Assembly: GCA_965197425.1 (NCBI GenBank) | Contig: CBDANC010000013.1 | Span: 226,243 to 290,242, forward strand | DNA from: Bdellovibrionales bacterium | GTDB lineage: Bacteria; Bdellovibrionota; Bdellovibrionia; Bdellovibrionales; JAUICD01 | Direction: 5' to 3' | Length of the DNA stretch: 64,000 nt | In this document: in pieces, positions 1-64,000 of the stretch | Layout of the letters: every line of letters starts with the position of its first letter | Position numbering within the stretch: position 1 is the stretch's first letter | Notes under the pieces: model-generated | Told to the model about the DNA's origin: nothing | The model's input: only the letters and a program-made list of their open reading frames with translations | Database searches by the model: none | Translations under genes and position numbers: made by a program

Positions 1-58
1 TGAATTTAAATCACAGTAATTCCAATAAGCTATAGGCAAATGTATATTTATGTATAAC

Positions 59-86
59 TTGACATCAAAAAACGGTGTAATATAAT
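59..86 (+). promoter_or_regulatory. sigma-70-like promoter for the AAA+ ATPase gene
   Basis: TTGACA (59-64), 16-nt spacer, TATAAT (81-86). It lies 42 nt upstream of the ATG at 129. Read directly from the sequence. Confidence 0.5.
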
Positions 87-128
87 GTCGATATGTTCAA
101 AATTCGCGTCCAAATCAGGGGTTAATAT

Positions 129-1283
129 ATGTCGAGCAAGTTATATAAAAGAATTTTTCAATGTCCTAAGTCCAGTTTTTTTCTTTTTGGGCCTAGGGGA
201 ACAGGAAAAACCACTCTTGTTAGAAAGCTAAACCTACATGCTAAGGAAATATCTCTGTTAAGCGAAGGAAAGTATCAAAGTTATTTGGCAAACCCTAGCA
301 TGTTCTATGAAGAGCTTTCTTTACAAAACCCAGGTGAATGGATTTTTGTTGATGAAATACAACGACTACCTAATCTTCTAAACGAAATTCACCGGTTAAT
401 TGAAGACAAAAAACTTAAATTTATTCTGACTGGTTCTAGTGCAAGAAAGTTGCGCAAACATGGAGTCAACCTCTTGGCAGGGAGAGCTTTATACAAAACC
501 CTCTATCCCTTAACTCCTATGGAGATGGGAGATGACTTTTGCCTTAACTCAGTACTTAGATTTGGAAGCTTACCGTTGATTATCAATTCACAAAATAAAA
601 AGGAAACTTTAAGAAGTTATGTTCAAATTTACCTTAAAGAAGAAATTCAATCAGAGGCCATAGTGAGAAACCTAGGTGGTTTTTCCAGATTCTTGCCTGT
701 AGCAGCACTGTTTCATGCTCAAATTGCAAACTTATCGAACATAGCCAGGGAGTGTGAAGTGGCCAGGCCTACTGTAGTTGGTTTTTTTCAAATTTTAATC
801 GATACGCTATTGTTAAAACCTTTAAGTGCATATGATGCAAAACTAAGAATGAGAGAGCGAAAAAAATCAAAGTACTACTTTATTGATCCTGGCCTTGTAA
901 GAGCTATTAAATCTCAGTATGGCTATGTCACAGCAGAGGAGAAAGGATCTTTATTTGAGGGATTAATATTTACATTGTTGAATTTTCAAAAGGACACTTA
1001 TGGAGAAATTGACGATATTTATTATTGGTCACCTGCAGATGCAAAGAAAACAGAGGTCGACTTTCTAGTAGTTAAAGGCAATAAAATAGTAGCGATTGAA
1101 GTAAAGGCATCAGAGAAAATTCAGCCTCAATATTTAAAAGGGCTAAAAGCCATATCTTCATTAAAAAATGTAAAAAGAAGGATATTGATCTACTTAGGCA
1201 AGACAAATAGGATCACTAAGGATGGAGTTGAAATACACAGCTTTAAAAGTTTTGTAAAGTTACTAAAAACAAAACAAATTTAA
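129..1283 (+). CDS. AAA+ ATPase of the DUF4143 type
   Basis: 384-aa ORF. Walker A GPRGTGKTT at the N-terminus and Walker-B-like FVDEIQ. C-terminal EVDFLVV...IAIEVK block is typical of ATPase/DUF4143 proteins. AGGGG SD upstream. Confidence 0.8.
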   Translation: MSSKLYKRIFQCPKSSFFLFGPRGTGKTTLVRKLNLHAKEISLLSEGKYQSYLANPSMFYEELSLQNPGEWIFVDEIQRLPNLLNEIHRLIEDKKLKFILTGSSARKLRKHGVNLLAGRALYKTLYPLTPMEMGDDFCLNSVLRFGSLPLIINSQNKKETLRSYVQIYLKEEIQSEAIVRNLGGFSRFLPVAALFHAQIANLSNIARECEVARPTVVGFFQILIDTLLLKPLSAYDAKLRMRERKKSKYYFIDPGLVRAIKSQYGYVTAEEKGSLFEGLIFTLLNFQKDTYGEIDDIYYWSPADAKKTEVDFLVVKGNKIVAIEVKASEKIQPQYLKGLKAISSLKNVKRRILIYLGKTNRITKDGVEIHSFKSFVKLLKTKQI

Positions 1284-1408
1284 AACATACCAAGATCGGA
1301 GTTTTACTAACAATAAATCGACTCTCTTTTTTCCTCAAATATTTTAGTGGCCAAGAATAATCCATACAATAATAGATGCACGATCTAGTTAAAATAGATA
1401 AAATCAAG

Positions 1409-2689
1409 TTAAATTTCGTAGATGTAAAGTAAAGGCCTATCTTCAAATGACTTTATCCAATCAATCAGCATGATTGCTCGTGAAGGATTATCTTCACCAA
1501 GGCCTTTCAAATCTATTATACCCGATTCTATCAATATGGACCATATTTCAGAGTACGAGATATGTGGGATATATGGGGTATACCGTGCAGCATACCATGT
1601 CCTCATAAAAAAATATAATTGGAAGGTTTCTAAAAACTCATCAAATGCATTACTATTTTCAATTTTTCTGAGTAAATCAGAACTATTTGCACTTGCAATC
1701 GTGAGAGCCGTGTCACCATCATCATTTTTCGCATTTACATCAGCCCCTGCTTCTATAAGCAAACGAACCGTATTAATATCATAACTATCTCTAATTGCAA
1801 TCATGAGAGCTGTATCACCTTGTTTATTTGTCTTATCTACCTCAGCTCCTGACTTCAAAAGCAGATCAACTATTTCAAAATAACCCTCTCTGCTTGCAAA
1901 CATAAGAGCTGTGTCACCATTATAGTCCTGTGCATTCACCTCAGCTCCCAATTCTATAAGCACACGAAACTTCTCAGGCTCTTCAACATGACCCTCTCTG
2001 ATTGCAAATAATATAAGAGCTGTACCATCATAGCCGTCCTGTGCATTCACCTCAGCTCCCAATTCTATAAGCAAACGAAGCATGTCAGAAGTACCGTATT
2101 CAATTACATGCAAAACCAAAGTTGTTTCTGCAATATCCTGCTGATTTAACTTAGCTTTAATATCTTCTTCATCGCCAACAAAATTTAGAATCTTTCGAGT
2201 TTGAATAACATCACCTGAATCAATTGCATCAAGTAATGCTTCATCTAATACTTCATCATCTGAATTTAATAATTCATCTGATTCCCTTATTAATACTTCA
2301 TCTATATCTAATAATCCATCTAAATCCTTGACAATAATTCCTCCATGTATGTGGTCGAACATCTGTGTAGCTTCATCATCTTCCGTTGCCATATTCTGCA
2401 TATTGGTACCTGATTGTTCAAGCAAACGAACTATGTCGTAATAACCGTGTTCTTTTGCAACATAAAGAGCTTCATCAAGAGCTTCATCAAGAGCTTCTCC
2501 AATTAAGCCCGGATCAACAGCACCAGAGTTTAAAATATTTTGAACTTCATCCGCATCATTTGTATGAATGGCATCGATTAAATCATCTTGATCATACTTA
2601 TTTTTCAGAGCTTCAAGACAACTATCCGGGTTAGCAAACACAGAGCTTACAAAAAACAAAGTGATGATAAATGTAATTTTAAAATTCAT
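1409..2689 (-). CDS. exported ankyrin-repeat protein
   Basis: Several G-(D/T)-TAL-x-A-x(3)-G-x(7)-L-x(2)-GA-(D/E)-VN repeats. Signal peptide MNFKITFIITLFFVSSVFA. The AAGGAG SD favours the second ATG (2689) over the ORF-track start at 2695. Acidic EALDEALDEAL tract. Confidence 0.85.
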   Translation of the reverse strand: MNFKITFIITLFFVSSVFANPDSCLEALKNKYDQDDLIDAIHTNDADEVQNILNSGAVDPGLIGEALDEALDEALYVAKEHGYYDIVRLLEQSGTNMQNMATEDDEATQMFDHIHGGIIVKDLDGLLDIDEVLIRESDELLNSDDEVLDEALLDAIDSGDVIQTRKILNFVGDEEDIKAKLNQQDIAETTLVLHVIEYGTSDMLRLLIELGAEVNAQDGYDGTALILFAIREGHVEEPEKFRVLIELGAEVNAQDYNGDTALMFASREGYFEIVDLLLKSGAEVDKTNKQGDTALMIAIRDSYDINTVRLLIEAGADVNAKNDDGDTALTIASANSSDLLRKIENSNAFDEFLETFQLYFFMRTWYAARYTPYIPHISYSEIWSILIESGIIDLKGLGEDNPSRAIMLIDWIKSFEDRPLLYIYEI

Positions 2690-2812
2690 AAACATCTCCT
2701 TAAAACAAAGGCAGGGATTGTTGAGGCACTATGCTACCACAATAATCACCTTTTTTACATTTCAGGATTATAATTTGAAATTTATTTATATCTTGTACAA
2801 AAAATGGAGCAG

Positions 2813-4345
2813 CTAAATAGTGATGGTTTCTTTGTGACGACCAAACACACTTCTCAATGCATCCGATATCTCACCAAGCGTAAGTCCACTCTCCACAGAT
2901 TCTATAAATACAGGCATTAAATTACCTCCACCTTCTGCAGTATTCTTGATTTTTTCAATACCTCTTGAAACTTTGTTACTATCCCTCTTTTTCTTAAACT
3001 CAATCGTTCTTCTAACTTGATTATCACTAACCTCTTGATCTAATTTCAACGCCTCAAATTTATTTTCCTCACTCTCCGCATATTCATTAACACCTACTTG
3101 AATAAGTTCTTTGTTTTCAATATCCATCTGAGTTTTATAACTTTCATTTTGTATTTCACTCTGAAGCCACCCTGTCTCTATACACTTAACCACACCACCT
3201 AAATCCTTAATCCTCTCAATATAGTCTTTCGCACCTTTCAAAATTTTACTAGTCAAATTTTCGACCAAATAAGAACCACCCAAAGGATCAACATAATCTG
3301 GAACACCAGTTTCATGTGCAATAATTTGCTGCGTCCTCAAAGCAGTAGTTGCAGCTAAATTGGTCGGCAAACCAAGAGCCTCATCCATCGAATTAGTATG
3401 TAAACTTTGAGTACCACCCAACACAGCTGCCATAGCCTGAAGAGAAACCCTAGCTACATTATTCAAAGGCTGCAATGAAGTTAAAGTTGAACCAGCAGTT
3501 TGAGAATGAAACCTTAACTTACAAGCACTCTCATCATTTACACCAAACTTATTTTTCACAACCTCTGCCCACAAAACCCTAGCAGCCCTGAACTTTGCCA
3601 CCTCTTCAAAAAAATTATTATGTACATTAAAGAAAAAAGAAATTCTCTTTATAAAATCCAAACTCAACCCAGCTTCAACAGCTGTCTCAACATAACAAAT
3701 AGCATTGGCAATGGTAAAAGCTACCTCCTGAACTGCACTACTACCAGCCTCCCTAATATGATATCCAGAAACACTTATTGTATTCCACTCAGGAATATTT
3801 TTTGAAAATTCAAAGATATCAGTAACAATTCTAAGACTTTCCTTAGGTGGATATATATAAGTACCCCTAGCTATGTACTCTTTTAAAATATCATTTTGTA
3901 TGGTTCCCCTTAAACACTTAATATCAATTCCTCTTTTTTTTGCCACAGCAATATACAGCGCAAGTAAAATTCCAGCAGTGGCATTGATGGTCATTGAAGT
4001 GGAAATCTTATCTAGAGGAATTTTATCCAATAAAATTTCCATGTCCTCAACAGTGTCTATAGAAACACCTACCCTACCCACCTCACCAGTTGACATTATA
4101 TGATCAGAGTCATAACCCATCTGAGTTGGTAGATCAAAAGCAACACTAAGACCACTTCCACCTTTTTTTAAAAGATCCAAATACCTTTTGTTACTACTAT
4201 AAGCATCCCCAAAACCTGAGTATTGCCTCATTGTCCAAAGCTTCCCTTTATACATAGACTTATGAATACCCCTTAAATAAGGATACTCACCAGGCAAGCT
4301 ATCTAACTTTAAAGTTTCTAAATCTTTTTTTGTAAACAAACTCAT
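2813..4345 (-). CDS. methylmalonyl-CoA mutase, catalytic (N-terminal, B12-domain-less) chain
   Basis: About 510 aa with strong family resemblance ([44 protein letters not shown]). No C-terminal cobalamin-binding domain in this ORF. ATG at 4345 chosen over the upstream TTG at 4381. Confidence 0.88.
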
Positions 4346-4348
4346 ATC

Positions 4349-4505
4349 AAGGTCTTCCCCAACACTGATTGAACCTAGCAAATAAACTGACTTGTTAGTT
4401 TTTTGCTAGGTGAATTACGTTTTGACACAGCCACTTAAAGCCCAAAATGTAATAACTTTTTTTGCCAAACGGGTTGCCCAGCTTTGTATCGTGTAATACA
4501 ACTCC
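4349..4505 (+). repeat. diverged copy of the ~120-bp intergenic repeat family (A-element)
   Basis: Shares AAGGTCTTCC, TTGCTAGGTGAA and GGGTTGCCCAGCTTTGTA..TAATACAAC blocks with the copies at 44057, 49922, 50128 and 53336. Lies between the BCCP stop and the mutase start. Confidence 0.6.
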
Positions 4506-4533
4506 AGGTACTTAAGGCATAATAATATACCAA

Positions 4534-5064
4534 CTACTGATCATCAAAAACAACTAAAACTTCACCCGCTTCTACATTTTGATCTTTTTTAATTAAAATC
4601 TTTTTTACTACAGCATCTTTAGTTGCTCTCATTTCATTTTCCATTTTCATTGCCTCCATGATCAAAAGAGGCTGACCTAGCTTAACAGAATCATTCTTTT
4701 TAACCAATACATCTATAATTTTGCCCGGCATTCCAGATTTTAAAACATTTTCTCCACCTATTGCACTTACACCTTTGATGCTTTCTTGCAGCAAAACTTG
4801 CTCATTATAAATAGAAATTTCTCTATAAGATCCTCTAGTAAAAACTTTTGTAGAAGTACCTTTAGAAACCACATTTATCATGTAAGAAACATTGTTAAAT
4901 AAAAAACTAATTGCATCGTCTATCCTGATATAATCCCACTTCATAATTTCAAAAGTTTCTTTTTTATCACCAGCCACATTCAAAAGATCAATGACCCAGG
5001 AATTATCAGTCTCTTGTATTGAAATTTCATATTTATTTTTATTTAATTCAGCTTTAAAAAACAT
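4534..5064 (-). CDS. biotin carboxyl carrier domain protein
   Basis: 176 aa. C-terminal biotinyl domain with an E-A-M-K-M-E attachment motif. Start overlaps the upstream stop as TAATG, suggesting translational coupling with the biotin carboxylase. Confidence 0.8.
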   Translation of the reverse strand: MFFKAELNKNKYEISIQETDNSWVIDLLNVAGDKKETFEIMKWDYIRIDDAISFLFNNVSYMINVVSKGTSTKVFTRGSYREISIYNEQVLLQESIKGVSAIGGENVLKSGMPGKIIDVLVKKNDSVKLGQPLLIMEAMKMENEMRATKDAVVKKILIKKDQNVEAGEVLVVFDDQ

Positions 5065-6542
5065 TACTCGTTAGTCCTGTTAGAAAGTTTCCAAAAGCTT
5101 TTTGTAGTGGTTGGCCTTTTGTTTTTTAAATCTTCGTAAGTTTCAATTACTGAAGCTATCAAAAACACCTTATCATCCACAAAATGGAATAACTGTTTTG
5201 ATCCATCAAACTCCTGCTGCAAAAATCCAGTGGTATATGTTCCATCTAAAAACTTGTCTTCTTTCAAAATAGACCTTAACAACACAATGTTTGTTTTTAC
5301 CCCTGAAACATTAAACTCACTCAATGCCATCTGCATTCGCGATATAGCTTCTTTTCTGTCTCTACCCCACACTATTAATTTACCTATCATAGGATCATAG
5401 TAGATAGGTATTTCATAGTCTGCATATGCATATGCATCCACCCTTATAAATGCACCATGAGGATACCTGCATCTCTTAACCAAACCAGGGCTTGGTAAAA
5501 ATGTAATTGGATCTTCTGCACATACCCTGGCCTCTATAGCATGACCATGCTTTTTTATATCAGATTGAACTACACTTAATTTTTTTCCTGAAGCAACATT
5601 AATTTGTTCCTTTACTAGATCAAAACTAGTTATCATCTCTGTAACAGGATGCTCCACCTGTAACCTGGTATTCATCTCCATAAAGAAAAATTCTTTGGTA
5701 ACATTATCGAAAATAAACTCAAAAGTTCCAGCACTTGAGTAACCTATCTTCTTTACCGCAGCAACTGAGACTTCTCCCATTTTTTTTCTAATATCTTCAC
5801 TTACCGCTGGGCTTGGAGCTTCTTCAATAATTTTTTGATGCCTTCTTTGAACACTGCATTCCCTATCAAAAAAATGAACAGCGCTTCCAAAACCATCTCC
5901 AAACACCTGTATCTCAATATGCTTTGGACTTTGTATAAATTTTTCTACATAAACATCATCATTTAAAAAATACTGCCTTGCCTCTGATTTTGCTGATTTG
6001 TAACTTAACTCCAGTTCTGATTCATCATGCACAACTCGCATACCCTTACCACCACCACCACTTGAAGCTTTTATGATTACGGGAAAACCAATCTTTTTAG
6101 CAATTTTTTTTAGCTCATCCAAACTTTTTACAATACCAGGGCTTCCTGGAACTGTTGGCACACCAGCTTTCTCCATGGTTTTTTTGGCCACAATTTTATC
6201 ACCCATAAGTTCAATGCATTCGTAGGATGGGCCTATAAATGTGATATTATTATCCTTTAGCGTTTTTGCAAAAGTAGCATTCTCACTTAAAAAACCATAC
6301 CCAGGGTGAACAGCATCTGCCCCTGACTTTTTGATTGCTCTAAGTATAGAATCTATATTTAGATAAGAATCTCGGCTTGGGGCTTTTCCAATGTAATAAG
6401 CTTCATCAGCAAGTAACACAGGAAGGCTTTTTCTATCTGCATCACTATATACAGCAACAGAAGTTATTCCCATTTCTCTACAAGCTCTTATCACTCGTAG
6501 TGCAATTTCACCTCTGTTAGCTATCAATATTTTCTTAAACAA
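5064..6542 (-). CDS. accC: biotin carboxylase subunit of an acyl-CoA carboxylase
   Basis: 492 aa. Begins MFKKILIANRGEIALRVIRAC. ATP-grasp glycine loop GGGGKGMRVV and the EMNTRLQVEHPVTE motif. TTG start with a GAGG SD. Confidence 0.92.
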   Translation of the reverse strand: MFKKILIANRGEIALRVIRACREMGITSVAVYSDADRKSLPVLLADEAYYIGKAPSRDSYLNIDSILRAIKKSGADAVHPGYGFLSENATFAKTLKDNNITFIGPSYECIELMGDKIVAKKTMEKAGVPTVPGSPGIVKSLDELKKIAKKIGFPVIIKASSGGGGKGMRVVHDESELELSYKSAKSEARQYFLNDDVYVEKFIQSPKHIEIQVFGDGFGSAVHFFDRECSVQRRHQKIIEEAPSPAVSEDIRKKMGEVSVAAVKKIGYSSAGTFEFIFDNVTKEFFFMEMNTRLQVEHPVTEMITSFDLVKEQINVASGKKLSVVQSDIKKHGHAIEARVCAEDPITFLPSPGLVKRCRYPHGAFIRVDAYAYADYEIPIYYDPMIGKLIVWGRDRKEAISRMQMALSEFNVSGVKTNIVLLRSILKEDKFLDGTYTTGFLQQEFDGSKQLFHFVDDKVFLIASVIETYEDLKNKRPTTTKSFWKLSNRTNE

Positions 6543-6694
6543 AATTAAAACCTCATAATTCTACCTTTCATCACACTTACTCAGTTGCCAGATTAGGCAT
6601 ACCGGCAAACAGGAACTGACATTCAGCACACGGTATCTGAAATCAAGTATTTTGACATAACTTATATAAGAATCCTCCAAGCATATCTGCTCAC

Positions 6695-6790
6695 TAAAGG
6701 TTGGGAGGAGTTTTTTAAAAAAAATTAAAAAAAAGATATCGGATGCCGGATCCTGATTGCTCGATTGCCCGATTGCCCGATTGCCTGATC
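6695..6790 (-). repeat. GGCAATCG 8-mer array plus A/T tract and TCCTCCCA block (B-element copy)
   Basis: The plus strand shows gattgctc gattgccc gattgccc gattgcct at 6755-6786. The reverse complement parallels 33098-33200 (GGCAATCGGGCAATC ... TTTTTTAAAAAA..TCCTCCCA). Sits in the 269-bp gap inside the carboxylase gene string. Confidence 0.7.
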
Positions 6791-6811
6791 TTTGTATCAT
6801 CGTAACAAACC

Positions 6812-8362
6812 TTATAAGGGTATATTCCCATGTCTTTTTGATGGATTTTTTTGTTTTTTATTTTCGAGCATGCCTAAGTATTGTATTATTCTTTTTCTTG
6901 TTTCTTCCGGCCTTATAATTTCATCAACATACCCTAAGTCAGCAGCACAATATGGGTTAGCAAATGTTTTTCTATAATCCTCAGTAAGCTTTGCTCTTTC
7001 TTTTTCAGGATCTTTAGCTTTAGAAATTTGATCTCGAAAGATAATATTAACAGCACCCTCTGCACCCATAACTGCAATTTCTGCTGTAGGATAAGCTAAG
7101 TTTACATCTGCTCTCAAATGCTTGGAGGCCATAACATCATATGCTCCACCATATGCCTTTCTTGTTATAACAGTGATCTTCGGAACAGTTGCTTCTGCAT
7201 AAGCATAGAGTAACTTTGCTCCGTGAGTTATAATTCCATTCCATTCTTGATCAGTACCAGGTAAAAATCCCGGCACATCTACTAATGTAACTAGAGGTAT
7301 ATTAAATGCATCACAAAACCTTACAAATCGTGCAGCTTTAATTGAAGCCTCTATGTTTAAACAACCAGCCAATACTTGAGGTTGATTTGCAACAATACCA
7401 ACACTTCTTCCATTAAACCTAGCAAAACCTACAATGATATTCTTGGCAAAGTGCTCATGCACTTCTAACAAAAAACCATCATCCACAATAATTTTAATAA
7501 GCTCTTTTATATCATAAGGTTTAACTGGACTTGGAGGGACCAATGAGTTTAACTTTTCATCTATTCTATTTGGATCATCATTTGTTTTAACAGTAGGTGC
7601 ATCGTCCATATTGTTACTTGGGAGGAAGTTTAAAAGCTCTCTAATCATAAGTAAGCAGTGCTTGTCATTGTCAGTGGCAAAATGAGCTACCCCAGATTTA
7701 GTAGAGTGTGCAGACGCACCCCCTAACTCCTCTTTAGTTACCTCTTCATGAGTAACAGCTTTTATAACATCAGGCCCTGTTACAAACATATAACTGGTAT
7801 CCTTAACCATAAAAATGAAGTCTGTGATACTAGGACTGTATACTGCTCCTCCAGCACAAGGTCCCATAATGGCGCTAATTTGTGGAATGGTCCCAGAAGC
7901 CATAGTGTTTTTAAGAAATATATCTGCATACCCACCAAGTGCTTCTACACCCTCTTGGATTCTCGCACCTCCAGAATCATTTAATCCAATAACAGGACAA
8001 CCATTGGTAATTGCTAAATCGAGTATTTTACAAATTTTTTGGGCTTGGGTTTTAGATAAACTTCCACCAAACACCGTAAAGTCCTGACTGTAGACAAACA
8101 CAACTCTTCCATTTATTTTTCCATGCCCTGTTATTACACCGTCTCCTAAAAACTTTTTTTCTTTCATGCCAAAGTTTTCACATTTATGTGTAACAAACCT
8201 ATCCACTTCTACAAAACTATCAGCATCTAATAAAACATCCAGCCTTTCTCGCGCAGTTAATTTACTACCTGTTTTTTGTTTTTTAATTCTCTCCTCACCA
8301 CCACCTTCAAGGGCTAATTTGTTTTTTTCTAAAAGTTCATTTAATAAATTAGTGCTATCCAT
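6812..8362 (-). CDS. pccB: propionyl-CoA carboxylase beta chain / acyl-CoA carboxyltransferase
   Basis: About 516 aa. Family-typical blocks [10 protein letters not shown] and [23 protein letters not shown]-terminal [11 protein letters not shown] at 8362 follows a GGGAGGA SD that overlaps the asnS stop. Confidence 0.9.
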
Positions 8363-8374
8363 GATTCCTCCCAC

Positions 8375-9661
8375 TCAAGGGTAATTCCTTCCATACATTC
8401 TAGGAAATGGTATTGTTTCTCTTAAATGAGATAACTTACAAATCCACGCAACAGTACGCTCTATACCCAAACCAAAACCAGATGAAACAAAAGAGCCATA
8501 TTTTCTAAGATCAATATACCAAGCAAAGTCGTCACGACTCAATTTGTGCTCATCTATACTCTTCAACAATACATCCAAATTATCTTCCCTTTGACTTCCT
8601 CCCAAAAGCTCTCCATAACCCTCAGGTGCAATTAAATCACAGTTCTTACTCTCCCCTTTATCTAAATCTTTTTTCATATAAAATGGGGTTATGTCTGAGG
8701 GATAATTGTGAATAAAAACTGGTTTTTGAAAGTGCTCCCCTAAAAGAGTTTCGTCCTGGGCACCAAATCTGTCACCTGGCTTAAAATCAGGTACTTTTTG
8801 TTTTAAAATTTCACAAGCTTTTTTGTAAGTTATTCTTTCAAAAGGAGTGTCTAAATAACTTTTTAATAGCTTGGTATTTCGCTCTAAAATTTCAAGTTCC
8901 TTTTCGCTAGTTTTAAGTACAAAAGCAATTACATATTTTATTAGCTCTTCAGCCAGATCCATATTTTTCCAATAGTCTATAAATGCAACCTCTGGCTCAC
9001 ACATCCAAAATTCTATTAAGTGTCTTCTGGTTTTAGATTTTTCTGCTCTAAAAGTAGGGCCTAGACAATACACCTTTCCAAATGCAGCAGCTCCAGCTTC
9101 CATGTACAACTGCCCACTTTGGGATAAATAAGACTCTTCATCAAAATACATTGTCTTAAATAACTCAGAAGTTCCCTCACATGCATTTGGAGTAAAAATT
9201 GGGGCATCAACTAGGGTAAAATCAAGATTATTAAAAAATTCTCTGATAGCAGAAATTACCCTGGCTCTTATCCTAATAATAGAGTGCTGCCTTTTTGATC
9301 TAAGCCACAAATGCCTGTGGTTCATTAAAAATTCCACCCCATGTTCTTTTGGAGTGATTGGATAATCATTTGATATACTTAAAATTTGAAGCTTGGTTAC
9401 AGAAAGCTCAAATTCTCCAGGAGATCGCTTGTCGGCCTTAACAATACCAGTGACCTCAACAGTAGATTCATTGGTCAAATCATTAAACTTTTCAAAAGAA
9501 TCCTCACCACAGTTAGATGCCAGAAGCACACACTGACAAATCCCCGTTCCGTCACGCAAAAGCAAAAACTTTATTTTTCCAGAAGACCTTAGAGAATAAA
9601 CCCACCCTTTTAGTGTAAGCTCCTTTCCCACATAACTATTTAGCTGCTCAATATAGACCAT
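8375..9661 (-). CDS. asnS: asparagine--tRNA ligase
   Basis: 428 aa class IIb synthetase. Motif 2-like FRAEKSKTRRHLIEFWMCEPEVAF. C-terminal GFGLGIERTV and PFPR. Confidence 0.9.
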   Translation of the reverse strand: MVYIEQLNSYVGKELTLKGWVYSLRSSGKIKFLLLRDGTGICQCVLLASNCGEDSFEKFNDLTNESTVEVTGIVKADKRSPGEFELSVTKLQILSISNDYPITPKEHGVEFLMNHRHLWLRSKRQHSIIRIRARVISAIREFFNNLDFTLVDAPIFTPNACEGTSELFKTMYFDEESYLSQSGQLYMEAGAAAFGKVYCLGPTFRAEKSKTRRHLIEFWMCEPEVAFIDYWKNMDLAEELIKYVIAFVLKTSEKELEILERNTKLLKSYLDTPFERITYKKACEILKQKVPDFKPGDRFGAQDETLLGEHFQKPVFIHNYPSDITPFYMKKDLDKGESKNCDLIAPEGYGELLGGSQREDNLDVLLKSIDEHKLSRDDFAWYIDLRKYGSFVSSGFGLGIERTVAWICKLSHLRETIPFPRMYGRNYP

Positions 9662-9868
9662 TTAAACCTATTTACACTTATTAAATCCTCAAATTCAAGT
9701 CAAAGCACAAAAGAAATGACACAAAAACAATAACTTACACCTGATTTAAAAATAGCATTATTATTCCCGATGATCTATTTACTAATTCTATTAATTGCTA
9801 GAATAATTAATGGGTTATAAATTTATTTAGATTTCTTGTCATTTAGGCTACCAACATAGGAGACAAAA

Positions 9869-11167
9869 ATGCCTCTTTTAAAACCAATACTGATATGTTT
9901 GCTGGCCATTACCCTACGGTTAGAGCTATCGATGGCAGGATCTAAAAAATCTAAAATAATGGCTAATGAGGTTGGTTGTGCAGCGGCCAGAAATGGTATT
10001 TGTTTTAGAACTAGAAGCAGAAAGCCTGCCTCTATAAAAACACTAAGCAAACATAACCCTGAAGACTGTACATTTGAAAAAAGATCTGCAGGAGTCAAAG
10101 ATTTTGATGATTTCATAAAAAATAATGACCTAGATTGTGTTGCTAAATTTGTTAATGATACCAGAATAAATATAACAATTCGGGGAAACACTCCCCTGAT
10201 GACTGCAATTCAGTACAAAAGAATGGAGGCAGTAGAAATTCTTTTAGAAAGAGAAGATTTAGATATAAATGTACAAAATAAATACGGCAAAACAGCATTG
10301 TTTTCAGCCATTGATACCAATCAACCAGAAATGGTAAAAATACTAATTGAAAGATCAGAAATTGACATCAATATAAAAGATAACCGAGATGATACCCCTT
10401 TATCAACAGCAAGTATTAAAGGCAATGACACCATTGTTACTATGCTCCTTGATCACAACAAAATAGAAATAAGAGACAGTGTGGTAGCTGCACTAATGAG
10501 AGCAAGCATGTATAATAAGGATAATGTTATCAGAGCCCTGATAGAACACCCTAAAGTAGGTCCAAATTTTCAAGATAAAAACGGAACCACCATATTAATA
10601 ATTGCAACTAAAGAAGACCGTGAAGATATCGTACAAGCTTTAGTCACAAACGATAATTTAGATGTAAATTTTAGAGATGAAGATGAAAGGACAGCACTAA
10701 TGTGGGCAACTGGCCCAAGTAGAAGGCCTGCCAAGCTACTGTTGGAGCACCCAGAAATTGAAGTAAACTTACAAGACAAAAACAAAGATACAGCACTAAT
10801 AATTGCAAGCTCTGAAGGTACATCTGCAATTGTAGAAGCTTTGCTACAGCATGATGAAATAGAGGTAAATTTACAAAATAATGACGGAATGACAGCACTA
10901 ATAAAAGCATGCAAAGATAACAGGATGCTTACAATAAACCTTTTACTTAACCACCCAGATGTAGATGTAAATGTGCAAGATAACAATGGAATGACAGCAC
11001 TAATGTGGGCAAGTGCACAAGATAAATTTGGTACTGTAGAGAAGTTACTTAGCCACCCAGCAATTAATATAGATTTAAGAAATAACGAAGGATTAACTGC
11101 ACTAGATATTGCAAAAAAAGAAAAATTTAGACATGTTAAAGAAACATTTAAACGCTACCGGCGTTAA
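9869..11167 (+). CDS. ankyrin-repeat protein with hydrophobic N-terminal leader
   Basis: 432 aa with about 10 ANK repeats (TALM-A, L-x-H-P-x-(I/V)-(D/E)-VN). Leader MPLLKPILICLLAITLRLELSMAGSKKSK is shared with the next gene. AGGAG SD. Confidence 0.85.
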   Translation: MPLLKPILICLLAITLRLELSMAGSKKSKIMANEVGCAAARNGICFRTRSRKPASIKTLSKHNPEDCTFEKRSAGVKDFDDFIKNNDLDCVAKFVNDTRINITIRGNTPLMTAIQYKRMEAVEILLEREDLDINVQNKYGKTALFSAIDTNQPEMVKILIERSEIDINIKDNRDDTPLSTASIKGNDTIVTMLLDHNKIEIRDSVVAALMRASMYNKDNVIRALIEHPKVGPNFQDKNGTTILIIATKEDREDIVQALVTNDNLDVNFRDEDERTALMWATGPSRRPAKLLLEHPEIEVNLQDKNKDTALIIASSEGTSAIVEALLQHDEIEVNLQNNDGMTALIKACKDNRMLTINLLLNHPDVDVNVQDNNGMTALMWASAQDKFGTVEKLLSHPAINIDLRNNEGLTALDIAKKEKFRHVKETFKRYRR

Positions 11168-11366
11168 CTTAAACTAAACCCCAAATCAAATGACACTAAA
11201 AAAGCTTATTGTTTCAAAAAAAAGCATTCCATCATTAACTAAAGCAAGACTAAAGGATTAAATTAAATGTTCCGATTTGCCTTACTGTGAATGACGATTG
11301 TACCACATAGGTATAGGCACCAGTCTTGCTGGTATTTGTCAGATAGAAAATCTAAAGGAGATTAGA

Positions 11367-13004
11367 ATGTCACATTTAAAACCAATACTAATATGTTTGT
11401 TGGCCATTACTCTACAGTTAGAACTATCGATGGCAGGATCTAAAAAATCCAAACCATCAGCTAAATCAGAAGCTAGTTGTGTAACTGCCAGAAATGGGGT
11501 TTGTACTAAAGTTGGAACTAGAAACCCGTCTTCTATAAGAGGTGATGATCCTGACCCAGAAAAATGCCAAGTTGAAAAAAACATAATAATAAATAGTGCG
11601 TTTATTGAGTCCGCTAAAAACAACGATTTAGATTGTGTGGCACGGTTTACACGTACGGAAACAATAAGTGTCAACCTTGTTGCTGGTTTTGGAACTCCTG
11701 AATATAGAGGAAAAACACCTCTGATGGTTGCCGCGCTGTATGGCAGAACAAGTGTGATAGAATTACTATCTGAAAGAGATGATTTGGATGTCAACAAACA
11801 AGATAGAGACGGAAAGACAGCCCTTTTCATAGCATCTGAGGAAAATCAAATTGAAGCAGTGAGGCTGCTTACAAGATTTTCAGATATTGATGTAAACAAG
11901 CAAGACAAAAATGGCAATACCCCTATCATGGTAGCAGGTAAGAATGGTCATTACGGGGTTGTACAAACACTCCTTGAACATGAAGGAGTTGATGTAAATA
12001 AGGAAAACAATCAGGGCCTAACTGCATATGAGCTTGCTAGAGAAAATAATCATGCAGGGGTAAGAGAATTATTTATTGGACATGTGAGAGCTCGAGAGAA
12101 CGAACTTGATGTAAGACGATGCTTCCATTCTGCAAAGACTGGCAATCTAGGGGCTCTACAAACATGCTTAGCTAAAGGTGCAGATATAAATGCACAGCAA
12201 GCCGATGGATACTCTCTTTTGATGCTTCCGATAACATACGAACAACCAGAGGTTTTCCGTTTTCTAGTAAGAGATCCAAAAACAGATGTTAATTTACAAG
12301 ATAATAGAGGAAATACTGCCTTAATATTGGCTTCTAGAGCCGGCACCCTGGAAGATGTAGAGCTCCTACTTTCCAGAGAAGATATAAATATTTACGCTAA
12401 GGATAGAGAAGGATTAACAGCACTTGACTACGCTAAAAGACGGAACTCCTTCCGTGTTGGAGGAGAAGATGTTACCTCTATCGTAGAAGCAATATCTGAT
12501 CTAACAGCACAACATAAAAGAGATTTATTTGATGCAGCTAAAATAGGAAATATAGCTTTATTAGACAGAACCTTAGACAAAGGTATCGATATAAATGTAA
12601 GAGAGGATAATGCTGGACAACCAACTCCTTTGATAGTTGCAGCTCAAATGTCACGAGAAAATATGGTGGAACACTTACTAACCAAACCAGATGTGGATGT
12701 GAACGCACAAACTGCAAATGGATTTACTGCACTTATGATGGCCACAGTAGCAAGCAATATGAAACTAGTAAGACTATTAGTTGGTGGAGAAAGTGAGAAC
12801 TCGAGGCTTTCACGAGAACAACAAGCTAACATACTGTCAAATACAAGAAATATAGATTTAAGCTTGAAGACTGCAGGAGATAAAACCGCACTTGATCTAG
12901 CTAGAGAAAGAGGTCGTAGTAGAGACATAATTAGTTTTCTAGCAGACTCAAGTGGTGAAAGAGGAGGTGCTGGAGCCTTCTTTAGATCACTATTTGGAAG
13001 ATAG
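11367..13004 (+). CDS. ankyrin-repeat protein, tandem paralog of 9869-11167
   Basis: ATG at 11367 after a GGAG SD (the ORF track extends to 11298). Leader MSHLKPILICLLAITLQLELSMAGSKKSK is about 90% identical at DNA level to the upstream paralog. Multiple ANK repeats. Confidence 0.85.
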   Translation: MSHLKPILICLLAITLQLELSMAGSKKSKPSAKSEASCVTARNGVCTKVGTRNPSSIRGDDPDPEKCQVEKNIIINSAFIESAKNNDLDCVARFTRTETISVNLVAGFGTPEYRGKTPLMVAALYGRTSVIELLSERDDLDVNKQDRDGKTALFIASEENQIEAVRLLTRFSDIDVNKQDKNGNTPIMVAGKNGHYGVVQTLLEHEGVDVNKENNQGLTAYELARENNHAGVRELFIGHVRARENELDVRRCFHSAKTGNLGALQTCLAKGADINAQQADGYSLLMLPITYEQPEVFRFLVRDPKTDVNLQDNRGNTALILASRAGTLEDVELLLSREDINIYAKDREGLTALDYAKRRNSFRVGGEDVTSIVEAISDLTAQHKRDLFDAAKIGNIALLDRTLDKGIDINVREDNAGQPTPLIVAAQMSRENMVEHLLTKPDVDVNAQTANGFTALMMATVASNMKLVRLLVGGESENSRLSREQQANILSNTRNIDLSLKTAGDKTALDLARERGRSRDIISFLADSSGERGGAGAFFRSLFGR

Positions 13005-13015
13005 TAGTTTTATTA

Positions 13016-13046
13016 GCCTGAGTCACAAAGACGACTTGGCTCAGGC
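13016..13046. terminator. GC-rich hairpin between convergent genes (possible terminator)
   Basis: gcctgagtca / tggctcaggc 10-bp stem (one G-U pair) with an 11-nt loop. No clean downstream U-run on either strand. Confidence 0.3.
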
Positions 13047-13059
13047 AAAATCAACCAAG

Positions 13060-13857
13060 CTAGAGCTTTGTGATGAATTCTCTTATAAGCTTGTCAACAT
13101 TTTTGGAACTAACCTTAGCTTGTTTACAAATATCTTCATGAGTAATTTTTTCTGTGCTGGGAACTAGGTTGCTTACAAGGCTAATACCTAGCACCTTCAT
13201 TCCCATTTCTCTGGCTGCAATGCATTCAAGTACTGTGCTCATTCCAATAACATCAGCACCTACGGTTTTAAAAAATTTTATTTCAGAAGAAGTTTCATAG
13301 TTAGGCCCTAGAACTCCACAATAAACACCCTCATTAAATTTAATCCCAACACTAGAAAAACTAGCTTTTATTTTTTGTCTCAAACCAGGGTCATAAGCAT
13401 GTGTCATATCTAAAAATCTATCTTGTGTTTTTTTACCAACAAGAGGGCTTGTACCTGTTAGATTAATGTGATCGGATATCACCATCAAATCACCCTTTTT
13501 CAAATTTGCATTTATTCCACCTGCTGCACTAGTTAAAATCAAAGTTTTAATCCCAAATTTCGAAATTGCTCTTATAGGATATACCACCTCATCTGCACTA
13601 AACCCCTCGTACAGATGCAATCTTCCTTTTAAAACCAAAACCTCCACACCTTCTAACAAGCCGATCTCCAACTCTCCCCTGTGGCCGGGGGCACTTGCAG
13701 ATTGAAAATATGGAATGTCTTTGAATTTAAAACTAACAGAATCTTTTAGTTGTAAACTTCCAAACCCAGAACCTAGAACCAAAGCTATCTTGGGTCTACA
13801 CTCTGTAGACAATGACAAAAATTTGCAGGTTTCAGTTATTTTTTTTTCAATATTCAC
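13060..13857 (-). CDS. purine nucleoside phosphorylase (trimeric PNP/PunA family)
   Basis: 265 aa. Motifs LGSGFG, HRGEL..G...G......GRLHLYEG, TSAAGG and MSTVLE are characteristic of the family. GTG start. Confidence 0.82.
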   Translation of the reverse strand: MNIEKKITETCKFLSLSTECRPKIALVLGSGFGSLQLKDSVSFKFKDIPYFQSASAPGHRGELEIGLLEGVEVLVLKGRLHLYEGFSADEVVYPIRAISKFGIKTLILTSAAGGINANLKKGDLMVISDHINLTGTSPLVGKKTQDRFLDMTHAYDPGLRQKIKASFSSVGIKFNEGVYCGVLGPNYETSSEIKFFKTVGADVIGMSTVLECIAAREMGMKVLGISLVSNLVPSTEKITHEDICKQAKVSSKNVDKLIREFITKL

Positions 13858-13876
13858 AATCTAATACTTCAAAAAG

Positions 13877-14992
13877 TTATCTGGAAGCTGGGCCTATGTA
13901 CTTACCCCTAGGCCTATATATTCTGTTATTAGAGTATTGTTCTAAAATATGCGCTAACCAACCTGATACCCTTGAAGAGGCAAATATAGGGGTATATAAA
14001 TCAGTTGGAATCCCCATTGAGTAGTAAACCGTAGCAGAATAAAAATCCACATTAGGTAAAAGGCTCTTTTTTTCTTTCACGGTTTGTTCAACAACTTTTG
14101 AAATTTCAAACCAAACAGAGTCTGTTTTTTTGGCCAACTCACCACTCATTTTTTTCAGAATCTTTGCTCTAGGATCGCCGTTTTTGTAAACCCTGTGACC
14201 AAAACCCATTATTAGCTTCTTTTCTACTAGAGCTTTTTCAATCCAAGCTTTGGCATTAGAAACACTGCCTATTTCTTTTAACATAAGCATAACTTGTTCA
14301 TTTGCTCCACCATGCAAAGGCCCTTTTAGGGTACCAATTGCACTTATGATTGCAGAATATATATCACTTAATGAGGAAGAAGTTACTCTTGCAGAAAAAG
14401 CTGAGCAATTTAACTCGTGATCAGCGTGCAAGACAAGACACTGATCAAATATGTTTACCATATAATCTTCTGGCTCTTTCCCACTGATACAGTATAAGAA
14501 ATTCCAAGCTATTCCTTTATCAAGCCTTGGTTTAACTATATCCTTGGAATTTCTTAGTCTTTCAAACAACGCTACCAACATACCCATCTTGGCCACAAGA
14601 CTAAGGCAGGATTTTTGTTTGTCTTCATCTACGAGTGGAGCATCCACTACCAGTGGGGTACCCACTTTTTTTGCATACAAAGAAGCAATTGATACAGCAG
14701 TTCTCAAAAAAGCCATTGGGTGACAATCCAAAGGAAGTAATTTTAGATTGTCCACTAACTGATCATCCAAAGTCATATGCTCCGAAAGAGACTTTTTAAA
14801 CTCAGCTAATTCCTGAGCAGTTGGAAGTTTGTTGTTCCACAATAAAAAAACTACCTCTTCAAAACAACAAGTGGCAAGCTCTTCTATCTTGTATCCCCTA
14901 TAAGTGAGATGGGTATCAATAATCGAAGAAATTTTAGTGGTACAAGCTACCACACCCTCTAAACCCCTATCTATTGCTTTATCATAATTCAT
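13877..14992 (-). CDS. citrate synthase family protein (citrate or 2-methylcitrate synthase)
   Basis: About 371 aa. Motifs GLEGVVAC, LHADHELN, GPLHGGAN and GFGHRVYK. ATG at 14992 follows a GAGGA SD (the ORF-track TTG is at 15013). Confidence 0.88.
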   Translation of the reverse strand: MNYDKAIDRGLEGVVACTTKISSIIDTHLTYRGYKIEELATCCFEEVVFLLWNNKLPTAQELAEFKKSLSEHMTLDDQLVDNLKLLPLDCHPMAFLRTAVSIASLYAKKVGTPLVVDAPLVDEDKQKSCLSLVAKMGMLVALFERLRNSKDIVKPRLDKGIAWNFLYCISGKEPEDYMVNIFDQCLVLHADHELNCSAFSARVTSSSLSDIYSAIISAIGTLKGPLHGGANEQVMLMLKEIGSVSNAKAWIEKALVEKKLIMGFGHRVYKNGDPRAKILKKMSGELAKKTDSVWFEISKVVEQTVKEKKSLLPNVDFYSATVYYSMGIPTDLYTPIFASSRVSGWLAHILEQYSNNRIYRPRGKYIGPASR

Positions 14993-15129
14993 ATTTTCCT
15001 CAACAAACCCCAATTAATACTTATTGTAATAACATTCATAGGATATACCTTGGAGGTATACCTTAATTAATTTTCACTATAGGTGATTACCCTGATAACG
15101 ATCTACTATTAAGCAACACAAAATTTTTG

Positions 15130-15942
15130 TCAACCACCAGTTATCAGCCTAAGTTTATATTGCCTAGTATCTTCTTTAACATCCACTATTACTAGTGTAG
15201 CATCTCTATCAAAAGTTCCGTTGGTATGTTTTCCTAGTTCAAATAATATCTCATGTTTTAGATCATGGGTGCTTCTATCTCTCCCCTGCTGGATTATTTT
15301 TTCTATTTCGGACACACCAAAAGGTTCCCCTGACTCATTGGTACTTAAAATTAATCCATAACTAGCCAGTACTATCCTTGATCCAAAAGGAACTTCTTCT
15401 TCTTCTACATCCTTTGGAAAAGTGAAGTTATCCAAAGATAGTCTTTCACCCAACCTTGGGAACCTCATTAAATTATCCCTTCTCTGAATCCACCCCACAT
15501 TGTCACCTATATTGCAAAAATTTAATCTGGAATTTCTCTTATCAATGAGCATAAGAAGCATACTTAAACTATCTTCATTTTGTATTTGTTCTTTTAAATC
15601 CTCGCATAGGTTTTTTACAACCTGGCTACTACTGGTTCCAACATCACTTAGACTCATTATTTTTCTAAGTAACATTGCAGCTATGGAGTGATTAGATGCA
15701 GCACTAAGCAAGATAGCTACAGATTTTTTGATTTCCAAAACATCAAAATAATCCCCACCTGAAACCGAGCTTGCTATATGTCTTGTGGAAAATTCAAAAC
15801 CTTTTATGTGACCAAACTCAACTATAGAACTTAGTTTTTGAATTTCACGAGCCAATTTTAGCTGATGCTCAAGGCTAGATTTGAGAACCTCAAGCCTTTG
15901 ATTTAATCCGCTAAAAGTATCTGATGTCTCTTTTGTATCCAC
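15130..15942 (-). CDS. SpoIIE/PP2C-family protein phosphatase
   Basis: 270 aa. Short coiled-coil N-terminus followed by the SGGDYFDV motif and PPM-like blocks (LLMLID, DATLVIVDV). Confidence 0.72.
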   Translation of the reverse strand: MDTKETSDTFSGLNQRLEVLKSSLEHQLKLAREIQKLSSIVEFGHIKGFEFSTRHIASSVSGGDYFDVLEIKKSVAILLSAASNHSIAAMLLRKIMSLSDVGTSSSQVVKNLCEDLKEQIQNEDSLSMLLMLIDKRNSRLNFCNIGDNVGWIQRRDNLMRFPRLGERLSLDNFTFPKDVEEEEVPFGSRIVLASYGLILSTNESGEPFGVSEIEKIIQQGRDRSTHDLKHEILFELGKHTNGTFDRDATLVIVDVKEDTRQYKLRLITGG

Positions 15943-16001
15943 CTAATACCTCAAAATCACCCTTTTATCCCCAACTTACACCCTCTAGTTTGGCTTCCTG
16001 G

Positions 16002-16016
16002 CCTACCAATGGTAGG
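16002..16016. promoter_or_regulatory. perfect 15-bp palindrome in a divergent promoter gap
   Basis: CCTACCAATGGTAGG lies between the divergent starts at 15942 (-) and 16097 (+). Candidate operator. No factor identified. Confidence 0.3.
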
Positions 16017-16096
16017 ACACAAATGTACAGTATTACTTGAAACATATGAAAACAACATATAGATAGAAGAACAAAAACTTTTTATAAAAAACACTT

Positions 16097-17437
16097 ATGA
16101 ATAGCACAGTAAATTTAAAGACAATAGACAAAGCATTTCTGATTAACAACGATTTGGACACATTTGGCAGTTTTGCAGAAATTGGAGCAGGTCAAGAGAC
16201 CGCCAGATGGTTCTTTAAGGCCGGGATGAGTTCCAATACCATAGCCAAAACCATGTCCGCCTATGATACCACCTTCAGTGATGAGATATACGGAAAAGAA
16301 AAAACAGGGCGCTATGTTTGTGAAAGCCGCCTTATCAAGATGCTAGACCTAGAATATCAACTCATTAAAGAACGACTTGACAAAAAAAGAGGCAAAAAAA
16401 CCAGATTTTTTGCATTCGCCAACACTCTTGCAACAAAAAATAGACGCTCAGAGAGAGGCCATGGCTGGCTTGGCATAAGATTTCAACATGAAGTTGGAGC
16501 CTGCCCCAGTGAGGTGGTCATACACATTAACCTAAATGACCCCTATACTACCCTGCAACAAGAGGTGACCGGTTTAATAGGTGTTAATCTAATACATGCT
16601 GCACTTTATTTTTATAAAGACCCAAAAAAAATTCTAGAATCACTAGCAGATAACCTCTTTCAAAAAAACATAGAAGTAGACATGATAAGATGCAGTGGAG
16701 ATGCTTTTCCCAATGTAGATAATCGCCTCTTATGTCTTGAGCTGGTTAAAATGGGTTTATCTAAAGTTATTTTGTTCAGAACCAAAAAAAAAATATGCCA
16801 ACCATCTGATATTTTGTACAAAAAAAATGTGTTGATCCAAAGAGGCGATTTTAGGCCCATTACAAATGCTCAGCTGAAAATTCAAGACACCATCACAACT
16901 AAGTTCATAAACGATCACAGCATTGAAGAAAAAGATGTGGTTGTAATTATGGAAATGTCATTCTCTGATTTAAAAGAAGCTTTAGATACAAAAGATTTCT
17001 TAGCCAGAGTAAATATCCTGAATGGATTAGGTTACAATGTGATGATCTCTAATTATCCAAAAATATCAGAGCTAGGCCACCGCATGAGGATTGAAAGGGT
17101 CAAACGATATACCTTTATTCTATCTGAAAGAAGACTAGCGGCCATTTTTGACAACTTAGAAAACGATGGACTTATGCAAAACATGGGGAGGTTTTTGGCT
17201 AATAACGGTTATGTCTATACCTACAATGCCGGCGTTAAGTTTAACCCAGATCCACATCAAAAAAAATTATTTGAATATCTAGTAAGTGAAGGCAGAATAA
17301 ACCCTCTCAAAGATCAATATAAACCAGAGCACTATAATGTAATCTCCAAAATAAAATCAAATGACAAGTCTTGGACAAAATATGTACCGCCCTTAGCAGT
17401 CAAAGCTATACAAGATAATAACTACTTTAAAAACTAA
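16097..17437 (+). CDS. conserved-looking hypothetical protein (446 aa)
   Basis: Long uninterrupted ORF with ordinary composition and no signal peptide. I recognise no motif. Confidence 0.6.
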   Translation: MNSTVNLKTIDKAFLINNDLDTFGSFAEIGAGQETARWFFKAGMSSNTIAKTMSAYDTTFSDEIYGKEKTGRYVCESRLIKMLDLEYQLIKERLDKKRGKKTRFFAFANTLATKNRRSERGHGWLGIRFQHEVGACPSEVVIHINLNDPYTTLQQEVTGLIGVNLIHAALYFYKDPKKILESLADNLFQKNIEVDMIRCSGDAFPNVDNRLLCLELVKMGLSKVILFRTKKKICQPSDILYKKNVLIQRGDFRPITNAQLKIQDTITTKFINDHSIEEKDVVVIMEMSFSDLKEALDTKDFLARVNILNGLGYNVMISNYPKISELGHRMRIERVKRYTFILSERRLAAIFDNLENDGLMQNMGRFLANNGYVYTYNAGVKFNPDPHQKKLFEYLVSEGRINPLKDQYKPEHYNVISKIKSNDKSWTKYVPPLAVKAIQDNNYFKN

Positions 17438-17449
17438 GAGGTTTTTATA

Positions 17450-18079
17450 TTGCACTCCAAACTCAATAAGCGTTGCGAGATTACAAGACATATATTTCAT
17501 ATACTGTGTATGTCCTCTATTGCGTTTGGTGTGTGGTATGTAGATTTTGGCAAAGCAGTTACTGTACTGAGCATTTCTGTGCTTGTAATAATACCCTTAG
17601 ATTTTTCAAGAAGATATGTTCCATTTTTACAGTCCTTAGCTAGGCTAATATTTGGCAAGTTAATGCGGGATTATGAAAATACCAGACTATCAGGAGCATC
17701 CTATGCTCTCTTGGGAGGCTTCATATGCCTTGTTATCTTCCCAAAGGAAGTTGCTGCAATTTCCATTTTAATGTTTGCTATAGGTGATCCTGCGTCTAAT
17801 TTTGTGGGTACTAAATACGGTAAAGATAAAATATTGGGTGACAAAACTCTTCAAGGAACAATAGCTTGTTTTGTTATCTGTATGATTATATCGTTCTCCT
17901 ACGTATCAATGATTGGAGCATTTTCATTTGAAAGATACATGGTAATAGGATTACTTGCAGGATTAATAGGTGCGATTACAGAGCTTGTTCCGGTAATGAA
18001 ATTTAATGACAATTTTACAATGCCTACATTGAGTGGCTGCGGTATTTGGGTTTTATTTGTATCTTTTGGAATAATATGA
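17450..18079 (+). CDS. integral membrane polyprenol/diacylglycerol (dolichol/phytol) kinase-like protein
   Basis: 209 aa with about 6 TM segments. The IGDPASNFVGTKYGK...LQGT block resembles the CTP-dependent kinase/cytidylyltransferase family. TTG start with an AGAGG SD. Start of a lipid gene string. Confidence 0.5.
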   Translation: MHSKLNKRCEITRHIFHILCMSSIAFGVWYVDFGKAVTVLSISVLVIIPLDFSRRYVPFLQSLARLIFGKLMRDYENTRLSGASYALLGGFICLVIFPKEVAAISILMFAIGDPASNFVGTKYGKDKILGDKTLQGTIACFVICMIISFSYVSMIGAFSFERYMVIGLLAGLIGAITELVPVMKFNDNFTMPTLSGCGIWVLFVSFGII

Positions 18080-18879
18080 AAAAGGAAAACTTACACTACA
18101 TAAAACAGACTAAAACACGATCTGACACAAACCATGGACAGGTTGCCAATATTAAGGTTTTTATTTTACCCAATCTGCTGACCACAGGAAACTTGTTCTT
18201 TGGTTTTTACAGCATAGTATCCTCTATAAACGGTAACTTTAAGGTTGCATGTTCCTCCATAATAATAGCCACTGTTTTTGATCTGTTAGACGGTAGAGTT
18301 GCTAAACTTACTAAAAGTGATTCAATATTTGGAGCTCAATATGATGCGCTCTGTGATCTGGTTAGTTTTGGTGTAGCACCTTCTTTGTTAATGTACTTTT
18401 GGGCCTTACAGCCTTTTGGCAAATTTGGTTGGGTGGCCAGTTTTTTATATGTTTCTTGTACTGCTTTGAGACTTGCAAGATTTAACAGTAGTTACACCAC
18501 TAGTGGTGGATACTCCACTCGTATAGGTCAATTTGGGGCAAGTAACAAAATTTCAAGACATTTTCAGGGACTGCCGTCTACCGCAGCTGCCGGTGTAATT
18601 GCTAGCAGTGTATTGTTCCTTTTGAAGAATAATATAGAAAACTATCGTCAAATAAGTTTGTTACTACTAACATTTACGCTAGCATTTCTTATGGTATCCA
18701 ATTTTAAGTATAGAAACTTTAAGGACATATTTATAAAAAAACGACACTTTTATATGTTAGTAATAGCGGTATTGTGTTTTATTTTACTTGTCATGCACAC
18801 CGAGCTTACGCTCTTCATATTTTTTACATCATACATGTTGTTTGGTTGGCTGTTTAGCTCTAAGAGTTTGGAAGGTTAG
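18076..18879 (+). CDS. pssA: CDP-diacylglycerol--serine O-phosphatidyltransferase
   Basis: CDP-alcohol phosphatidyltransferase signature D-LLDG-RVAKL-x8-G-x3-D-x3-D (DLLDGRVAKLTKSDSIFGAQYDALCD). ATG at 18076 overlaps the upstream stop (ATGA). Confidence 0.85.
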   Translation: MKKENLHYIKQTKTRSDTNHGQVANIKVFILPNLLTTGNLFFGFYSIVSSINGNFKVACSSIIIATVFDLLDGRVAKLTKSDSIFGAQYDALCDLVSFGVAPSLLMYFWALQPFGKFGWVASFLYVSCTALRLARFNSSYTTSGGYSTRIGQFGASNKISRHFQGLPSTAAAGVIASSVLFLLKNNIENYRQISLLLLTFTLAFLMVSNFKYRNFKDIFIKKRHFYMLVIAVLCFILLVMHTELTLFIFFTSYMLFGWLFSSKSLEG

Positions 18880-18883
18880 TTTT

Positions 18884-19855
18884 ATGCAAAACATAGCGGT
18901 TGTAGGAGCCACTGGACTGGTTGGAAAAGAGTTTCTAAAATTACTAAAAACCAAAACCAACCTTAAACTTTTCGCAAGCCCTAGCTCAAAAAACAAAAAA
19001 GTTAAGGTCTCAGACAAAGAATTTGATATCAATGTATTAGAGCCAGAGTGTTTTAACAATTTAGATATAGTATTTTTTTCTGCTGGGGGAGAAATTAGTA
19101 AAAGGTGGACTTCCAAAGCTGTCGATGCAGGAGCTTTTGTAATTGATAACTCCAGTACATTTAGAATGGACCCAGAAGTACCTTTAATTGTACCAGAGGT
19201 AAATGGTCAGATTTTAGATTCATTAAAAAACCCTTGTATAATTGCAAACCCAAACTGTTCCACCATTCAAATGGTTGTTGCATTGAACCAAATTCATAAA
19301 AGTTTTGAGATTAGTACAATCAAGGTTGCCACTTATCAATCAATAAGCGGAGCAGGAGCTAAGAGAACGCAAGACTTAATAGACATGTCTTTGGGTTACT
19401 TAAATAACAAGCCTGTCAAAGAAGATGATTTAGCTTTCAATAATATCCCTCAAATAGGAAACATGTCACAAAATGCTTTTTCTACTGAAGAACTAAAAAT
19501 GATAAATGAAACAAAAAAAATATTAGATCCTGATATAAAAGTAAGTGCATTTTGTGTAAGGACTCCAACCATGAATGGTCACAGTGAAGTTGTATGGTTT
19601 ACTTTAAAAAATAAATATTCAAGGCAAGATATTGTAAAAGCATTAGACTCAAGTGAAGGTGTTAAATATTTAGATGAAGGCTTTTGCACCAACAGGCATG
19701 CATCTGGCAAAAATGAAGTTTTTGTGAGCAGGCTGAGACAAGACCCAGATGATCCTTACACTTGGACAATGTGGGTTGTATCTGACAATTTGAAAAAAGG
19801 CGCTGCCCTGAATGGTTTTCAGATAGCAAATAGATTAAGCCATGGAAATTTGTAA
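18884..19855 (+). CDS. asd: aspartate-semialdehyde dehydrogenase
   Basis: Begins MQNIAVVGATGLVGKEF. Active-site region ANPNCSTIQMVVAL. ATG at 18884 (the ORF track extends to 18788). Confidence 0.9.
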   Translation: MQNIAVVGATGLVGKEFLKLLKTKTNLKLFASPSSKNKKVKVSDKEFDINVLEPECFNNLDIVFFSAGGEISKRWTSKAVDAGAFVIDNSSTFRMDPEVPLIVPEVNGQILDSLKNPCIIANPNCSTIQMVVALNQIHKSFEISTIKVATYQSISGAGAKRTQDLIDMSLGYLNNKPVKEDDLAFNNIPQIGNMSQNAFSTEELKMINETKKILDPDIKVSAFCVRTPTMNGHSEVVWFTLKNKYSRQDIVKALDSSEGVKYLDEGFCTNRHASGKNEVFVSRLRQDPDDPYTWTMWVVSDNLKKGAALNGFQIANRLSHGNL

Positions 19856-20720
19856 AAAAGATTTTTTCAAAAATCTGCAAGATAAAATTTGTGATTGGAT
19901 TATGTCTATAGAGACGAAGCCTTTTTTTACAGATAAATGGCAAAAGAGTGACTTAAAAGGTGGTGGTGAAACCAGAGTATTTGAAAATGGCACTTTTTTA
20001 GAAAAAGGTTGTGTGAATTTTTCAGAGGTAGAAGGAAAACTTGATCCTAGTTTTGTAAATAAAATTAAATTAGGCAGTGGGCTTGATTTTTATGCCACGG
20101 GAACTTCGGTGGTTTTACACCCAAAAAATCCATTTGTCCCTACGGTACACTGTAACTACAGATTTATTAAAAGAGGCTCTGATAGTTGGTATGGTGGTGG
20201 TGCTGATTTAACTCCGTATTATATTTTTGAAGAAGACTGTATACACTTTCACCAAACATATTATGAAGCATTAAAACCCTATGGAAAATATCAGGAATTT
20301 AAAAAAAAGTGTGATGAATATTTTTATTTACCTCATAGGAATGAAACTAGGGGTATTGGTGGAATATTTTTTGACTATGAACAAGATGAAAATGCATTTG
20401 AAATGGTCGAAGCTTGTGGTGGTTCGTTTGTAAAATCTTATAGTGAGATAGCTCTGAAAAGAAAGAGTATACCTTTTGCCGAGAAACATGTAGAATTCCA
20501 ACAGCTAAGAAGGGGTAGATATGTTGAATTTAATTTGCTTTATGATAGGGGTACAGCTTTTGGCTTAAAAACTAAAGGAAGAGTTGAATCTATTTTGTTG
20601 TCTTTACCCAGAAATGTTAAATGGCATTATAAACACGAGGACACCTTAGGATCTGAGGAGAAAAAATTGTTTAAGTATTTAAAACCTATAGACTGGCTAA
20701 AGCTACCTAAGAAGGGTTAA
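19842..20720 (+). CDS. hemF: oxygen-dependent coproporphyrinogen-III oxidase
   Basis: 292 aa. Motifs GGGETRVFE, HPKNPFVPTVHCNYRF, WYGGGADLTPYY and RRGRYVEFNLLYDRGT. 14-nt overlap with asd. Confidence 0.9.
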   Translation: MEICKKDFFKNLQDKICDWIMSIETKPFFTDKWQKSDLKGGGETRVFENGTFLEKGCVNFSEVEGKLDPSFVNKIKLGSGLDFYATGTSVVLHPKNPFVPTVHCNYRFIKRGSDSWYGGGADLTPYYIFEEDCIHFHQTYYEALKPYGKYQEFKKKCDEYFYLPHRNETRGIGGIFFDYEQDENAFEMVEACGGSFVKSYSEIALKRKSIPFAEKHVEFQQLRRGRYVEFNLLYDRGTAFGLKTKGRVESILLSLPRNVKWHYKHEDTLGSEEKKLFKYLKPIDWLKLPKKG

Positions 20721-20927
20721 TCGCTACAAACCCAAGTCATTACTTAAAATCTTTTTAGGTCTGATTTCTAGTCGAATAATCATCTCAATACGTAACACAC
20801 ACCAAAGCAACTGAAACACAGCAATTTTCGATATGAGCCCACGGTATATCGAAAAAAACTTTAATTTTTGATATGTCACCTAAAAGCAAAAATAAAAACT
20901 AAGTTTAACAACTAGGTTTAGTTTTTC

Positions 20928-21596
20928 TCATTTCTTGCCTTCATGTTCCCTTAACATGCGAGCTATTTCCGTATGACCTTGCTCTGAAGCAATATCAAAA
21001 GCTGTCTCTCCGGGTTTGTTGGTGATAGTCAGGTCAATATCAGGATGAGCAAGAAGCATTGACACTATTTCTGTACGAACAAAAAATGCAGCAGCCATGA
21101 GGGGAGTAGTACCGCCACTTTCCTTGTTCACATCAATGTCAGGGTGAGCCAGAAGCATTTTCACAATCTCCTTATGTCCTTTTTCGGTAGCCAATAACAA
21201 AGGGGGACCTAATGATCTAGCACCGCTAGTGATCGAATACACTAACTGTCTATGGTTGACATCAATAAAACTGTATTCCAGCATCGTTGAAACACTATTT
21301 GTGTGCCCCCATTCAGTAGCATAATTAAGCGTCTTATTAGCAGCCCTTGAGCACATTTTTTTTTGGAAAACATTCATGTGCTCGATTTTATCCATGGCAT
21401 AACGCAATTTTGCATCATCTTTCGTAGAAACACTATCAATAATAGCTGCCTTTTCCGTGCAGAAAGCTCCAGATTCAGATGCCACTCCTCTTTCCCGGTT
21501 ATCTAAAGCTTCTCTGTCAACTCTAGAATCTACACTCTTACAAGAGATAGTAACTAGAGCAATACATGAAAACAAAACAATAGAAATTTTATTCAT
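20928..21596 (-). CDS. ankyrin-repeat lipoprotein
   Basis: ATG at 21596 after an AAGGA SD. Signal MNKISIVLFSCIALVTISC. Two clear ANK repeats (LLAHPDIDVN / LLAHPDIDL). The ORF track extends in-frame to a TTG at 21656 through the C9 tract. Confidence 0.8.
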   Translation of the reverse strand: MNKISIVLFSCIALVTISCKSVDSRVDREALDNRERGVASESGAFCTEKAAIIDSVSTKDDAKLRYAMDKIEHMNVFQKKMCSRAANKTLNYATEWGHTNSVSTMLEYSFIDVNHRQLVYSITSGARSLGPPLLLATEKGHKEIVKMLLAHPDIDVNKESGGTTPLMAAAFFVRTEIVSMLLAHPDIDLTITNKPGETAFDIASEQGHTEIARMLREHEGKK

Positions 21597-21642
21597 AACA
21601 CCATCCTTGAGCTTAGTAACTTCTTTAGAACGTAACACAAAT

Positions 21643-21651
21643 GGGGGGGGG
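21643..21651. repeat. G9 (C9 on the coding strand) homopolymer tract
   Basis: Nine consecutive G, 47-55 nt upstream of the ATG at 21596. It is the only G/C run longer than 6 that I noticed in this AT-rich window. Confidence 0.9.
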
Positions 21652-21690
21652 TACAAGTACTTTGTTAAAAGGGAATAGCAAGATCAGTTA

Positions 21691-21843
21691 CTATTTTGTA
21701 ATTATTCTATCAACACTTCTGAGTGTTTTAACAGTTTCGACATAATCGCCAAGATATAAATACACACCAAAATATGCATACGCTAATGCTGTAACTCCAT
21801 GTCTATCTTCAACATTAATATCTATTTCTGTTTCCTCTACCAA
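21691..21843 (-). pseudogene. ankyrin-repeat gene fragment (about 50 codons)
   Basis: Own translation gives LVEETEIDINVEDRHGVTALAYAYFGVYLYLGDYVETVKTLRSVDRIITK*. That is a single ANK-like repeat, preceded by a stop and lacking a signal peptide. Not in the ORF track because it is under 60 aa. Confidence 0.5.
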
Positions 21844-21873
21844 TGGGAAATTTTACATTTTAGTTTTTACATT

Positions 21874-22683
21874 TTAAAGCTGAAGTGATTTCAACAATTC
21901 TAATGTTTGTTCTAGACCAGAAAGGTCTTTAGGACCACTTAGAGCAGACCGTATTAATCCTCTACCAGAGACACTTAGCTCAATAAACATTGTTTCGTTA
22001 AGTGTTTTACTTCTAAAATACATAGCTCCGTTATTAATAGAATAGTCAGGCATTATTTTCAAAAGATCGATCCTTCTATTTTCTAATTCAGTTTTTTGCT
22101 TTTGTACTTTAATACTACTTCTAACTTCACCCATTTGCCCAAAATGAGCATCACTTATACTTAAACTTATATCCTCTTCTATTATGTCGATTGCTTCTTG
22201 CCTCATGGCGTGAAGACCAAATGGAGTTTCATCCATAATTTTAATTATATCATGGTGTCCATACTTTAATGCAACCGCATTGGCAGTATGAAACTCATCT
22301 GCAGTGTCTTCCATAAAGGAAAATTTTCTTAATAAAGCTCCAACTGCTTTAGCGCGTCCCGATAGACCAGCCCACATCAAAGCAGTGTAACCCCCTTTAT
22401 CCTGGGCATGTATATCTATCCTATTAGAGTTAACCAAAAGATTAACTTGCTCAACATTTCCGCGAAGCACCGCCCAATGAAGCGCATTTCTACCATCTTT
22501 ATCTGTGACTGAAAGATCAATGTAAGAGTTTGCTATCCAACGCTTAAGGGCTTCAGTGTCTTCATTTTTAACCGCATTAATTATATTATTTCTAAAAATT
22601 TTACTAACTAAAGCGGTAATGCAGCCTGAAGCACTTGCTGTATTATAAGATAATAAGATAATTAATAAATACTTGATTTTAAT
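21874..22683 (-). CDS. exported ankyrin-repeat protein, paralog of 22819-23667, probable ATT start
   Basis: The reading frame is open from 22737 to 21874 with no ATG/GTG/TTG before the GTG at 22470. Homology to the neighbour covers the whole frame, including the signal KIKYLLIILLSYNTASASGC. A conserved AGGTGG-N6-ATT sits at 22683. Confidence 0.65.
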   Translation of the reverse strand: MKIKYLLIILLSYNTASASGCITALVSKIFRNNIINAVKNEDTEALKRWIANSYIDLSVTDKDGRNALHWAVLRGNVEQVNLLVNSNRIDIHAQDKGGYTALMWAGLSGRAKAVGALLRKFSFMEDTADEFHTANAVALKYGHHDIIKIMDETPFGLHAMRQEAIDIIEEDISLSISDAHFGQMGEVRSSIKVQKQKTELENRRIDLLKIMPDYSINNGAMYFRSKTLNETMFIELSVSGRGLIRSALSGPKDLSGLEQTLELLKSLQL

Positions 22684-22818
22684 TGCACACCACCTGCATA
22701 CATTAAATTCCCAAAACCAGCATCGTGCTAGCAGGTATTACCTAAAATATAAAGTTCCATATTATAACCATGTAATAATTGTTTTGTTGTTAGTACACTA
22801 CATCTTTAAACTAAAAAG

Positions 22819-23667
22819 TTAATGATTTTTGAAAACTTCTAGCACTTCTTCCATAAGTGCAATGTTTTGAGAGCTACTTAAAGCAGCATTTATTAATTCA
22901 ACATCAGATCTGCTTAATTTCGCTGATACTGTACGGTTAAGGGTCTTGCTTCTAAAATATATCACTCTATCATTATCGATAGTATAGCTAATCACTATCT
23001 TTTCAAATAGTTCCTTAGTTTTAGCTTCCAACATAGCCAGTTCATCTGCTATCTCAGATGCAAGTTCAATTTCATCTACTTGCTCAAAATAGTCTTTTCT
23101 TTTTCGCAGACTTATACCTTCTTCCATTATTGTTATTATTTCTTCAATTGCAACATGGTATCCGAACGGTGTCTCATCCAAAATTTCTCCTACGTCTCGC
23201 CTGTCATATTTTAACGCTAGTACATAGGCAGTATGAAACTCATCTATAACATTTTCATTAAAGATAAACTTTGTTAATAAAACTCCAACAACTTTAGAAT
23301 ATCCAAGCACACTCGCCAATACCAAAGCAGTGTAACCTTCTTTATCCTGGGCATGTATATCTATCCTATTAGAGTTAACCAAAAGATTAGCGTGTTCAGC
23401 ATTCCCTAAACGTGCTGCCCAATTAAGAGCATTTCTACCGTCTTTATCTGTTACTGAAAGATCAATGTAAGAATTTGCTATCCAGCGCTTAAGTGCTTCA
23501 GTATCTTCATTTTTAACTGCATCAATGACACCATTATCTTTACTATTTAAGGCATCAGTGCAATCTGAAGCACCTGCTATACTATAAGATAATAAGATGA
23601 TTAATAAATACTTGATTTTAATTGTACACCACCTATTTGTATGAAATATGCCCTTATAAAAAGACAC
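22819..23667 (-). CDS. exported ankyrin-repeat protein
   Basis: 282-aa ORF from a GTG. ANK repeats (GRNALNWAARLGN, GYTALVLASVLGY) followed by a non-ANK C-terminal half shared with 21874-22683. Alternative AGGTGG-N6-ATT start at 23622. Confidence 0.8.
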   Translation of the reverse strand: MSFYKGIFHTNRWCTIKIKYLLIILLSYSIAGASDCTDALNSKDNGVIDAVKNEDTEALKRWIANSYIDLSVTDKDGRNALNWAARLGNAEHANLLVNSNRIDIHAQDKEGYTALVLASVLGYSKVVGVLLTKFIFNENVIDEFHTAYVLALKYDRRDVGEILDETPFGYHVAIEEIITIMEEGISLRKRKDYFEQVDEIELASEIADELAMLEAKTKELFEKIVISYTIDNDRVIYFRSKTLNRTVSAKLSRSDVELINAALSSSQNIALMEEVLEVFKNH

Positions 23668-23859
23668 CTCAGTCCTAACTCATATAGCTTAAAAAAGAAA
23701 GCTTTATACCATAAAATATGTAATGATTTTACTTATCATATAAGAATTTAATAAGTAAATAAACAATTTTTCTAATTGTTCCAACAAGCTAGATTTGATA
23801 GCTTGAACATATGGTGTAGACCAGGGCATTGCTTCATACAGAAGACTCTTAAACTTTAT

Positions 23860-25101
23860 ATGGTTAATTATATAAGAACTGAACAAAAAGAACTCTCTTT
23901 TCATGGAAGGCAACTTTTAAGAGGAAGGCATAAAATACACCCCTACCCTGCCATGTTGCATCCATTGCTGGTAGATTTTCTCATTACAAAATATGCTAAA
24001 AAAGCTGATGTGATCTTCGACCCATTTTGTGGAAGTGGAGTAACTTTGCTTCAATCCAACATCAAAGGGTATGAGTCAATAGGCTTTGACATAAATCCCA
24101 TAGCAGTACTAATTGCCCGAGCTAAAACTAAAACTTACCATAAAAAAAAGCTACTTGAAGAGTTTGAAAAGCTAAAGAACTCTCTTTATAGCAAAAGAAA
24201 TTCTTATGATAACCAAATAGATATTCCTCAAATAAAAAATATAGATTACTGGTATCCCAAGGAAGTTGTAGGTGATCTTGGTAAAATAAGATGGTCTTTG
24301 AAAAACAAATCCTATGAATATAGAGACTTTTTCATGACAATTTTTGCATTTATCTGCCGCAATCAGTCTCTTACAAGAAATGGAGAATTTAAGCGATATA
24401 GGATTAAAAAAGAAAAAATATTAAAAACAAAAAATGAGGTCTTATCTAAATTTCTTTTACACATTGAAAATATGATAGAGGTGTTTCTAAGTGATGATAT
24501 ACCCAAACAAAAAAGCCAGCCTATACTTGCCAATTCAGAAGACAGAATCCCTTCCAAAATAAAATATGATCTAGTCATCAGCTCTCCACCTTACGGTGAT
24601 AGCAAAACAACTGTTGCTTATGGACAATATACGAGTTTTGGAGCTGATTGGGTAAATGACTTAAACAATCACCATACTAATGGCTATAAGATTGACAGAG
24701 AAAGCTTAGGAATAAAAAAACAATTAAAAAAGGAACTAACCAAGCATGCAATCTTGATAGATACAATAGAGAAGATTAAGTGTGTGGATTCCAACCGAGC
24801 TTGCGAAGTGTTGCACTTTTTCAATGGCTATTACAAAGCTTTAAAAAACATAATAGAGAACCTAAATGAGAAAGGAAGGGTTTGCATTGTGGTTGGAAAT
24901 AGGACGGTAAAAGGTTGTCAAATACCTATGGATCAAATCACCGCATCTTTCTTTGATAGCATGGGGCTTAACTTTAAAGGGATATTTGTTAGAGATATTC
25001 ATAACAAAGTGATGCCTTCAAAAAACTCTCCTACAAACCAAACTGGCATGAAATCAAAAACCATGACAAAGGAATACATAGTAGTTTTTAGCAAAGAATG
25101 A
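23860..25101 (+). CDS. DNA methyltransferase (N4-C/N6-A class, SPPY), no cognate nuclease seen
   Basis: AdoMet motif I VIFDPFCGSGVT near the N-terminus. Catalytic motif IV VISSPPYG lies about 190 aa later (alpha-like order). ATG at 23860 (the ORF track starts at 23776). Confidence 0.78.
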   Translation: MVNYIRTEQKELSFHGRQLLRGRHKIHPYPAMLHPLLVDFLITKYAKKADVIFDPFCGSGVTLLQSNIKGYESIGFDINPIAVLIARAKTKTYHKKKLLEEFEKLKNSLYSKRNSYDNQIDIPQIKNIDYWYPKEVVGDLGKIRWSLKNKSYEYRDFFMTIFAFICRNQSLTRNGEFKRYRIKKEKILKTKNEVLSKFLLHIENMIEVFLSDDIPKQKSQPILANSEDRIPSKIKYDLVISSPPYGDSKTTVAYGQYTSFGADWVNDLNNHHTNGYKIDRESLGIKKQLKKELTKHAILIDTIEKIKCVDSNRACEVLHFFNGYYKALKNIIENLNEKGRVCIVVGNRTVKGCQIPMDQITASFFDSMGLNFKGIFVRDIHNKVMPSKNSPTNQTGMKSKTMTKEYIVVFSKE

Positions 25102-25169
25102 CAAAAAAAGTATAAAAACCATACAAACGTTTGTGTTGTTGTTAAACAAAATACCGAATTAGTCCTTAG

Positions 25170-25646
25170 ATGGGATTTAGTAGTAAAAATATATTTTTGG
25201 CACTATTTTTGATTTTATGCACCAGTTGTGCAAAACAAAATAGTTACCAGTCAAATAACCAGGATGAGATTTTAAATGATTGGGTGGTGGCCGTAACTCA
25301 GTTGGACAGAGAATCTACAACAGATCTATTAAGCAAATATCCTGGCCTAATAAATGAAATAGGTGATTTTAAGATTCAGGATCGCTATATTAGAGGTACC
25401 GCCCTAGATTATACCAGTCACATGTACCTATCGTATGTTGAGTCTCATACTTCTAAAACTCACAATACAAAGGAACATAAAAAACAAAGCAGAGACAATT
25501 TTGTTGATGATTACTTCCAGACTCCAGGACTTATCAACCAAATCAATAGTTTTACTAATTTTTTAATCAGCAACGGTGCAAGACGTAGCCCAGCTTTTAA
25601 CAGAAATTACCATGTAAAACTAAGTGAGCTTTTCGACCGAGATTAG
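25170..25646 (+). CDS. small exported hypothetical protein (possible lipoprotein)
   Basis: 158 aa. Signal FLALFLILCTSC. No recognised domain. Confidence 0.5.
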   Translation: MGFSSKNIFLALFLILCTSCAKQNSYQSNNQDEILNDWVVAVTQLDRESTTDLLSKYPGLINEIGDFKIQDRYIRGTALDYTSHMYLSYVESHTSKTHNTKEHKKQSRDNFVDDYFQTPGLINQINSFTNFLISNGARRSPAFNRNYHVKLSELFDRD

Positions 25647-25665
25647 TCAAAAGATGATAAAAATA

Positions 25666-26667
25666 CTATGCCTTGTTAAGATTTTTTCTTTTAATTTTTT
25701 CAACCAAAGTAGTTCTATTTAACTTAAGTAGACTAGCTGCCCTATTTTTATTCCAATTGACTTTGTTCAAGGCATCTATCAATAACATATTTTCATATTG
25801 AGCAACAGCCTTATTAAGATCCATTCCAGAGTTAGGTACAAAGGTGTGTAATTTGTCATTTTCCCCAGAATCTCGATTGGTTATATATTTTGCAGGAAGA
25901 TCTGCCAATTCAATTAGTCCTTTACCCTTTATAATAATTAATCTTTCAATTAAATTTTCTAACTCCCGTATATTTCCAGGCCAAGGATGAGCACACAGCT
26001 GATCCATTGCGCTTTTGCTAATACCAGTTATCTGTTTATTGTTTTGTCTTGAAAATATATTTAAAAAATAGTTGGTTAATATGGGTATGTCTGAAACACG
26101 ATCTTTTAATGAAGGCATTTTTATTGGTATAACATTTAATCTGTAATATAGATCTCTTCTAAAATTATTTTCCTTTATAGCTTTTTCTAGATCTATATTA
26201 GTGGCTGTAATAACCCTCGCGCTAAACCACTTTGTCTTATTGCCTCCAACCGATTCAAACTTTCTATCCTGTAAAACTCTGAGTAATTTAGCCTGCAAGC
26301 TAGCACTCATATCCCCTATTTCATCCAGAAAGATTGTGCCATTTCCTGCTCTTTCAAACCTACCTATTCTATCAGAGATAGCACCAGTAAATGCTCCTTT
26401 GACATGACCAAACAGCTCACTTTCTAAAAGCTCTGATGGGATAGCAGTACAGTTTATAGCAACCAATGGCTCATTTGCCCTTTTCGAGTTGTAGTGTAAT
26501 GCTTGAGCTACTAGTTCTTTACCAGTGCCACTTTCTCCTGTGATTAGTACATTAGCGTGAGATGATGCAACCCTATCTATGAGTTGCATAACCTTCATAA
26601 TGGGATCACTCTCTCCTATAATACAGTCTAATTTATATTTATCCAGATTTACTTTCATAAGTAGCAA
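25666..26667 (-). CDS. sigma-54-dependent transcriptional activator lacking a sensory/receiver domain
   Basis: 333 aa. AAA+ core begins about 15 aa from the N-terminus (GESGTGKE Walker A, GAFTGA sigma-54 contact loop, FLDEIG Walker B). C-terminal Fis-type HTH (AASLLKLNRTTLVEKIKR). Confidence 0.9.
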   Translation of the reverse strand: MLLMKVNLDKYKLDCIIGESDPIMKVMQLIDRVASSHANVLITGESGTGKELVAQALHYNSKRANEPLVAINCTAIPSELLESELFGHVKGAFTGAISDRIGRFERAGNGTIFLDEIGDMSASLQAKLLRVLQDRKFESVGGNKTKWFSARVITATNIDLEKAIKENNFRRDLYYRLNVIPIKMPSLKDRVSDIPILTNYFLNIFSRQNNKQITGISKSAMDQLCAHPWPGNIRELENLIERLIIIKGKGLIELADLPAKYITNRDSGENDKLHTFVPNSGMDLNKAVAQYENMLLIDALNKVNWNKNRAASLLKLNRTTLVEKIKRKNLNKA

Positions 26668-26783
26668 AAACTCCTCATCTAGATTTACAGGTTAATTTAG
26701 GCTAGGCGAGTTTACCAATTTCTCATCAAAAATTAGTCAAAAGACCACATACAAGCCTCACCTAAAGACTAAAATATTTTTGC

Positions 26784-26811
26784 TTGAAAAAAAAATCCTA
26801 CGGACTATAAT
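26784..26811 (+). promoter_or_regulatory. sigma-70-like promoter upstream of hemB
   Basis: TTGAAA (26784-26789), 16-nt spacer, TATAAT (26806-26811). It lies 37 nt upstream of the first ATG. Confidence 0.45.
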
Positions 26812-26848
26812 CCCAGAGCTTACGTTATGATGATAAGACCTATAGGAG

Positions 26849-27949
26849 ATGAGTTTGATGACACGTGTAGAGCTGGGCAACCATTCGGCTAAAAAACCGA
26901 CCGCAGAGAGGTTATTTCAATTGGATAATATGAAGATTTATCCCGTGAGCCAATTGAACCAAAGTGAACAAGTCCACTTGTTTTTAGCCTCATTAAGAAG
27001 ACCTAGAAGGAATAGAAAAAGCCAAATAATAAGAGATCTGGTTCAAGAAACAAGATTAAACGTAAGTGATCTTATCTATCCAATTTTTCTGACAGAAAAC
27101 TCTAAAGAGGCAATTCCTTCAATGCCTGGTATTTTTCGATACAACCCAAAAGATGTGATAGATGAAATTAAAGAATGTATGGACCTACAGCTTAATGCCT
27201 TTGTTTTATTCCCACTAATTCCTGAAGAAAAAAAAGATAAAACAGCCACACTTTCATACAATGACAATTTTTATCTCAGAACCATTGAAAAAATTAAATC
27301 AAAAATCCCTAAGGCACTTATTATTACAGATGTTGCCATGGATCCTTACAGCTCTGATGGCCACGACGGTTTGTTGGTAGGAGATAAAATTGATAATGAC
27401 AAAACATTACAAATCTTGTCAAAAATGTCCCTTGCTCAAGCAAGAGCTGGAGCAGACATATTAGGACCATCTGATATGATGGATGGCAGGGTATCGCATA
27501 TCAGAAACTGTTTGGATGAGAATGGATTTAGTGATGTATCAATCATGTCATACACCACTAAGTATGCCAGTGGATTTTATTCACCCTTTAGAGATGCTTT
27601 AGATTCTCAACCTAAAAAGTATGATAAAAAAACTTATCAGATGAATCCTGCAAATAGAAAAGAGGCAATTACCGAAGCTCTTTTAGATGTACAAGAAGGA
27701 GCTGATATTTTGATGTGTAAACCTGCCTTAAGTTATCTAGACATAATCTCTGATCTAAAGCGAAATACAAACTTACCAATAGCAGCTTATAATGTAAGTG
27801 GAGAATATTCCATGGTTATGGCAGCTAGCCTTAATGGTTGGATTGACCGAGACAAAATTATGAATGAAATTTTAATTTCAATAAAAAGAGCAGGGGCTGA
27901 CATGATTTTAACCTATTTTGCAAAACTTTGGGCAAGCCAACAGTCTTGA
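26849..27949 (+). CDS. hemB: porphobilinogen synthase (delta-aminolevulinate dehydratase)
   Basis: RRPRRNRKSQIIRDLVQET, the DVAMDPYSSDGHDG (Asp-rich, non-Cys metal site) motif, and the active-site region with KPALSYLDII. SD spacing suggests the true start may be the ATG at 26858. Confidence 0.9.
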   Translation: MSLMTRVELGNHSAKKPTAERLFQLDNMKIYPVSQLNQSEQVHLFLASLRRPRRNRKSQIIRDLVQETRLNVSDLIYPIFLTENSKEAIPSMPGIFRYNPKDVIDEIKECMDLQLNAFVLFPLIPEEKKDKTATLSYNDNFYLRTIEKIKSKIPKALIITDVAMDPYSSDGHDGLLVGDKIDNDKTLQILSKMSLAQARAGADILGPSDMMDGRVSHIRNCLDENGFSDVSIMSYTTKYASGFYSPFRDALDSQPKKYDKKTYQMNPANRKEAITEALLDVQEGADILMCKPALSYLDIISDLKRNTNLPIAAYNVSGEYSMVMAASLNGWIDRDKIMNEILISIKRAGADMILTYFAKLWASQQS

Positions 27950-28022
27950 TTTAAACCCCAAACCCAATATACATTTTAACAAAAAAGCAAATAGTTCCGA
28001 TTGTTTTTTAAGGTCTAATATT

Positions 28023-29090
28023 ATGGTAAGGTTAGAGACATTTTTTTTAGGACTGTTTGCAGCAGGTGTTCTGGTAGGTTTTGTGGCCTGTGCTGAGGTT
28101 GAATTTGGAAGTACAGTTTTGTACGACCGAAAAAACTACGAAAAAGTAGTGCCTCCAAACATGGTTGATATACTAGTCGTCGTAGATAACTCAGGCTCAA
28201 TGGCAGATGAACAGACAAAACTAAGACAAGGATTTAATGGGTTTTTAAGCTATCTATCTACATCTGGATTTAATTATAAAGTAGGGGTAGTTACAACATA
28301 CCTTGATTCTAACCCCTCAGCGAACCAAAATATTAGAACTGGTAACTTCTATGAAGTAATTGATGATATAAAAAATAATGAAACTAACATCTGCCCATCC
28401 CTCGGTTGCCCACCACAAAATATGCAACAGGCAAGGCTGTATGGAAAAGAAAGAGGTATAGAAAGAGCTATAGCTGCTATCAAAGGCAATAGAAGCTTTT
28501 TCAGAGATCAAGCAGAGCTTGTGGTCATATTTTTAAGTGATGAAGATAGCGGATGCGAATATACAGATTATGATAACTTTATTTGTGAACAATATTTTAG
28601 TGATCATCAAAATGCAGATGACCTTATGCAAGCAGTAAAATCAAGATTTGGAAATGACAAACACTTCACAGCACACTCCATTGTTGATACAGGGAATAGT
28701 GCATGTGTAAGACCACGCGTTGAATATGAAACTAACAACCCTAGTATAGGAAAATTATACATGGAGGGAAGTAGCGAAACAGGTGGACAGGTTGCATGTA
28801 TTTACACAGATGACTACGACAATGTCTTGAGAAACATTGCCGAAGATATTGCCGTTCGATCAATTCAACTAGAATGTGAGCCTTACGAAAACATAGATGA
28901 AGAAAAATGTTTTGAGCTAGTACTACCAGATGATTACGAAAGCAATGAAGGTCATCCATATGTTGAAGGAAACAAGCTTATACTAGACCCTCCATTAACT
29001 TCTGGCCAAGTGATAAGTCTAGAGTATTGGTGTACGAATTATCAACACAGTGCTACCCCTAATCCTGATATCCCCTGTGTAGAAAACTAA
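28023..29090 (+). CDS. von Willebrand factor A domain lipoprotein
   Basis: ATG at 28023. Signal LGLFAAGVLVGFVAC. MIDAS-like VVVDNSGSM and later IFLSDEDS. Cys-rich C-terminal part. Confidence 0.72.
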   Translation: MVRLETFFLGLFAAGVLVGFVACAEVEFGSTVLYDRKNYEKVVPPNMVDILVVVDNSGSMADEQTKLRQGFNGFLSYLSTSGFNYKVGVVTTYLDSNPSANQNIRTGNFYEVIDDIKNNETNICPSLGCPPQNMQQARLYGKERGIERAIAAIKGNRSFFRDQAELVVIFLSDEDSGCEYTDYDNFICEQYFSDHQNADDLMQAVKSRFGNDKHFTAHSIVDTGNSACVRPRVEYETNNPSIGKLYMEGSSETGGQVACIYTDDYDNVLRNIAEDIAVRSIQLECEPYENIDEEKCFELVLPDDYESNEGHPYVEGNKLILDPPLTSGQVISLEYWCTNYQHSATPNPDIPCVEN

Positions 29091-30381
29091 TACGATTTCT
29101 AAGTAGAATAAAAAACAAGGTGTATAACCAAGCTGTCCATACAAAATCAATGTGTGTACTCACAAAAGCAAAAATTGTTACCGGTATCAAAAGTACTTTG
29201 CTAATTGATTTTAATATTTTGTTTTCTCTAGCCAGCCTTGCCATGTGTGGCGAGTATTTATAATATCCATCCACTATTCGTTTTCCTATATTTGATCCTA
29301 AAAGTTTTTTATCTCTAAATTTTCTAAGAATTCCAATAGACGGAGATAAACTACTGGCATTTGCGGTTTCCATAATAAAGCACCGATCTGAATCTCCAAA
29401 TATACCATACACATCATCCGGTGTAGCTGTATGGTATCTATCTTCACAAGAAGTGTTCGGAGTAAAAAGACCCACATTACCCGACTCGTCTACTAAAGCT
29501 AGCTTGAAGACATATTGTTTTTTATTTTCAAAACCTGAAAAAAAAGTTTTGTCTACCTTAAAACCACCTTCACCATCTAGTTCGAGAATATTGGTTGAAA
29601 CATATCCGGAGTTATTTTGTATCTTATAGACATCATTACATCCAGAATTACTTTCTATGTAGTAAAGGCGTATTTCATTAAAATTGATTAGCCCTTTGTA
29701 GGATGGAAAAGTACCAAGAACATTCATACCCTCTTCAAAGTCATCATATACATCCGTTTCATTATCTAACAAATAGACCTTTCCATCTCCAGGGTATATC
29801 TGAAACTCAGATATACCGTTTTCCGTTGTTTGCATATCTACAACATCTTCCATGTTAGATACGGTTATATTAATGGCTACACTGTGTTCATTAGCACTAA
29901 GCATACCATCATCGTCTGCATCTAACCCAACATAGATTGTGCCTTTTGCATCGTCCGAATCACAATTACTATTTCCAACAATATATGTACAAAGAATATT
30001 CCATCGTATAGATATGAAGGAAGCACTACTACTTTCTTCTCCTTCAGATACGGATGGTTTCAAATTAGTGTCTTTTTCCCTGTTGGTGATAATAGGGAAA
30101 CCAGGAGAAGATTTGCTAAAATTTATAGATAAACTACCTCCTAAATCATTAATTCTATTTTCATTACAAGATCCTATCCTTTGCTCTGTAATTACATGCC
30201 CTGTACAATTATCACATGTACTTTCATTACCCCTACAATCCACACCTGAGGTTCCTGCAAAAACTTTAACCGTATTTTCATCAATTAAATAATTTGATGC
30301 TCCCGAAATAGACACTATTTCTATATTTGCATCTACCTCTACTGTTAATAAAAAAAATGAAAGCAAAAAATAAAATGGCAT
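29059..30381 (-). CDS. exported protein with CFI-box-like C-terminal membrane anchor
   Basis: 440 aa. Signal peptide, Cys-rich N-terminal region. C-terminus reads CFIMETANASSLSPSIGILRKFRDKKLL...YYKYSPHMA followed by TM segments. This resembles the CFIATAAYGS...LRxFRDxxLL...YYxxSPxxA anchor as I remember it. Confidence 0.6.
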   Translation of the reverse strand: MPFYFLLSFFLLTVEVDANIEIVSISGASNYLIDENTVKVFAGTSGVDCRGNESTCDNCTGHVITEQRIGSCNENRINDLGGSLSINFSKSSPGFPIITNREKDTNLKPSVSEGEESSSASFISIRWNILCTYIVGNSNCDSDDAKGTIYVGLDADDDGMLSANEHSVAINITVSNMEDVVDMQTTENGISEFQIYPGDGKVYLLDNETDVYDDFEEGMNVLGTFPSYKGLINFNEIRLYYIESNSGCNDVYKIQNNSGYVSTNILELDGEGGFKVDKTFFSGFENKKQYVFKLALVDESGNVGLFTPNTSCEDRYHTATPDDVYGIFGDSDRCFIMETANASSLSPSIGILRKFRDKKLLGSNIGKRIVDGYYKYSPHMARLARENKILKSISKVLLIPVTIFAFVSTHIDFVWTAWLYTLFFILLRNRISFLHRGYQD

Positions 30382-30876
30382 TTAATATTCCCTTTTTTCT
30401 TTTTCCACCCTATAAGACTTAGAAGTACTTTCTTCTAAAATGTGTAAGTTTTTTAGAAGCTCTGTTTCAATAGCTTGGCTTTGTAGTAGAATTTTTTGTT
30501 TTTGTTTATCTCTATTTTTAATATAATCATTCCTGACTTTTTTGTACTGCTCAAGCCATACAAGTTTTTCTTTATTGTGTAGTTCTTCTAGTTTTGACAA
30601 ATCTTTTTTAGATTTTCTTAATTTAAACTGTTCTTTTATGGCATTTTTGTAGTACTCTTTCATTTTTTCTTTATGCTTCTTATGTTCTGCTATATTTACT
30701 TTGAGTTTTTTCGCTTTGCTGTTTTTATTTTTTAGATATTCGACATAATTTTTGTCATTGTTAGCTCTCATCTCTTGTTCTATATCATCGAACTTTAGAT
30801 CAGAGTAAACATTTGGTATTAACAAGATAAAAATTATAAACCACATACCACAATATAACACTCTACTTTTATGCAT
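30382..30876 (-). CDS. Lys-rich coiled-coil protein with N-terminal membrane/signal segment
   Basis: 164 aa. Hydrophobic MWFIIFILLIPNVYS followed by a highly charged K/E-rich helix. Its stop directly abuts the ATG of 29059-30381. Confidence 0.55.
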   Translation of the reverse strand: MHKSRVLYCGMWFIIFILLIPNVYSDLKFDDIEQEMRANNDKNYVEYLKNKNSKAKKLKVNIAEHKKHKEKMKEYYKNAIKEQFKLRKSKKDLSKLEELHNKEKLVWLEQYKKVRNDYIKNRDKQKQKILLQSQAIETELLKNLHILEESTSKSYRVEKEKREY

Positions 30877-30920
30877 TTAAACTAACTTGACTTCTCAAGG
30901 TGTTATACAATACGAAAGTC

Positions 30921-33059
30921 TTAAATGTAAGCTCTACAAACCCCTTTGTTTTTTTGTGGCCCTGCCAAAATCTCAAGGTCATTATCCTTATATGACACCA
31001 AATAATTGCCTTTAGTTATAATACCTTCTAGCATTTTTTTAGAAATCTTAGTTTCTAGCTCTCTTTGTAAAACCCTTTTTAGTGGTCTTGCACCATATAC
31101 TGGATCATAACCTTTTTCCAAAAAATAATCTTTAGCACTATCATCCAACTCTAAGTATATCTCTTTGTCCTCTAATCTTTTTGCCATTTCTAAAAATAGA
31201 ATTTCTAGAATTTCTGTTAATTCTTTTTTTCTTAGAGGTGCAAATAATATTATCTCATCTACTCTATTTAAAAATTCAGGCCTTAATTCTCTACTAAGTT
31301 CATCAAATACCTCTGTTTTTATATCTTCTGTTATTTTGTCTTTGCATTTAAGCAAACTATGCGCACCTAAATTTGAAGTCATTATTATTACAGTATTCTT
31401 GAAATCTACTTTTCTTCCTTGAGAGTCTGTGACAGAACCATAATCTAAAATTTGAAGCAGTATATTTAACACATCTCTGTGAGCTTTTTCTAGCTCATCA
31501 AACAAAACAATAGAGTACGGGTTTCTCCTTACTGTCTCTGTTAGTTTTCCTCCTTCATCATATCCTACATATCCTGGGGGTGCTCCTACTAACCGGCTTA
31601 CAGAGTGTTTTTCCATGTATTCACTCATATCAATTCTTATAATATTCTCTTCACTATCCAGAAGCTCTGATGCTAAAGCTTTTGCAAGCTCTGTTTTTCC
31701 GACCCCTGTAGGTCCTAGGAAAATAAATGACCCAATAGGTTTGTTTGGATCTTTTATTCCAGATCTTGCTCTAATTATACTGTCTGATACAAATTGAACT
31801 GCCTGGTCTTGGCCTACAATTTTCCGATGTAATCTTTCAGAAAGATTTAATAATCGCTCACGATCTTCTTTTAATAAATTAGTAACAGGTATACCTGTCC
31901 ATCTAGACACAACTTCAGCAATGTTATGTTGTGTTACAGATTCAAATATCATCTCTAGATTTGATTCTGTTTCTGCTGCCTCTAGTTTTTTTAATAAACT
32001 TGGAAGAAGGCCAAATTTTAATTCAGCAACTTTTGCCAAATTATATTCTCTTTCATACTGCGTAATCTCTTTTTTTGTATCTTCTATTTGTTTTCTGAGA
32101 TCCGTTATCTTTTTTAGTTCTTGTTTTTCTTTTTTCCATTGTTTTTCAAGAGAAGAGACTTGTTCTTTTGTAGATTTTAATTCATCTTCTACATCTTTTA
32201 ATCTTTCGATACCTGCTTTGTCTGTTTCATTTTTTAAAGCTCTTTTTTCTATTTCAAGTTGCATAAGTTTTCTGGTTTTTATATCAAGCTCGTTTGGCAT
32301 TGAGTACAGCTCTGTTCTGATTACTGCACAGGCTTCATCTACCAGATCAATCGCTTTATCTGGTAAAAATCTATCAAGTATGTATCTGTCGGATAGTTTG
32401 GCCGCAGCCACCAACGCTGAATCTTGAATTTTAACCCCATGATAAACTTCAAATCTCTCTTTTAACCCTCTTAAAATTGAAATAGAGTCCTCTACAGATG
32501 GTGCTTTAACTACGACAGGTTGAAATCTTCTTTCTAAAGCCTTATCTTTTTCAATATATTGTCTATATTCATCTAATGTTGTTGCTCCAATACAATGAAG
32601 CTCACCTCTAGCAAGCATAGGTTTAAGAATTTGTCCTGCGTCCATAGCCCCATTTGTTTTTCCAGCTCCTACTATGGTGTGTAACTCATCGATAAATAAA
32701 ATGATCCCACCGTGAGAATTTTTAACCTCTTCTAAAACACTCTTCAGACGCTCTTCAAACTCTCCCATAAATTTTGCACCTGCAACAAGTGAGCTTATTT
32801 CTAGGGAAATTACCTTTTTATTTTTAAGACTATCTGGTACATCTTCTTTTAGAATTCTCTGTGCTACGCCAGTGGCGATAGCTGTTTTTCCAACACCAGG
32901 CTCTCCTATTAATACAGGATTATTTTTTGTTTTTCTGGATAAAACTCTAATAACCCTCTTTATCTCTTCATTTCTGCCAATCACCGGATCCAACTTGCCT
33001 TCCGCAGCAAGCTTTACTAGATTTTGACCGTATTTTTCACACTTTGTCTCTTCATCCAT
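30921..33059 (-). CDS. clpB: ClpB-type disaggregase lacking the N-terminal domain
   Basis: 712 aa. Starts at the equivalent of the linker before NBD1 ([39 protein letters not shown]). Long M-domain coiled coil. NBD2 [15 protein letters not shown]. No Clp_N repeats. Confidence 0.9.
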
Positions 33060-33097
33060 AGGTTAGAATGTGTGTATTGATGCTGTGTATGTCAAGA

Positions 33098-33200
33098 CAT
33101 CAGGTGATCGGGCAGGCGGACAACCAGGCAATCGGGCAATCAGGGGTCAGGCAAACTGGCAATAGTCTCCTTTTTTAAAAAATATTTCCTCCCAGATAAA
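33098..33200 (+). repeat. GGCAAT-motif array plus A/T tract and TCCTCCCA block (B-element copy)
   Basis: caggcaatcgggcaatcaggggtcaggcaaactggcaat followed by ttttttaaaaaatatttcctccca. Parallels the reverse complement of 6695-6790. Lies directly upstream of the four-helix-bundle gene and beyond the clpB start. Confidence 0.7.
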
Positions 33201-33244
33201 AACTATGGAACAAATATTTTTTCTAAAAAAGGAGATAATATACT

Positions 33245-33538
33245 ATGAAAAAATTAAGAACATACCAATTAGCAATGGATTTCTATAAAAATTCCAGAAA
33301 TCTCTACCTGAAGGAACCATTGAAAAATCAATTCCAAAGAGCAGCCTTAAGTGTTGTACTCAATTTAGCAGAAGGGAGTGCAAAGCCAACAGCTAAAGAT
33401 AGAAGAAAATATTATAGAACCAGCCTCGGTTCACTTAGAGAAATGCAAGCAATATTAAATATTATAAGCCATAGGAATCTAACAGAAGAAGCGGATAAAC
33501 TTGGAGGATATCTATACAAATTGTGTAAGAATACATAG
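33245..33538 (+). CDS. four-helix-bundle protein (23S rRNA intervening-sequence protein family)
   Basis: 97 aa. The pattern Y.LA..FY......L.......Q..RAA.SV.LN.AEG.....KD...Y...SLGSL.E....L is typical of the family. Confidence 0.75.
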   Translation: MKKLRTYQLAMDFYKNSRNLYLKEPLKNQFQRAALSVVLNLAEGSAKPTAKDRRKYYRTSLGSLREMQAILNIISHRNLTEEADKLGGYLYKLCKNT

Positions 33539-33568
33539 GATAGGTCGGGTAGGAGGGCAAACAGTACT

Positions 33569-34132
33569 TTATATGGCTACGACACCTGCTATATCTGGAA
33601 TATGTTTTTTTAACGCTCTTTCCACACCACCTTTTAGAGTAGCAGTAGAGCTGGGACATCCGGAGCAAGCACCTATAAGATCAAGGTATAGAATTCTGTC
33701 TTGATATTTCTTAAAAATTATATCTCCACCATCCATCATTACAGCCGGTCTTATATGATTATTTAAAATATTTTTGATTAGTTTCACCTCATCCGTATCA
33801 TCGTCTAAAACTTTATTTTCGTCGCAATCTTCATCGGGTGTTAATTTTATGACAGGTTCTTTGGACTGAATATGTTCTAGTAAAATTTGTGCAAGTGGTT
33901 CTTGTATTATTTCCCAATCAACCCAATCTTGTTTGTTGACCGAAACAAAGTTTGGACCAATCAAAACTGATTCTGCCCATGGAAAACCAAATATTTTCAT
34001 TGCTAAAGGAGAGTTTCCAGCATCAAGAGATTCTCTGTATTCAATAGTTCTGTCAGAGATAGCAGTATTAAACACAAATTTTTTTGAACTAGGGTTAGGG
34101 GTATCTTCTACTGTTATGTTGATTTGTTCCAT
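33569..34132 (-). CDS. NifU/Nfu-type Fe-S cluster scaffold or carrier
   Basis: Nfu_N-like N-terminal half (TPNPSSKKF) and a C-terminal NifU domain with the CSGCPSS motif. ATG at 34132. Confidence 0.85.
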   Translation of the reverse strand: MEQINITVEDTPNPSSKKFVFNTAISDRTIEYRESLDAGNSPLAMKIFGFPWAESVLIGPNFVSVNKQDWVDWEIIQEPLAQILLEHIQSKEPVIKLTPDEDCDENKVLDDDTDEVKLIKNILNNHIRPAVMMDGGDIIFKKYQDRILYLDLIGACSGCPSSTATLKGGVERALKKHIPDIAGVVAI

Positions 34133-34396
34133 ATAAGCCTCTCGTCCAGCCAATTTTACAGACTAGGACAATCTATAAACACAAACATAAAAATTGGCAA
34201 GCTTAAAGTAGGTTACACTTTAAAAGTAAAGTAAAAATGACGATAGACTAAAGACATGGTTTGTAGTTGTTGTTTCAAATCAAGACTGTTTTTTGGTATA
34301 GCCTCAGTTTCAATTTGATTTAAAATCGCATCAAACTGTGTTCAAATTATATAGTTGATATTTGTAGGAATTACAAGACTTAAGGGTTATGAGATT

Positions 34397-36121
34397 ATGA
34401 AGCGTTTTTATTCTCTAGGTTTGATATTATTTGCATCTTTGTTTCTTCCAAACTGTGCAATGGATCAAGAATTCGAATATTATGAAAATTATCAGTCTTC
34501 CAGAAGTGATGCAGCTTTCGTACAATCGAAATCCAACATTAGACAATCTCATGTTAATACCCTGAACAGGCTAAGAGAAAGACAAAGACGATTAAGACAA
34601 GCAAGTGTTGGAGGTCGAAGATCCAACACTGTGGTCTACACCACCACCACAACCAATAGGACAGTAGCTAGGCCATTTCGACACCTAGAAGTACAAAACG
34701 AGTCAACTTATATAGCCACCCCAAACCTTATAGGTAGAGGAGCTCCAAATGTCGGCACTAACATTGATAGGAGTAACAATTTGCTAGCTACACTTGGACT
34801 TGAAGTTGCTGAGTACGAAAGAGCAATGAGCCTATCAAATGCCAATGGATATGATAAGTATCAAACAATTAAAGTAAAACTGTTTCCTATCGAAAAAATA
34901 CGTGGTCGTGCCTATGCACCCTATCCTTGGGTTCATGAGCAAAATTTTAGAGATGTAACACTAGAAAACAACAATTCTTTTAAAGTGCTTGAAGTAAATA
35001 TGTCAGATGGAAAGGTCGTTAAGGATTTTGGACTTTTTCAAAAAATAAAGTTTGAATTTGGCATGCCACTAGATCAACTATCAAATCAAAATAAAGCTCT
35101 TTTATACCGAGAACTCTCTTCACCGCACCCAACACTGACGATTGATTTAAGTACACTGGCTAATAGTGAAGAATCCTCAGATCCTGAGTACAAAACAACC
35201 TCTCTAGTTATCAGTCCGAATGAAAAACCTGATGATAATGCTATTGAAGCTGATGGCACAAGAAAAAGTGAGGAAGAGTACATATCAGCAGGGTTTAGTG
35301 TAATTAGATGGGATGGTATCAGAAGATCAAATGGATCAACCCCAAGTGAACAAAGCTATTTTTATAGAGGGGATTTTGAGGTAGCATATGCACACAGATA
35401 CCGAACTGTCAGAGACAGAAGAATTTGGACAATAATAAATCTTATTGATGTAGAGGATTATATTTACTCCGTAGCCTCTAAAGAACTTGGCCAAGCTGTT
35501 ATTAGCACAGAAGGTGCAGAGAACGCAAGAAGGGCACAGGTAATAGCATCTAGAACATACACAGTTCTACAAGCTGATCAAGCCAGAACAGGCTCTATAC
35601 CAAGACTTTGGGATCTACTCCCTACCACAGTTAATCAGGCTTATTTAGGGGTTGAAGCAGAAAAAGGGCCATATAGGGAAGACGTGGAGAGTACTAGGTA
35701 TGAAATCTTGGGTACAAGGAGCAGAGGGGATAAAGCCAGATTATCTTCTGCAAATTACTTTGGATGTACAGAGACAAGGACACTTTATCCACAAGGTTGT
35801 CAACCAAGTGGAAGAGGTTGCATTCCAGAACAGAAACCAAGGATTGTGCCTGGTACTATAAGTTGTGACTATGCTAGAAGGCAATTATCCACAAGGCGTG
35901 ATTTTGAAGGAGAGGTAGTTGCATACGGACATGGTAGGGGTATGTGCCAATTATGTGCATTACATTTAGCCACCACAGGATGGGATGATAGCACTAGGAG
36001 GCCGTCTGAAGATGCAACTTATCCAGAAAATTACAATGATTCTTGGGATCACGAGAATATCTTAAAGTACTTTTATGATGATTCAGATATTTATAAACTT
36101 ACCGATTCAGACTTAGAATAA
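34397..36121 (+). CDS. SpoIID/LytB-domain lipoprotein with long N-terminal extension
   Basis: Signal LILFASLFLPNC. C-terminal half has SpoIID-like blocks (YIYSVASKELG, AQVIASRTYTV, YGHGRGMCQLCA). Confidence 0.72.
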   Translation: MKRFYSLGLILFASLFLPNCAMDQEFEYYENYQSSRSDAAFVQSKSNIRQSHVNTLNRLRERQRRLRQASVGGRRSNTVVYTTTTTNRTVARPFRHLEVQNESTYIATPNLIGRGAPNVGTNIDRSNNLLATLGLEVAEYERAMSLSNANGYDKYQTIKVKLFPIEKIRGRAYAPYPWVHEQNFRDVTLENNNSFKVLEVNMSDGKVVKDFGLFQKIKFEFGMPLDQLSNQNKALLYRELSSPHPTLTIDLSTLANSEESSDPEYKTTSLVISPNEKPDDNAIEADGTRKSEEEYISAGFSVIRWDGIRRSNGSTPSEQSYFYRGDFEVAYAHRYRTVRDRRIWTIINLIDVEDYIYSVASKELGQAVISTEGAENARRAQVIASRTYTVLQADQARTGSIPRLWDLLPTTVNQAYLGVEAEKGPYREDVESTRYEILGTRSRGDKARLSSANYFGCTETRTLYPQGCQPSGRGCIPEQKPRIVPGTISCDYARRQLSTRRDFEGEVVAYGHGRGMCQLCALHLATTGWDDSTRRPSEDATYPENYNDSWDHENILKYFYDDSDIYKLTDSDLE

Positions 36122-36180
36122 TAAAGGGCTAGTGTTTTAAAATTTATGTTAAAAACTCTATATGCTATACTTGGTAAGTT

Positions 36181-37692
36181 ATGAAAGTTGTATCTTGTAT
36201 AATTGCAATCCTTATAGCTCTTGTATATTTCAAGTATCATCAAAATGATCCTCCCATTGAGGACGATACTTTGAGTTACTTAGAGAGCTTACCGAGATTA
36301 AAACAAATACATGAGAGAAATATTTTAAAACTGATAAGCAACAAAATAGATCTAGACCCTACAAAAAAAGATTCTGGTTTCCTGGCAGCACAAAAAGATT
36401 TAAAAAAACCAAAATCACAAAAACAATCAAAAACTCAAACTTGGATATTAGAAAAAAAAGTTAAAGAACTGGAGCGCGCAATTAAAACTCTAGATTTAGG
36501 ATTGGAACAATACAAAGCCGTTAGAGTGAAGATTTTTCCTGTTGAAAGAATAAGAAACATTAAAAGTTCCTATACCATAATCTCCAAAGAAGAAATGAAG
36601 TTCATATCAATAGAAAGTATAAACTCACTTGATGTTAATGAAGTTGACTGGACAAATGGGAATATTGTCAAAAAGTACGGCGAGTTTAAAAAAATAGATA
36701 TTCATTTTGGTAACCCAACAAACCTACTATCTCCAGAAAATAAATTAATTTTAATAAAGGACACATTTAGTAGCTTAGGAAAAGAAGAGTTGACACTGGA
36801 TAAACTAATCTCGTCATCAACTTCCATAAGAATAACCCCTGTTATCGCTGAAAGACCAGAGTCCATTGCATATGGATCAAGTAACGATGAATATTACAAG
36901 ACAGGGTTTAGCAGAGTAACTTGGGGCAATAATAAAAAATATTTTTACCGAGGCAGTTTTGATGTAACTTATGCACACAGATACTTATCTGGGATATCTA
37001 GAATATGGACAGTGGTAAACTTAGTTGGCATGTACGATTATATGCATTCGGTTGCATCACAAGAACTTAAACAGGCAAAAGGGAATATCGAAGCGAAGAA
37101 AGCTCAAACCATAGCTGCTAGAACATATGCAGTATTAAAAGCAGGTCAGGCTAGAACAAAAAAGTATAGCCCCAGAATGTGGGATTTATTGCCCACAACA
37201 GCACATCAAATATACTTAGGAGCAAAGGCAGAGATAATACTTTTTGAAGATGCTATTAAAAAAACAAGAAATAAAATTTTGGTTGTGGATACTAAAAAAG
37301 GCTTAAGGCCAGCATTTACAGAATATTTTGGTTGCACGAATCAAAGAACCTTAGATGACCATAATCCACCCAGAATGGATATGCTCATAGAGCAAGAACC
37401 CAGAAATGTCCCTTCTGTTGTAGATTGTGGATATGCTAGAACACAGATCAGAATAAAAAAAGATGTTGTTGGAAAAATTTTGGCATATGGACACGGTAGG
37501 GGTATGTGCCAAAAGTGTGCTATTCATCTAGCTAAAGATGGATGGAATGATAATAACAAAGAACCTACCAAAAAAGACGCTTTCTTGCCTACAGACATAA
37601 GGTCACCCTGGATGCATGACGCAATACTTATGTACTTCTATAACCGCACAAGAATAAAAAACATGCATGAAGTAACTTTGGTTTCAAGATAA
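36181..37692 (+). CDS. SpoIID/LytB-domain protein, tandem paralog
   Basis: 503 aa with an N-terminal TM segment. Same blocks as the upstream gene (YMHSVASQELK, AQTIAARTYAV, YGHGRGMCQKCA). Confidence 0.72.
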   Translation: MKVVSCIIAILIALVYFKYHQNDPPIEDDTLSYLESLPRLKQIHERNILKLISNKIDLDPTKKDSGFLAAQKDLKKPKSQKQSKTQTWILEKKVKELERAIKTLDLGLEQYKAVRVKIFPVERIRNIKSSYTIISKEEMKFISIESINSLDVNEVDWTNGNIVKKYGEFKKIDIHFGNPTNLLSPENKLILIKDTFSSLGKEELTLDKLISSSTSIRITPVIAERPESIAYGSSNDEYYKTGFSRVTWGNNKKYFYRGSFDVTYAHRYLSGISRIWTVVNLVGMYDYMHSVASQELKQAKGNIEAKKAQTIAARTYAVLKAGQARTKKYSPRMWDLLPTTAHQIYLGAKAEIILFEDAIKKTRNKILVVDTKKGLRPAFTEYFGCTNQRTLDDHNPPRMDMLIEQEPRNVPSVVDCGYARTQIRIKKDVVGKILAYGHGRGMCQKCAIHLAKDGWNDNNKEPTKKDAFLPTDIRSPWMHDAILMYFYNRTRIKNMHEVTLVSR

Positions 37693-37761
37693 AAACCAAC
37701 ACATTTTTCTTTCTACTTTTGATTATAGTGGGTGTAAGAAACCTTCAAGTTTGGCCACAAG

Positions 37762-38625
37762 CTAGAGTGTTTTAACGAAAGCTGTTAAATATTGTTTAAA
37801 TTCATCTGCAATTTCAGGGTGCTCTAACCCTAGTTCAATGTTTGCCTTTAAAAGGCCTAATTTATTGCCTGTATCAAACCTACGATTTTTGCACTGTTTT
37901 GCTATCAGTTTTTCTTGTTTTGCTAGAATATTTATAGCACAGGAAAGACCCATTTCCCCACTGTCATTGAAGTTAGGATTTTTTATAATATCCATTATTT
38001 CATTATTAAAAACATATCTTCCTGGTAATATCCATGTACTATCGCTGGTTTTTGGTTTTTCCACTACCTTTTCTACCTTATAGATTGTGCTTTCTATTGG
38101 TGTTACATGTGCTACACCATATTTACTTACTTCCGAGGGTTTTACATCCAGAATTGAAACCGTGTTTTGCTTAAATTTTTCAAATGTTAAAATAAGCTCT
38201 TTCGTTGTATTAGGAGAACCCACCATTATTTCATCTGGCAGTAAGACAGCAAAAGGATCCATACCAACTACTGACCTGGCACAATAAATGGCATGCCCTA
38301 GACCCAGAGGTTTTTTTTGCCTTACTGATATGATATTTGTCTTGTTATAGATGTTTTGCACTGTTTTTAACAGTGTATTCTTGTTTTGTTTTTGCAAGTT
38401 GTATTCTAGCTCAAAGGAAACATCAAATAGGTCTTCTATAGAGTTTTTATGGCGCCCTTGTACAAATATTATTGTTGTAATTCCAGCTTCGAGAGCTTCT
38501 TCAACCACATAGAGTATTGACGGTTTATCTACTATATGCAGCATTTCTTTTGGAATATTTTTACTAGCTGGTAATAGCCTTGTACCAAGGCCTGCAACAG
38601 GAATTACAGCTTTTGTAATCTTCAT
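37762..38625 (-). CDS. galU: UTP--glucose-1-phosphate uridylyltransferase
   Basis: Begins MKITKAVIPVAGLGTRLLPASKNIPKEMLHIVDKP, which is diagnostic. ATG at 38625. Confidence 0.9.
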   Translation of the reverse strand: MKITKAVIPVAGLGTRLLPASKNIPKEMLHIVDKPSILYVVEEALEAGITTIIFVQGRHKNSIEDLFDVSFELEYNLQKQNKNTLLKTVQNIYNKTNIISVRQKKPLGLGHAIYCARSVVGMDPFAVLLPDEIMVGSPNTTKELILTFEKFKQNTVSILDVKPSEVSKYGVAHVTPIESTIYKVEKVVEKPKTSDSTWILPGRYVFNNEIMDIIKNPNFNDSGEMGLSCAINILAKQEKLIAKQCKNRRFDTGNKLGLLKANIELGLEHPEIADEFKQYLTAFVKTL

Positions 38626-38703
38626 ACAAGTTGTAGTTAGGACTATAAAAAAGTTCAAGTCAAGCAAAGAAAGTTACAGGTTTGTGGGTAACTAAAAATT
38701 CAC

Positions 38704-38732
38704 TTGAAAGAATAAGGATGGTTTACTATAAA
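38704..38732 (+). promoter_or_regulatory. sigma-70-like promoter for tRNA-Arg
   Basis: TTGAAA (38704-38709), 17-nt spacer, TATAAA (38727-38732). It ends 10 nt before the mature tRNA 5' end. Confidence 0.5.
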
Positions 38733-38742
38733 TTAGTTTTTT

Positions 38743-38819
38743 GGTTCGGTAGCTCAATTGGATAGAGCATCTGCCTTCTAAGCAGAGGGTTGCAGGTTCG
38801 AGTCCTGCCCGAATCACCA
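38743..38819 (+). tRNA. tRNA-Arg (anticodon UCU), CCA encoded
   Basis: Hand-folded cloverleaf. Acceptor ggttcgg/ccgaatc (one G-U pair), D stem gctc/gagc, anticodon stem tctgc/gcaga with loop cTTCTaa, T arm gcagg-ttcgagt-cctgc, discriminator A, then CCA. Confidence 0.9.
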
Positions 38820-38969
38820 CTTTCAAAATAAAATGATACAACCCTACCTTCTAACAAGAGGGTTACATGCTTCTAAGTCCTGCCCGAATCACCACTTTCA
38901 AAATAAAATGATACAACCCTACCTTCTAACAAGAGGGTTACATGCTTCTAAGTCCTAGCCGAATCACCA
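38820..38969 (+). repeat. two tandem 75-bp units, each a degenerate copy of the 3' ~60 nt of tRNA-Arg
   Basis: Units are 38820-38894 and 38895-38969 and differ at 1 position. Each ends gtcct(g/a)gccgaatcacca and retains ccttctaa and agagggtt, but the T stem is destroyed (acatgcttctaagtcctgc). Confidence 0.85.
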
Positions 38970-39103
38970 CTTCCATCAATCAAACTTATGATGACTTTGA
39001 ATTTCAAATTTACGATTACAGATCAAATGACAAAACTTAAAATACTCTAAAAGAATGTGGAAAAAAGATAACAGAACAAAATTATTTAGAGGAGAACATT
39101 TAG

Positions 39104-40114
39104 TTATCTGTTAATGAGTCTAACACCATTTTTTAATTCATTATATCTGTCAATATCACCTTGAGATAACCCATTTACCGCTTCATAAGAGGGTAATACA
39201 GCCTTCATTATACTTGCATCATCACCTGTACTGTGCGTAATACCTAGAACATGCCCTAACTCATGTGCCATAATACCAACAAAATGTGCAGCACGATGCC
39301 TACTGCCACCACCTGCTCTAAAGCTTTCCAAACTTCTCATAAATGCCTGTTGAACAGGACTGTTTGGAACAGAACAGTTAACAAAGCAATCAAAAAAGAA
39401 TGTGATGCCAGAAGACTCATCACCACTTTCCCTAAAGTCATTTATTACAATGTCACCCTCAATAAACCTACCAACATACGTATACATGGTACACGCAAAA
39501 CCAGATGCCTGATTCCTGTCTCCTATATTGTTATTTTTGTTCCAATAAATAGTAGAGTAGCCATCACCAGAAGCTGATCCCTCGCTAGTAGAAGTAGTTG
39601 GGGGTTCAATTACATTAAAAATATCCTTGCCTATTCCATTTTCCCAAACTGCAATTGCATCCTCTATCAGCTCCTTATACCTGTCACCAACCTCAAGTCT
39701 AGTTGGATCTGAACTATAAATACTATCATCTATCACCAAATCTATAGGAACATCATCACCAGCCCCTGCATTGGATCTATAGGCTAACATAGGATTGTAC
39801 TGCGAAACACCAATGCCCTTACCCCTAGCCGATGAATCATAATTTTCTTGACCAGGCATACCTTGTTTCATATTGCTAGACTTATCTGGAATTGGAATAG
39901 GATCATCTGTGCGAATTATTGTTGTATGGGACGAACTAATACAAGCAGGATCTAGATCAAAAGGGTTAAAAGATGTATAAGACCTGCCACTATGCTTTGA
40001 AGAACCAAGAGAAGGACTAGAAGAATTGTCTATATGACCTGCACAATTCTGATAACCTAAAATCAAAAATACACCCATCAAGGCAAAGGCAAAAACAATC
40101 AACTTAGAACGCAT
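39104..40114 (-). CDS. secreted zinc metalloprotease (metzincin)
   Basis: 336 aa. Signal FAFALMGVFLILGYQNC. HELGHVLGITHS (HExxHxxGxxH) followed by an SIM Met-turn candidate. Confidence 0.8.
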   Translation of the reverse strand: MRSKLIVFAFALMGVFLILGYQNCAGHIDNSSSPSLGSSKHSGRSYTSFNPFDLDPACISSSHTTIIRTDDPIPIPDKSSNMKQGMPGQENYDSSARGKGIGVSQYNPMLAYRSNAGAGDDVPIDLVIDDSIYSSDPTRLEVGDRYKELIEDAIAVWENGIGKDIFNVIEPPTTSTSEGSASGDGYSTIYWNKNNNIGDRNQASGFACTMYTYVGRFIEGDIVINDFRESGDESSGITFFFDCFVNCSVPNSPVQQAFMRSLESFRAGGGSRHRAAHFVGIMAHELGHVLGITHSTGDDASIMKAVLPSYEAVNGLSQGDIDRYNELKNGVRLINR

Positions 40115-40460
40115 TATAAGACACCTCCATTTTGCAAATATTTATCCAACAAGACCAACCCAAAATACAACCCCCCAACCTACAAAGATTAACAGAATCT
40201 AAAGCACAAGAAAATCCAAAACATCTTATAAGAAGAAAACAATACCTTTAGTCTAAAAAATTATTCCCACAATCTTTAAAAATTTTGAACTCACCATTAT
40301 TCACAACAAATACCGCTTTTAAAAGTTTAATAATCGCACAAGTCACAGATAACATTGTCAAAAAATTAAAATGGTTTCATAAATTATAAATATAAACAAT
40401 GTAACAACAAAGTTTTTACTTGAATTCTGTTCAAGTTTGTTACAAGTTTACTGCAAATAT

Positions 40461-41162
40461 ATGACAAATACGGTCACAAACAATACAATCGCAGCTTTGT
40501 TATATTTGCTGTTTTCAAGTCCAGTGTTTGCCAAAACAAACTGTGTTAACTCACTTGAGCCTTACTCTGCACACGACATACAAAATATAGACTTAACGTC
40601 ACAATTTAAAACCGCAATCTTGGATCAAGACACAAACAAGGTAAGAGCCTTGTTACTAAATGGCGCTGATCCAAATAAGAAAATTGGTGATATAGAAACG
40701 CCACTCTTTCATGCTGTGTGGAGCAAAAATATAGGGCTTGTAAAAACTCTATTACAATCAGATGAGATTGATGTTAATGCAACAACTAATTGGATACGCG
40801 ATAAAAAGACAACTGCACTGATGCTGGCCTCTGAGAAAGGACTTTTGAAAATAGCCAGTTCGCTAATAGAGCACCCAAAAATTAAGCTGAATTTTCAAAA
40901 TCACAAAGGGCATACAGCATTAATGATAGCTATTATAAAACGTAATGTATCTGTTGTGGAATTTCTTATAAACATTAAGGGCATTAATCTACTTATAAGA
41001 GACAATGAAGACAGAGACACACTACAAATAGCACTGAACCTTAACCATACCACCAGCAATGATATTATCAAAATCATCTTAGACAGCAAGGCATATAACA
41101 GGTTGAGTCCGCAATACCGCAACAAATACGACAATATACTCAATAAAAAAAAGTTCTATTAA
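40461..41162 (+). CDS. exported ankyrin-repeat protein
   Basis: ATG at 40461. Signal IAALLYLLFSSPVFA. ANK repeats (ETPLFHAVWSKN, TTALMLASEKG, HTALMIAIIKRN). Confidence 0.82.
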   Translation: MTNTVTNNTIAALLYLLFSSPVFAKTNCVNSLEPYSAHDIQNIDLTSQFKTAILDQDTNKVRALLLNGADPNKKIGDIETPLFHAVWSKNIGLVKTLLQSDEIDVNATTNWIRDKKTTALMLASEKGLLKIASSLIEHPKIKLNFQNHKGHTALMIAIIKRNVSVVEFLINIKGINLLIRDNEDRDTLQIALNLNHTTSNDIIKIILDSKAYNRLSPQYRNKYDNILNKKKFY

Positions 41163-41219
41163 AAAACTATTGCCTTGTAGGTACAAACAAAAATTTCAGC
41201 TTTTTATATACATCCAAAG

Positions 41220-42107
41220 CTACGAAGACCTTTTGATTTGAATAATTTGACTACCATAAAATATAGCACCCAAGGTTATGACAGCACCTAGCAGTTTCGA
41301 TGCGTTTATAGGTTCATTAAATAAAATTGCACCCATTATAAATGCTGTAATAGGCTGAATTAGTAAAATCAAACCACTACTTGCAACTGGTATCTTAGTC
41401 AAATTAGTAGATATTACTACCCAACCAATAACTTGGCAAACTACTGCAATTGATATAAGCCACAACCACTGTTCACCCTCTGGGACATAAAATGCCCCGT
41501 CAATTGAGTACTGTACAACACCAGAAATAACACCAGAAGAACCACACACTATAACAAACAATATTAACAACGAAGAAATACCTTCACCCCTACCCTTTCT
41601 AGACAACAAAAAAGTGAAAATGGCATATGCTACCCCACCAATTAATGCAAATATGACCCCTCTAAAATAATGTGGGTAACCCTCAAGTGTTAAACCACCA
41701 ACCAAAAATTTTAAGCCAATCATAACTAATATGAACGACAAAATATTTTTTAAACCCATCCTATCTTTGTCAAAAAAATGCCCCAACAACATTAAATAAA
41801 ATACCTGTGTATTAGCCAAAATAGTACTAATACCAGCACCAGCATCCAGGATAGCTTGATGCCAAAAGATCATGTCTATCCCAAAAACTGCACCCACAAT
41901 TAAGTACATAACAATCTTTTTTTTAGAGATACGATACTTGCCTAAAAATAATAGCCAGACAAAAAAGATAATCGCACTTAAACTAAGACGATAAAATGCA
42001 ATCCACCCACCAGCTTCAATATCTGCAAGAGTGGCAAAGATAGGAGCAAAGCCTATACAAAAAGCCCCAAAAACCATCTGTAACTTGTACTTTAAAACAT
42101 CCGGCAT
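41220..42107 (-). CDS. DMT-superfamily (EamA-like) transporter
   Basis: 295 aa with about 10 TM helices in two homologous halves. Confidence 0.75.
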   Translation of the reverse strand: MPDVLKYKLQMVFGAFCIGFAPIFATLADIEAGGWIAFYRLSLSAIIFFVWLLFLGKYRISKKKIVMYLIVGAVFGIDMIFWHQAILDAGAGISTILANTQVFYLMLLGHFFDKDRMGLKNILSFILVMIGLKFLVGGLTLEGYPHYFRGVIFALIGGVAYAIFTFLLSRKGRGEGISSLLILFVIVCGSSGVISGVVQYSIDGAFYVPEGEQWLWLISIAVVCQVIGWVVISTNLTKIPVASSGLILLIQPITAFIMGAILFNEPINASKLLGAVITLGAIFYGSQIIQIKRSS

Positions 42108-42338
42108 GAGGGCATTTTAAAGCCAAGCACAAAATATGTCCCCTAAATTTTTTTATTTCTAGGCCACTACCCTAATGCCCGCCTTATACAATCTTTGCTC
42201 AATAATAGGCATCACTCTATCTACATACTCATTGTGTATAACTGGGATTTTTAAATCCCTTATGAATGGAAACTCCCTACAAACTCCGGATAACTAAGCC
42301 TCCAAAGGTCCAGAATCTCAGTATCCCACAACAACTTC

Positions 42339-42662
42339 CTATGATTCTAGGTTTTCATTACAAGTTTTTATCACACTAAAAGCCACTTCCTCATAAGGAT
42401 GTGCCTCTTTCATTGCCTTAATCACTCCCTCTACATGCTCATCTTCACATACCATCTCAACTTTATATTCCTCTAACTTTTCAAGTTTACCTTCACTACC
42501 AATGTGGGGTTTGCTGCCAGATAGCGGACAAAATTGACCTGTGCCCTTTAACTCAAAAGAACACGAACCATACCGACCCATCCTTCCAGCATTCGCACGA
42601 AACATAGCCTCTTTGACCTTCTCTTTATCCGAAGGTGGCACATAAAATGAAATCAAATACAT
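42339..42662 (-). CDS. stand-alone Nif3/YqfO cap (PII-like insert) domain protein
   Basis: 107 aa. The pattern FYVP....K.VKEAMF.A.AGR.G.Y..CSF...GTGQF.P..GS.P.IG..G.LE...E.K.EMV.......V..AMK.AHPYEEVAF matches the insert domain of long Nif3 proteins as I remember it. Confidence 0.65.
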   Translation of the reverse strand: MYLISFYVPPSDKEKVKEAMFRANAGRMGRYGSCSFELKGTGQFCPLSGSKPHIGSEGKLEKLEEYKVEMVCEDEHVEGVIKAMKEAHPYEEVAFSVIKTCNENLES

Positions 42663-42686
42663 ACTATGCCTAGCTCCATAACAAAA

Positions 42687-43949
42687 TTATACACCCAACT
42701 TTTTTATAATCTTACTAGACATGGTTTTAATTTCTCTTTTATATTTTTCAAAATCAATCTCACCTAACTGCTTTAACTTAGAACCTTGTCCTTTTTTAGA
42801 AGAATTACCATCATCTGTATACTTTTGAACTAAAGAGTATGCGTTTTTACGAGACATGTTTTTATCGATAAGTTTCAACAAAAGTTTTGAGCTTAATATA
42901 TTCCTTTCAGATTTTTCTAAGTTTTCTTTCATGCGAGTTTTATTTACTTTTAAGTTTTTTATAACATCAGCCATTCTATGTACTGCATAATCTAAAACTA
43001 GAAATGCATCCGGGAATATAACCCTCTCAACACTAGAGTGGCTAATATCTCTTTCGTGCCAAAGAGTTATGTTTTCCATCACTGGCACCATATAACCTCT
43101 AAGCAACCTGGAGATACCACATAGATTTTCAGATGATACTGGATTTTTTTTGTGAGGCATTGCACTGCTACCATGTTGATCCTTGGAAAACCCCTCACTT
43201 ACCTCTCCTACCTCAGTTCGCTGCAGATGCCTAAGCTCAGTAGCAAGCCTCTCTATCCCTGTTTGATACTGCACCAGAGACAAAATAACTTCCGCATGCC
43301 TATCTCTAGGTATAACCTGTGTTGCCACTACTTCCGACGTAAGCCCAAATCTACTAGCTACATTTTTTTCAACCAAAGGCGGGATTAAATTATACGCCCC
43401 AACAGTCCCAGATAATTTACATATCTTGAACTGATCTATAGCGCGTTTCACCCTAATACTATTTCTTCTTAACTCTGCCAAATGCCCTGCCATCTTCAAC
43501 CCAAATGTGGTTATATCAGCATGCATTCCATGAGTTCTACCAACACAAATTGTTCCACTATGATTTTTAATCAAGCTACCAAGGGAGGCTTCCAATTTTT
43601 TAAATCCCTTATCCAGTAACTTAAAAGCCTCTATAACTTGCAAACTTAGAGCAGTGTCCAACACATCAGAGCTGGTAAGACCATAATGTATAAACCCACC
43701 ATATTTTTTTATACTGGATTCTAATACAGCAACAAAAGCTGCTACATCGTGCTTTGTCCTAGTTTCTATAGATTTAATTTTAGTTTCATTAAATTTAGCT
43801 TTTTGTATCGCCAGACCCGCAGCCTTAGGAATAATCCCACAAGAGGCCTGAACTAAGGCAACTTCCTTTTCCACTTGCAACATAAAACCAAGCCTGGCCT
43901 CTGTAGACCAGACAAGTGCCATTTCTTCCCTGCTGTAACGAGAAATCAA
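42687..43949 (-). CDS. purB: adenylosuccinate lyase
   Basis: 420 aa. ISRYSREEMALVWS N-terminus. Fumarate-lyase signature GSSAMPHKKNP. TTG start. Confidence 0.9.
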   Translation of the reverse strand: MISRYSREEMALVWSTEARLGFMLQVEKEVALVQASCGIIPKAAGLAIQKAKFNETKIKSIETRTKHDVAAFVAVLESSIKKYGGFIHYGLTSSDVLDTALSLQVIEAFKLLDKGFKKLEASLGSLIKNHSGTICVGRTHGMHADITTFGLKMAGHLAELRRNSIRVKRAIDQFKICKLSGTVGAYNLIPPLVEKNVASRFGLTSEVVATQVIPRDRHAEVILSLVQYQTGIERLATELRHLQRTEVGEVSEGFSKDQHGSSAMPHKKNPVSSENLCGISRLLRGYMVPVMENITLWHERDISHSSVERVIFPDAFLVLDYAVHRMADVIKNLKVNKTRMKENLEKSERNILSSKLLLKLIDKNMSRKNAYSLVQKYTDDGNSSKKGQGSKLKQLGEIDFEKYKREIKTMSSKIIKKLGV

Positions 43950-44056
43950 CCAAAACCCCTACGAGCGGAGTGTCCGCTGCCGAAGCTAGATGTAAACGAA
44001 CTAATATGAGTTTTCAAGGAAAAAAGAAACGAAGCATCGTGGTAAAGCAACTCTCA

Positions 44057-44173
44057 AAGGTCTTCCTAGCAAGGTCAATAAGATGGATTGGTGAAACACA
44101 ACACGAAGTGCAAGTGAAACCAAAACATCTTTTGACCGAGTGGATGCCCAGCTATACACATGTCATCAAACTC
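44057..44173 (+). repeat. A-element copy (diverged)
   Basis: Starts AAGGTCTTCCTAGC and ends GGATGCCCAGCTATACACATGTCATCAAACTC. Lies in the 243-bp gap 5' of purB. Confidence 0.55.
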
Positions 44174-44192
44174 ATCCCCAAGAAAACCAATT

Positions 44193-44870
44193 TTAAGGCT
44201 GATGCTTTAACTTATCTATTGTATGAACTGCTTCTTCCAAATCTTTTGCGAATTGTTCCCTTAGAGCATTTTCCTTTCTCTTACAGGAGACAAGCTGATT
44301 TTCTAAATGAATAACTTTTTTTCTTAACTCTTGGACGGCGTTTTTAAAATATTGAACTTCTTCTAGATGTTTTTGTTTCACCTCATTTTGTGAATCAACT
44401 TGTTTTTTTAATCCATCAATATAAAGCCTTACATAGAAAGAAATCCTATTCTTAAACCTGTTAAGCAAGGCTAATTTTTTTGTAGTAGTTTTAAAATTTT
44501 CCTCTTGAAGAGAGTAAATTTCATAGAGTCTGGCATATTTTGCCTCACTCTCACTGAGTTTGCCCGATATATCCTTTAAACCTAAACTGCTATTGCTGTT
44601 TTCGTTTCTTAAGATATCTAGCTCATCATCCATGCTTCTGGTTTTTTGTTTTAAATAATTATTTTCTTCTTCTATTTGAGATACTCTGGTTTCTAGGTTT
44701 GCATTTCTTCTTAACGCAACAGACAACCTATACATAAGATCTGTGTTCTGAGTTAATACCTCATCCACAGTCTCAGAAAGATGGTTAGGCTTACCAACCT
44801 GCACGGGAACAGGAATCTCATCTGGAGTAGGTACACTCTCAAGCTCTTCTGATATAATCTCTTCAGACAT
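44193..44870 (-). CDS. coiled-coil protein of unknown function
   Basis: 225 aa. Acidic N-terminus followed by heptad-rich helices. GAAGG SD. Confidence 0.55.
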   Translation of the reverse strand: MSEEIISEELESVPTPDEIPVPVQVGKPNHLSETVDEVLTQNTDLMYRLSVALRRNANLETRVSQIEEENNYLKQKTRSMDDELDILRNENSNSSLGLKDISGKLSESEAKYARLYEIYSLQEENFKTTTKKLALLNRFKNRISFYVRLYIDGLKKQVDSQNEVKQKHLEEVQYFKNAVQELRKKVIHLENQLVSCKRKENALREQFAKDLEEAVHTIDKLKHQP

Positions 44871-44939
44871 GTACCTTCAATTTTTATAAAAAAGGAGGAG
44901 TTCATCAAAACTTATTATAATTTCAGGCCAAAAGACTGG

Positions 44940-45887
44940 TCAAAGGATTGGGTTTGACTCTGTATGATTAAGGTTTTGAAATTTTACTTCGTTCTGACCC
45001 AATTTGCTTAAAGCTAATTGTACATAATCTCGATTTATATCGTATCCAATATATTTTCGGCCCTTACCTTGTGCTGACAGTGCAGTAGTCCCACTTCCAA
45101 TAAATGGGTCTAACACTATATCTCCATGAAAGGAGTAGAGTTCAATAAGACGAGAAGGAAGTTCTAAAGGAAAAGGTGCAGGGTGACCAGCTTTCTTAGC
45201 ACTTGTAGTATTAAATTTCCAGATACTCTTTGTGTATTCTAAGAATTGATCTCTATCGATTTCTTGTTTTTGAGAGGAAGTTCTGTTATAAATCCCCTTA
45301 CAAAAAACCAAAATGTATTCATGTACATCCCTAAGTACAGGATTACTAGCTGATCGCCAACTACCCCAAGCACATGAAACACCTGCACTTGCCCCTTTAT
45401 CCCATATGATTTCACCTCTCATAAGAAAACCACAATTTAAGGCTATTTCGATAACATGTGAGTGAAGAGGTATGTAAGGAGTTCTACCTATGTTTGCAAT
45501 GTTGATACATGCCCTACCACCTACTACCAACACTCTGTAAACTTCATTCAAAACATCAAATAGCAAGCTTTTATACTCGTCAAAGGATAAATCACTATCA
45601 TAATCTTTGCCCACATTGTAAGGAGGAGAGGTCACCATTAAGTGAACAGATTTATCTGGCAAATGCTTCATATTTCTACTATCATGGCAGTAAATCACAT
45701 CAACTTTATCCGGGCAGTTCCAATCGTAATTAACTTCACTTTGTGTTGCTTTTTTCTTCTCATACATTTTACGACCATAGAACCTAGAAGAATCATGACC
45801 TTCCCTTGTGGGTGTGCCAAAAGATTGGGTTTCGCTTTTATTTGTACTTTTTTTGCGTTCTATTTTTCTTCCCATAGTTCTATCCAT
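44940..45887 (-). CDS. DNA methyltransferase, beta class (motif IV before motif I), SPPY
   Basis: MVTSPPYNVGKDY (motif IV) at about aa 85 and VLDPFIGSGTTALSA (motif I) at about aa 260. This is the N6_N4_Mtase architecture. Confidence 0.85.
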   Translation of the reverse strand: MDRTMGRKIERKKSTNKSETQSFGTPTREGHDSSRFYGRKMYEKKKATQSEVNYDWNCPDKVDVIYCHDSRNMKHLPDKSVHLMVTSPPYNVGKDYDSDLSFDEYKSLLFDVLNEVYRVLVVGGRACINIANIGRTPYIPLHSHVIEIALNCGFLMRGEIIWDKGASAGVSCAWGSWRSASNPVLRDVHEYILVFCKGIYNRTSSQKQEIDRDQFLEYTKSIWKFNTTSAKKAGHPAPFPLELPSRLIELYSFHGDIVLDPFIGSGTTALSAQGKGRKYIGYDINRDYVQLALSKLGQNEVKFQNLNHTESNPIL

Positions 45888-45931
45888 TTCTTATACAAAA
45901 ACTCTTGCTTATTTAATTTTTTATCTCTCAT

Positions 45932-46375
45932 CTAATTAATCGATAGATATAATGTGTCAGAGTGGCTTTTCAACTGCTTTAATGCTTTGCTTTGTATTTC
46001 TATACCCCTGGCATTAGTGCCACGTTTTGGAACTTTTAAATATTTTTCTTCCCCCAAAATTTTCAATATTTTCTTCTGAATATCTACAGGAATAAAATAA
46101 AATCCACCCGCAATTGTATTCCATTGAATTTGAACTAACAATAAATGACAAGCTGGAACATATTCTTCAACAAATATTTTTGTTTTATCCCAATCAACAG
46201 TCCAAGCGATCTTTACTCCAGCATCACTAGAATCAGTTTTAGTTTTGATTGAAATTGGCTGATCCTTCACATAAATATCTGTTTCATGTTCAGTTGTATC
46301 TGGAAAAGTAACAGCTTTGCTTCCAAAAGTGTGCATTAAAAGAGCTGCCAAAACTCTCTCCCTTGCAACACCCAC
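45932..46375 (-). CDS. putative small type II restriction endonuclease
   Basis: 147 aa, 44 bp upstream of the methyltransferase on the same strand. PD-(D/E)xK-like spacing ETDIYVKDQPISIKTK. No other recognised motif. GTG start. Confidence 0.4.
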   Translation of the reverse strand: MGVARERVLAALLMHTFGSKAVTFPDTTEHETDIYVKDQPISIKTKTDSSDAGVKIAWTVDWDKTKIFVEEYVPACHLLLVQIQWNTIAGGFYFIPVDIQKKILKILGEEKYLKVPKRGTNARGIEIQSKALKQLKSHSDTLYLSIN

Positions 46376-46589
46376 TTCCCATGTCTATTCTATTCCCTCT
46401 TGTACTTTCCAATTCTACTATATTAAACAACTTGGGTAGCTTGTGTTATATTTTATCACTAAAGGGGTGTGAAAATAGCTTGTCAATAAACATCGGCGTC
46501 ATATTACAAACTGGGACAGTTTGTAGCAAGTTTTTTAATTCAAAAAGCCTATGGGGGGTCTGTTTGAAGTTAATCGGATAGGCAAAGGG

Positions 46590-47687
46590 TCATACATTAA
46601 ACTTGAAAAACAATATATCACCATCTCGCACCACATAATCTCTGCCCTCAGACCTATACAAGCCCTTTAGCTTAACCTCATTTTCTGACCCAAGCTTAAA
46701 TAGATCATCGCAGTGATATTTTTCTGCCCTTATGAACCCTCTTTCAAAATCAGAGTGTATTTTGCCAGCAGCTTGAGATGCCACCGTGTCTTTCTGTATA
46801 CTCCAAGAACGTACCTCCTTCTGTCCTGCAGTAAAAAAAGTAATTAAATCAAGCTGCCTATAAGAAGCCAGTATTAACCTATCTAGACCAGAACTAGAAA
46901 GACTCATCGATTCTAAATACAAACCTCTCTCACTTTCAGGTAGCCTAGCAATTTCCTCTTCAATCTTAGAGCATATGCTTAAAACCTCACTCTCATGCGA
47001 AAATTTTCGAAAAACCTCTTGCGAGAGTTTATCATTACCCCCTTCATCTACATTGCAGAGATAAATAACAGGCTTACCTGTGATCAAAAAAAGATCTTCA
47101 ATATCCAAAATTCTCTTAAAACTTTTAGCAAAGCTACCATCACCTATGTGAGATAATAACTGCTCCGTAAGATCGATTTGCTTTTTTAAAGATGGATCAC
47201 CTTTTGCTTTGACCTTTAGTTTTTTAATCCTAGCTTCTACAGTATTTATATCCGCTAATAATAGTTCCGTATTAATAATCTCAATGTCTCTTAGCGGATT
47301 TACAGAGACTCCGCTTGTAACGGAAACTCCACTTGTAACTGTCTCTGAAACATGAGTAATATTAGAATCTTCGAAGCACCTTACAACATGAATTATTATA
47401 TCTGTTTCTCTGATGTGACTTAAAAACTTATTGCCAAGCCCCTCTCCAACAGAGGCCCCCTTTACAAGTCCTGCTATATCTACAAACTCAATTGTGGAAG
47501 GTATAGTTTTCTCTGGCTTAAAAATCTCACTGATTTTATTAAGTCTCTTATCGGGAACAACCACCACACCTACATTTGGCTCTATTGTGCAGAATGGATA
47601 GTTGCTACTTTCGGCATTAGCATTTGTTAAAGCATTAAATAGTGTACTCTTCCCTACATTGGGAAGGCCCACGATTCCACATTTCAT
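46590..47687 (-). CDS. ychF: redox-regulated ATPase YchF
   Basis: Begins [22 protein letters not shown]-terminal TGS/YchF domain ([20 protein letters not shown]). Contains an extra VTSGVS x2 insert. Confidence 0.92.
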
Positions 47688-47690
47688 AGA

Positions 47691-48251
47691 TCACCTAAAA
47701 TCTTTTCTGTTGCACTGAACTGCTGCCTTGAAACCGTCTTTTATAAATTTCTCAACACATACAACAGTGTAAGACAAAAGTTCTTCTATGCACTCCAATT
47801 CTTCAGGCTGAAATTTGCCCAGTACATGATTATGAGTACTGTCAGATTTTCCAATGCCAATTTTAAGTCTGTTATAACCCTGGCTATTTAACTTGTCTGA
47901 AATATCTTGCACTCCATTATGTCCTCCAGAACCTCTATCAGATTGAAACTTAACAGCTCCAAACTTTTGATCTACGTCATCATGAATCACCAACAAATTA
48001 TCCAAAGAAATTTTATAATAATTAACCAAGGATAAAACAGGACCACCAGAATTATTCATAAAAATAATAGGCTTTGCAAAAATACAAGGTGTTTCCTCAA
48101 TAGATATTTTGTGTACTAATGCGCTGTGATTTTCTTTTGGCGCAGAAGCGCCATGCTTTTTTACGAAAGAATCGACCACCGCAAAACCAATGTTATGCCT
48201 AGTATTGTGGTATTTTTCACTGGGGTTTCCTAAACCAACTATCAGAAGCAT
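47691..48251 (-). CDS. pth: peptidyl-tRNA hydrolase
   Basis: Begins MLLIVGLGNPSEKYHNTRHNIGF. Later GGHNGVQDI. Confidence 0.92.
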   Translation of the reverse strand: MLLIVGLGNPSEKYHNTRHNIGFAVVDSFVKKHGASAPKENHSALVHKISIEETPCIFAKPIIFMNNSGGPVLSLVNYYKISLDNLLVIHDDVDQKFGAVKFQSDRGSGGHNGVQDISDKLNSQGYNRLKIGIGKSDSTHNHVLGKFQPEELECIEELLSYTVVCVEKFIKDGFKAAVQCNRKDFR

Positions 48252-48267
48252 TTAAGATTCCACGGTT

Positions 48268-48924
48268 TTATGATTTTTTATCACCAGTATCAGCTGGCTG
48301 TTCATCCTCTTTTTTATCTTCGATAGCCTCGTCAGCAGCTTCCTCTTGTTTAGGGATTTCTGATTCTTTGATTTGTTTCACAGAACACACCGCTATATTC
48401 TCTGTAGTAGTAAATTTCACACTCTCTGGTGCCTCAATGTCTGAAACATGTATTGTGTCCCCTATATCAAGAGGAGTAATATCAACCACAAGATGAGTTG
48501 GAATATCAGATGGCAAGCACTCTACTTCTAGGTTTCTTGTCTGAATTTCCAACTGTCCACCACTAGCTTCACCCTTGGCCTTACCCTCAAATTTAAGCTC
48601 AACAGATACCTTAACCTTAGTTGTCTTGCTAGTAGCATAAAAATCAACATGGATAGGTTTTCTACTAACAGGATCTCTTTCTATTTTTTTGATCAAAACA
48701 TGCTTAGAGTTTAAATCATTCGAACTAGAGTTTAATACAAAAATATGGTTTTCAAACTCGTGACCAGAATACTTTTCCAAAAGCCTGCGATCCAAACAAA
48801 CTGGCATATTTTTAACACCAGAGCCATATACAATGGCTGGAACATAATTCATTCTTCTTGCTCTTCTAGAGTGTCCTTTTCCAACTTCTCTTGGTTCAAC
48901 CTTAAGTGTAATTTCTTTGCTCAT
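48268..48924 (-). CDS. rplY: 50S ribosomal protein L25 / general stress protein Ctc
   Basis: 218 aa. Motifs RR.N.VPAIVYG and HVDF. Acidic C-terminal tail. Position between prs and pth. Confidence 0.88.
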   Translation of the reverse strand: MSKEITLKVEPREVGKGHSRRARRMNYVPAIVYGSGVKNMPVCLDRRLLEKYSGHEFENHIFVLNSSSNDLNSKHVLIKKIERDPVSRKPIHVDFYATSKTTKVKVSVELKFEGKAKGEASGGQLEIQTRNLEVECLPSDIPTHLVVDITPLDIGDTIHVSDIEAPESVKFTTTENIAVCSVKQIKESEIPKQEEAADEAIEDKKEDEQPADTGDKKS

Positions 48925-48933
48925 AAAATACCC

Positions 48934-49881
48934 TTATAAAAATAATGAACTTACCGATTCCCTTTTATGTATACACAAAATAGCCTCCGCAATCATCTGA
49001 GCCATTGAAACAACTTTTAAGTTGCTATAAGCCTTTGCATTTTCTACTTGCGGGATGGTATCTGTAACCCAAACATCTCTCAAACCACTATTGTTTAAAA
49101 GCCCCAGTGCTTTGTTAGAAAAGATTCCATGAGTTACAATGGCCGACACTTGTTCTGCACCATTTTTTATCAAAATGTCAACCGATTGTATCAAAGTACC
49201 AGCAGTATCTATCATATCATCAAAAATAATAGCTCTTTTCCCTGTAACATCTCCAATAAGGCTATGAGCTTTCGCCTCATTAGGCCTTGGCCGCCTCTTG
49301 TCGATCACAGCAACTGGAGCATTTACACGGTTTGCAAAATGCAAAGCCCTTTCTACACCACCAGCATCAGGGCTAATAACCACATAATCCACCTTGTCTG
49401 AAACTTGTGCTTCCCACTGTTTTGCAAAGGCACGACCGGATAATAAATTATCAACAGGTATGTCAAAAAAGCCCTGTATCTGAGGAGCATGTAGATCAAC
49501 CGACAGCAATCTATCTGCACCAGCCTTGGATATTAAATTTGCCACAAGTTTTGCAGATATAGGAGTTCTTGGAGTGGATTTTTTATCTTGCCTAGAATAG
49601 CCGTAGTAAGGAACAATGGCCGTAATTTTATCAGCGGATGCACGCTTTAAAGCATCCACAAAGATTAAAAGCTCCATTAAATTTTCATTTACAGGCGGAC
49701 AAGTACTCTGAATGACATACACATCTTGACCTCTTACATTTTCATTTATCGATAAATGTATTTCCCCATCTTGGAAGCGCTTTAAAGTACAGTCCCCCAA
49801 AGGAATTCCCAAACAAGATGCTATTTTTTGGTTTAGGTCTGGGTTGGAATTTCCACCAAAAACTTTTATGTTGCTATCCAT
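48934..49881 (-). CDS. prs: ribose-phosphate pyrophosphokinase
   Basis: Motifs KVFGGNSNPDL, YYGYSRQDKK, DLHAPQIQGFF and DDMIDTAGT. ATG at 49881. Confidence 0.92.
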   Translation of the reverse strand: MDSNIKVFGGNSNPDLNQKIASCLGIPLGDCTLKRFQDGEIHLSINENVRGQDVYVIQSTCPPVNENLMELLIFVDALKRASADKITAIVPYYGYSRQDKKSTPRTPISAKLVANLISKAGADRLLSVDLHAPQIQGFFDIPVDNLLSGRAFAKQWEAQVSDKVDYVVISPDAGGVERALHFANRVNAPVAVIDKRRPRPNEAKAHSLIGDVTGKRAIIFDDMIDTAGTLIQSVDILIKNGAEQVSAIVTHGIFSNKALGLLNNSGLRDVWVTDTIPQVENAKAYSNLKVVSMAQMIAEAILCIHKRESVSSLFL

Positions 49882-49921
49882 ATACAATACCGTTAGAACG
49901 CAAAAACAAAAAAGTCAACTT

Positions 49922-50250
49922 AAGGTCTCAGCAAGAACTGAAAGTTGCCTAGGCGAAATGCAGTGCAAAGCACAAGTGTAGCCAAGGTACTCTCAGTATC
50001 AGAGTTGCCCAGCTCCGTAGGTATAAATACGACAAGAGTCACTTAAGATCTTCTTCAGGCACACTGGCAAACAGGCAATCAATACAAGTTGATAGACAAA
50101 TAATCTCTGTTAGGCAAAACTACTAAAAAGGTCTTCGCTAAAACTGAAAGTTGCCTAGGCGAAATGCAGTGCAAAGCACAAATGTAGCCAAGGTACTTTC
50201 AGTATTAGCGTTGCCCAGCAATGTAGGTATAAATACAACAAGAGTCACTT
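49922..50250 (+). repeat. two 123-bp A-element copies (49922-50044 and 50128-50250) separated by an 83-bp spacer
   Basis: Direct repeats about 88% identical by eye. The second copy ends 1 nt before the ATG at 50252. The spacer carries ctggcaaacaggcaatc (GGCAA motifs). Confidence 0.85.
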
Positions 50251-50251
50251 T

Positions 50252-52327
50252 ATGAAAAAATTTAAACAACATGACAAATTTGTTTTAATTCAAAACATTT
50301 TTGATCTACTTGCACTTATTTCGATGGTGATTTTATTTTTTCATTTTGCACCGAGTGATCTGTTTAACACACTACCCGCCACCGGAGGAGACACAGGTTC
50401 ACATTTTTGGCCAGTATACACACTCCACCACTACGGTATACCAAACTTAGATTTCAGACTATGGAATCCAGGTAACATAGGTGGAGAACCACAACTGATA
50501 CACTACTTTCCACTACCCTTTATTTTGATGGCACTTCTAGGATTTATCATGGATTTAGGACTAGCATTCAATTTGGGCACAGCGCTTGGAACATTTGCTT
50601 TACCCTTTGTTGTATATGCTTCTATTAGAATTATAGGACATAAATTCCCTGCTCCCATTATCACGGCTTTTTTCACAATACCCTTCATATACAGTGAAAC
50701 TTACTCCATATTTGGTGGAAATTTTTTATCTACTATGTCTGGGCAGTTTGCACATGCATATGCTATTTGTTTTTTAATACTAGCTGTTGCATTTATTATA
50801 AGAGCTATTAAAAAAAATCGTGTTTCTGCTGCAGGGATTATCCTGCTATCCATGACAGCCCTGTCACATGCGTATATATTTTTAATAGCACCATTCTTTT
50901 TTCTGTCTATTTTGGTGTTAGCTAGAAAAGAAGAAAGATTTAAATGGTTAAAAATATTTTTTGTAACAGGGGTGATGACCTTGCTTATAACTTGTTGGCT
51001 GATATGGCCAATGATAGACCACCAACCTTGGATGACCCCCAATCCTATGGTATTTGGAGTCGATGGGTTCAAAGATGTTTTTGTCTCAAGAATGTTATAC
51101 CCAGCAGGCATTTTTATGTTTCTTGCTACTATTGTTTTACTGTTTAGAAAACAAGGGCAAATTTTTAGAGATGTTTTGGTGTGGGTGATCCCTGCCATAA
51201 CTTATGTTGGTTTATTTTTTCTTCTACCAAAATTTGGACTAGTGGATGCAAGGGCATTGCCACAAACTCTTTTATTTAGCTTAATAGCTGCAGGTATGCT
51301 TACCGCTTGTTGTATTAAGTCTACCAAGTACAGAATCATACCTTTCATAATGGTCCCTATAATATCAGCAAGTTTGGTTACTTGGACTATTTTACATGTG
51401 AAGGCTTTACCTCATTGGATGAAGTGGAATTACTCTGGCTGGCAGGACAAAAAACACTATGTGTTTGTTAGGTCAATATCAGAAGCTTTAGAACCTGGAT
51501 TTGATAAGCCTAGAGTTATCTACGAACATCATCCTGAATTGAATCAAGCAGGTACTACAAGAGTTTTTGAAATGTTACCTTACTTTGCCAAAAGAGCCAC
51601 TATGGAAGGGCTTTATCTACAAAGCTCTCTGTTGTCTCCTGCATCCTTATATCTACAATCGCAAATTAGCACAAATCCTAGCTGTGCTGTAAAACAATTT
51701 AAGTGTACAAATCTATCCTTTGATACTTTAAAAAATAAAATGGATCTTAATGCTGTAAGCTCAATTATCGTTATAACAAAAAAGGTGAAGGATAGTGCCA
51801 ACAATTACAAAGATTTAGTGCTTCACAGTGCGCATGGCCCTTATAGTATTTATACTTTAAAGTATGAACCTAAATATGCAACACCACTAACTGGAAATGC
51901 TAGTTTGATGGAATACAAAAATGAGTGGAGATTTGAAGCACATGATTGGTTTATGAATTATGACGGAGAAAATAATTGGAAAATAGTTGATCTCCCTGGA
52001 TTAAATAATTCTGAATTTATAGAGGCTATTTTGAGTAATAAAGTTTCTGACTGCAACACAAAAGTTGAAGTAGATTTTAATGGATTTGAGTTTTCAACCT
52101 CCTGTCCTGGAGTGCCACATATATTGAAGTTTGCATATCAAGATTCTTTTAAGAACTCATCTGATCTTCCTATGTACTTAGTAGCTCCTGGTATGATTGG
52201 CTTTATTCCAAATGAGGAAAAGACTATTTTTGAGTTTGGACAGAAGTTAAGTTGGAAAGTTGCAGATTATGTTTCTTTATTAAGTTTCATACTTATCTTT
52301 TTTGTAAGACAAAAATTCCGTCCCTAG
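50252..52327 (+). CDS. large polytopic membrane protein with C-terminal soluble domain (GT-C-like architecture, function unknown)
   Basis: 691 aa. About 12 predicted TM helices in the first 400 aa, followed by a roughly 270-aa hydrophilic domain and a terminal TM. The fold assignment is only an architectural impression. Confidence 0.55.
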   Translation: MKKFKQHDKFVLIQNIFDLLALISMVILFFHFAPSDLFNTLPATGGDTGSHFWPVYTLHHYGIPNLDFRLWNPGNIGGEPQLIHYFPLPFILMALLGFIMDLGLAFNLGTALGTFALPFVVYASIRIIGHKFPAPIITAFFTIPFIYSETYSIFGGNFLSTMSGQFAHAYAICFLILAVAFIIRAIKKNRVSAAGIILLSMTALSHAYIFLIAPFFFLSILVLARKEERFKWLKIFFVTGVMTLLITCWLIWPMIDHQPWMTPNPMVFGVDGFKDVFVSRMLYPAGIFMFLATIVLLFRKQGQIFRDVLVWVIPAITYVGLFFLLPKFGLVDARALPQTLLFSLIAAGMLTACCIKSTKYRIIPFIMVPIISASLVTWTILHVKALPHWMKWNYSGWQDKKHYVFVRSISEALEPGFDKPRVIYEHHPELNQAGTTRVFEMLPYFAKRATMEGLYLQSSLLSPASLYLQSQISTNPSCAVKQFKCTNLSFDTLKNKMDLNAVSSIIVITKKVKDSANNYKDLVLHSAHGPYSIYTLKYEPKYATPLTGNASLMEYKNEWRFEAHDWFMNYDGENNWKIVDLPGLNNSEFIEAILSNKVSDCNTKVEVDFNGFEFSTSCPGVPHILKFAYQDSFKNSSDLPMYLVAPGMIGFIPNEEKTIFEFGQKLSWKVADYVSLLSFILIFFVRQKFRP

Positions 52328-52528
52328 TTTTTTATCAAAAAAAGACATATCTGAACTATTGTTAGTTCTTCTATTTTTTGTTAGAGCATAGAGGCTAATA
52401 GAAGTTAAAGCTAATGTTACACCATCAGTATTAAAGTGGGCCAATTAGGAAGGAGATTTTAGCGGCAATCCTCATATCCCCTAAGCCTTACAGGCCTGGA
52501 TAATACCGAACTTACAAAATAAGCGAGG

Positions 52529-53248
52529 TTATCTCGTAGGGAATACTACACCTATTGCTAGACTCTTATTTTCCTCTTGCTGTAACGCAGATAATGTAAA
52601 ATCCATATCATCAATGAAGCTAGAGTCATTGCCGTCTGAATTAAATGCCACTCGATTATCTCTAGTTAATAAACCTTTAACTAAATCAAAAGTTTTCCAT
52701 GCAGCTAAACCTGATAGAGTAGCAACACTTATGTTTCGAACAGTGCTATTCCCCCAATCTACACCAGAAGCCAAATCAATAACTTCCCACACACGTAAAC
52801 CACCAAAACCCAATAAACTTACTAATGCAGCAGTATCATATCCTTTTGCAGCAAATGCAAAAGTACCAACCGCAGTACCCAACTGACCAAAAGTAAAAAT
52901 AGCTCCATTACTCTCGGACCAACGGCCTTGAATGGCATGACCCACACCAAATGGAACAAATGACCCCACACTTAATCCTCCTATAGGTCTATATGACTCA
53001 TCTTCTGAGTCATTAACACTTAATTGGCTGTAAATTTGATGATAAGAATTATTGTTATACTCCAACTTACCCATAACAAAAGACTCCACCGCATTTCTTA
53101 TGGCTTGATGCCCTACAGCTTCATCTTGGGTACTCGCTACAAATAAAATGACCTCATCATCATTTAAATTAAAATTTAACTTGTCAGATGCACTAGCTGT
53201 GTAGCTTCCAAAAATAAAAATTATTAGAAAAATTTTTTTTAAACTCAT
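52529..53248 (-). CDS. exported protein with Gly-rich (glycine-zipper-like) membrane segments
   Basis: ATG at 53248 after a GGAGGA SD. Signal KKIFLIIFIFGSYTASA. GGLSVGSFVPFGVGHAIQG and GQLGTAVGTFAFAA segments. Confidence 0.6.
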   Translation of the reverse strand: MSLKKIFLIIFIFGSYTASASDKLNFNLNDDEVILFVASTQDEAVGHQAIRNAVESFVMGKLEYNNNSYHQIYSQLSVNDSEDESYRPIGGLSVGSFVPFGVGHAIQGRWSESNGAIFTFGQLGTAVGTFAFAAKGYDTAALVSLLGFGGLRVWEVIDLASGVDWGNSTVRNISVATLSGLAAWKTFDLVKGLLTRDNRVAFNSDGNDSSFIDDMDFTLSALQQEENKSLAIGVVFPTR

Positions 53249-53335
53249 GGCAAAATCCTCCAAGATACTCAGTAAAGTATACAACCTATTTTAAAAAATT
53301 TTGAAAAAAAATCTAGGACTAGACTTTTGACCTTT

Positions 53336-53459
53336 AAGGTCTTTAAGTGAGTCAAAAACATGGATTAAGCGGAGCATAGAACAGGGTCCAAACGAAGCAA
53401 ATCTAAGTTTTGGACTCAGTGTTGCTCAGCTTTGTAGGTTTAAATACGACAAAACTCAC
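53336..53459 (+). repeat. A-element copy
   Basis: Starts AAGGTCTTTAAG and ends GTGTTGCTCAGCTTTGTAGGTTTAAATACGACAAAACTCAC. Lies between the giant-gene stop and the start of the 239-aa gene. Confidence 0.65.
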
Positions 53460-53507
53460 ATTATAAAAAGGAAGGTTCAAGACAACTTAAGCCTTATAAT
53501 ATTAAAT

Positions 53508-56500
53508 CTAACTTCCAGATGATTCTACACACTGACCAGTATTGGTATCTTCATAGATATGCGTACGGTAATAGTTCTGTTGGTCATCTATTTCCCCCAG
53601 ATAGCCATACTCACCTTCCATGTTGCCTATACTGTTGCCCTCACTGGATACGATAGACACAATATCTTCTAAATGGCTGTAGTCTTTTGAATAAAAGTAG
53701 TTTCTTAATTTAATTCTATAGATAGCATTGCTACACACATAGTGATCTTGATCTTGTATTCTAATTTGTGATTTATACAGTCCATCCGCTAGATCTCTAT
53801 CTACATAGATCTCAACAGTTATCTCACCATTACCATCAGCTATTGGATTTCCTAATAAGTTATCTCCAACTCCATCTGCATTGTCATCTATTGGTTCACA
53901 TTCTTCATAGTTGGTGACATCATTTGTACCATCGTCATTAGTATCACAGTCCACTTCCACTAATTCAACCACCTTAGCTACCTCAGATTCAGAAATTCTC
54001 TTGTTGAAATAGTTGCCACTGCTAATGGTTTCTTCTGGATCGACATAACCAACAATACCATCAAATAAAATTTCTATTGTGTGATCTTTTGGTACTATGT
54101 ACTCTATATTACTTCCTGATCTTGAAATAATACTATCATCACTGTCATCTTTAAAAGAAATGGCTGCGGTTGGAATGCCAATACATCCCACTTTATCACC
54201 AACATCATCTATAACTGTAAACACTCCACTACTGCCAGCATCGCATGCATCTTCTTCTAGATGAAAGATTATATGAGTTGCTACTGTTGGCAGATAACCA
54301 TCCACCAAATTATCTGCCCTATATGCGTCTGGAGCATCAGATTTAAAGACATAGTTTTCTAGTTCCACTACATGATCACCTGTGATCGTTTTAGTACAAG
54401 TTTCAAGAATTGGATTACCGTTCTCATCTAATAACGGATTACCATCCTCATCACGTGCTATGCATTCATATTCAATCTCAGAAGTAGCACTTAATCCATT
54501 ATCAGGAGGTTCTATTATGATATAAGACCCATTTGCATCAACACCCACAGTAATTTTATCTATGGTATATTCTGTTCCCATTTTATTTCTTCCGGTAGTA
54601 CAATCTGTGTAGTCCTGTGCTGAATCACTGTCACATTCATCTATTTGTCTAATATCAACCATATCAAACACTCTTTGTAAGCTCAGTGTTTCCCAACCTT
54701 GCTCTACTATATAAGCAATTTCTCCGTTAAATCTAATTGTTAAAACAGCATCTCTAGGTACAACAAATGCACGGCCAGCTTCCCTGCTAATATTCTGTCC
54801 ATCACTAGTTGTAAATTCAAATGTAGGAGTTGGAAGTTTTATACATTCAGCATTTTGACCATCTTTTCTAAGCTGGAAGTAACCCAATTCACCTCTAGCA
54901 CATGGGGTATTACGTGTACCAACATAAAATGCAGAGGTTCTAGTAGCTCTCTGTAGATAATCACTTCTATTATCACTAACTGAAACCGCCTGAGCATCTG
55001 AATCTCTAACATAACCCTCTATCTCTACAGAGTAATCTCCATCTAGATAACCACCAACAGGAGGCTCAATTTTAATACGATGATTACCTGAAACAACCTC
55101 AACACTTAACTGTTCTAGACCTATTGAATCACCAATTAAATTACTACCTCCATTAACACTAGAAATCTCAAGCATATCCAACAAATGATTATTAGATAAT
55201 ATCTCAAAATCTCCATCATCATCTATGTGAGAAACTTTAGAGTCAAAGTCTACTGTAATAACAACATCATCAGCACCATTAGACGAACTATAAGAAACAT
55301 CAACCACAGAAAGCTCTATACACTCAGCATCCTGACCATCTCTTTTAAGCTGGAAGTAACCTGATTCACCTCTAGCACACGGAGTATTACGTGTACCAAC
55401 ATAAAACGCAGAAGTCTTCGTAGCTCTTTGTAGATAATCACCTCTATTATCACTAACTGAAACTGCCTGAACATCTAAATCTCTAACATAACCCTCTATC
55501 TCTACAGAGTAATCTCCATCTAGATAACCACCAACAGGAGGCTCAATTTTAATACGATGATTACCTGAAACAACCTCAACACTCAACTGCTCTAGACCTA
55601 TTGAATCACCAATTAAATTACTACCACCATTAACACCAGAAATCTCAAGCATATCCAACAAATGATTATTAGAAACTTGCTCAAAATCTCCATTATCATC
55701 TAAGTAAGAAACCGTAGAATCAAAATCTACCGTAATAACAACATCATCAGCACCATTAGACGAACTATAAGAAACATCAACCACAGAAAGCTCTATACAC
55801 CCAGCATCCTGACCATCTCTTCTAAGTTGGAAGTAACCCGCTTCACCCCTGGCACATGGAGTATTACGTGTACCCACATAAAATGCAGAAGTCCTCGTAG
55901 CTTTCTGTAGATAATCATCTCTATTATCACTAACTGAAACCGCCTGAGCATCTGAATCTCTAACATAACCCTCTATCGATACAGCGTAATCCCCATCTAG
56001 ATAACCACCAACAGGAGGCTCAATTTTAATACGATGACTACCTGAAACAACCTCCACACTCAACTGCTCTAGACCTATTGAATCACCAATTAAATTACCA
56101 CCACCATTAACACGCGAAATCTCAAGCATCTCCAACAAATGATTGTTAGATAAACCCTCAAAATCTCCATCACCTTCTATATGAGCAACTCTGGAATCAA
56201 AACCTACCGTAATAACAACATCATCAGCACCATTAAACGAATCATAAGAAACATCAACCGCAGAAAGCTTTATACACTCAGCATCTTGACCATCTTTTCT
56301 AAGCTGGAAGTAACCCGATTCACCCCTAGTACAAGGAGTTTCTGGATTCTCCACATAAAATACAGAATGCTTCTTGATTAGAGATAAATATCTAGTCCTA
56401 CTGCTATCTCCAGTACCTTCACTATTAAGAATGGAGTTTGCGTCCGAAAGCTTAGCATAATTTTCTATCGAAATCTCATAGTCATTCTCATCATAACCCC

Positions 56501-59105
56501 CGCTTGGCGGCATGACCCTAATGTAAGTATTACCACCAGAAGTTAAACCAAAGCTAAGGTTAGCAACCCCTATTGTATCCCCAACAAGATTACCTCCACC
56601 AACAGGTCCAATTTTCACCATATCCAAGAGACGATGAATGGAAAGTTCTTCCCATATAAACGTTCCTCCACCAGTAGTATTTCTTCCAAAATATGCAATT
56701 TCAGAATCAAATACTATGTCAATTACAACATCGTCTGAACCATCAGAATCATCACTTGTTACACCATCACTGGTGTATTGAAAGGAAACCTCAGAAAGCT
56801 CGATGCATCTAAGACTATTACCACTAGCATCTTCAAGCTGGAACCAACCCTCTTCACCTCTGGTACAAGGGGTCTCTGGATTACCCACATAAAATACAGA
56901 ATACTTCCTAGATACAGATAAATATCTAGTCCTATTCACGCTGTTGGCAATCAAATTGCCTTCTTCCAACCTAGCATAATTCTCTACTGAAACTTCATAG
57001 TTACCTTCCTCGTAACCTCCGCTTGGGGGCATGATCCTAATATAATGATTATCATCATCAGTTAAACCAAAGCTAAGGTTAGCAACCCCTATCGTATTTC
57101 CAACAAGATTACCTCCACCAAGTGGTCTTACCACAAGCATATCTAATAGACGATGTATCGAAAGATCTTCTAAAACAAAATCATTACTACCACCACTAAC
57201 TCCTCCAAGATACAAGACTTCAGAATCAAACACTACGTCAATTACAACATCACTTGAACCATCTGAAGAACTTGATGTGGTACCATCATTTGTGTAGCTA
57301 AAAGAAACAACGGAGAGTGATATACACCTGATCTTTCTGCCATCATCATCCACAAGCTGAAACCAACCCCGCTCACCCCTAGTACAAGGGGTCTCTGGAT
57401 CGCCCACATAAAATACAGAATGCTTCTTGATTAGAGATAAATATCTAGTCCTACTGCTATTACTACTGTTAGTAATAAGCCTTTCATCTGACAACTTAGC
57501 ATAATTTTCTACCGAAACTTCATAGTTACCTTCATCATAACCCTCGCCTGGCGGCATGATCCTAATATAATGGTTACCACCAGAAGTTAAACCAAAGCTA
57601 AGGTCATCAACTCCTATTATATCCCCAACAAGATTACTTCCACCAAGTGGTCTTACCACAAGCATATCTAATAGACGATGTATCGAAAGATCTTCTAAAA
57701 CAAAACCACTTCCAGATCTTCCAAAATATGCAATTTCAGAATCAAACACCATGTCAATTACAACATCGTTTGAACCATCAGAATAATCGCTTGCTTCACC
57801 ATCATTTATGTACTTAAAGGAAACTCTAGGGAGTTTTATGCAACTAAGTTTATTTCCACTTTCACCTTTAAGTTGAAACCAACCCCGCTCTCCATTAGTA
57901 CACGGTGTTATAGGTTCTCCTGCAAAAAATACAGTTTCCTCTTGTACTTCACTTAAATACTTATCCTTATTACTACTCGCAAAAATTAAAGGTACATCTT
58001 CTGCTTTTGCGTAATTTTTCGAAGTGATCTTATAACTACCTGCTGGATAAACACCATTCAGTAATTGAGGAGGTTTGACAGTTATATGTGACTTGCCGCC
58101 CTCATAATCAACTTCAAAATCATCGACCAAAATTAACTGACCTACAAGATTTCGATTATCTTCATTAGTTATCTCTATCATATTATAGAGATCAATGCTT
58201 TTAGATAGTGCAGAACCTCTTCCATCTTCATCGAGATAAGATACGTGAGCATCAAAGTTAATATGGATATAAACGTCTTCCTTCGGCTCATTTGATGTGC
58301 CAGAAATAGATGTGCCACTGCTATCTTTAAAATCGAACTCTACTTCAGGAAGTTTAATACAGTTGTATTCATCTTTGCCCCCACTACTTTCCTTTTCTAG
58401 TAGAAAATAGCCACTTAAACCCGAATTACAAACTTGTTCATGACCTGATAAGTCATCACAGGCAGATAGACCAAGAGAAGCAAGTATCAACATTGCTCCA
58501 CTAAGCACGGGTTTTATTTTGTCACCTAAAACACGAGAAACAGGCCTTGCAAATTTTAACCCTCTGACAGGAGTTAGTAAAAATAAAGACTGTGCAACTG
58601 AAAACTTAGTCCCCTCTCTATTACCTGGGTTATTTACAGCATAAGTATCATCTCGATTGTTTAAATCTAGATTGCCAAAAGCAGATTCACCAAAAGATTT
58701 ATATTTCTGTTCTTCAACTTTTTTAATCCCCAGCCTATTACAGTAGAGATTATTTAACGATTCATCCGAAGAACATAACGAAGACACAAATTTAAGGATG
58801 GAATCTTCGCACTGTTTAGTGTCTATTAACAGATTACCATCTTCATTTGTTTGTTGTAACTTATCAAAAATTTCTTGTGAAGAAAGCTTGTCACCATCAA
58901 TTGAATAGGCAACTTCTGATAGAATATCACATCTTGCTACCGCATTTGCTATGAGGTCCAGGTCATGCTCACTTGGCTGGGTGTAACTTTCTAAATTACC
59001 TGAAGCTGGATTCAACACCGGCGGAGTGTCCGTGCTTTGAGCATGTACATAACCTGTGAGTATAAAAACTAATAAAAAAGCTACGTAGCTTAAAAGCCCT
59101 TTCAA
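53508..59105 (-). CDS. giant exported repeat protein (1865 aa, 9 modules)
   Basis: TTG start after a GGGGGA SD. Signal MKGLLSYVAFLLVFILTGYVHA. About 170-aa Cys-containing N-domain. Internal lipobox LASLGLSAC at aa 208-216. Then nine Cys-bracketed modules: aa 226-402, 403-574, 575-747, 748-925, 926-1084, 1085-1243, 1244-1402, 1403-1621 and 1622-1865. Confidence 0.85.
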   Translation of the reverse strand: MKGLLSYVAFLLVFILTGYVHAQSTDTPPVLNPASGNLESYTQPSEHDLDLIANAVARCDILSEVAYSIDGDKLSSQEIFDKLQQTNEDGNLLIDTKQCEDSILKFVSSLCSSDESLNNLYCNRLGIKKVEEQKYKSFGESAFGNLDLNNRDDTYAVNNPGNREGTKFSVAQSLFLLTPVRGLKFARPVSRVLGDKIKPVLSGAMLILASLGLSACDDLSGHEQVCNSGLSGYFLLEKESSGGKDEYNCIKLPEVEFDFKDSSGTSISGTSNEPKEDVYIHINFDAHVSYLDEDGRGSALSKSIDLYNMIEITNEDNRNLVGQLILVDDFEVDYEGGKSHITVKPPQLLNGVYPAGSYKITSKNYAKAEDVPLIFASSNKDKYLSEVQEETVFFAGEPITPCTNGERGWFQLKGESGNKLSCIKLPRVSFKYINDGEASDYSDGSNDVVIDMVFDSEIAYFGRSGSGFVLEDLSIHRLLDMLVVRPLGGSNLVGDIIGVDDLSFGLTSGGNHYIRIMPPGEGYDEGNYEVSVENYAKLSDERLITNSSNSSRTRYLSLIKKHSVFYVGDPETPCTRGERGWFQLVDDDGRKIRCISLSVVSFSYTNDGTTSSSSDGSSDVVIDVVFDSEVLYLGGVSGGSNDFVLEDLSIHRLLDMLVVRPLGGGNLVGNTIGVANLSFGLTDDDNHYIRIMPPSGGYEEGNYEVSVENYARLEEGNLIANSVNRTRYLSVSRKYSVFYVGNPETPCTRGEEGWFQLEDASGNSLRCIELSEVSFQYTSDGVTSDDSDGSDDVVIDIVFDSEIAYFGRNTTGGGTFIWEELSIHRLLDMVKIGPVGGGNLVGDTIGVANLSFGLTSGGNTYIRVMPPSGGYDENDYEISIENYAKLSDANSILNSEGTGDSSRTRYLSLIKKHSVFYVENPETPCTRGESGYFQLRKDGQDAECIKLSAVDVSYDSFNGADDVVITVGFDSRVAHIEGDGDFEGLSNNHLLEMLEISRVNGGGNLIGDSIGLEQLSVEVVSGSHRIKIEPPVGGYLDGDYAVSIEGYVRDSDAQAVSVSDNRDDYLQKATRTSAFYVGTRNTPCARGEAGYFQLRRDGQDAGCIELSVVDVSYSSSNGADDVVITVDFDSTVSYLDDNGDFEQVSNNHLLDMLEISGVNGGSNLIGDSIGLEQLSVEVVSGNHRIKIEPPVGGYLDGDYSVEIEGYVRDLDVQAVSVSDNRGDYLQRATKTSAFYVGTRNTPCARGESGYFQLKRDGQDAECIELSVVDVSYSSSNGADDVVITVDFDSKVSHIDDDGDFEILSNNHLLDMLEISSVNGGSNLIGDSIGLEQLSVEVVSGNHRIKIEPPVGGYLDGDYSVEIEGYVRDSDAQAVSVSDNRSDYLQRATRTSAFYVGTRNTPCARGELGYFQLRKDGQNAECIKLPTPTFEFTTSDGQNISREAGRAFVVPRDAVLTIRFNGEIAYIVEQGWETLSLQRVFDMVDIRQIDECDSDSAQDYTDCTTGRNKMGTEYTIDKITVGVDANGSYIIIEPPDNGLSATSEIEYECIARDEDGNPLLDENGNPILETCTKTITGDHVVELENYVFKSDAPDAYRADNLVDGYLPTVATHIIFHLEEDACDAGSSGVFTVIDDVGDKVGCIGIPTAAISFKDDSDDSIISRSGSNIEYIVPKDHTIEILFDGIVGYVDPEETISSGNYFNKRISESEVAKVVELVEVDCDTNDDGTNDVTNYEECEPIDDNADGVGDNLLGNPIADGNGEITVEIYVDRDLADGLYKSQIRIQDQDHYVCSNAIYRIKLRNYFYSKDYSHLEDIVSIVSSEGNSIGNMEGEYGYLGEIDDQQNYYRTHIYEDTNTGQCVESSGS
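54900..56330 (-). repeat. three near-identical 477-bp in-frame tandem repeats inside the giant gene
   Basis: Encodes modules aa 926-1084, 1085-1243 and 1244-1402, each 159 aa. Most positions are identical, for example VVSG(S/N)HRIKIEPPVGGYLDGDY in all three. Confidence 0.85.
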
Positions 59106-59383
59106 AAATCCCCCAAAAAATAAGATACCCCAGTGGAGACATTCGGATAGTTCGTTCCACTACTTTAATTTATAGCCATAGATGTTAGTTTTATTTTTTG
59201 ATTTTCTGTACGCTCAGACGTCTTTATTTAAACTTAGCCTCATAAATTCTTGAATAAAGCCATAACAACAGTTAACTCATATCAAGGTTAACTTAACTGC
59301 TCATGAACCTATGTTAAACTTTGAATTAAGAGTGATAAACACCCAAGATAAAAGGATTAAAAGGGCATATAGGGACAAAAGGT

Positions 59384-62300
59384 TTAAGGCGTTGTTCGGT
59401 AGTACTCGATATGATTATCCAAAGATTCTAGATAACCATCGTTACCCGTTATATTATCAACTTCTTCTATCACACCGGATAGATGATCGTAGTCCTCTGC
59501 GTAGTAAAAATCTTTAAGTATGATCTTATAGTACTCACCACTGCTAAACGATGATCCTGTTCTCTGCTCTAGCGTTATGCGTGATCTATATGGTCTTCTA
59601 GATCTATCTTCGTCTTGGTCATCATCATAATAAGTTGCTAATACGTTGTTAGCTGTAGTTTCTGTACAGTCTTCATCAGGGATATTAGTTGTACAAGTTA
59701 ACTTTCTAATATCGACAATATCGGATATATCCCTATTAGTAAGTTCCTCAGCAGGTGCAGATGAGTCTATTTTAGCTATAAGACCATCAAATATAATTTC
59801 TATTGTATGGTCAAGAGTTACAGTATAAATACCATTTCTCTTTGCAATACTGACATCATCACTGTCCATGAAAGAGATCTCTGCAGTTGGAATGCCAATA
59901 CATCCAACCCTAATTCCAGTGCTATCTCTGAGCGTAAAATATCCATCTACCTCAGCATCACATTCATCCATATCCAAATGGAAAATCTCATGTGTTATTG
60001 TATAAGGCAAGAACCCGTCATCTCCTGTAAGATTATCAGCTTGAATTGCCCATGGAGCGTCTACTGTGTAAACATAGTTCTCTAGCTCAATTCTGTAGTC
60101 AAAAGCAGGTACAGTTGTTGTAACAATGGTACAGTTTTCTTCACCATTTACAGTAGTACATATCTCTTCTTCTACTTCAGCAACAGCGTTGTACCCGTCA
60201 TCCGGAGCATATATTCTAATAAAAGATTGTTTTCCTGTTTTGCCAACAAGTATTTTATCCGAAGTTATGCTTGTTCCTATTTCATTAACATCAGAATAAG
60301 TACAATCAGTATAATCATCACTGTCAGTGTCACAATTGAACAAAGCCCTGATATCTACCATATCAAAAACTCTGTTTGCATCTAAAGTCTGCCACCCTCT
60401 CTCACCAATGTAGGAAACTTCTCCATCAAATGTAATTGTTAAAATTGCATCGCTAGGTATTTTAAACACACTGCCAGGAGTTTTTGAAATAGGATTCCCA
60501 CTTTGTGTTGTATAGCTAAAGGTGGCTATCGGACGCTCGATACACTTAAGATTGTTGTCATCTTTTTCAAGTTGAAACCAGCCTGCCTCACCTCTAGTAC
60601 AAGGTGTTTCACCTGCACCCACATAGAATGCAGACGTCCTACTTGTCTGAGTTAAATACTCTGCTCTATTATCACTTGAAGAAACCAAGGAAGCGTCCGA
60701 AGTCTTGGCATAGTTTTTAACCATAACTTCATAAATACCCTCTACATACTTCTCAAATGGTGGGTTTATTGTAATACGACTACCTTTACTAACACTAATC
60801 TGCTCCAGACCTATGGTATCTCCAATAAGATTATCATCACCAGCTCTTAGCTTCACCTCTACCATATCTAACACATGGTGTTCTTTGAGTTCTTCCCAAT
60901 TAGCCTGCTGATCAATATAAGCAACCTTTGTGTTGAAATCTACTGTAATAACAACATCATCAGAACCAGTAGACGAACTATAAGAAACATCAACCACAGG
61001 AAGCTTTATACACCTGGTTCTTGAACCACCTAACTCAAGCTCAAAGTAACCGATCTCATGCCTATCACATGGTGTTTCTGGATCACCCACATTAAAAACA
61101 AAGTATTTTGTGGTTTGGTCTAAATATCTATCTATACCACCAGCACCATCGCTACCCTGAACTGTATAAATTAAATTAGCATCATCAACCTTAGCATAAT
61201 TTCTTATAGAAACCTCGTAGTCACCATCATCATAACCACCAGCTGGAGGCATCACTCTAATGTAGCTATCACCAGAAGATGTTGTACCAAAACTAAGATT
61301 AGCACTATTTATTTCATCACCAATAAGCTCAGTACTATCTTGCTTTATCGATACCATTTGCAGCAGACGATGCGAAGAAAGCTCTTCCCAAGTATAGAAT
61401 TCTCCACCAGGACTACCCGGCCCTATATACGCAACCTCAGAACCATCAGCATCAAACGCTATATCAATAACAATATCCCTAGCTCCAACAGGATTTTGAC
61501 CATTTTGATTAGTATTCCTAAATGAAACTTCAGGAAGTTTGATACATCTCACTCTGTTTCCTTCTCCATCAACAAGTTGGAAGTAACCTGGCTGACCCAA
61601 AGTACAAGGGTTAGTTTGAGTACCAACATAGAAATAAGTTGCTACTGATACACCATTAACATAATCAGCTGTATTCTCACTTTTGAAAATAAATCCTGCA
61701 TCAGCAACTCTAGTATAATTTTTCAATGTAATCTTGTAACTATCCTCGGAATAACCACCTATAGGAGGACCTATAATTATAGAATGTTGTCCGTTGCTGA
61801 AATTCACTCTCAACTGCTCTAAACCTATAGATTTACCAACCAGATTTGCACCACCATCAACAGGAGTAATTTCAAGCATTCCAAGTAATCTACCAGCTAC
61901 CATCTCCTGCCAACCAGTTTCATCTATATAAGCTATCTCAGAATCAAACAAAATAGTTATAACATTATTAATACCACCAAAATCACTATGAGTAAAAATG
62001 GGTTCAGGAACCTTGATACACTTACCAAGAGACTCATCTTCGTTATACAATTGGAAATAACCTAATCTACCAGTAGTACAGTTATTACTTATCTCCCCTA
62101 CAAGAAATACCGAGTATTTTTTAGCTAAAACTAAGTACCTAGCTATACCAGATTCACCAACACCTTCACTATTAACAATTAAATTTGCATCACCTTCTTT
62201 TGCGTAGTCTTCTATCGAAATTTCATAGTCACCCTCAGCCCAACCATTTTCAGGAGGCATAATCCTAATATAAGTATTACCACCAGAAGTTAAACTAAAA

Positions 62301-63823
62301 CTAAGATTAGCAATGCCTATTTCACCATCACCTACAAGCTCTCTACCATCTCGTTTTACTGATACCATTTGCAATAGACGGTGCAAAGAAAGTTCTTCCC
62401 AAGAAAAGAAATTAGCATTATCTCGTCCCAAGTATACAATTTTAGAGTCAAACACTATATCGATCACAACATCATTAGAACCATCTGGTTGAGCCAAAGT
62501 GACACCACCACTTGTGTAATTGAAAGCAACTTGAGGCAGTACTATACACTTAAGTTTACTACCGTTACTGTACTCAAGCTGAAAGTAACCAGGCAAACCC
62601 TCGGTACAAGGAGTACTAGGCTGGCCTGAATAAAAGACAGCTTGCTCTTGAGCCACCTGAAGGTATTCATTTATATTATTACTACCTGAGATTAGACTTA
62701 AATCTTTTCGTCTTACATAGTTTTTTACTGTTATTGTGTGACTACCTTCTGGATAAAAACCATCTAGCAAAGCTGGTGGCTTGATGGTGATATATGATTT
62801 ACCATCCCTGACACCAACTTCAAAATCATCCAACAGAACAAAGTCTCCCACCAAATTTACTGTGTCTTCATAATTTACCTCTACCATATCATACAGATCC
62901 AAGCTTTTAGATAACTTAGAACCTCGTCCATTTTCGTCAATGTAAGACACAATGGAGTCAAACTGAATATTGATATGCATATCTTCTTTAGATTCTTGTG
63001 AAGATCCTGAAATAGGATTACCATCCGAATCGGTGAAAGTAACTTCTACATCTGGTAATCTTATACACCCACTTTGTGGACCCTCACCGTTTCCTGCATC
63101 AGATGTTTTTTCTATTAAAAAATAGTTGCTAAGACCAGTGCTACACGCTTGTTCAGGACCCGTTAAATCATCACAAGAGGACAAGCCTAGGGAAGCCAAA
63201 ATTAACATCGCCCCACTTAAAACTGGTTTTATTTTGCTGCCCAAAATTTTTGATGCAGGCCTTGCAAGTTTTAACCCTCTTACCGGAGTTAGTAAAAATA
63301 AAGACTGCGCTACTGAAAACCTAACTTCTTTTGTATCGTCTTTTACATTGTTACTTGCAAAACGACTATTATCCCAATCGTACAAATCTAGATTACCAAA
63401 AGCAGATTCACCAAAAGTTTTATAATTGTCTTCTGATTTATCTGCATCATCAATTTTTTTAATGCCAAGCCTATTACAGTAAGTATTGTTTACTAACTCA
63501 CCTGAAGAACACAAAGATGATACAAATTCTAAAATAGCATCGCCACATTCCCTGCTGTCTATTAACAGATCACCATCTTCATTTGTTTGTTGTAACTTAT
63601 CAAAAATTTCTTGTGAGGAAAGTTCGTTGCCATCAATTGAGTGGACAACTTCTGATAAAATATCACATCTTGCTACTGCGTTTTCTATGAGGTTTAGATC
63701 ATGTTCACTTGGCTGGGTATAACTCTCTAGACTGCCTGAAGTCAGATCCAAGCTCTGGGCATTTACATAGCCAGCAAACACAAAAGCTAATAAAAAAGCT
63801 ACATAGCTTAAAAGCCCTTTCAA
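59384..63823 (-). CDS. giant exported repeat protein, paralog (1479 aa, 7 modules)
   Basis: TTG start after an AGGGGGA SD. Same signal, N-domain and internal lipobox (LASLGLSSC, Cys at aa 217) as the downstream gene. Seven modules of the same type. Confidence 0.85.
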   Translation of the reverse strand: MKGLLSYVAFLLAFVFAGYVNAQSLDLTSGSLESYTQPSEHDLNLIENAVARCDILSEVVHSIDGNELSSQEIFDKLQQTNEDGDLLIDSRECGDAILEFVSSLCSSGELVNNTYCNRLGIKKIDDADKSEDNYKTFGESAFGNLDLYDWDNSRFASNNVKDDTKEVRFSVAQSLFLLTPVRGLKLARPASKILGSKIKPVLSGAMLILASLGLSSCDDLTGPEQACSTGLSNYFLIEKTSDAGNGEGPQSGCIRLPDVEVTFTDSDGNPISGSSQESKEDMHINIQFDSIVSYIDENGRGSKLSKSLDLYDMVEVNYEDTVNLVGDFVLLDDFEVGVRDGKSYITIKPPALLDGFYPEGSHTITVKNYVRRKDLSLISGSNNINEYLQVAQEQAVFYSGQPSTPCTEGLPGYFQLEYSNGSKLKCIVLPQVAFNYTSGGVTLAQPDGSNDVVIDIVFDSKIVYLGRDNANFFSWEELSLHRLLQMVSVKRDGRELVGDGEIGIANLSFSLTSGGNTYIRIMPPENGWAEGDYEISIEDYAKEGDANLIVNSEGVGESGIARYLVLAKKYSVFLVGEISNNCTTGRLGYFQLYNEDESLGKCIKVPEPIFTHSDFGGINNVITILFDSEIAYIDETGWQEMVAGRLLGMLEITPVDGGANLVGKSIGLEQLRVNFSNGQHSIIIGPPIGGYSEDSYKITLKNYTRVADAGFIFKSENTADYVNGVSVATYFYVGTQTNPCTLGQPGYFQLVDGEGNRVRCIKLPEVSFRNTNQNGQNPVGARDIVIDIAFDADGSEVAYIGPGSPGGEFYTWEELSSHRLLQMVSIKQDSTELIGDEINSANLSFGTTSSGDSYIRVMPPAGGYDDGDYEVSIRNYAKVDDANLIYTVQGSDGAGGIDRYLDQTTKYFVFNVGDPETPCDRHEIGYFELELGGSRTRCIKLPVVDVSYSSSTGSDDVVITVDFNTKVAYIDQQANWEELKEHHVLDMVEVKLRAGDDNLIGDTIGLEQISVSKGSRITINPPFEKYVEGIYEVMVKNYAKTSDASLVSSSDNRAEYLTQTSRTSAFYVGAGETPCTRGEAGWFQLEKDDNNLKCIERPIATFSYTTQSGNPISKTPGSVFKIPSDAILTITFDGEVSYIGERGWQTLDANRVFDMVDIRALFNCDTDSDDYTDCTYSDVNEIGTSITSDKILVGKTGKQSFIRIYAPDDGYNAVAEVEEEICTTVNGEENCTIVTTTVPAFDYRIELENYVYTVDAPWAIQADNLTGDDGFLPYTITHEIFHLDMDECDAEVDGYFTLRDSTGIRVGCIGIPTAEISFMDSDDVSIAKRNGIYTVTLDHTIEIIFDGLIAKIDSSAPAEELTNRDISDIVDIRKLTCTTNIPDEDCTETTANNVLATYYDDDQDEDRSRRPYRSRITLEQRTGSSFSSGEYYKIILKDFYYAEDYDHLSGVIEEVDNITGNDGYLESLDNHIEYYRTTP

Positions 63824-64000
63824 GAATCCCCCTAAAAGTAATATCCCTCAATGGGAATATTCGGATGGTTTGTTCTACTATGTTAGCGTATAACCATAAA
63901 TTAGTTTTATATTTTTGATTTTCTGTATGAATATCCTTAAGACAAAGGACAAGAGACAAGATCGGCATCGTGTCCAGAGCTGGGTAATTCGCTAGACCAA

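Follow-up and report, generated by a model that had tools for sequence, protein, structure and literature searches.

Partial tRNA genes in tandem are familiar from organelle genomes, where tandem duplication with random loss and control-region repeats containing tRNA pseudogenes are found. Sequence directly downstream of a bacterial tRNA can also acquire a role of its own, as in the functional 3' external transcribed spacer 3'ETS-leuZ of Escherichia coli, which acts as an sRNA sponge. For integrating elements, the outer flanks of attL and attR should be unrelated, while a tandem duplication should end in a partial unit followed by the native flank; a size of 19 nt, according to what Williams is said to have reported in 2002, is typical for T-loop-type att cores. 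The tDNA signature of a genomic island, as set out in the Islander paper, is an intact tRNA gene together with a directly repeated 3' fragment (PMC4383910), and prokaryotic partial tRNA genes usually stem from integration (PMC9897764). The locus described here, in a window of 64 kb (the whole stretch of DNA that was analysed, 64,000 nucleotides), carries tRNA-Arg(UCU) followed by head-to-tail copies of its own 3' part. We read it as a tRNA-derived minisatellite, a copy-number-variable tandem duplication with no mobile element in its present dynamics and no required function, and put the probability of this reading at about 0.6. A literature search returned no precedent for a bacterial minisatellite made of a tRNA 3' fragment.

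The functional tRNA-Arg(UCU) gene lies at 38743..38819 on the forward strand with its CCA encoded; it is the single tRNA that ARAGORN finds in the window (called as tct) and it matches the Rfam tRNA family with 72.3 bits. Divergent from it on the reverse strand is galU (37762..38625; UTP-glucose-1-phosphate uridylyltransferase, PF00483 homologues), which served as the anchor gene for locating syntenic loci and which adjoins the tRNA in the five related loci L001, L081, L082, L083 and L085. A putative tRNA promoter, TTGAAA-17 nt-TATAAA, can be read from the sequence at 38704..38732 on the forward strand, 10 nt before the tRNA; the block is near-invariant in an alignment of six related loci and probably functions as the promoter, and it escaped a consensus scanner because its -10 hexamer ends in A. 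On the other side, convergent with the tRNA, lies the gene of a secreted M10-type metzincin (39104..40114, reverse strand; PF00413), orthologues of which adjoin the array in L082 and L085; it is a syntenic gene, not island cargo.

Directly after the tRNA stand two 75-bp units (38820-38894 and 38895-38969), an arrangement that had been proposed in the initial annotation and is confirmed by ARAGORN, Rfam and Tandem Repeats Finder, the last reporting a period of 75 over 38774-38972 with 2.7 copies and 92% matches. Each unit is composed of a 17-nt spacer (16-17 nt), the length of about 17 nt given earlier holding when measured in the window units, and of 58 nt homologous to tRNA positions 18-77. 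In unit 1, alignment with the tRNA assigns the spacer CTTTCAAAATAAAATGA to 38820..38836 on the forward strand, where it corresponds to the tRNA 3' trailer, and the alignments and the unit profile place the tRNA-like part, homologous to tRNA nt 18/19-77, at 38837..38894 on the same strand. The 3' half of this spacer, AATAAAnnGATACAAC, is identical to the L082 spacer at 14 of 16 positions, and compared with the L085 spacer the window has an 11-nt deletion. That the copies reach from the D-loop/anticodon region to the CCA, as first described, is borne out by the unit profile, which aligns to tRNA 18-77 with homology from the D-loop (GATAGAGC vs GATACAAC) to the CCA; local alignment of a unit with the tRNA covers tRNA 28-77 with a score of 58, against 12.1 +/- 1.9 and a maximum of 21 in 500 shuffles. 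Three occurrences of the 18-mer GTCCTGCCCGAATCACCA were counted in the window, every one of them at the array; the expected number is 0.01.

The T-arm of unit 1 is rewritten (ACATGCTTCTAAGTCCTGC), and its 3' 19 nt are those of the tRNA, the block AGTCCTGCCCGAATCACCA matching exactly and in direct orientation. Unit 2 (38895..38969, forward strand), again a spacer plus a tRNA-like part, equals unit 1 save for GC->AG at 38957-38958 (unit positions 63-64, GTCCTGCC -> GTCCTAGC), a change inside the 3' block; the units thus differ at two adjacent positions and not at the one that was counted initially. The description of the T stem as broken was overstated, since 3/5 pseudo-T-stem pairs of the window units can still form; the loop has grown from 7 to 9 nt and now reads CTTCTAAGT. 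In its derived form the T-loop repeats, as an exact 8-mer, the anticodon loop and one further base (CTTCTAAG), so that the motif stands twice in each unit. The units are without the 5' acceptor and D strands, and neither ARAGORN nor Rfam calls them as tRNAs, 38743-38819 being the sole call. Past the array, an AT-rich tail (38970..39103, forward strand) extends to the stop codon of the metzincin gene; it is delimited by its sequence and by comparison with L085, which shares the final ~30 nt, the initial ~100 nt being specific to the window. A third, decayed unit of unit length in this tail (38970-39045) was considered and rejected, as global and local alignments were no better than shuffles.

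Arrays of the same unit occupy the orthologous locus in two relatives, and the number of copies is 2 x 75 bp in the window, 7 x 86 bp in L085 and 4 x 85/86 bp in L082 (Tandem Repeats Finder gives 7.6 copies at a period of 86 for L085 and 5.0 copies at a period of 85 for L082). In all three, tRNA-Arg(UCU) lies on one side of the array and the stop codon of the M10 gene on the other, with 17-27 nt between copies. L085 represents a sister strain (GalU 96% identical at the amino-acid level, fourfold-site identity about 0.90) and L082 a sister species (fourfold-site identity 0.46-0.69); the comparison comprises these three array-bearing lineages, with 13 units in all. The tRNA itself is identical in sequence in the window, L081 and L082. 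L081 and L001 keep the tRNA without units, and unrelated DNA follows straight after it, the tRNA 3' side being a synteny breakpoint; the DNA 3' of the L081 tRNA has no counterpart in the window or the other loci and is a lineage-specific replacement, on a contig that is short. Among the loci found by scanning genome contigs with GalU, L001 was the sole useful relative, and 79 further ones were Desulfovibrionaceae at ~40% identity. JGI metagenomes held no match to the unit 28-mer or to a clade-specific promoter-plus-tRNA pattern, and exact look-ups with the window GalU, the window M10, P0001 and P0124 matched no contig.

Within an array the units are 98-100% identical, with 0-2 differences per unit, whereas arrays of different lineages are separated by 5-6 differences in the tRNA-like part and by spacer indels of 10-11 nt. 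Three adjacent units of L085 have a private C->T variant in common, and this shared variant together with the homogeneity within arrays is the pattern expected from unequal exchange. Nine of the 61 aligned tRNA-like columns are derived with respect to the tRNA and yet common to all three unit types, so the units descend from one ancestral pseudo-copy and not from independent events. The far end of the array is also informative. In L082 the tail is identical to the spacer at 26 of 32 positions, a fit that 0/1000 shuffles equalled; L085 shows a weaker spacer trace (CAAAATAAA, p about 0.04), and the partial-spacer signal at the window array end is not significant. An array that ends in a partial spacer, as in L082, suggests that the tRNA 3' part and its native trailer were duplicated in tandem and that unequal recombination followed. 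Since the relatives carry four and seven copies at the same site and no mobile-element genes, we regard the feature as a copy-number-variable tandem duplication and not as an integration scar.

We propose the following course of events. In the ancestor of a small Bdellovibrionales-like clade, the 3' two-thirds of tRNA-Arg(UCU), from D-loop to CCA, would have been duplicated in tandem together with about 17-30 nt of the native 3' trailer, probably by illegitimate or slipped recombination. The downstream copy would have been a pseudogene from the start, because it has no 5' acceptor and D-stem strand, and may then have gained its fixed changes (GATAGAGC -> GATACAAC, AAGCAG -> AAC(A)AG and GCAGGTTCGAG -> nCATGCTTCTAAG). 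Unequal homologous recombination or replication slippage would later have made the array of 75-86-bp units grow and shrink, with exchange possible among the units themselves and also with the 3' end of the tRNA, where 19 nt are identical. As the last 19 nt are shared exactly, the tRNA gene is itself a first, partial repeat that can exchange sequence with the others. The likely outcome of such concerted evolution would be what is seen today, namely arrays of two, seven and four copies that are nearly identical within themselves. A microhomology between D-loop and native flank, which might mark the duplication junction (GATAGAGC / GATACAAC / AATACAAA), is visually suggestive and not significant. 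No terminator-like site was found between the tRNA and the metzincin stop codon, and the arrays contain no promoter or terminator consensus sites. Because no terminator separates the tRNA from the array, co-transcription is plausible, and the array would then be transcribed as the tRNA 3' trailer and probably discarded in processing.

A different founder can be envisaged, in which the T-loop/3' end of tRNA-Arg(UCU) was entered by a tyrosine-integrase element whose attP combined a degenerate tRNA-like arm with the exact 19-nt 3' block. Deletion of the element would have left an attR-like fragment some tens of nt downstream of the tRNA, and unequal recombination would then have amplified this fragment. 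The 19-nt identity block in a direct 3' repeat beside an intact tRNA fits the island tDNA signature as given in PMC4383910, and the predominantly integration-derived origin of partial tRNA genes in prokaryotes (PMC9897764) speaks for the same founder, as do the synteny breakpoint in L001 and L081 and the clustered T-arm changes, which are easier to accept as foreign attP sequence than as point mutations. Under such an origin, CATGCTTCTAAGTCCTG or the tRNA 3' 19-mer is the sequence that would be expected in attP. However, when all 49 window ORFs of 90 aa or more were scanned with Pfam, no integrase, recombinase or transposase was detected, in agreement with the initial annotation, and there is none among the genes called on L082 or L085. 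Exact matching in IMG/VR gave nothing for the unit 28-mer, the unit 38-mer or the tRNA 3' 19-mer, and the metagenomic absence of the 28-mer noted above counts in the same direction. A further copy of the 18-mer or unit, which had been suggested as a distal att, was not found either: the 18-mer with <=3 mismatches has no additional occurrence in the window, and nhmmer with the unit profile detected nothing more in the window, in L001, in L081-L084 or in the remainder of L082. No integrase is needed for close relatives to differ in copy number with a period of 86 bp, and no kb-scale foreign segment lies between the tRNA and the copies, the relatives varying in unit number and not in an insert. 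In L082, moreover, homology links the spacer behind the tRNA with the flank that follows the final copy; an integration would need attP identity to extend ~30 nt past the CCA, while such flank homology is expected if the tRNA 3' part was duplicated with its native trailer, and is not expected for attL/attR.

The downstream genes, which the initial annotation considered as possible island remnants, are syntenic core genes: the order M10 metzincin, EamA/DMT transporter, 107-aa gene and lyase is the same in L082, the housekeeping genes ychF, pth, rplY and prs follow beyond the lyase, and the GC content downstream of the array is flat and ordinary. This refutes the island-remnant proposal and, with the missing integrase, the lack of IMG/VR matches and the L082 tail being a degenerate spacer, also tells against scars of serial integration and deletion. 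What survives of the suggested tandem duplication of an old attR is the tandem duplication, not the link to mobile DNA. The relatives share essentially the same relics and flanks and vary only in copy number, a situation that had been named in advance as the mark of an old neutral duplication unconnected with mobile DNA. The att-scar and island reading is thus not supported, and an integrase-mediated founding event seems to us improbable. Far more remote still is the idea that mis-assembly around the tRNA made the repeats or distorted their number. The contig of the window does stem from a metagenome assembly, tandem repeats can be collapsed when short reads are assembled, and copy numbers are higher in the two long-read contigs (4 and 7) than in the window (2), but three assemblies of different samples each yielded the unit family independently, with sequence specific to the lineage, and the window units carry a private dinucleotide difference and are anchored in unique flanks. 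An artefact could change the copy number and could not create the feature.

A selected function must be weighed against the way in which the units change. Window and L085 units are distinguished by 5/61 tRNA-like columns and, in the spacer, by one substitution and an 11-nt indel, which is compatible with neutrality (fourfold sites differ by about 10%, P = 0.42); at short range the pace of change in the units is thus about neutral, and indels of 1 and 11 nt occur. At greater divergence the tRNA-like part has changed too little for junk: identity to L082 is 55/61 for the window and 56/61 for L085, at fourfold identities of 0.69-0.70 (P about 1e-4), and remains high at 36/42 and 38/42 (P = 0.011 and 0.0015) when the 19-nt block shared with the tRNA is left out. 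The units differ by 5, 6 and 5 where neutral identity is 0.90, 0.69 and 0.70, so that their differences do not grow with genome divergence, and the differing columns coincide among lineage pairs (hypergeometric P = 0.003), partly because two of them are positions where the resident tRNAs differ. All units match the base at tRNA position 65, C in the window and L082 and G in L085, which is what sequence exchange between the units and the tRNA 3' end would be expected to produce. In L085, at ~10% neutral divergence, the 49:65 T-stem pair of the tRNA has gone from G:C to C:G and 7/7 units match it; the unit equivalents of 49/65 are G...C in L082 and C...G in L085, which looks like compensatory change, with A...C in the window as a counter-example. 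Exchange with an invariant tRNA can anchor the tRNA-identical columns but should also overwrite the derived pseudo-T-loop, which is kept in 13/13 units. Sliding-window identity between the window and L082 over the intergenic region and galU ranges from 0.69 to 0.92 with no clear tract, and speaks neither for nor against recent localised recombination between the two as the cause of the high unit identity. The conservation of the units beyond fourfold sites and their tracking of the resident T-stem pair are not explained by tandem duplication as such.

These patterns would suit a selected module in the tRNA 3' trailer, in which the units would imitate tRNA-Arg(UCU) at the RNA level, as mimics or decoys, or would serve as a sponge or as a 3'-tRF-like source; variants of the idea invoke repeated protein-binding sites in the DNA or mini-ORFs, and a decoy could be aimed at, for example, an anticodon-loop-binding enzyme or nuclease. 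In its favour, the conservation exceeds that of fourfold sites with the differences confined to few columns, 9/9 derived columns are frozen in three lineages, columns 49/65 switch together between L082 and L085 units, the array is likely to be co-transcribed, and every unit presents CUUCUAA twice, retains GAUA from the D-loop and terminates exactly as the tRNA does, in ...ACCA. Every unit also contains GAGG, 5 nt and a derived ATG that opens a 10-14-codon ORF (MLLSP[A/G/S]RIT...), although this mini-ORF varies in length and bears no sign of protein-level selection. The array is dispensable, since L081 and L001 lack it and keep the tRNA, and its copy number is 2, 4 or 7. Folding z-scores of the units (-0.6 to -0.9) indicate no significant RNA structure, RNAalifold over the three lineages gives one invariant 5-bp hairpin with zero covarying pairs, and Rfam has no family match apart from tRNA. 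The near-neutral change at short range, the A...C of the window units that breaks 49:65, the GC->AG change in the 3' block of one unit and the partial origin of the column coincidence in the resident tRNAs weigh against selection as well. We consider a functional module unlikely overall, and its specific form as selected mimics of tRNA-Arg(UCU) in the tRNA's own 3' trailer more doubtful than either the module in general or the integrase-mediated founder. The second CUUCUAA arises from the derived changes that replace the T-loop, and the units terminate in ...GAAUCACCA. Were mimicry true, the units could titrate a factor that binds the anticodon loop, be it ArgRS, a modification enzyme or an anticodon nuclease or toxin; alternatively, 3'-tRF-like small RNAs might be made from them in what is a host-associated, ankyrin-rich bacterium, and the array would be a sequence reservoir driving change in the T-stem of an essential tRNA.

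Taken as a tRNA-derived minisatellite, the locus is a cautionary case. A tRNA with direct repeats of its 3' end is routinely read as the footprint of an integrase-borne island, and here an island-like signature has arisen and persisted without a mobile element, through partial duplication of a tRNA; island-finding methods based on tRNA fragments could miscall such loci. The locus is also a small natural experiment in the concerted evolution of an essential gene with neighbouring pseudo-copies, and if the excess conservation did reflect function, it might conceivably represent a new kind of tRNA mimic encoded in a tRNA trailer.

Comparison with known systems places the array between several of them. 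With the tDNA attL/attR pairs of Islander-type islands and tyrosine integrases it has in common an intact tRNA with a direct 3' copy, exact over the last 19 nt including the CCA, and a tRNA 3' side that is a synteny breakpoint in more distant relatives. It differs from them in having no island, 17-27 nt between copies and no integrase within 64 kb, in its head-to-tail copies of fixed period, whose number and not the presence of an element varies, and in the homology, in L082, of the sequences that follow the tRNA and the last fragment. A closer likeness is to bacterial intergenic minisatellites (VNTR), with which it shares head-to-tail units of 75-86 bp, a change from two to seven copies at about 10% neutral divergence, and arrays that are homogeneous within, diverged between lineages and most diverged in their edge copies; here, however, an essential tRNA gene next to the array is the source of the unit, which stays in register with it. 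The pseudo-tRNA duplications of organelles would resemble it in mechanism, slipped-strand or unequal duplication leaving partial tRNA copies in tandem, whereas the present case concerns a bacterial chromosome and the 3' two-thirds of one tRNA plus trailer, kept across species with concerted evolution. Finally, 3'ETS-leuZ offers no more than an analogy: the array likewise lies directly 3' of a tRNA, is probably co-transcribed with it and appears conserved beyond neutral DNA, but it is repetitive and tRNA-derived, and has no defined structure and no partner sRNA.

The only tRNA gene that ARAGORN finds in the window is a tRNA-Arg(tct) on the plus strand (38743-38819), which has its CCA encoded and scores 72.3 bits as an Rfam tRNA. 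Directly after the CCA lie two 75-bp units, at 38820-38894 and 38895-38969, and Tandem Repeats Finder reports a period of 75 with 2.7 copies and 92% matches over 38774-38972, the fractional copy being the 3' part of the tRNA itself. Each unit consists of an AT-rich spacer of 16-17 nt followed by about 58 nt of tRNA-homologous sequence, and aligns locally to the tRNA with a score of 58, against 12.1 +/- 1.9 in shuffles. ARAGORN, Rfam and Tandem Repeats Finder together confirm the initial annotation of a tRNA-Arg with two tandem 75-bp copies of its 3' portion, and the extent proposed for these copies, from the D-loop/anticodon region to the CCA, agrees with a unit-derived profile that matches tRNA positions 18-77. 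A GC->AG change at two neighbouring positions separates the units (unit positions 63-64, window 38957-38958), where one differing position had first been counted. The final 19 nt of the unit (AGTCCTGCCCGAATCACCA) are exactly tRNA sequence, and the T-arm is altered from GCAGGTTCGAGTCCTGC to ACATGCTTCTAAGTCCTGC. One functional tRNA plus pseudo-hits had been anticipated; the first part holds, while the units are recognised as tRNAs by neither ARAGORN nor Rfam. Their predicted fold is unremarkable (z = -0.6 to -0.9). An 18-mer of the shared 3' end has three sites in the window (0.01 expected), all of them in the tRNA and the units, leaving none within the window for the suggested distal att.

The tRNA is flanked on one side by the divergent galU and on the other by a convergent gene for a secreted M10 metzincin, and through GalU and the metzincin we found five related loci. 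In L085, a sister strain or species (GalU 96% identical; identity of about 0.88-0.91 at fourfold-degenerate sites), seven 86-bp units belonging to the window's unit family come after the tRNA. The sister species L082 (M10 71% and EamA 84-88% identical; fourfold identity 0.46-0.69) carries four units of 85/86 bp. L081, at a distance similar to that of L082, has an identical tRNA followed directly by unrelated DNA and no unit; the outgroup L001 likewise has a tRNA without a unit after it, and the L083 contig stops within the tRNA. The DNA after the tRNA in L081 (1-333), which begins a signal-peptide ORF, is matched in neither the window nor the other loci. In the same sample the metzincin-EamA pair is found on another contig, L084, where the 130 nt next to the metzincin stop contain no unit; the 3' side of the tRNA is thus a rearrangement point in the clade. 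Array-bearing lineages in the accessible data number three, and exact-match scans of JGI metagenomes and IMG/VR yielded no further members. The copy number in the window could be under-assembled.

The tRNAs and the tRNA-like portions of the three kinds of unit align over 61 columns, of which 45 are identical in every unit and tRNA, 9 are derived relative to the tRNA and common to all three unit types, and 7 are variable. The derived changes comprise GATAGAGC -> GATACAAC, a G -> C after the anticodon loop, and GCA-GG-TTCGAG -> nCATGCTTCTAAG; given these shared derived characters, all units descend from one ancestral pseudo-copy older than the lineage split. The 3' half of the spacer (AATAAAnnGATACAAC) is identical at 14/16 positions between the window and L082, and the window spacer equals that of L085 minus 11 nt. 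Within each array the copies are near-identical: the window has its two differences, with the last copy the most deviant there; one L082 unit carries an additional A and a G->A substitution; and the L085 array has one G/T variant and a C->T change common to three adjacent units. Near-identical copies with the most deviant at the edge are the signature of a minisatellite under unequal exchange. The first 75 nt, one unit length, of a roughly 100-nt stretch of the tail that L085 lacks (window 38970-39044) was considered as a further unit and rejected, having no significant similarity to the unit.

The tRNA itself appears to take part in this exchange. Its T-stem pair 49:65 is C:G in L085 and L001 and G:C in the window, L081 and L082, a distribution incongruent with the protein distances. 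At the equivalent columns all seven L085 units have G at 65 and C at 49, the L082 units C at 65 and G at 49, and the window units C at 65 and A at 49, so that units and resident tRNA agree at 65 in each of the three lineages and at 49 in two of them. Such agreement is consistent with exchange of sequence over the 3' block that they have in common, through which the array may feed changes into an essential tRNA. Between the window tRNA (38743-38819) and that of L085 (2526-2602) the compensatory swap of 49:65 is complete despite about 10% fourfold divergence.

The far end of the array bears on how the first copy arose. In L082 the sequence after unit 4 is a degenerate spacer copy (26/32 identical; 0/1000 shuffles as good) that ends at AATACAA, just ahead of the metzincin stop codon; L085 has a fainter trace (CAAAATAAA, p about 0.04), and the trace in the window is not significant. 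Tandem duplication of the tRNA 3' part with its native trailer produces just such an ending, a partial unit and then native flank. With an attL/attR pair, the intact gene should be followed by element-derived sequence and the fragment by host sequence unrelated to it. Integration does generate partial tRNA genes (PMC9897764), and in the model outlined for Islander (PMC4383910) a regenerated target and a displaced fragment mark the island ends; four of the five defining features of that model, tested at the array, were not found there, and the att scars initially proposed as a link to mobile DNA are not borne out. The observation of no integrase nearby stands, as a Pfam scan of every ORF of 90 aa or more in the 64-kb window (49 in total) returned no integrase, recombinase or transposase. 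GC content is even across the region (36% GC for this uncultivated, Bdellovibrionales-like bacterium). Beyond the array come the metzincin, an ankyrin protein, an EamA/DMT transporter, a 107-aa protein, an adenylosuccinate-lyase-like gene and a coiled-coil protein, then a restriction-modification pair and ychF, pth, rplY and prs. The array of L082 is followed by the metzincin, EamA, 107-aa gene and lyase in unchanged order, with only the ankyrin gene absent; the downstream genes are therefore not island remnants, as had been suggested, and nothing in the array neighbourhood resembles an island. With no integrase, intervening DNA or viral/element match, and with synteny kept, the evidence points to a simple duplication that was later amplified, to which the one-unit steps in copy number between close relatives also contribute. 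Of the other explanation first offered, tandem duplication of an old attR, the tandem-duplication part is upheld by the head-to-tail units, the copy numbers of 2/4/7 and the partial spacer that ends the L082 array. That the first copy nevertheless arose as an att site is improbable, and it would then be an old event with no bearing on the structure seen today.

Whether the units have a selected function is a separate matter. The window and L085 differ at 5/61 columns, which is consistent with neutrality given a difference of about 10% at fourfold sites (P = 0.42). L082 differs at 6 columns from the window and at 5 from L085 with fourfold identity of 0.69-0.70 (P about 1e-4), or P = 0.011 (window) and 0.0015 (L085) without the 19-nt block shared with the tRNA, and these two comparisons are not consistent with neutrality; the difference count (5, 6, 5) thus does not rise with divergence. 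The differing columns coincide between comparisons (hypergeometric P = 0.003), two being tRNA-tied. In 100-nt stretches of the adjacent intergenic region and galU, DNA identity between the window and L082 averages 0.69-0.92, so the units are conserved about as well as a promoter-bearing intergenic region. Exchange with an invariant tRNA explains the tRNA-identical columns, but would be expected to wipe out the derived pseudo-T-loop as well, and 13/13 units keep it. This loop reproduces the anticodon-loop octamer CTTCTAAG exactly, which gives every unit two copies of the octamer. Every unit in the window, L082 and L085 further has GAGG, 5 nt and then an ATG, made by the derived T-arm change, that opens a short ORF of 10-14 codons: in the window one per unit at 38862-38908 and 38937-39035 (MLLSPARITTFKIK-stop and a 32-codon version), MLLSPARITI-stop in L082 and MLLSPGRITT-stop in L085. 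The GC->AG difference falls in one codon of this ORF (GCC Ala -> AGC Ser), probably a coincidence. The excess conservation against L082 and the retained pseudo-T-loop fit a purely neutral relic poorly, but the alignment folds with one invariant hairpin and zero covariation, the units have no Rfam match, the array is missing from two relatives, copy number is free and the 49:65 pair is broken in the window units. A selected function is accordingly rather unlikely; the conservation pattern, octamer doubling and mini-ORF do not amount to evidence of one.

Several features of the surroundings deserve mention. The ankyrin gene between the metzincin and EamA (40437-41162) is missing at the orthologous position in L082 and L084, and a gene on the other strand at the corresponding place in L085 may be its counterpart; if so, the ankyrin gene would be an insertion specific to its lineage, lying a few kb from the tRNA. 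It is one of seven ankyrin-repeat proteins in the 64 kb (also 1409-2695, 9869-11167, 11298-13004, 20928-21656, 21874-22470 and 22819-23667), where a complete relative genome measures only 1.6 Mb, which suggests a eukaryote-associated lifestyle, intracellular or epibiotic. The restriction-modification pair (N6_N4 DNA methylase and ThaI-like endonuclease, 44940-46375), between the coiled-coil gene and ychF, is replaced in L082 by a 23S-rRNA-IVP-family gene, with the ychF-pth-rplY-prs block inverted. Two adjacent giant minus-strand ORFs (53508-59105 and 59384-63823; 1865 and 1479 aa) have no Pfam match at E <= 0.001. Tandem divergent SpoIID-domain proteins of 588 and 503 aa (34355-36121 and 36181-37692) adjoin galU in all relatives. 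The divergent galU-tRNA spacer (38626-38742) is strongly conserved in L001, L081, L082, L083 and L085, with an invariant AGTCAAG motif and mid-region deletions of about 20-25 nt in L081 and L001.

A conserved TTGAAA-17-TATAAA block ends 10 nt ahead of the tRNA, and no terminator-like site occurs from the tRNA to the metzincin stop in the window or in the scanned L082 region; to judge from sequence, the array is therefore probably co-transcribed with the tRNA as a 3' trailer and removed in tRNA maturation. We propose that the array would have been founded when part of tRNA-Arg(UCU) was duplicated together with its trailer, that homologous unequal recombination or slippage could later have amplified it, and that unequal recombination involving the 3' end of the tRNA itself may homogenise it. 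The feature is thus a tRNA-derived, copy-number-variable tandem array and not an att scar in any demonstrable sense. Its value lies in mimicking an island signature as a look-alike, and in showing an essential tRNA and its pseudo-copies evolving together. The literature searched held no described precedent for such an array, which combines two known kinds of element, tRNA gene fragments and bacterial minisatellites.

Follow-up and report, generated by a model that had tools for sequence, protein, structure and literature searches.

Two giant tandem genes of a Bdellovibrionales bacterium predicted to encode protease-less members of a stalked metalloprotease family

What are the two very large adjacent genes, here called A and B, in the last part of the window (the whole 64,000-nucleotide stretch of Bdellovibrionales DNA that was analyzed)? 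A first-pass annotation described them as a candidate for an undescribed system, a likely lineage-specific surface or adhesion apparatus, built from a module that it could match to no Ig-like or other repeat family. The two ORFs, 1865 and 1479 aa long and on the minus strand, lie exactly where they were reported (Table 1); both start with TTG and run uninterrupted for 5.6 and 4.4 kb in DNA of 36% GC. The common head of ~225 aa is likewise confirmed, with 70.7% identity between A aa 1-225 and B aa 1-226 (blastp, E 1e-115), and the pair is supported as tandem duplicates of a single type of gene that is restricted to one lineage. The leaders upstream of A and B are ~80% identical, and in both the conserved leader carries a Shine-Dalgarno-like GGGGGA. 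A regulatory leader shared throughout the family was rejected, as the A/B leader is absent upstream of the paralogs in the related MAG described below, which have duplicated upstream regions of their own. As candidate partner genes, the ORFs at 52529-53284 and 50252-52327 were rejected because they have no counterpart at the MAG loci, and no gene of the window was found to recur as a neighbor of the family.

Table 1. Features of the A/B locus (positions in the window)
Feature	Coordinates	Strand	Description
Gene A	53508..59105	-	1865 aa, 204 kDa, pI 4.3; signal peptide, head, lipobox, 9 modules
A leader	59106..59210	-	upstream of A; ~105 nt, ends GGGGGATTT-TTG
A signal peptide	59040..59105	-	aa 1-22; Sec-type, ends VHA, then Q
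A head domain	58716..58985	-	aa 41-130; helical; four invariant Cys (C59, C99, C111, C122)
A lipobox region	58458..58604	-	aa 168-216; uncharged 13-aa segment, basic loop (6 K/R), conserved hydrophobic helix
A modules 1-7	54903..58430	-	aa 226-1401; Cys-stapled hairpin, predicted divergent Big_5 Ig core, two-helix connector
477-nt tandem repeat	54840..56339	.	3.1 copies, 91% matches; modules A5-A7
A modules 8-9	53511..54902	-	aa 1402-1865; enlarged, acidic, 4 extra Cys each; putative distal tip
Gene B	59384..63823	-	1479 aa, 163 kDa, pI 4.3; plan as in A, 7 modules
B leader	63824..63930	-	upstream of B; counterpart of A leader
B signal peptide	63758..63823	-	aa 1-22; ends VNA, then Q
B head domain	63452..63721	-	aa 35-124; helical, four-Cys (C53, C93, C105, C116)
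B lipobox region	63173..63319	-	aa 169-217; uncharged segment, basic loop, hydrophobic helix, lipobox LSSC, then DD
B modules 1-5	60602..63145	-	aa 227-1074
B modules 6-7	59387..60601	-	aa 1075-1479; enlarged, acidic, Cys-rich

Beyond the head each protein is an array of modules, all of them acidic, and the counts of nine and seven hold: opening cysteines lie at 226, 402, 574, 747, 925, 1084, 1243, 1402 and 1621 in A and at 227, 406, 582, 740, 919, 1075 and 1288 in B, and an HMM of the 12 canonical modules recovers every one of them at E 1e-60 to 1e-74. Each module starts with a 20-residue hairpin stapled by an invariant Cys pair, goes on with a predicted divergent Big_5 Ig-like sandwich, and finishes with two helices and a strand that lead on to the next hairpin; over 40 family modules, no residues are invariant but C1, C20 and one Tyr. 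The motifs as first written down describe A better than B: the opening motif fits 7 of 9 A modules and only 2 of 7 B modules (a looser pattern fits 9/9 and 6/7), and the internal blocks occur in 3-5 A modules and in no B module, the literal wording having been derived mostly from A. The conserved polarity of the arrays was correctly perceived, since module order is colinear from A1~B1 (55%) through A2-4~B2/B4 (46-61%), A5-7~B5 (50-54%) and A8~B6 (48%) to A9~B7 (31%). The 477-nt tandem repeat marks a recent amplification of A5-A7, and unequal recombination between near-identical modules could change the length of the stalk. The last two modules of each protein are indeed longer (A8 219, A9 245, B6 213 and B7 192 aa), acidic (net charge -23 to -36) and richer in Cys (4-6); they are divergent but full-length versions of that module, with hhalign probabilities of 99.9% and 98.1% to its profile. 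A9 alone carries two DxDxDG-type motifs, with no Pfam match to the TSP type-3 family; the A8-A9 tail has no match in the PDB, and no known binding domain was matched in the terminal modules in Pfam or the PDB.

That the module escapes standard annotation is borne out. Pfam, NCBIfam and PADLOC give no match on the whole A and B proteins, and single-sequence searches with the module give none in Pfam, NCBIfam or the PDB; Pfam on 40 single modules returns noise, with Big_5 seen in one of them (E 0.059), and the Pfam Big_5 HMM (gathering score 23.6 bits) stays below threshold on every module, A and B having no match at E<=1. Aligned by hhalign with 13 Big_5 units over 93 columns (module positions 20-131), the family-wide module profile scores 97.7% (E 2.2e-12), above the 95% at which the first-pass annotation had set the limit of its claim to novelty. 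Of the 13 units, 12 pass Pfam Big_5, and all are hits of the module profile itself, which means that it picked its own comparison set. Values are lower for a less closely matching Big_5 set (P0052, also found by the module profile; 64%, E 6.5e-5) and for the window's own 12 modules alone (68%, E 4.6e-5); shuffled and reversed controls give 0.1-0.3%. Reciprocally, an HMM of the Big_5 units matches family modules at up to 38 bits, and in an exhaustive search of 1.84 billion proteins all nine of the distant hits tested are Big_5 repeat proteins, which match in register at profile positions 26-131. Structure prediction had been proposed at the outset as a check: the AF2 model of module A5 is confident and mostly beta (pLDDT 92.6, pTM 0.85), and its top Foldseek matches in the PDB are Ig-like but weak (TM at most 0.41). 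A PDB sequence search with the module profile gives weak Ig E-F-strand matches only.

On these alignments the module core is predicted to be a very divergent Big_5 (PF13205) bacterial Ig-like domain and no new fold class, and the supposed lack of kinship with known Ig-like repeats is not upheld. Big_5 is the SbsA-type Ig domain, and the N-terminal domains of M. tuberculosis LdtMt2 are reportedly of this type; the Pfam description places it in S-layer proteins and large secreted proteins. Big_5 proteins resemble A and B in the alignable core (about positions 20-131), in forming tandem arrays in large exported proteins, and in the pattern I-x-I-x-F-D/S-x-V, a variable middle, and T-I-T-I-x-P-x(3-5)-Y-x-x-G-x-Y-x-V. 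The Cys-stapled hairpin before the Ig core and the two-helix connector after it are lineage-specific; unlike Big_5, the A/B module is a 155-180-aa composite, with the extra Cys-pair hairpin at its N-terminus and the two helices plus a strand at its C-terminus. A Big_5 building block can evidently diverge past the reach of routine annotation.

The composite itself is lineage-restricted: it occurs in ~45 representative proteins among 1.84 billion, all of this one family, whose known members so far come exclusively from relatives of a single Bdellovibrionales genome; this defines a composite stalk module confined to a small lineage. Most of the complete relatives have, after a chain of 1-12 modules or of Big_2 repeats and 1-2 modules, a C-terminal reprolysin-like (M12B-type) zinc protease with HExxHxxGxxH, a TIMSY Met-turn and Reprolysin_3/4/5 matches above Pfam cut-offs; the zinc site and Met-turn are present in P0003, P0005-8, P0011 and others. 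This protease domain (HExxHxxGxxH plus Met-turn) is absent from A and B and, by tblastn, from the rest of the locus. A and B are, as judged from sequence, protease-less members of a family typified by a stalked reprolysin-like metalloprotease, and not a self-contained system of two genes. A truncated or frameshifted protease gene was rejected, as there is no protease-like sequence downstream or near the locus. A small subgroup of relatives is also protease-less: P0012 (1622 aa) is a further member, and P0015, from another assembly, is an ortholog fragment that is 80% identical to the A tail over 460 aa and free of frame breaks. P0004 keeps the protease domain, but its zinc site is degenerate (ARQLGFNLGLNND) and an active copy lies next to it in tandem, which points to a tendency toward pseudo-enzymes.

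One 1.6-Mb Bdellovibrionales MAG, to which the window genes are 75-89% identical and syntenic, carries 12 paralogs of 768-2462 aa with 1-12 modules each. For a host with so small a genome this is a large family, and such a number of such long paralogs in 1.6 Mb suggests that it is central to the prey or host dealings of small-genome predators or symbionts. Clearly homologous are also the head-less relatives (P0017, P0022, P0036), in which an N-terminal lipoprotein signal (LSC followed by GDxxxEPP) precedes Big_2 repeats, 1-2 modules and a protease (Reprolysin_3/4/5). They share with A and B the module family, the post-lipobox motif and a stalk of Ig-like domains; unlike them, A and B have no protease domain, and a Sec signal and head are added before the lipoprotein signal.

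In this added region, A22 and Q23 (A numbering), at the signal peptide junction, are invariant across 16 heads. No relative of the head was found in Pfam, PDB sequences or Foldseek, its AF2 model being moderately confident only (pLDDT 54.7 overall, 73-86 for aa 41-130), and a homolog search with the head profile added two short fragments and nothing more. Behind the head, both proteins carry a lipobox, defined as [LVI][ASTVI][GAS]C with a hydrophobic h-region and a basic n-region before it: in A the stretch is KIKPVLSGAMLILASLGLSAC, with LSAC closing the conserved hydrophobic helix and DD coming next, and the corresponding stretch of B ends in ...LSSC. The first-pass annotation had missed this internal lipobox. 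Its placement is not N-terminal, the Cys lying at 216/217 behind the Sec signal and a 190-aa head. Every head-bearing member encodes, in one ORF, a cleavable-looking Sec signal and, ~190 residues on, a highly conserved lipoprotein signal with a lipobox; the lipobox sequence is kept in all of them, with 3-8 K/R in the basic loop. Nothing else in the family is conserved as strongly as the lipobox helix (11 invariant positions in K198-C216, 16 sequences), whose codons vary synonymously among the 16 sequences. Translation starting inside the ORF at the lipoprotein signal was rejected: the candidate codon at -19 is ATA, GTA, GTT or GTG in 14 genes, in which no internal start codon near the signal is conserved.

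A tentative and rather doubtful reading of this arrangement is that the family encodes two-signal precursors, the head being exported via Sec and the internal lipobox cut by Lgt/LspA to yield two products. The cleavable Sec signal would export the four-Cys head, the short uncharged segment would go back into the membrane with the basic loop remaining cytoplasmic, and the conserved downstream helix would serve as a genuine lipoprotein signal at whose internal lipobox Lgt and LspA cut. The outcome would be a lipidated stalk protein and an inner-membrane-tethered head, the latter possibly a module dedicated to escort or sorting. No literature on an internal lipobox or on Bdellovibrionota metzincins was found; the two-signal precursor, if true, would be a route of lipoprotein biogenesis so far undescribed, and a lipobox that follows both a complete Sec signal and a head domain could, if really processed, change textbook expectations.

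As to function, the reading favored here, with confidence somewhat better than even, is that A and B are exported, probably membrane-lipid-anchored, adhesin-like stalk proteins with a binding tip, in a bacterium related to Bdellovibrionales. The module chain would act as a spacer that keeps a C-terminal effector at a distance from its anchor. In place of the protease, A and B would carry a putative binding tip formed by the two enlarged, strongly acidic modules with their additional disulfides and loops of Ca-binding type. The proteins may thus be adhesin-like surface filaments of some tens of nm (a rough, uncomputed estimate) on a small-genome predatory or host-associated bacterium. The surface or adhesion role originally proposed survives as a plausible, putative exported role, and the A/B pair offers a natural comparison of a protease tip and a putative binding tip on one scaffold.

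It is unlikely that A and B are instead released and non-anchored, as a coat, an S-layer-like matrix or secreted binders, with the lipobox helix a cleaved or vestigial signal. Their acidity and the occurrence of Big_5 as the Ig domain of S-layer and large secreted proteins would fit this, but the helix is the very stretch that the family conserves best, and the head-less relatives begin with a canonical lipoprotein signal followed by the same post-Cys motif. A role as non-catalytic regulators or competitors of the protease paralogs, decoys for substrates, inhibitors or the export route, seems improbable: A and B have head, lipobox and modules in common with active metzincin paralogs, and P0004 sets a degenerate zinc site beside an active copy; however, the whole protease domain is gone, not merely its catalytic residues, and two specialized terminal modules have been gained, which are conserved in P0015 and partly in P0012. 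Little credence is given to A and B being lipoproteins retained in the inner membrane and spanning or structuring the periplasm. Asp stands at +2 and +3 past the lipobox Cys (CDD) in A, B and P0012, and in E. coli such residues cause inner-membrane retention and block Lol-dependent release, an enterobacterial rule that may not be that of this phylum; against retention, the +2 residue is G, S or N in the paralogs and relatives, acidic residues past the lipoprotein Cys are a surface-export signal in Bacteroidota, and 7-9 Ig-like modules would, by rough estimate, outreach a typical periplasm. That the ORFs are decaying or unexpressed protease-gene remnants, as their missing protease domain might suggest, is highly implausible given 1865 + 1479 uninterrupted codons in AT-rich DNA, invariant module Cys pairs, the unbroken frame of P0015, the conserved leader with its Shine-Dalgarno-like GGGGGA retained by both genes, and the lack of a protease remnant downstream.

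The favored anchored stalk has parallels elsewhere. Leptospira LigA/LigB follow the principle proposed for A and B in combining a lipobox anchor, a long bacterial Ig-like array and distal binding; unlike A and B, their repeats are Big_2 and not Big_5-like, there is no sequence relationship, and they have no head plus internal lipobox. The best PDB sequence match of the module profile (E 0.0038) is GhpA (PDB 9flp), the grappling-hook protein of the predator Aureispira, which likewise forms a long filament of Ig-like type, as suggested for A and B. Five in-register GhpA repeats match the E-F strand region of the profile, with ~30 residues matched per repeat and each insignificant alone, which makes GhpA a lead and no evidence for a common architecture. 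The hairpin has a faint likeness of its own, to the Ephrin_rec_like/GCC2_GCC3 type (PF07699): the best match, 14.7 bits (E 0.027) against a gathering score of 23.1 bits, lies at B 732-761 and overlaps the hairpin of module B4, and the L001 paralog has a faint match too.

The two adjacent giant minus-strand genes, here called A and B, have the coordinates, strand and lengths that were assigned to them in the first-pass annotation, and their frames are not due to chance, because they are so long in a window of ~36% GC. The proteins share a head (70.7% identity between residues 1-225 of A and 1-226 of B, blastp E 1e-115), followed by nine modules in A (A1-A9) and seven in B (B1-B7) when these are delimited by the opening Cys; the shared head and the counts are thus as previously described, and so is the conserved polarity of the arrays: the module subtypes come in the same order in A as in B. 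An HMM prepared from the 12 canonical modules finds all 12 again (E 1e-60 to 1e-74). The last two modules of each protein are, as had also been noticed, longer (192-245 aa) and more acidic (net -23 to -36), with 4-6 Cys; hhalign matches them to the family profile at 99.9% and 98.1%, and they are divergent full-length copies of the same module. The exact motifs proposed earlier for the module fit A well and B poorly, and no residue other than the hairpin Cys pair and a single Tyr is invariant in the 40 family modules compared. Modules A5-A7 correspond to a 477-nt tandem repeat whose 91% matches point to recent amplification within gene A; this repeat is a likely site of length variation. The last ~105 nt of the upstream leaders (sequence blocks TACAGAAAATCAAAAA...ATCCGAAT...GGGGGATTT) are ~80% identical, indicating that the duplication took along a promoter or 5' leader, and this motif was not found upstream of the paralogs in the Bdellovibrionales MAG OZ241914.1.

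Features of the window and of the related MAG loci (L0xx, genome loci of homologs)
Feature	Position	Strand	Description
Gene A	53508-59105	-	1865 aa, TTG start
Gene B	59384-63823	-	1479 aa, TTG start
Lipoprotein-type signal	58458-58604 (A), 63173-63319 (B)	-	Basic loop, hydrophobic helix, lipobox LSAC/LSSC
Tandem repeat, unit 477 nt	54840-56339		3.1 copies, 91% matches; modules A5-A7
Upstream leaders	59106-59210 (A), 63824-63930 (B)	-	
Five consecutive flanking genes	2813-9661		Syntenic with L006:1232-7659
Metzincin-like ORF	39104-40114	-	336 aa; Peptidase_M10 E 1.1e-6, Reprolysin_4 E 6.7e-4
Restriction-modification pair	44940-46375	-	N4/N6 DNA methylase (E 6e-45), ThaI-like restriction endonuclease (E 4e-40)
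Polytopic membrane protein	50252-52327	+	691 aa; PTPS_related (PF10131, E 4e-20)
ORF immediately downstream of A	52529-53284	-	251 aa
Tandem pair in MAG	L001:5575-14224		1448-aa copy, then 1407-aa P0004
Convergent-ORF arrangement in MAG (example)	L004:12815-16643	-	
Head-metzincin gene in MAG	L006:9929-12832		
Copy with pilin-like N-terminus	L009:16500-16790		GFTMLE
N_methyl motif	L010:17772-19112		

The module had been regarded as unrecognised; this holds for routine annotation but not at the profile level. Neither whole A and B against Pfam and NCBIfam nor 40 individual modules against Pfam gave a module match, and sequence comparison of the module with the PDB likewise gave none. When 1.84 billion cluster representatives were searched exhaustively with the module profile, 70 matches were obtained, ~45 of which span the complete composite module (Cys hairpin, Ig core and connector; profile positions 1-165); the others cover positions 26-131 only, repeated and in register, and all nine of these that were scanned with Pfam are repeat proteins of the bacterial Ig-like domain Big_5 (PF13205). 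Compared profile to profile with 13 Big_5 units, which were picked by the module profile itself and 12 of which pass Pfam Big_5, the module alignment reaches a probability of 97.7% (E 2.2e-12) across module positions 20-131; column-shuffled or reversed controls stay at 0.1-0.3%. In the reciprocal direction, an HMM of Big_5 units scores up to 38 bits on family modules, covering almost the whole domain. A Big_5 set that matches less closely (P0052, also found by the same profile search) gives 64% (E 6.5e-5), and the 12 window modules by themselves give 68% against Big_5 (E 4.6e-5). With 97.7% for the family profile versus 68% for the window modules alone, the link to Big_5 is transitive, via the family, of which the window copies are the most divergent members. 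We conclude that the module consists of three parts: a lineage-specific hairpin of ~20 residues, presumably disulfide-closed since both of its Cys are invariant; a divergent Big_5 Ig-like core; and a connector of ~30 residues with two helices and one strand. The resemblance of the hairpin to Ephrin_rec_like Cys hairpins falls below threshold (E 0.027) and is a lead only. The module is homologous to bacterial Ig-like stalk domains and would work likewise; it misses the Pfam threshold for Big_5 and has two lineage-specific additions.

Among 5.8 billion proteins, a word-indexed search recovers eight clusters only; the exhaustive search yields about 45 representatives, of which many are fragments. 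The complete members have a common plan of signal peptide, conserved head with four invariant Cys, lipobox helix, 1-12 modules and a C-terminal reprolysin-like metzincin with HExxHxxGxxH and a TIMSY Met-turn; Reprolysin_3/4/5 exceed Pfam cut-offs in the metzincin-bearing members. A large share of the family, 12 paralogs of 768-2462 aa, resides on the 1.6-Mb MAG chromosome. One of these, P0004 (L003), has a degenerate zinc site (ARQLGFNLGLNND) and in a tandem pair follows a copy whose zinc site is intact. A head-less branch, from high-GC organisms, starts with an N-terminal lipoprotein signal (e.g. ...ILILSC-GDAGVEPP) followed by 2-5 Big_2 repeats and 1-2 composite modules, and here classical Ig-like stalk domains can replace additional modules. 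Three of five head-less members scanned have a protease by Pfam (P0026 has the zinc motif only, P0027 neither), and the composite module adjoins the protease where there is one. A, B, P0012 and P0015 (80% identical to the A tail) are without protease, as probably are P0059 and P0031, and no protease remnant was found at the A/B locus by tblastn; A and B are homologous to stalked reprolysin-like lipoproteins, yet not themselves proteases. The homolog P0003 (2276 aa, ten modules plus protease) is located on a second contig from the same sample (L012, ERZ25070167 ctg376648; coverage 8.9x vs 27x), between Transposase_31 genes and beside a Type ISP restriction enzyme.

The main interest of these proteins lies in the head and internal-lipobox layout and in how large the paralog family is for a genome of 1.6 Mb. 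Every head-bearing member encodes Sec signal, head and lipobox helix in a single ORF. The Sec signal ends [HN]A-Q, with A and Q invariant, and the head domain (~90 aa, helical, four Cys; AF2 pLDDT 73-86 for aa 41-130) has no relative found in Pfam or the PDB. It is followed by an acidic low-confidence linker and an uncharged segment of 13-23 residues; the internal lipoprotein-type signal, ~190 residues into the ORF and behind the whole Sec signal and the head domain, has a loop with 3-8 K/R and 0-1 D/E before the near-invariant lipobox helix KPVL[SN]GA[ML]L[VIL]LA[ST][LF]G[LV]S[SA]C, and the lipobox Cys is followed by D, G, S or N, then D. An internal translation start at this signal is ruled out by the codons of 14 genes, which vary synonymously and include no start codon that is conserved. 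The Cys-Gly-Asp...Glu-Pro context recurs in head-less relatives at a genuine N-terminal lipoprotein signal, and a signal of this kind is therefore the probable source of the internal element. The head would be outside, with the uncharged segment going back into the membrane, the basic loop remaining inside and the lipobox helix spanning the membrane from inside to outside; we infer this layout as the only topology we see that agrees with a repeat array outside the cytoplasm. It would let Lgt and LspA cleave the precursor into two products, a step that we consider doubtful and for which no precedent was found in the literature.

A and B have export signals and Cys pairs of the type typical for extracytoplasmic proteins, and carry an Ig-like repeat chain at whose distal (C-terminal) end relatives have a metalloprotease; stalk length differs among paralogs (1-12 modules). 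The chain would serve as a spacer, projecting a C-terminal effector away from the lipid anchor, and in A and B this effector would be a binding tip built of the last two modules, which are enlarged and acidic and would carry extra disulfides; two DxDxDG-type motifs occur in A9. A and B would then be lipid-anchored, adhesin-like filaments of some tens of nm (a rough estimate, not computed), a reading that we favor by a small measure. They would work as do lipoprotein-anchored Ig-repeat adhesins, to which the Leptospira Lig proteins belong. Less probably, A and B might be released as a coat, act as decoy or regulator towards the protease paralogs, or be retained in the periplasm, with which Asp at +2/+3 is consistent; that they are not expressed is placed last.

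Five consecutive flanking genes are syntenic with the MAG at 75-89% protein identity, which places the window in a genome fairly closely related to it. About 2 kb past the syntenic block the MAG has a head-metzincin gene, without counterpart there in the window; the separate small metzincin-like ORF of the window has neither head nor modules. By eye, the ORF downstream of A has an N-terminus resembling a signal peptide and hydrophobic C-terminal segments rich in Gly; it gave no Pfam or PADLOC match, and the MAG loci contain no homolog of it. The polytopic membrane protein adjoins the A/B pair, and the window also contains a restriction-modification pair. The head-module-metzincin gene has, at MAG loci L004, L006, L008, L009 and L010, a flanking convergent ORF from a family (about 1000-1250 aa) without Pfam match; at L007 and L011 the head gene also has a member of this family beside it, in a different arrangement. 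Head-metzincin gene and convergent family together resemble a multi-gene cassette that was duplicated seven times or more in the MAG. One copy, at L009, has a pilin-like N-terminus, and an N_methyl motif occurs at L010.
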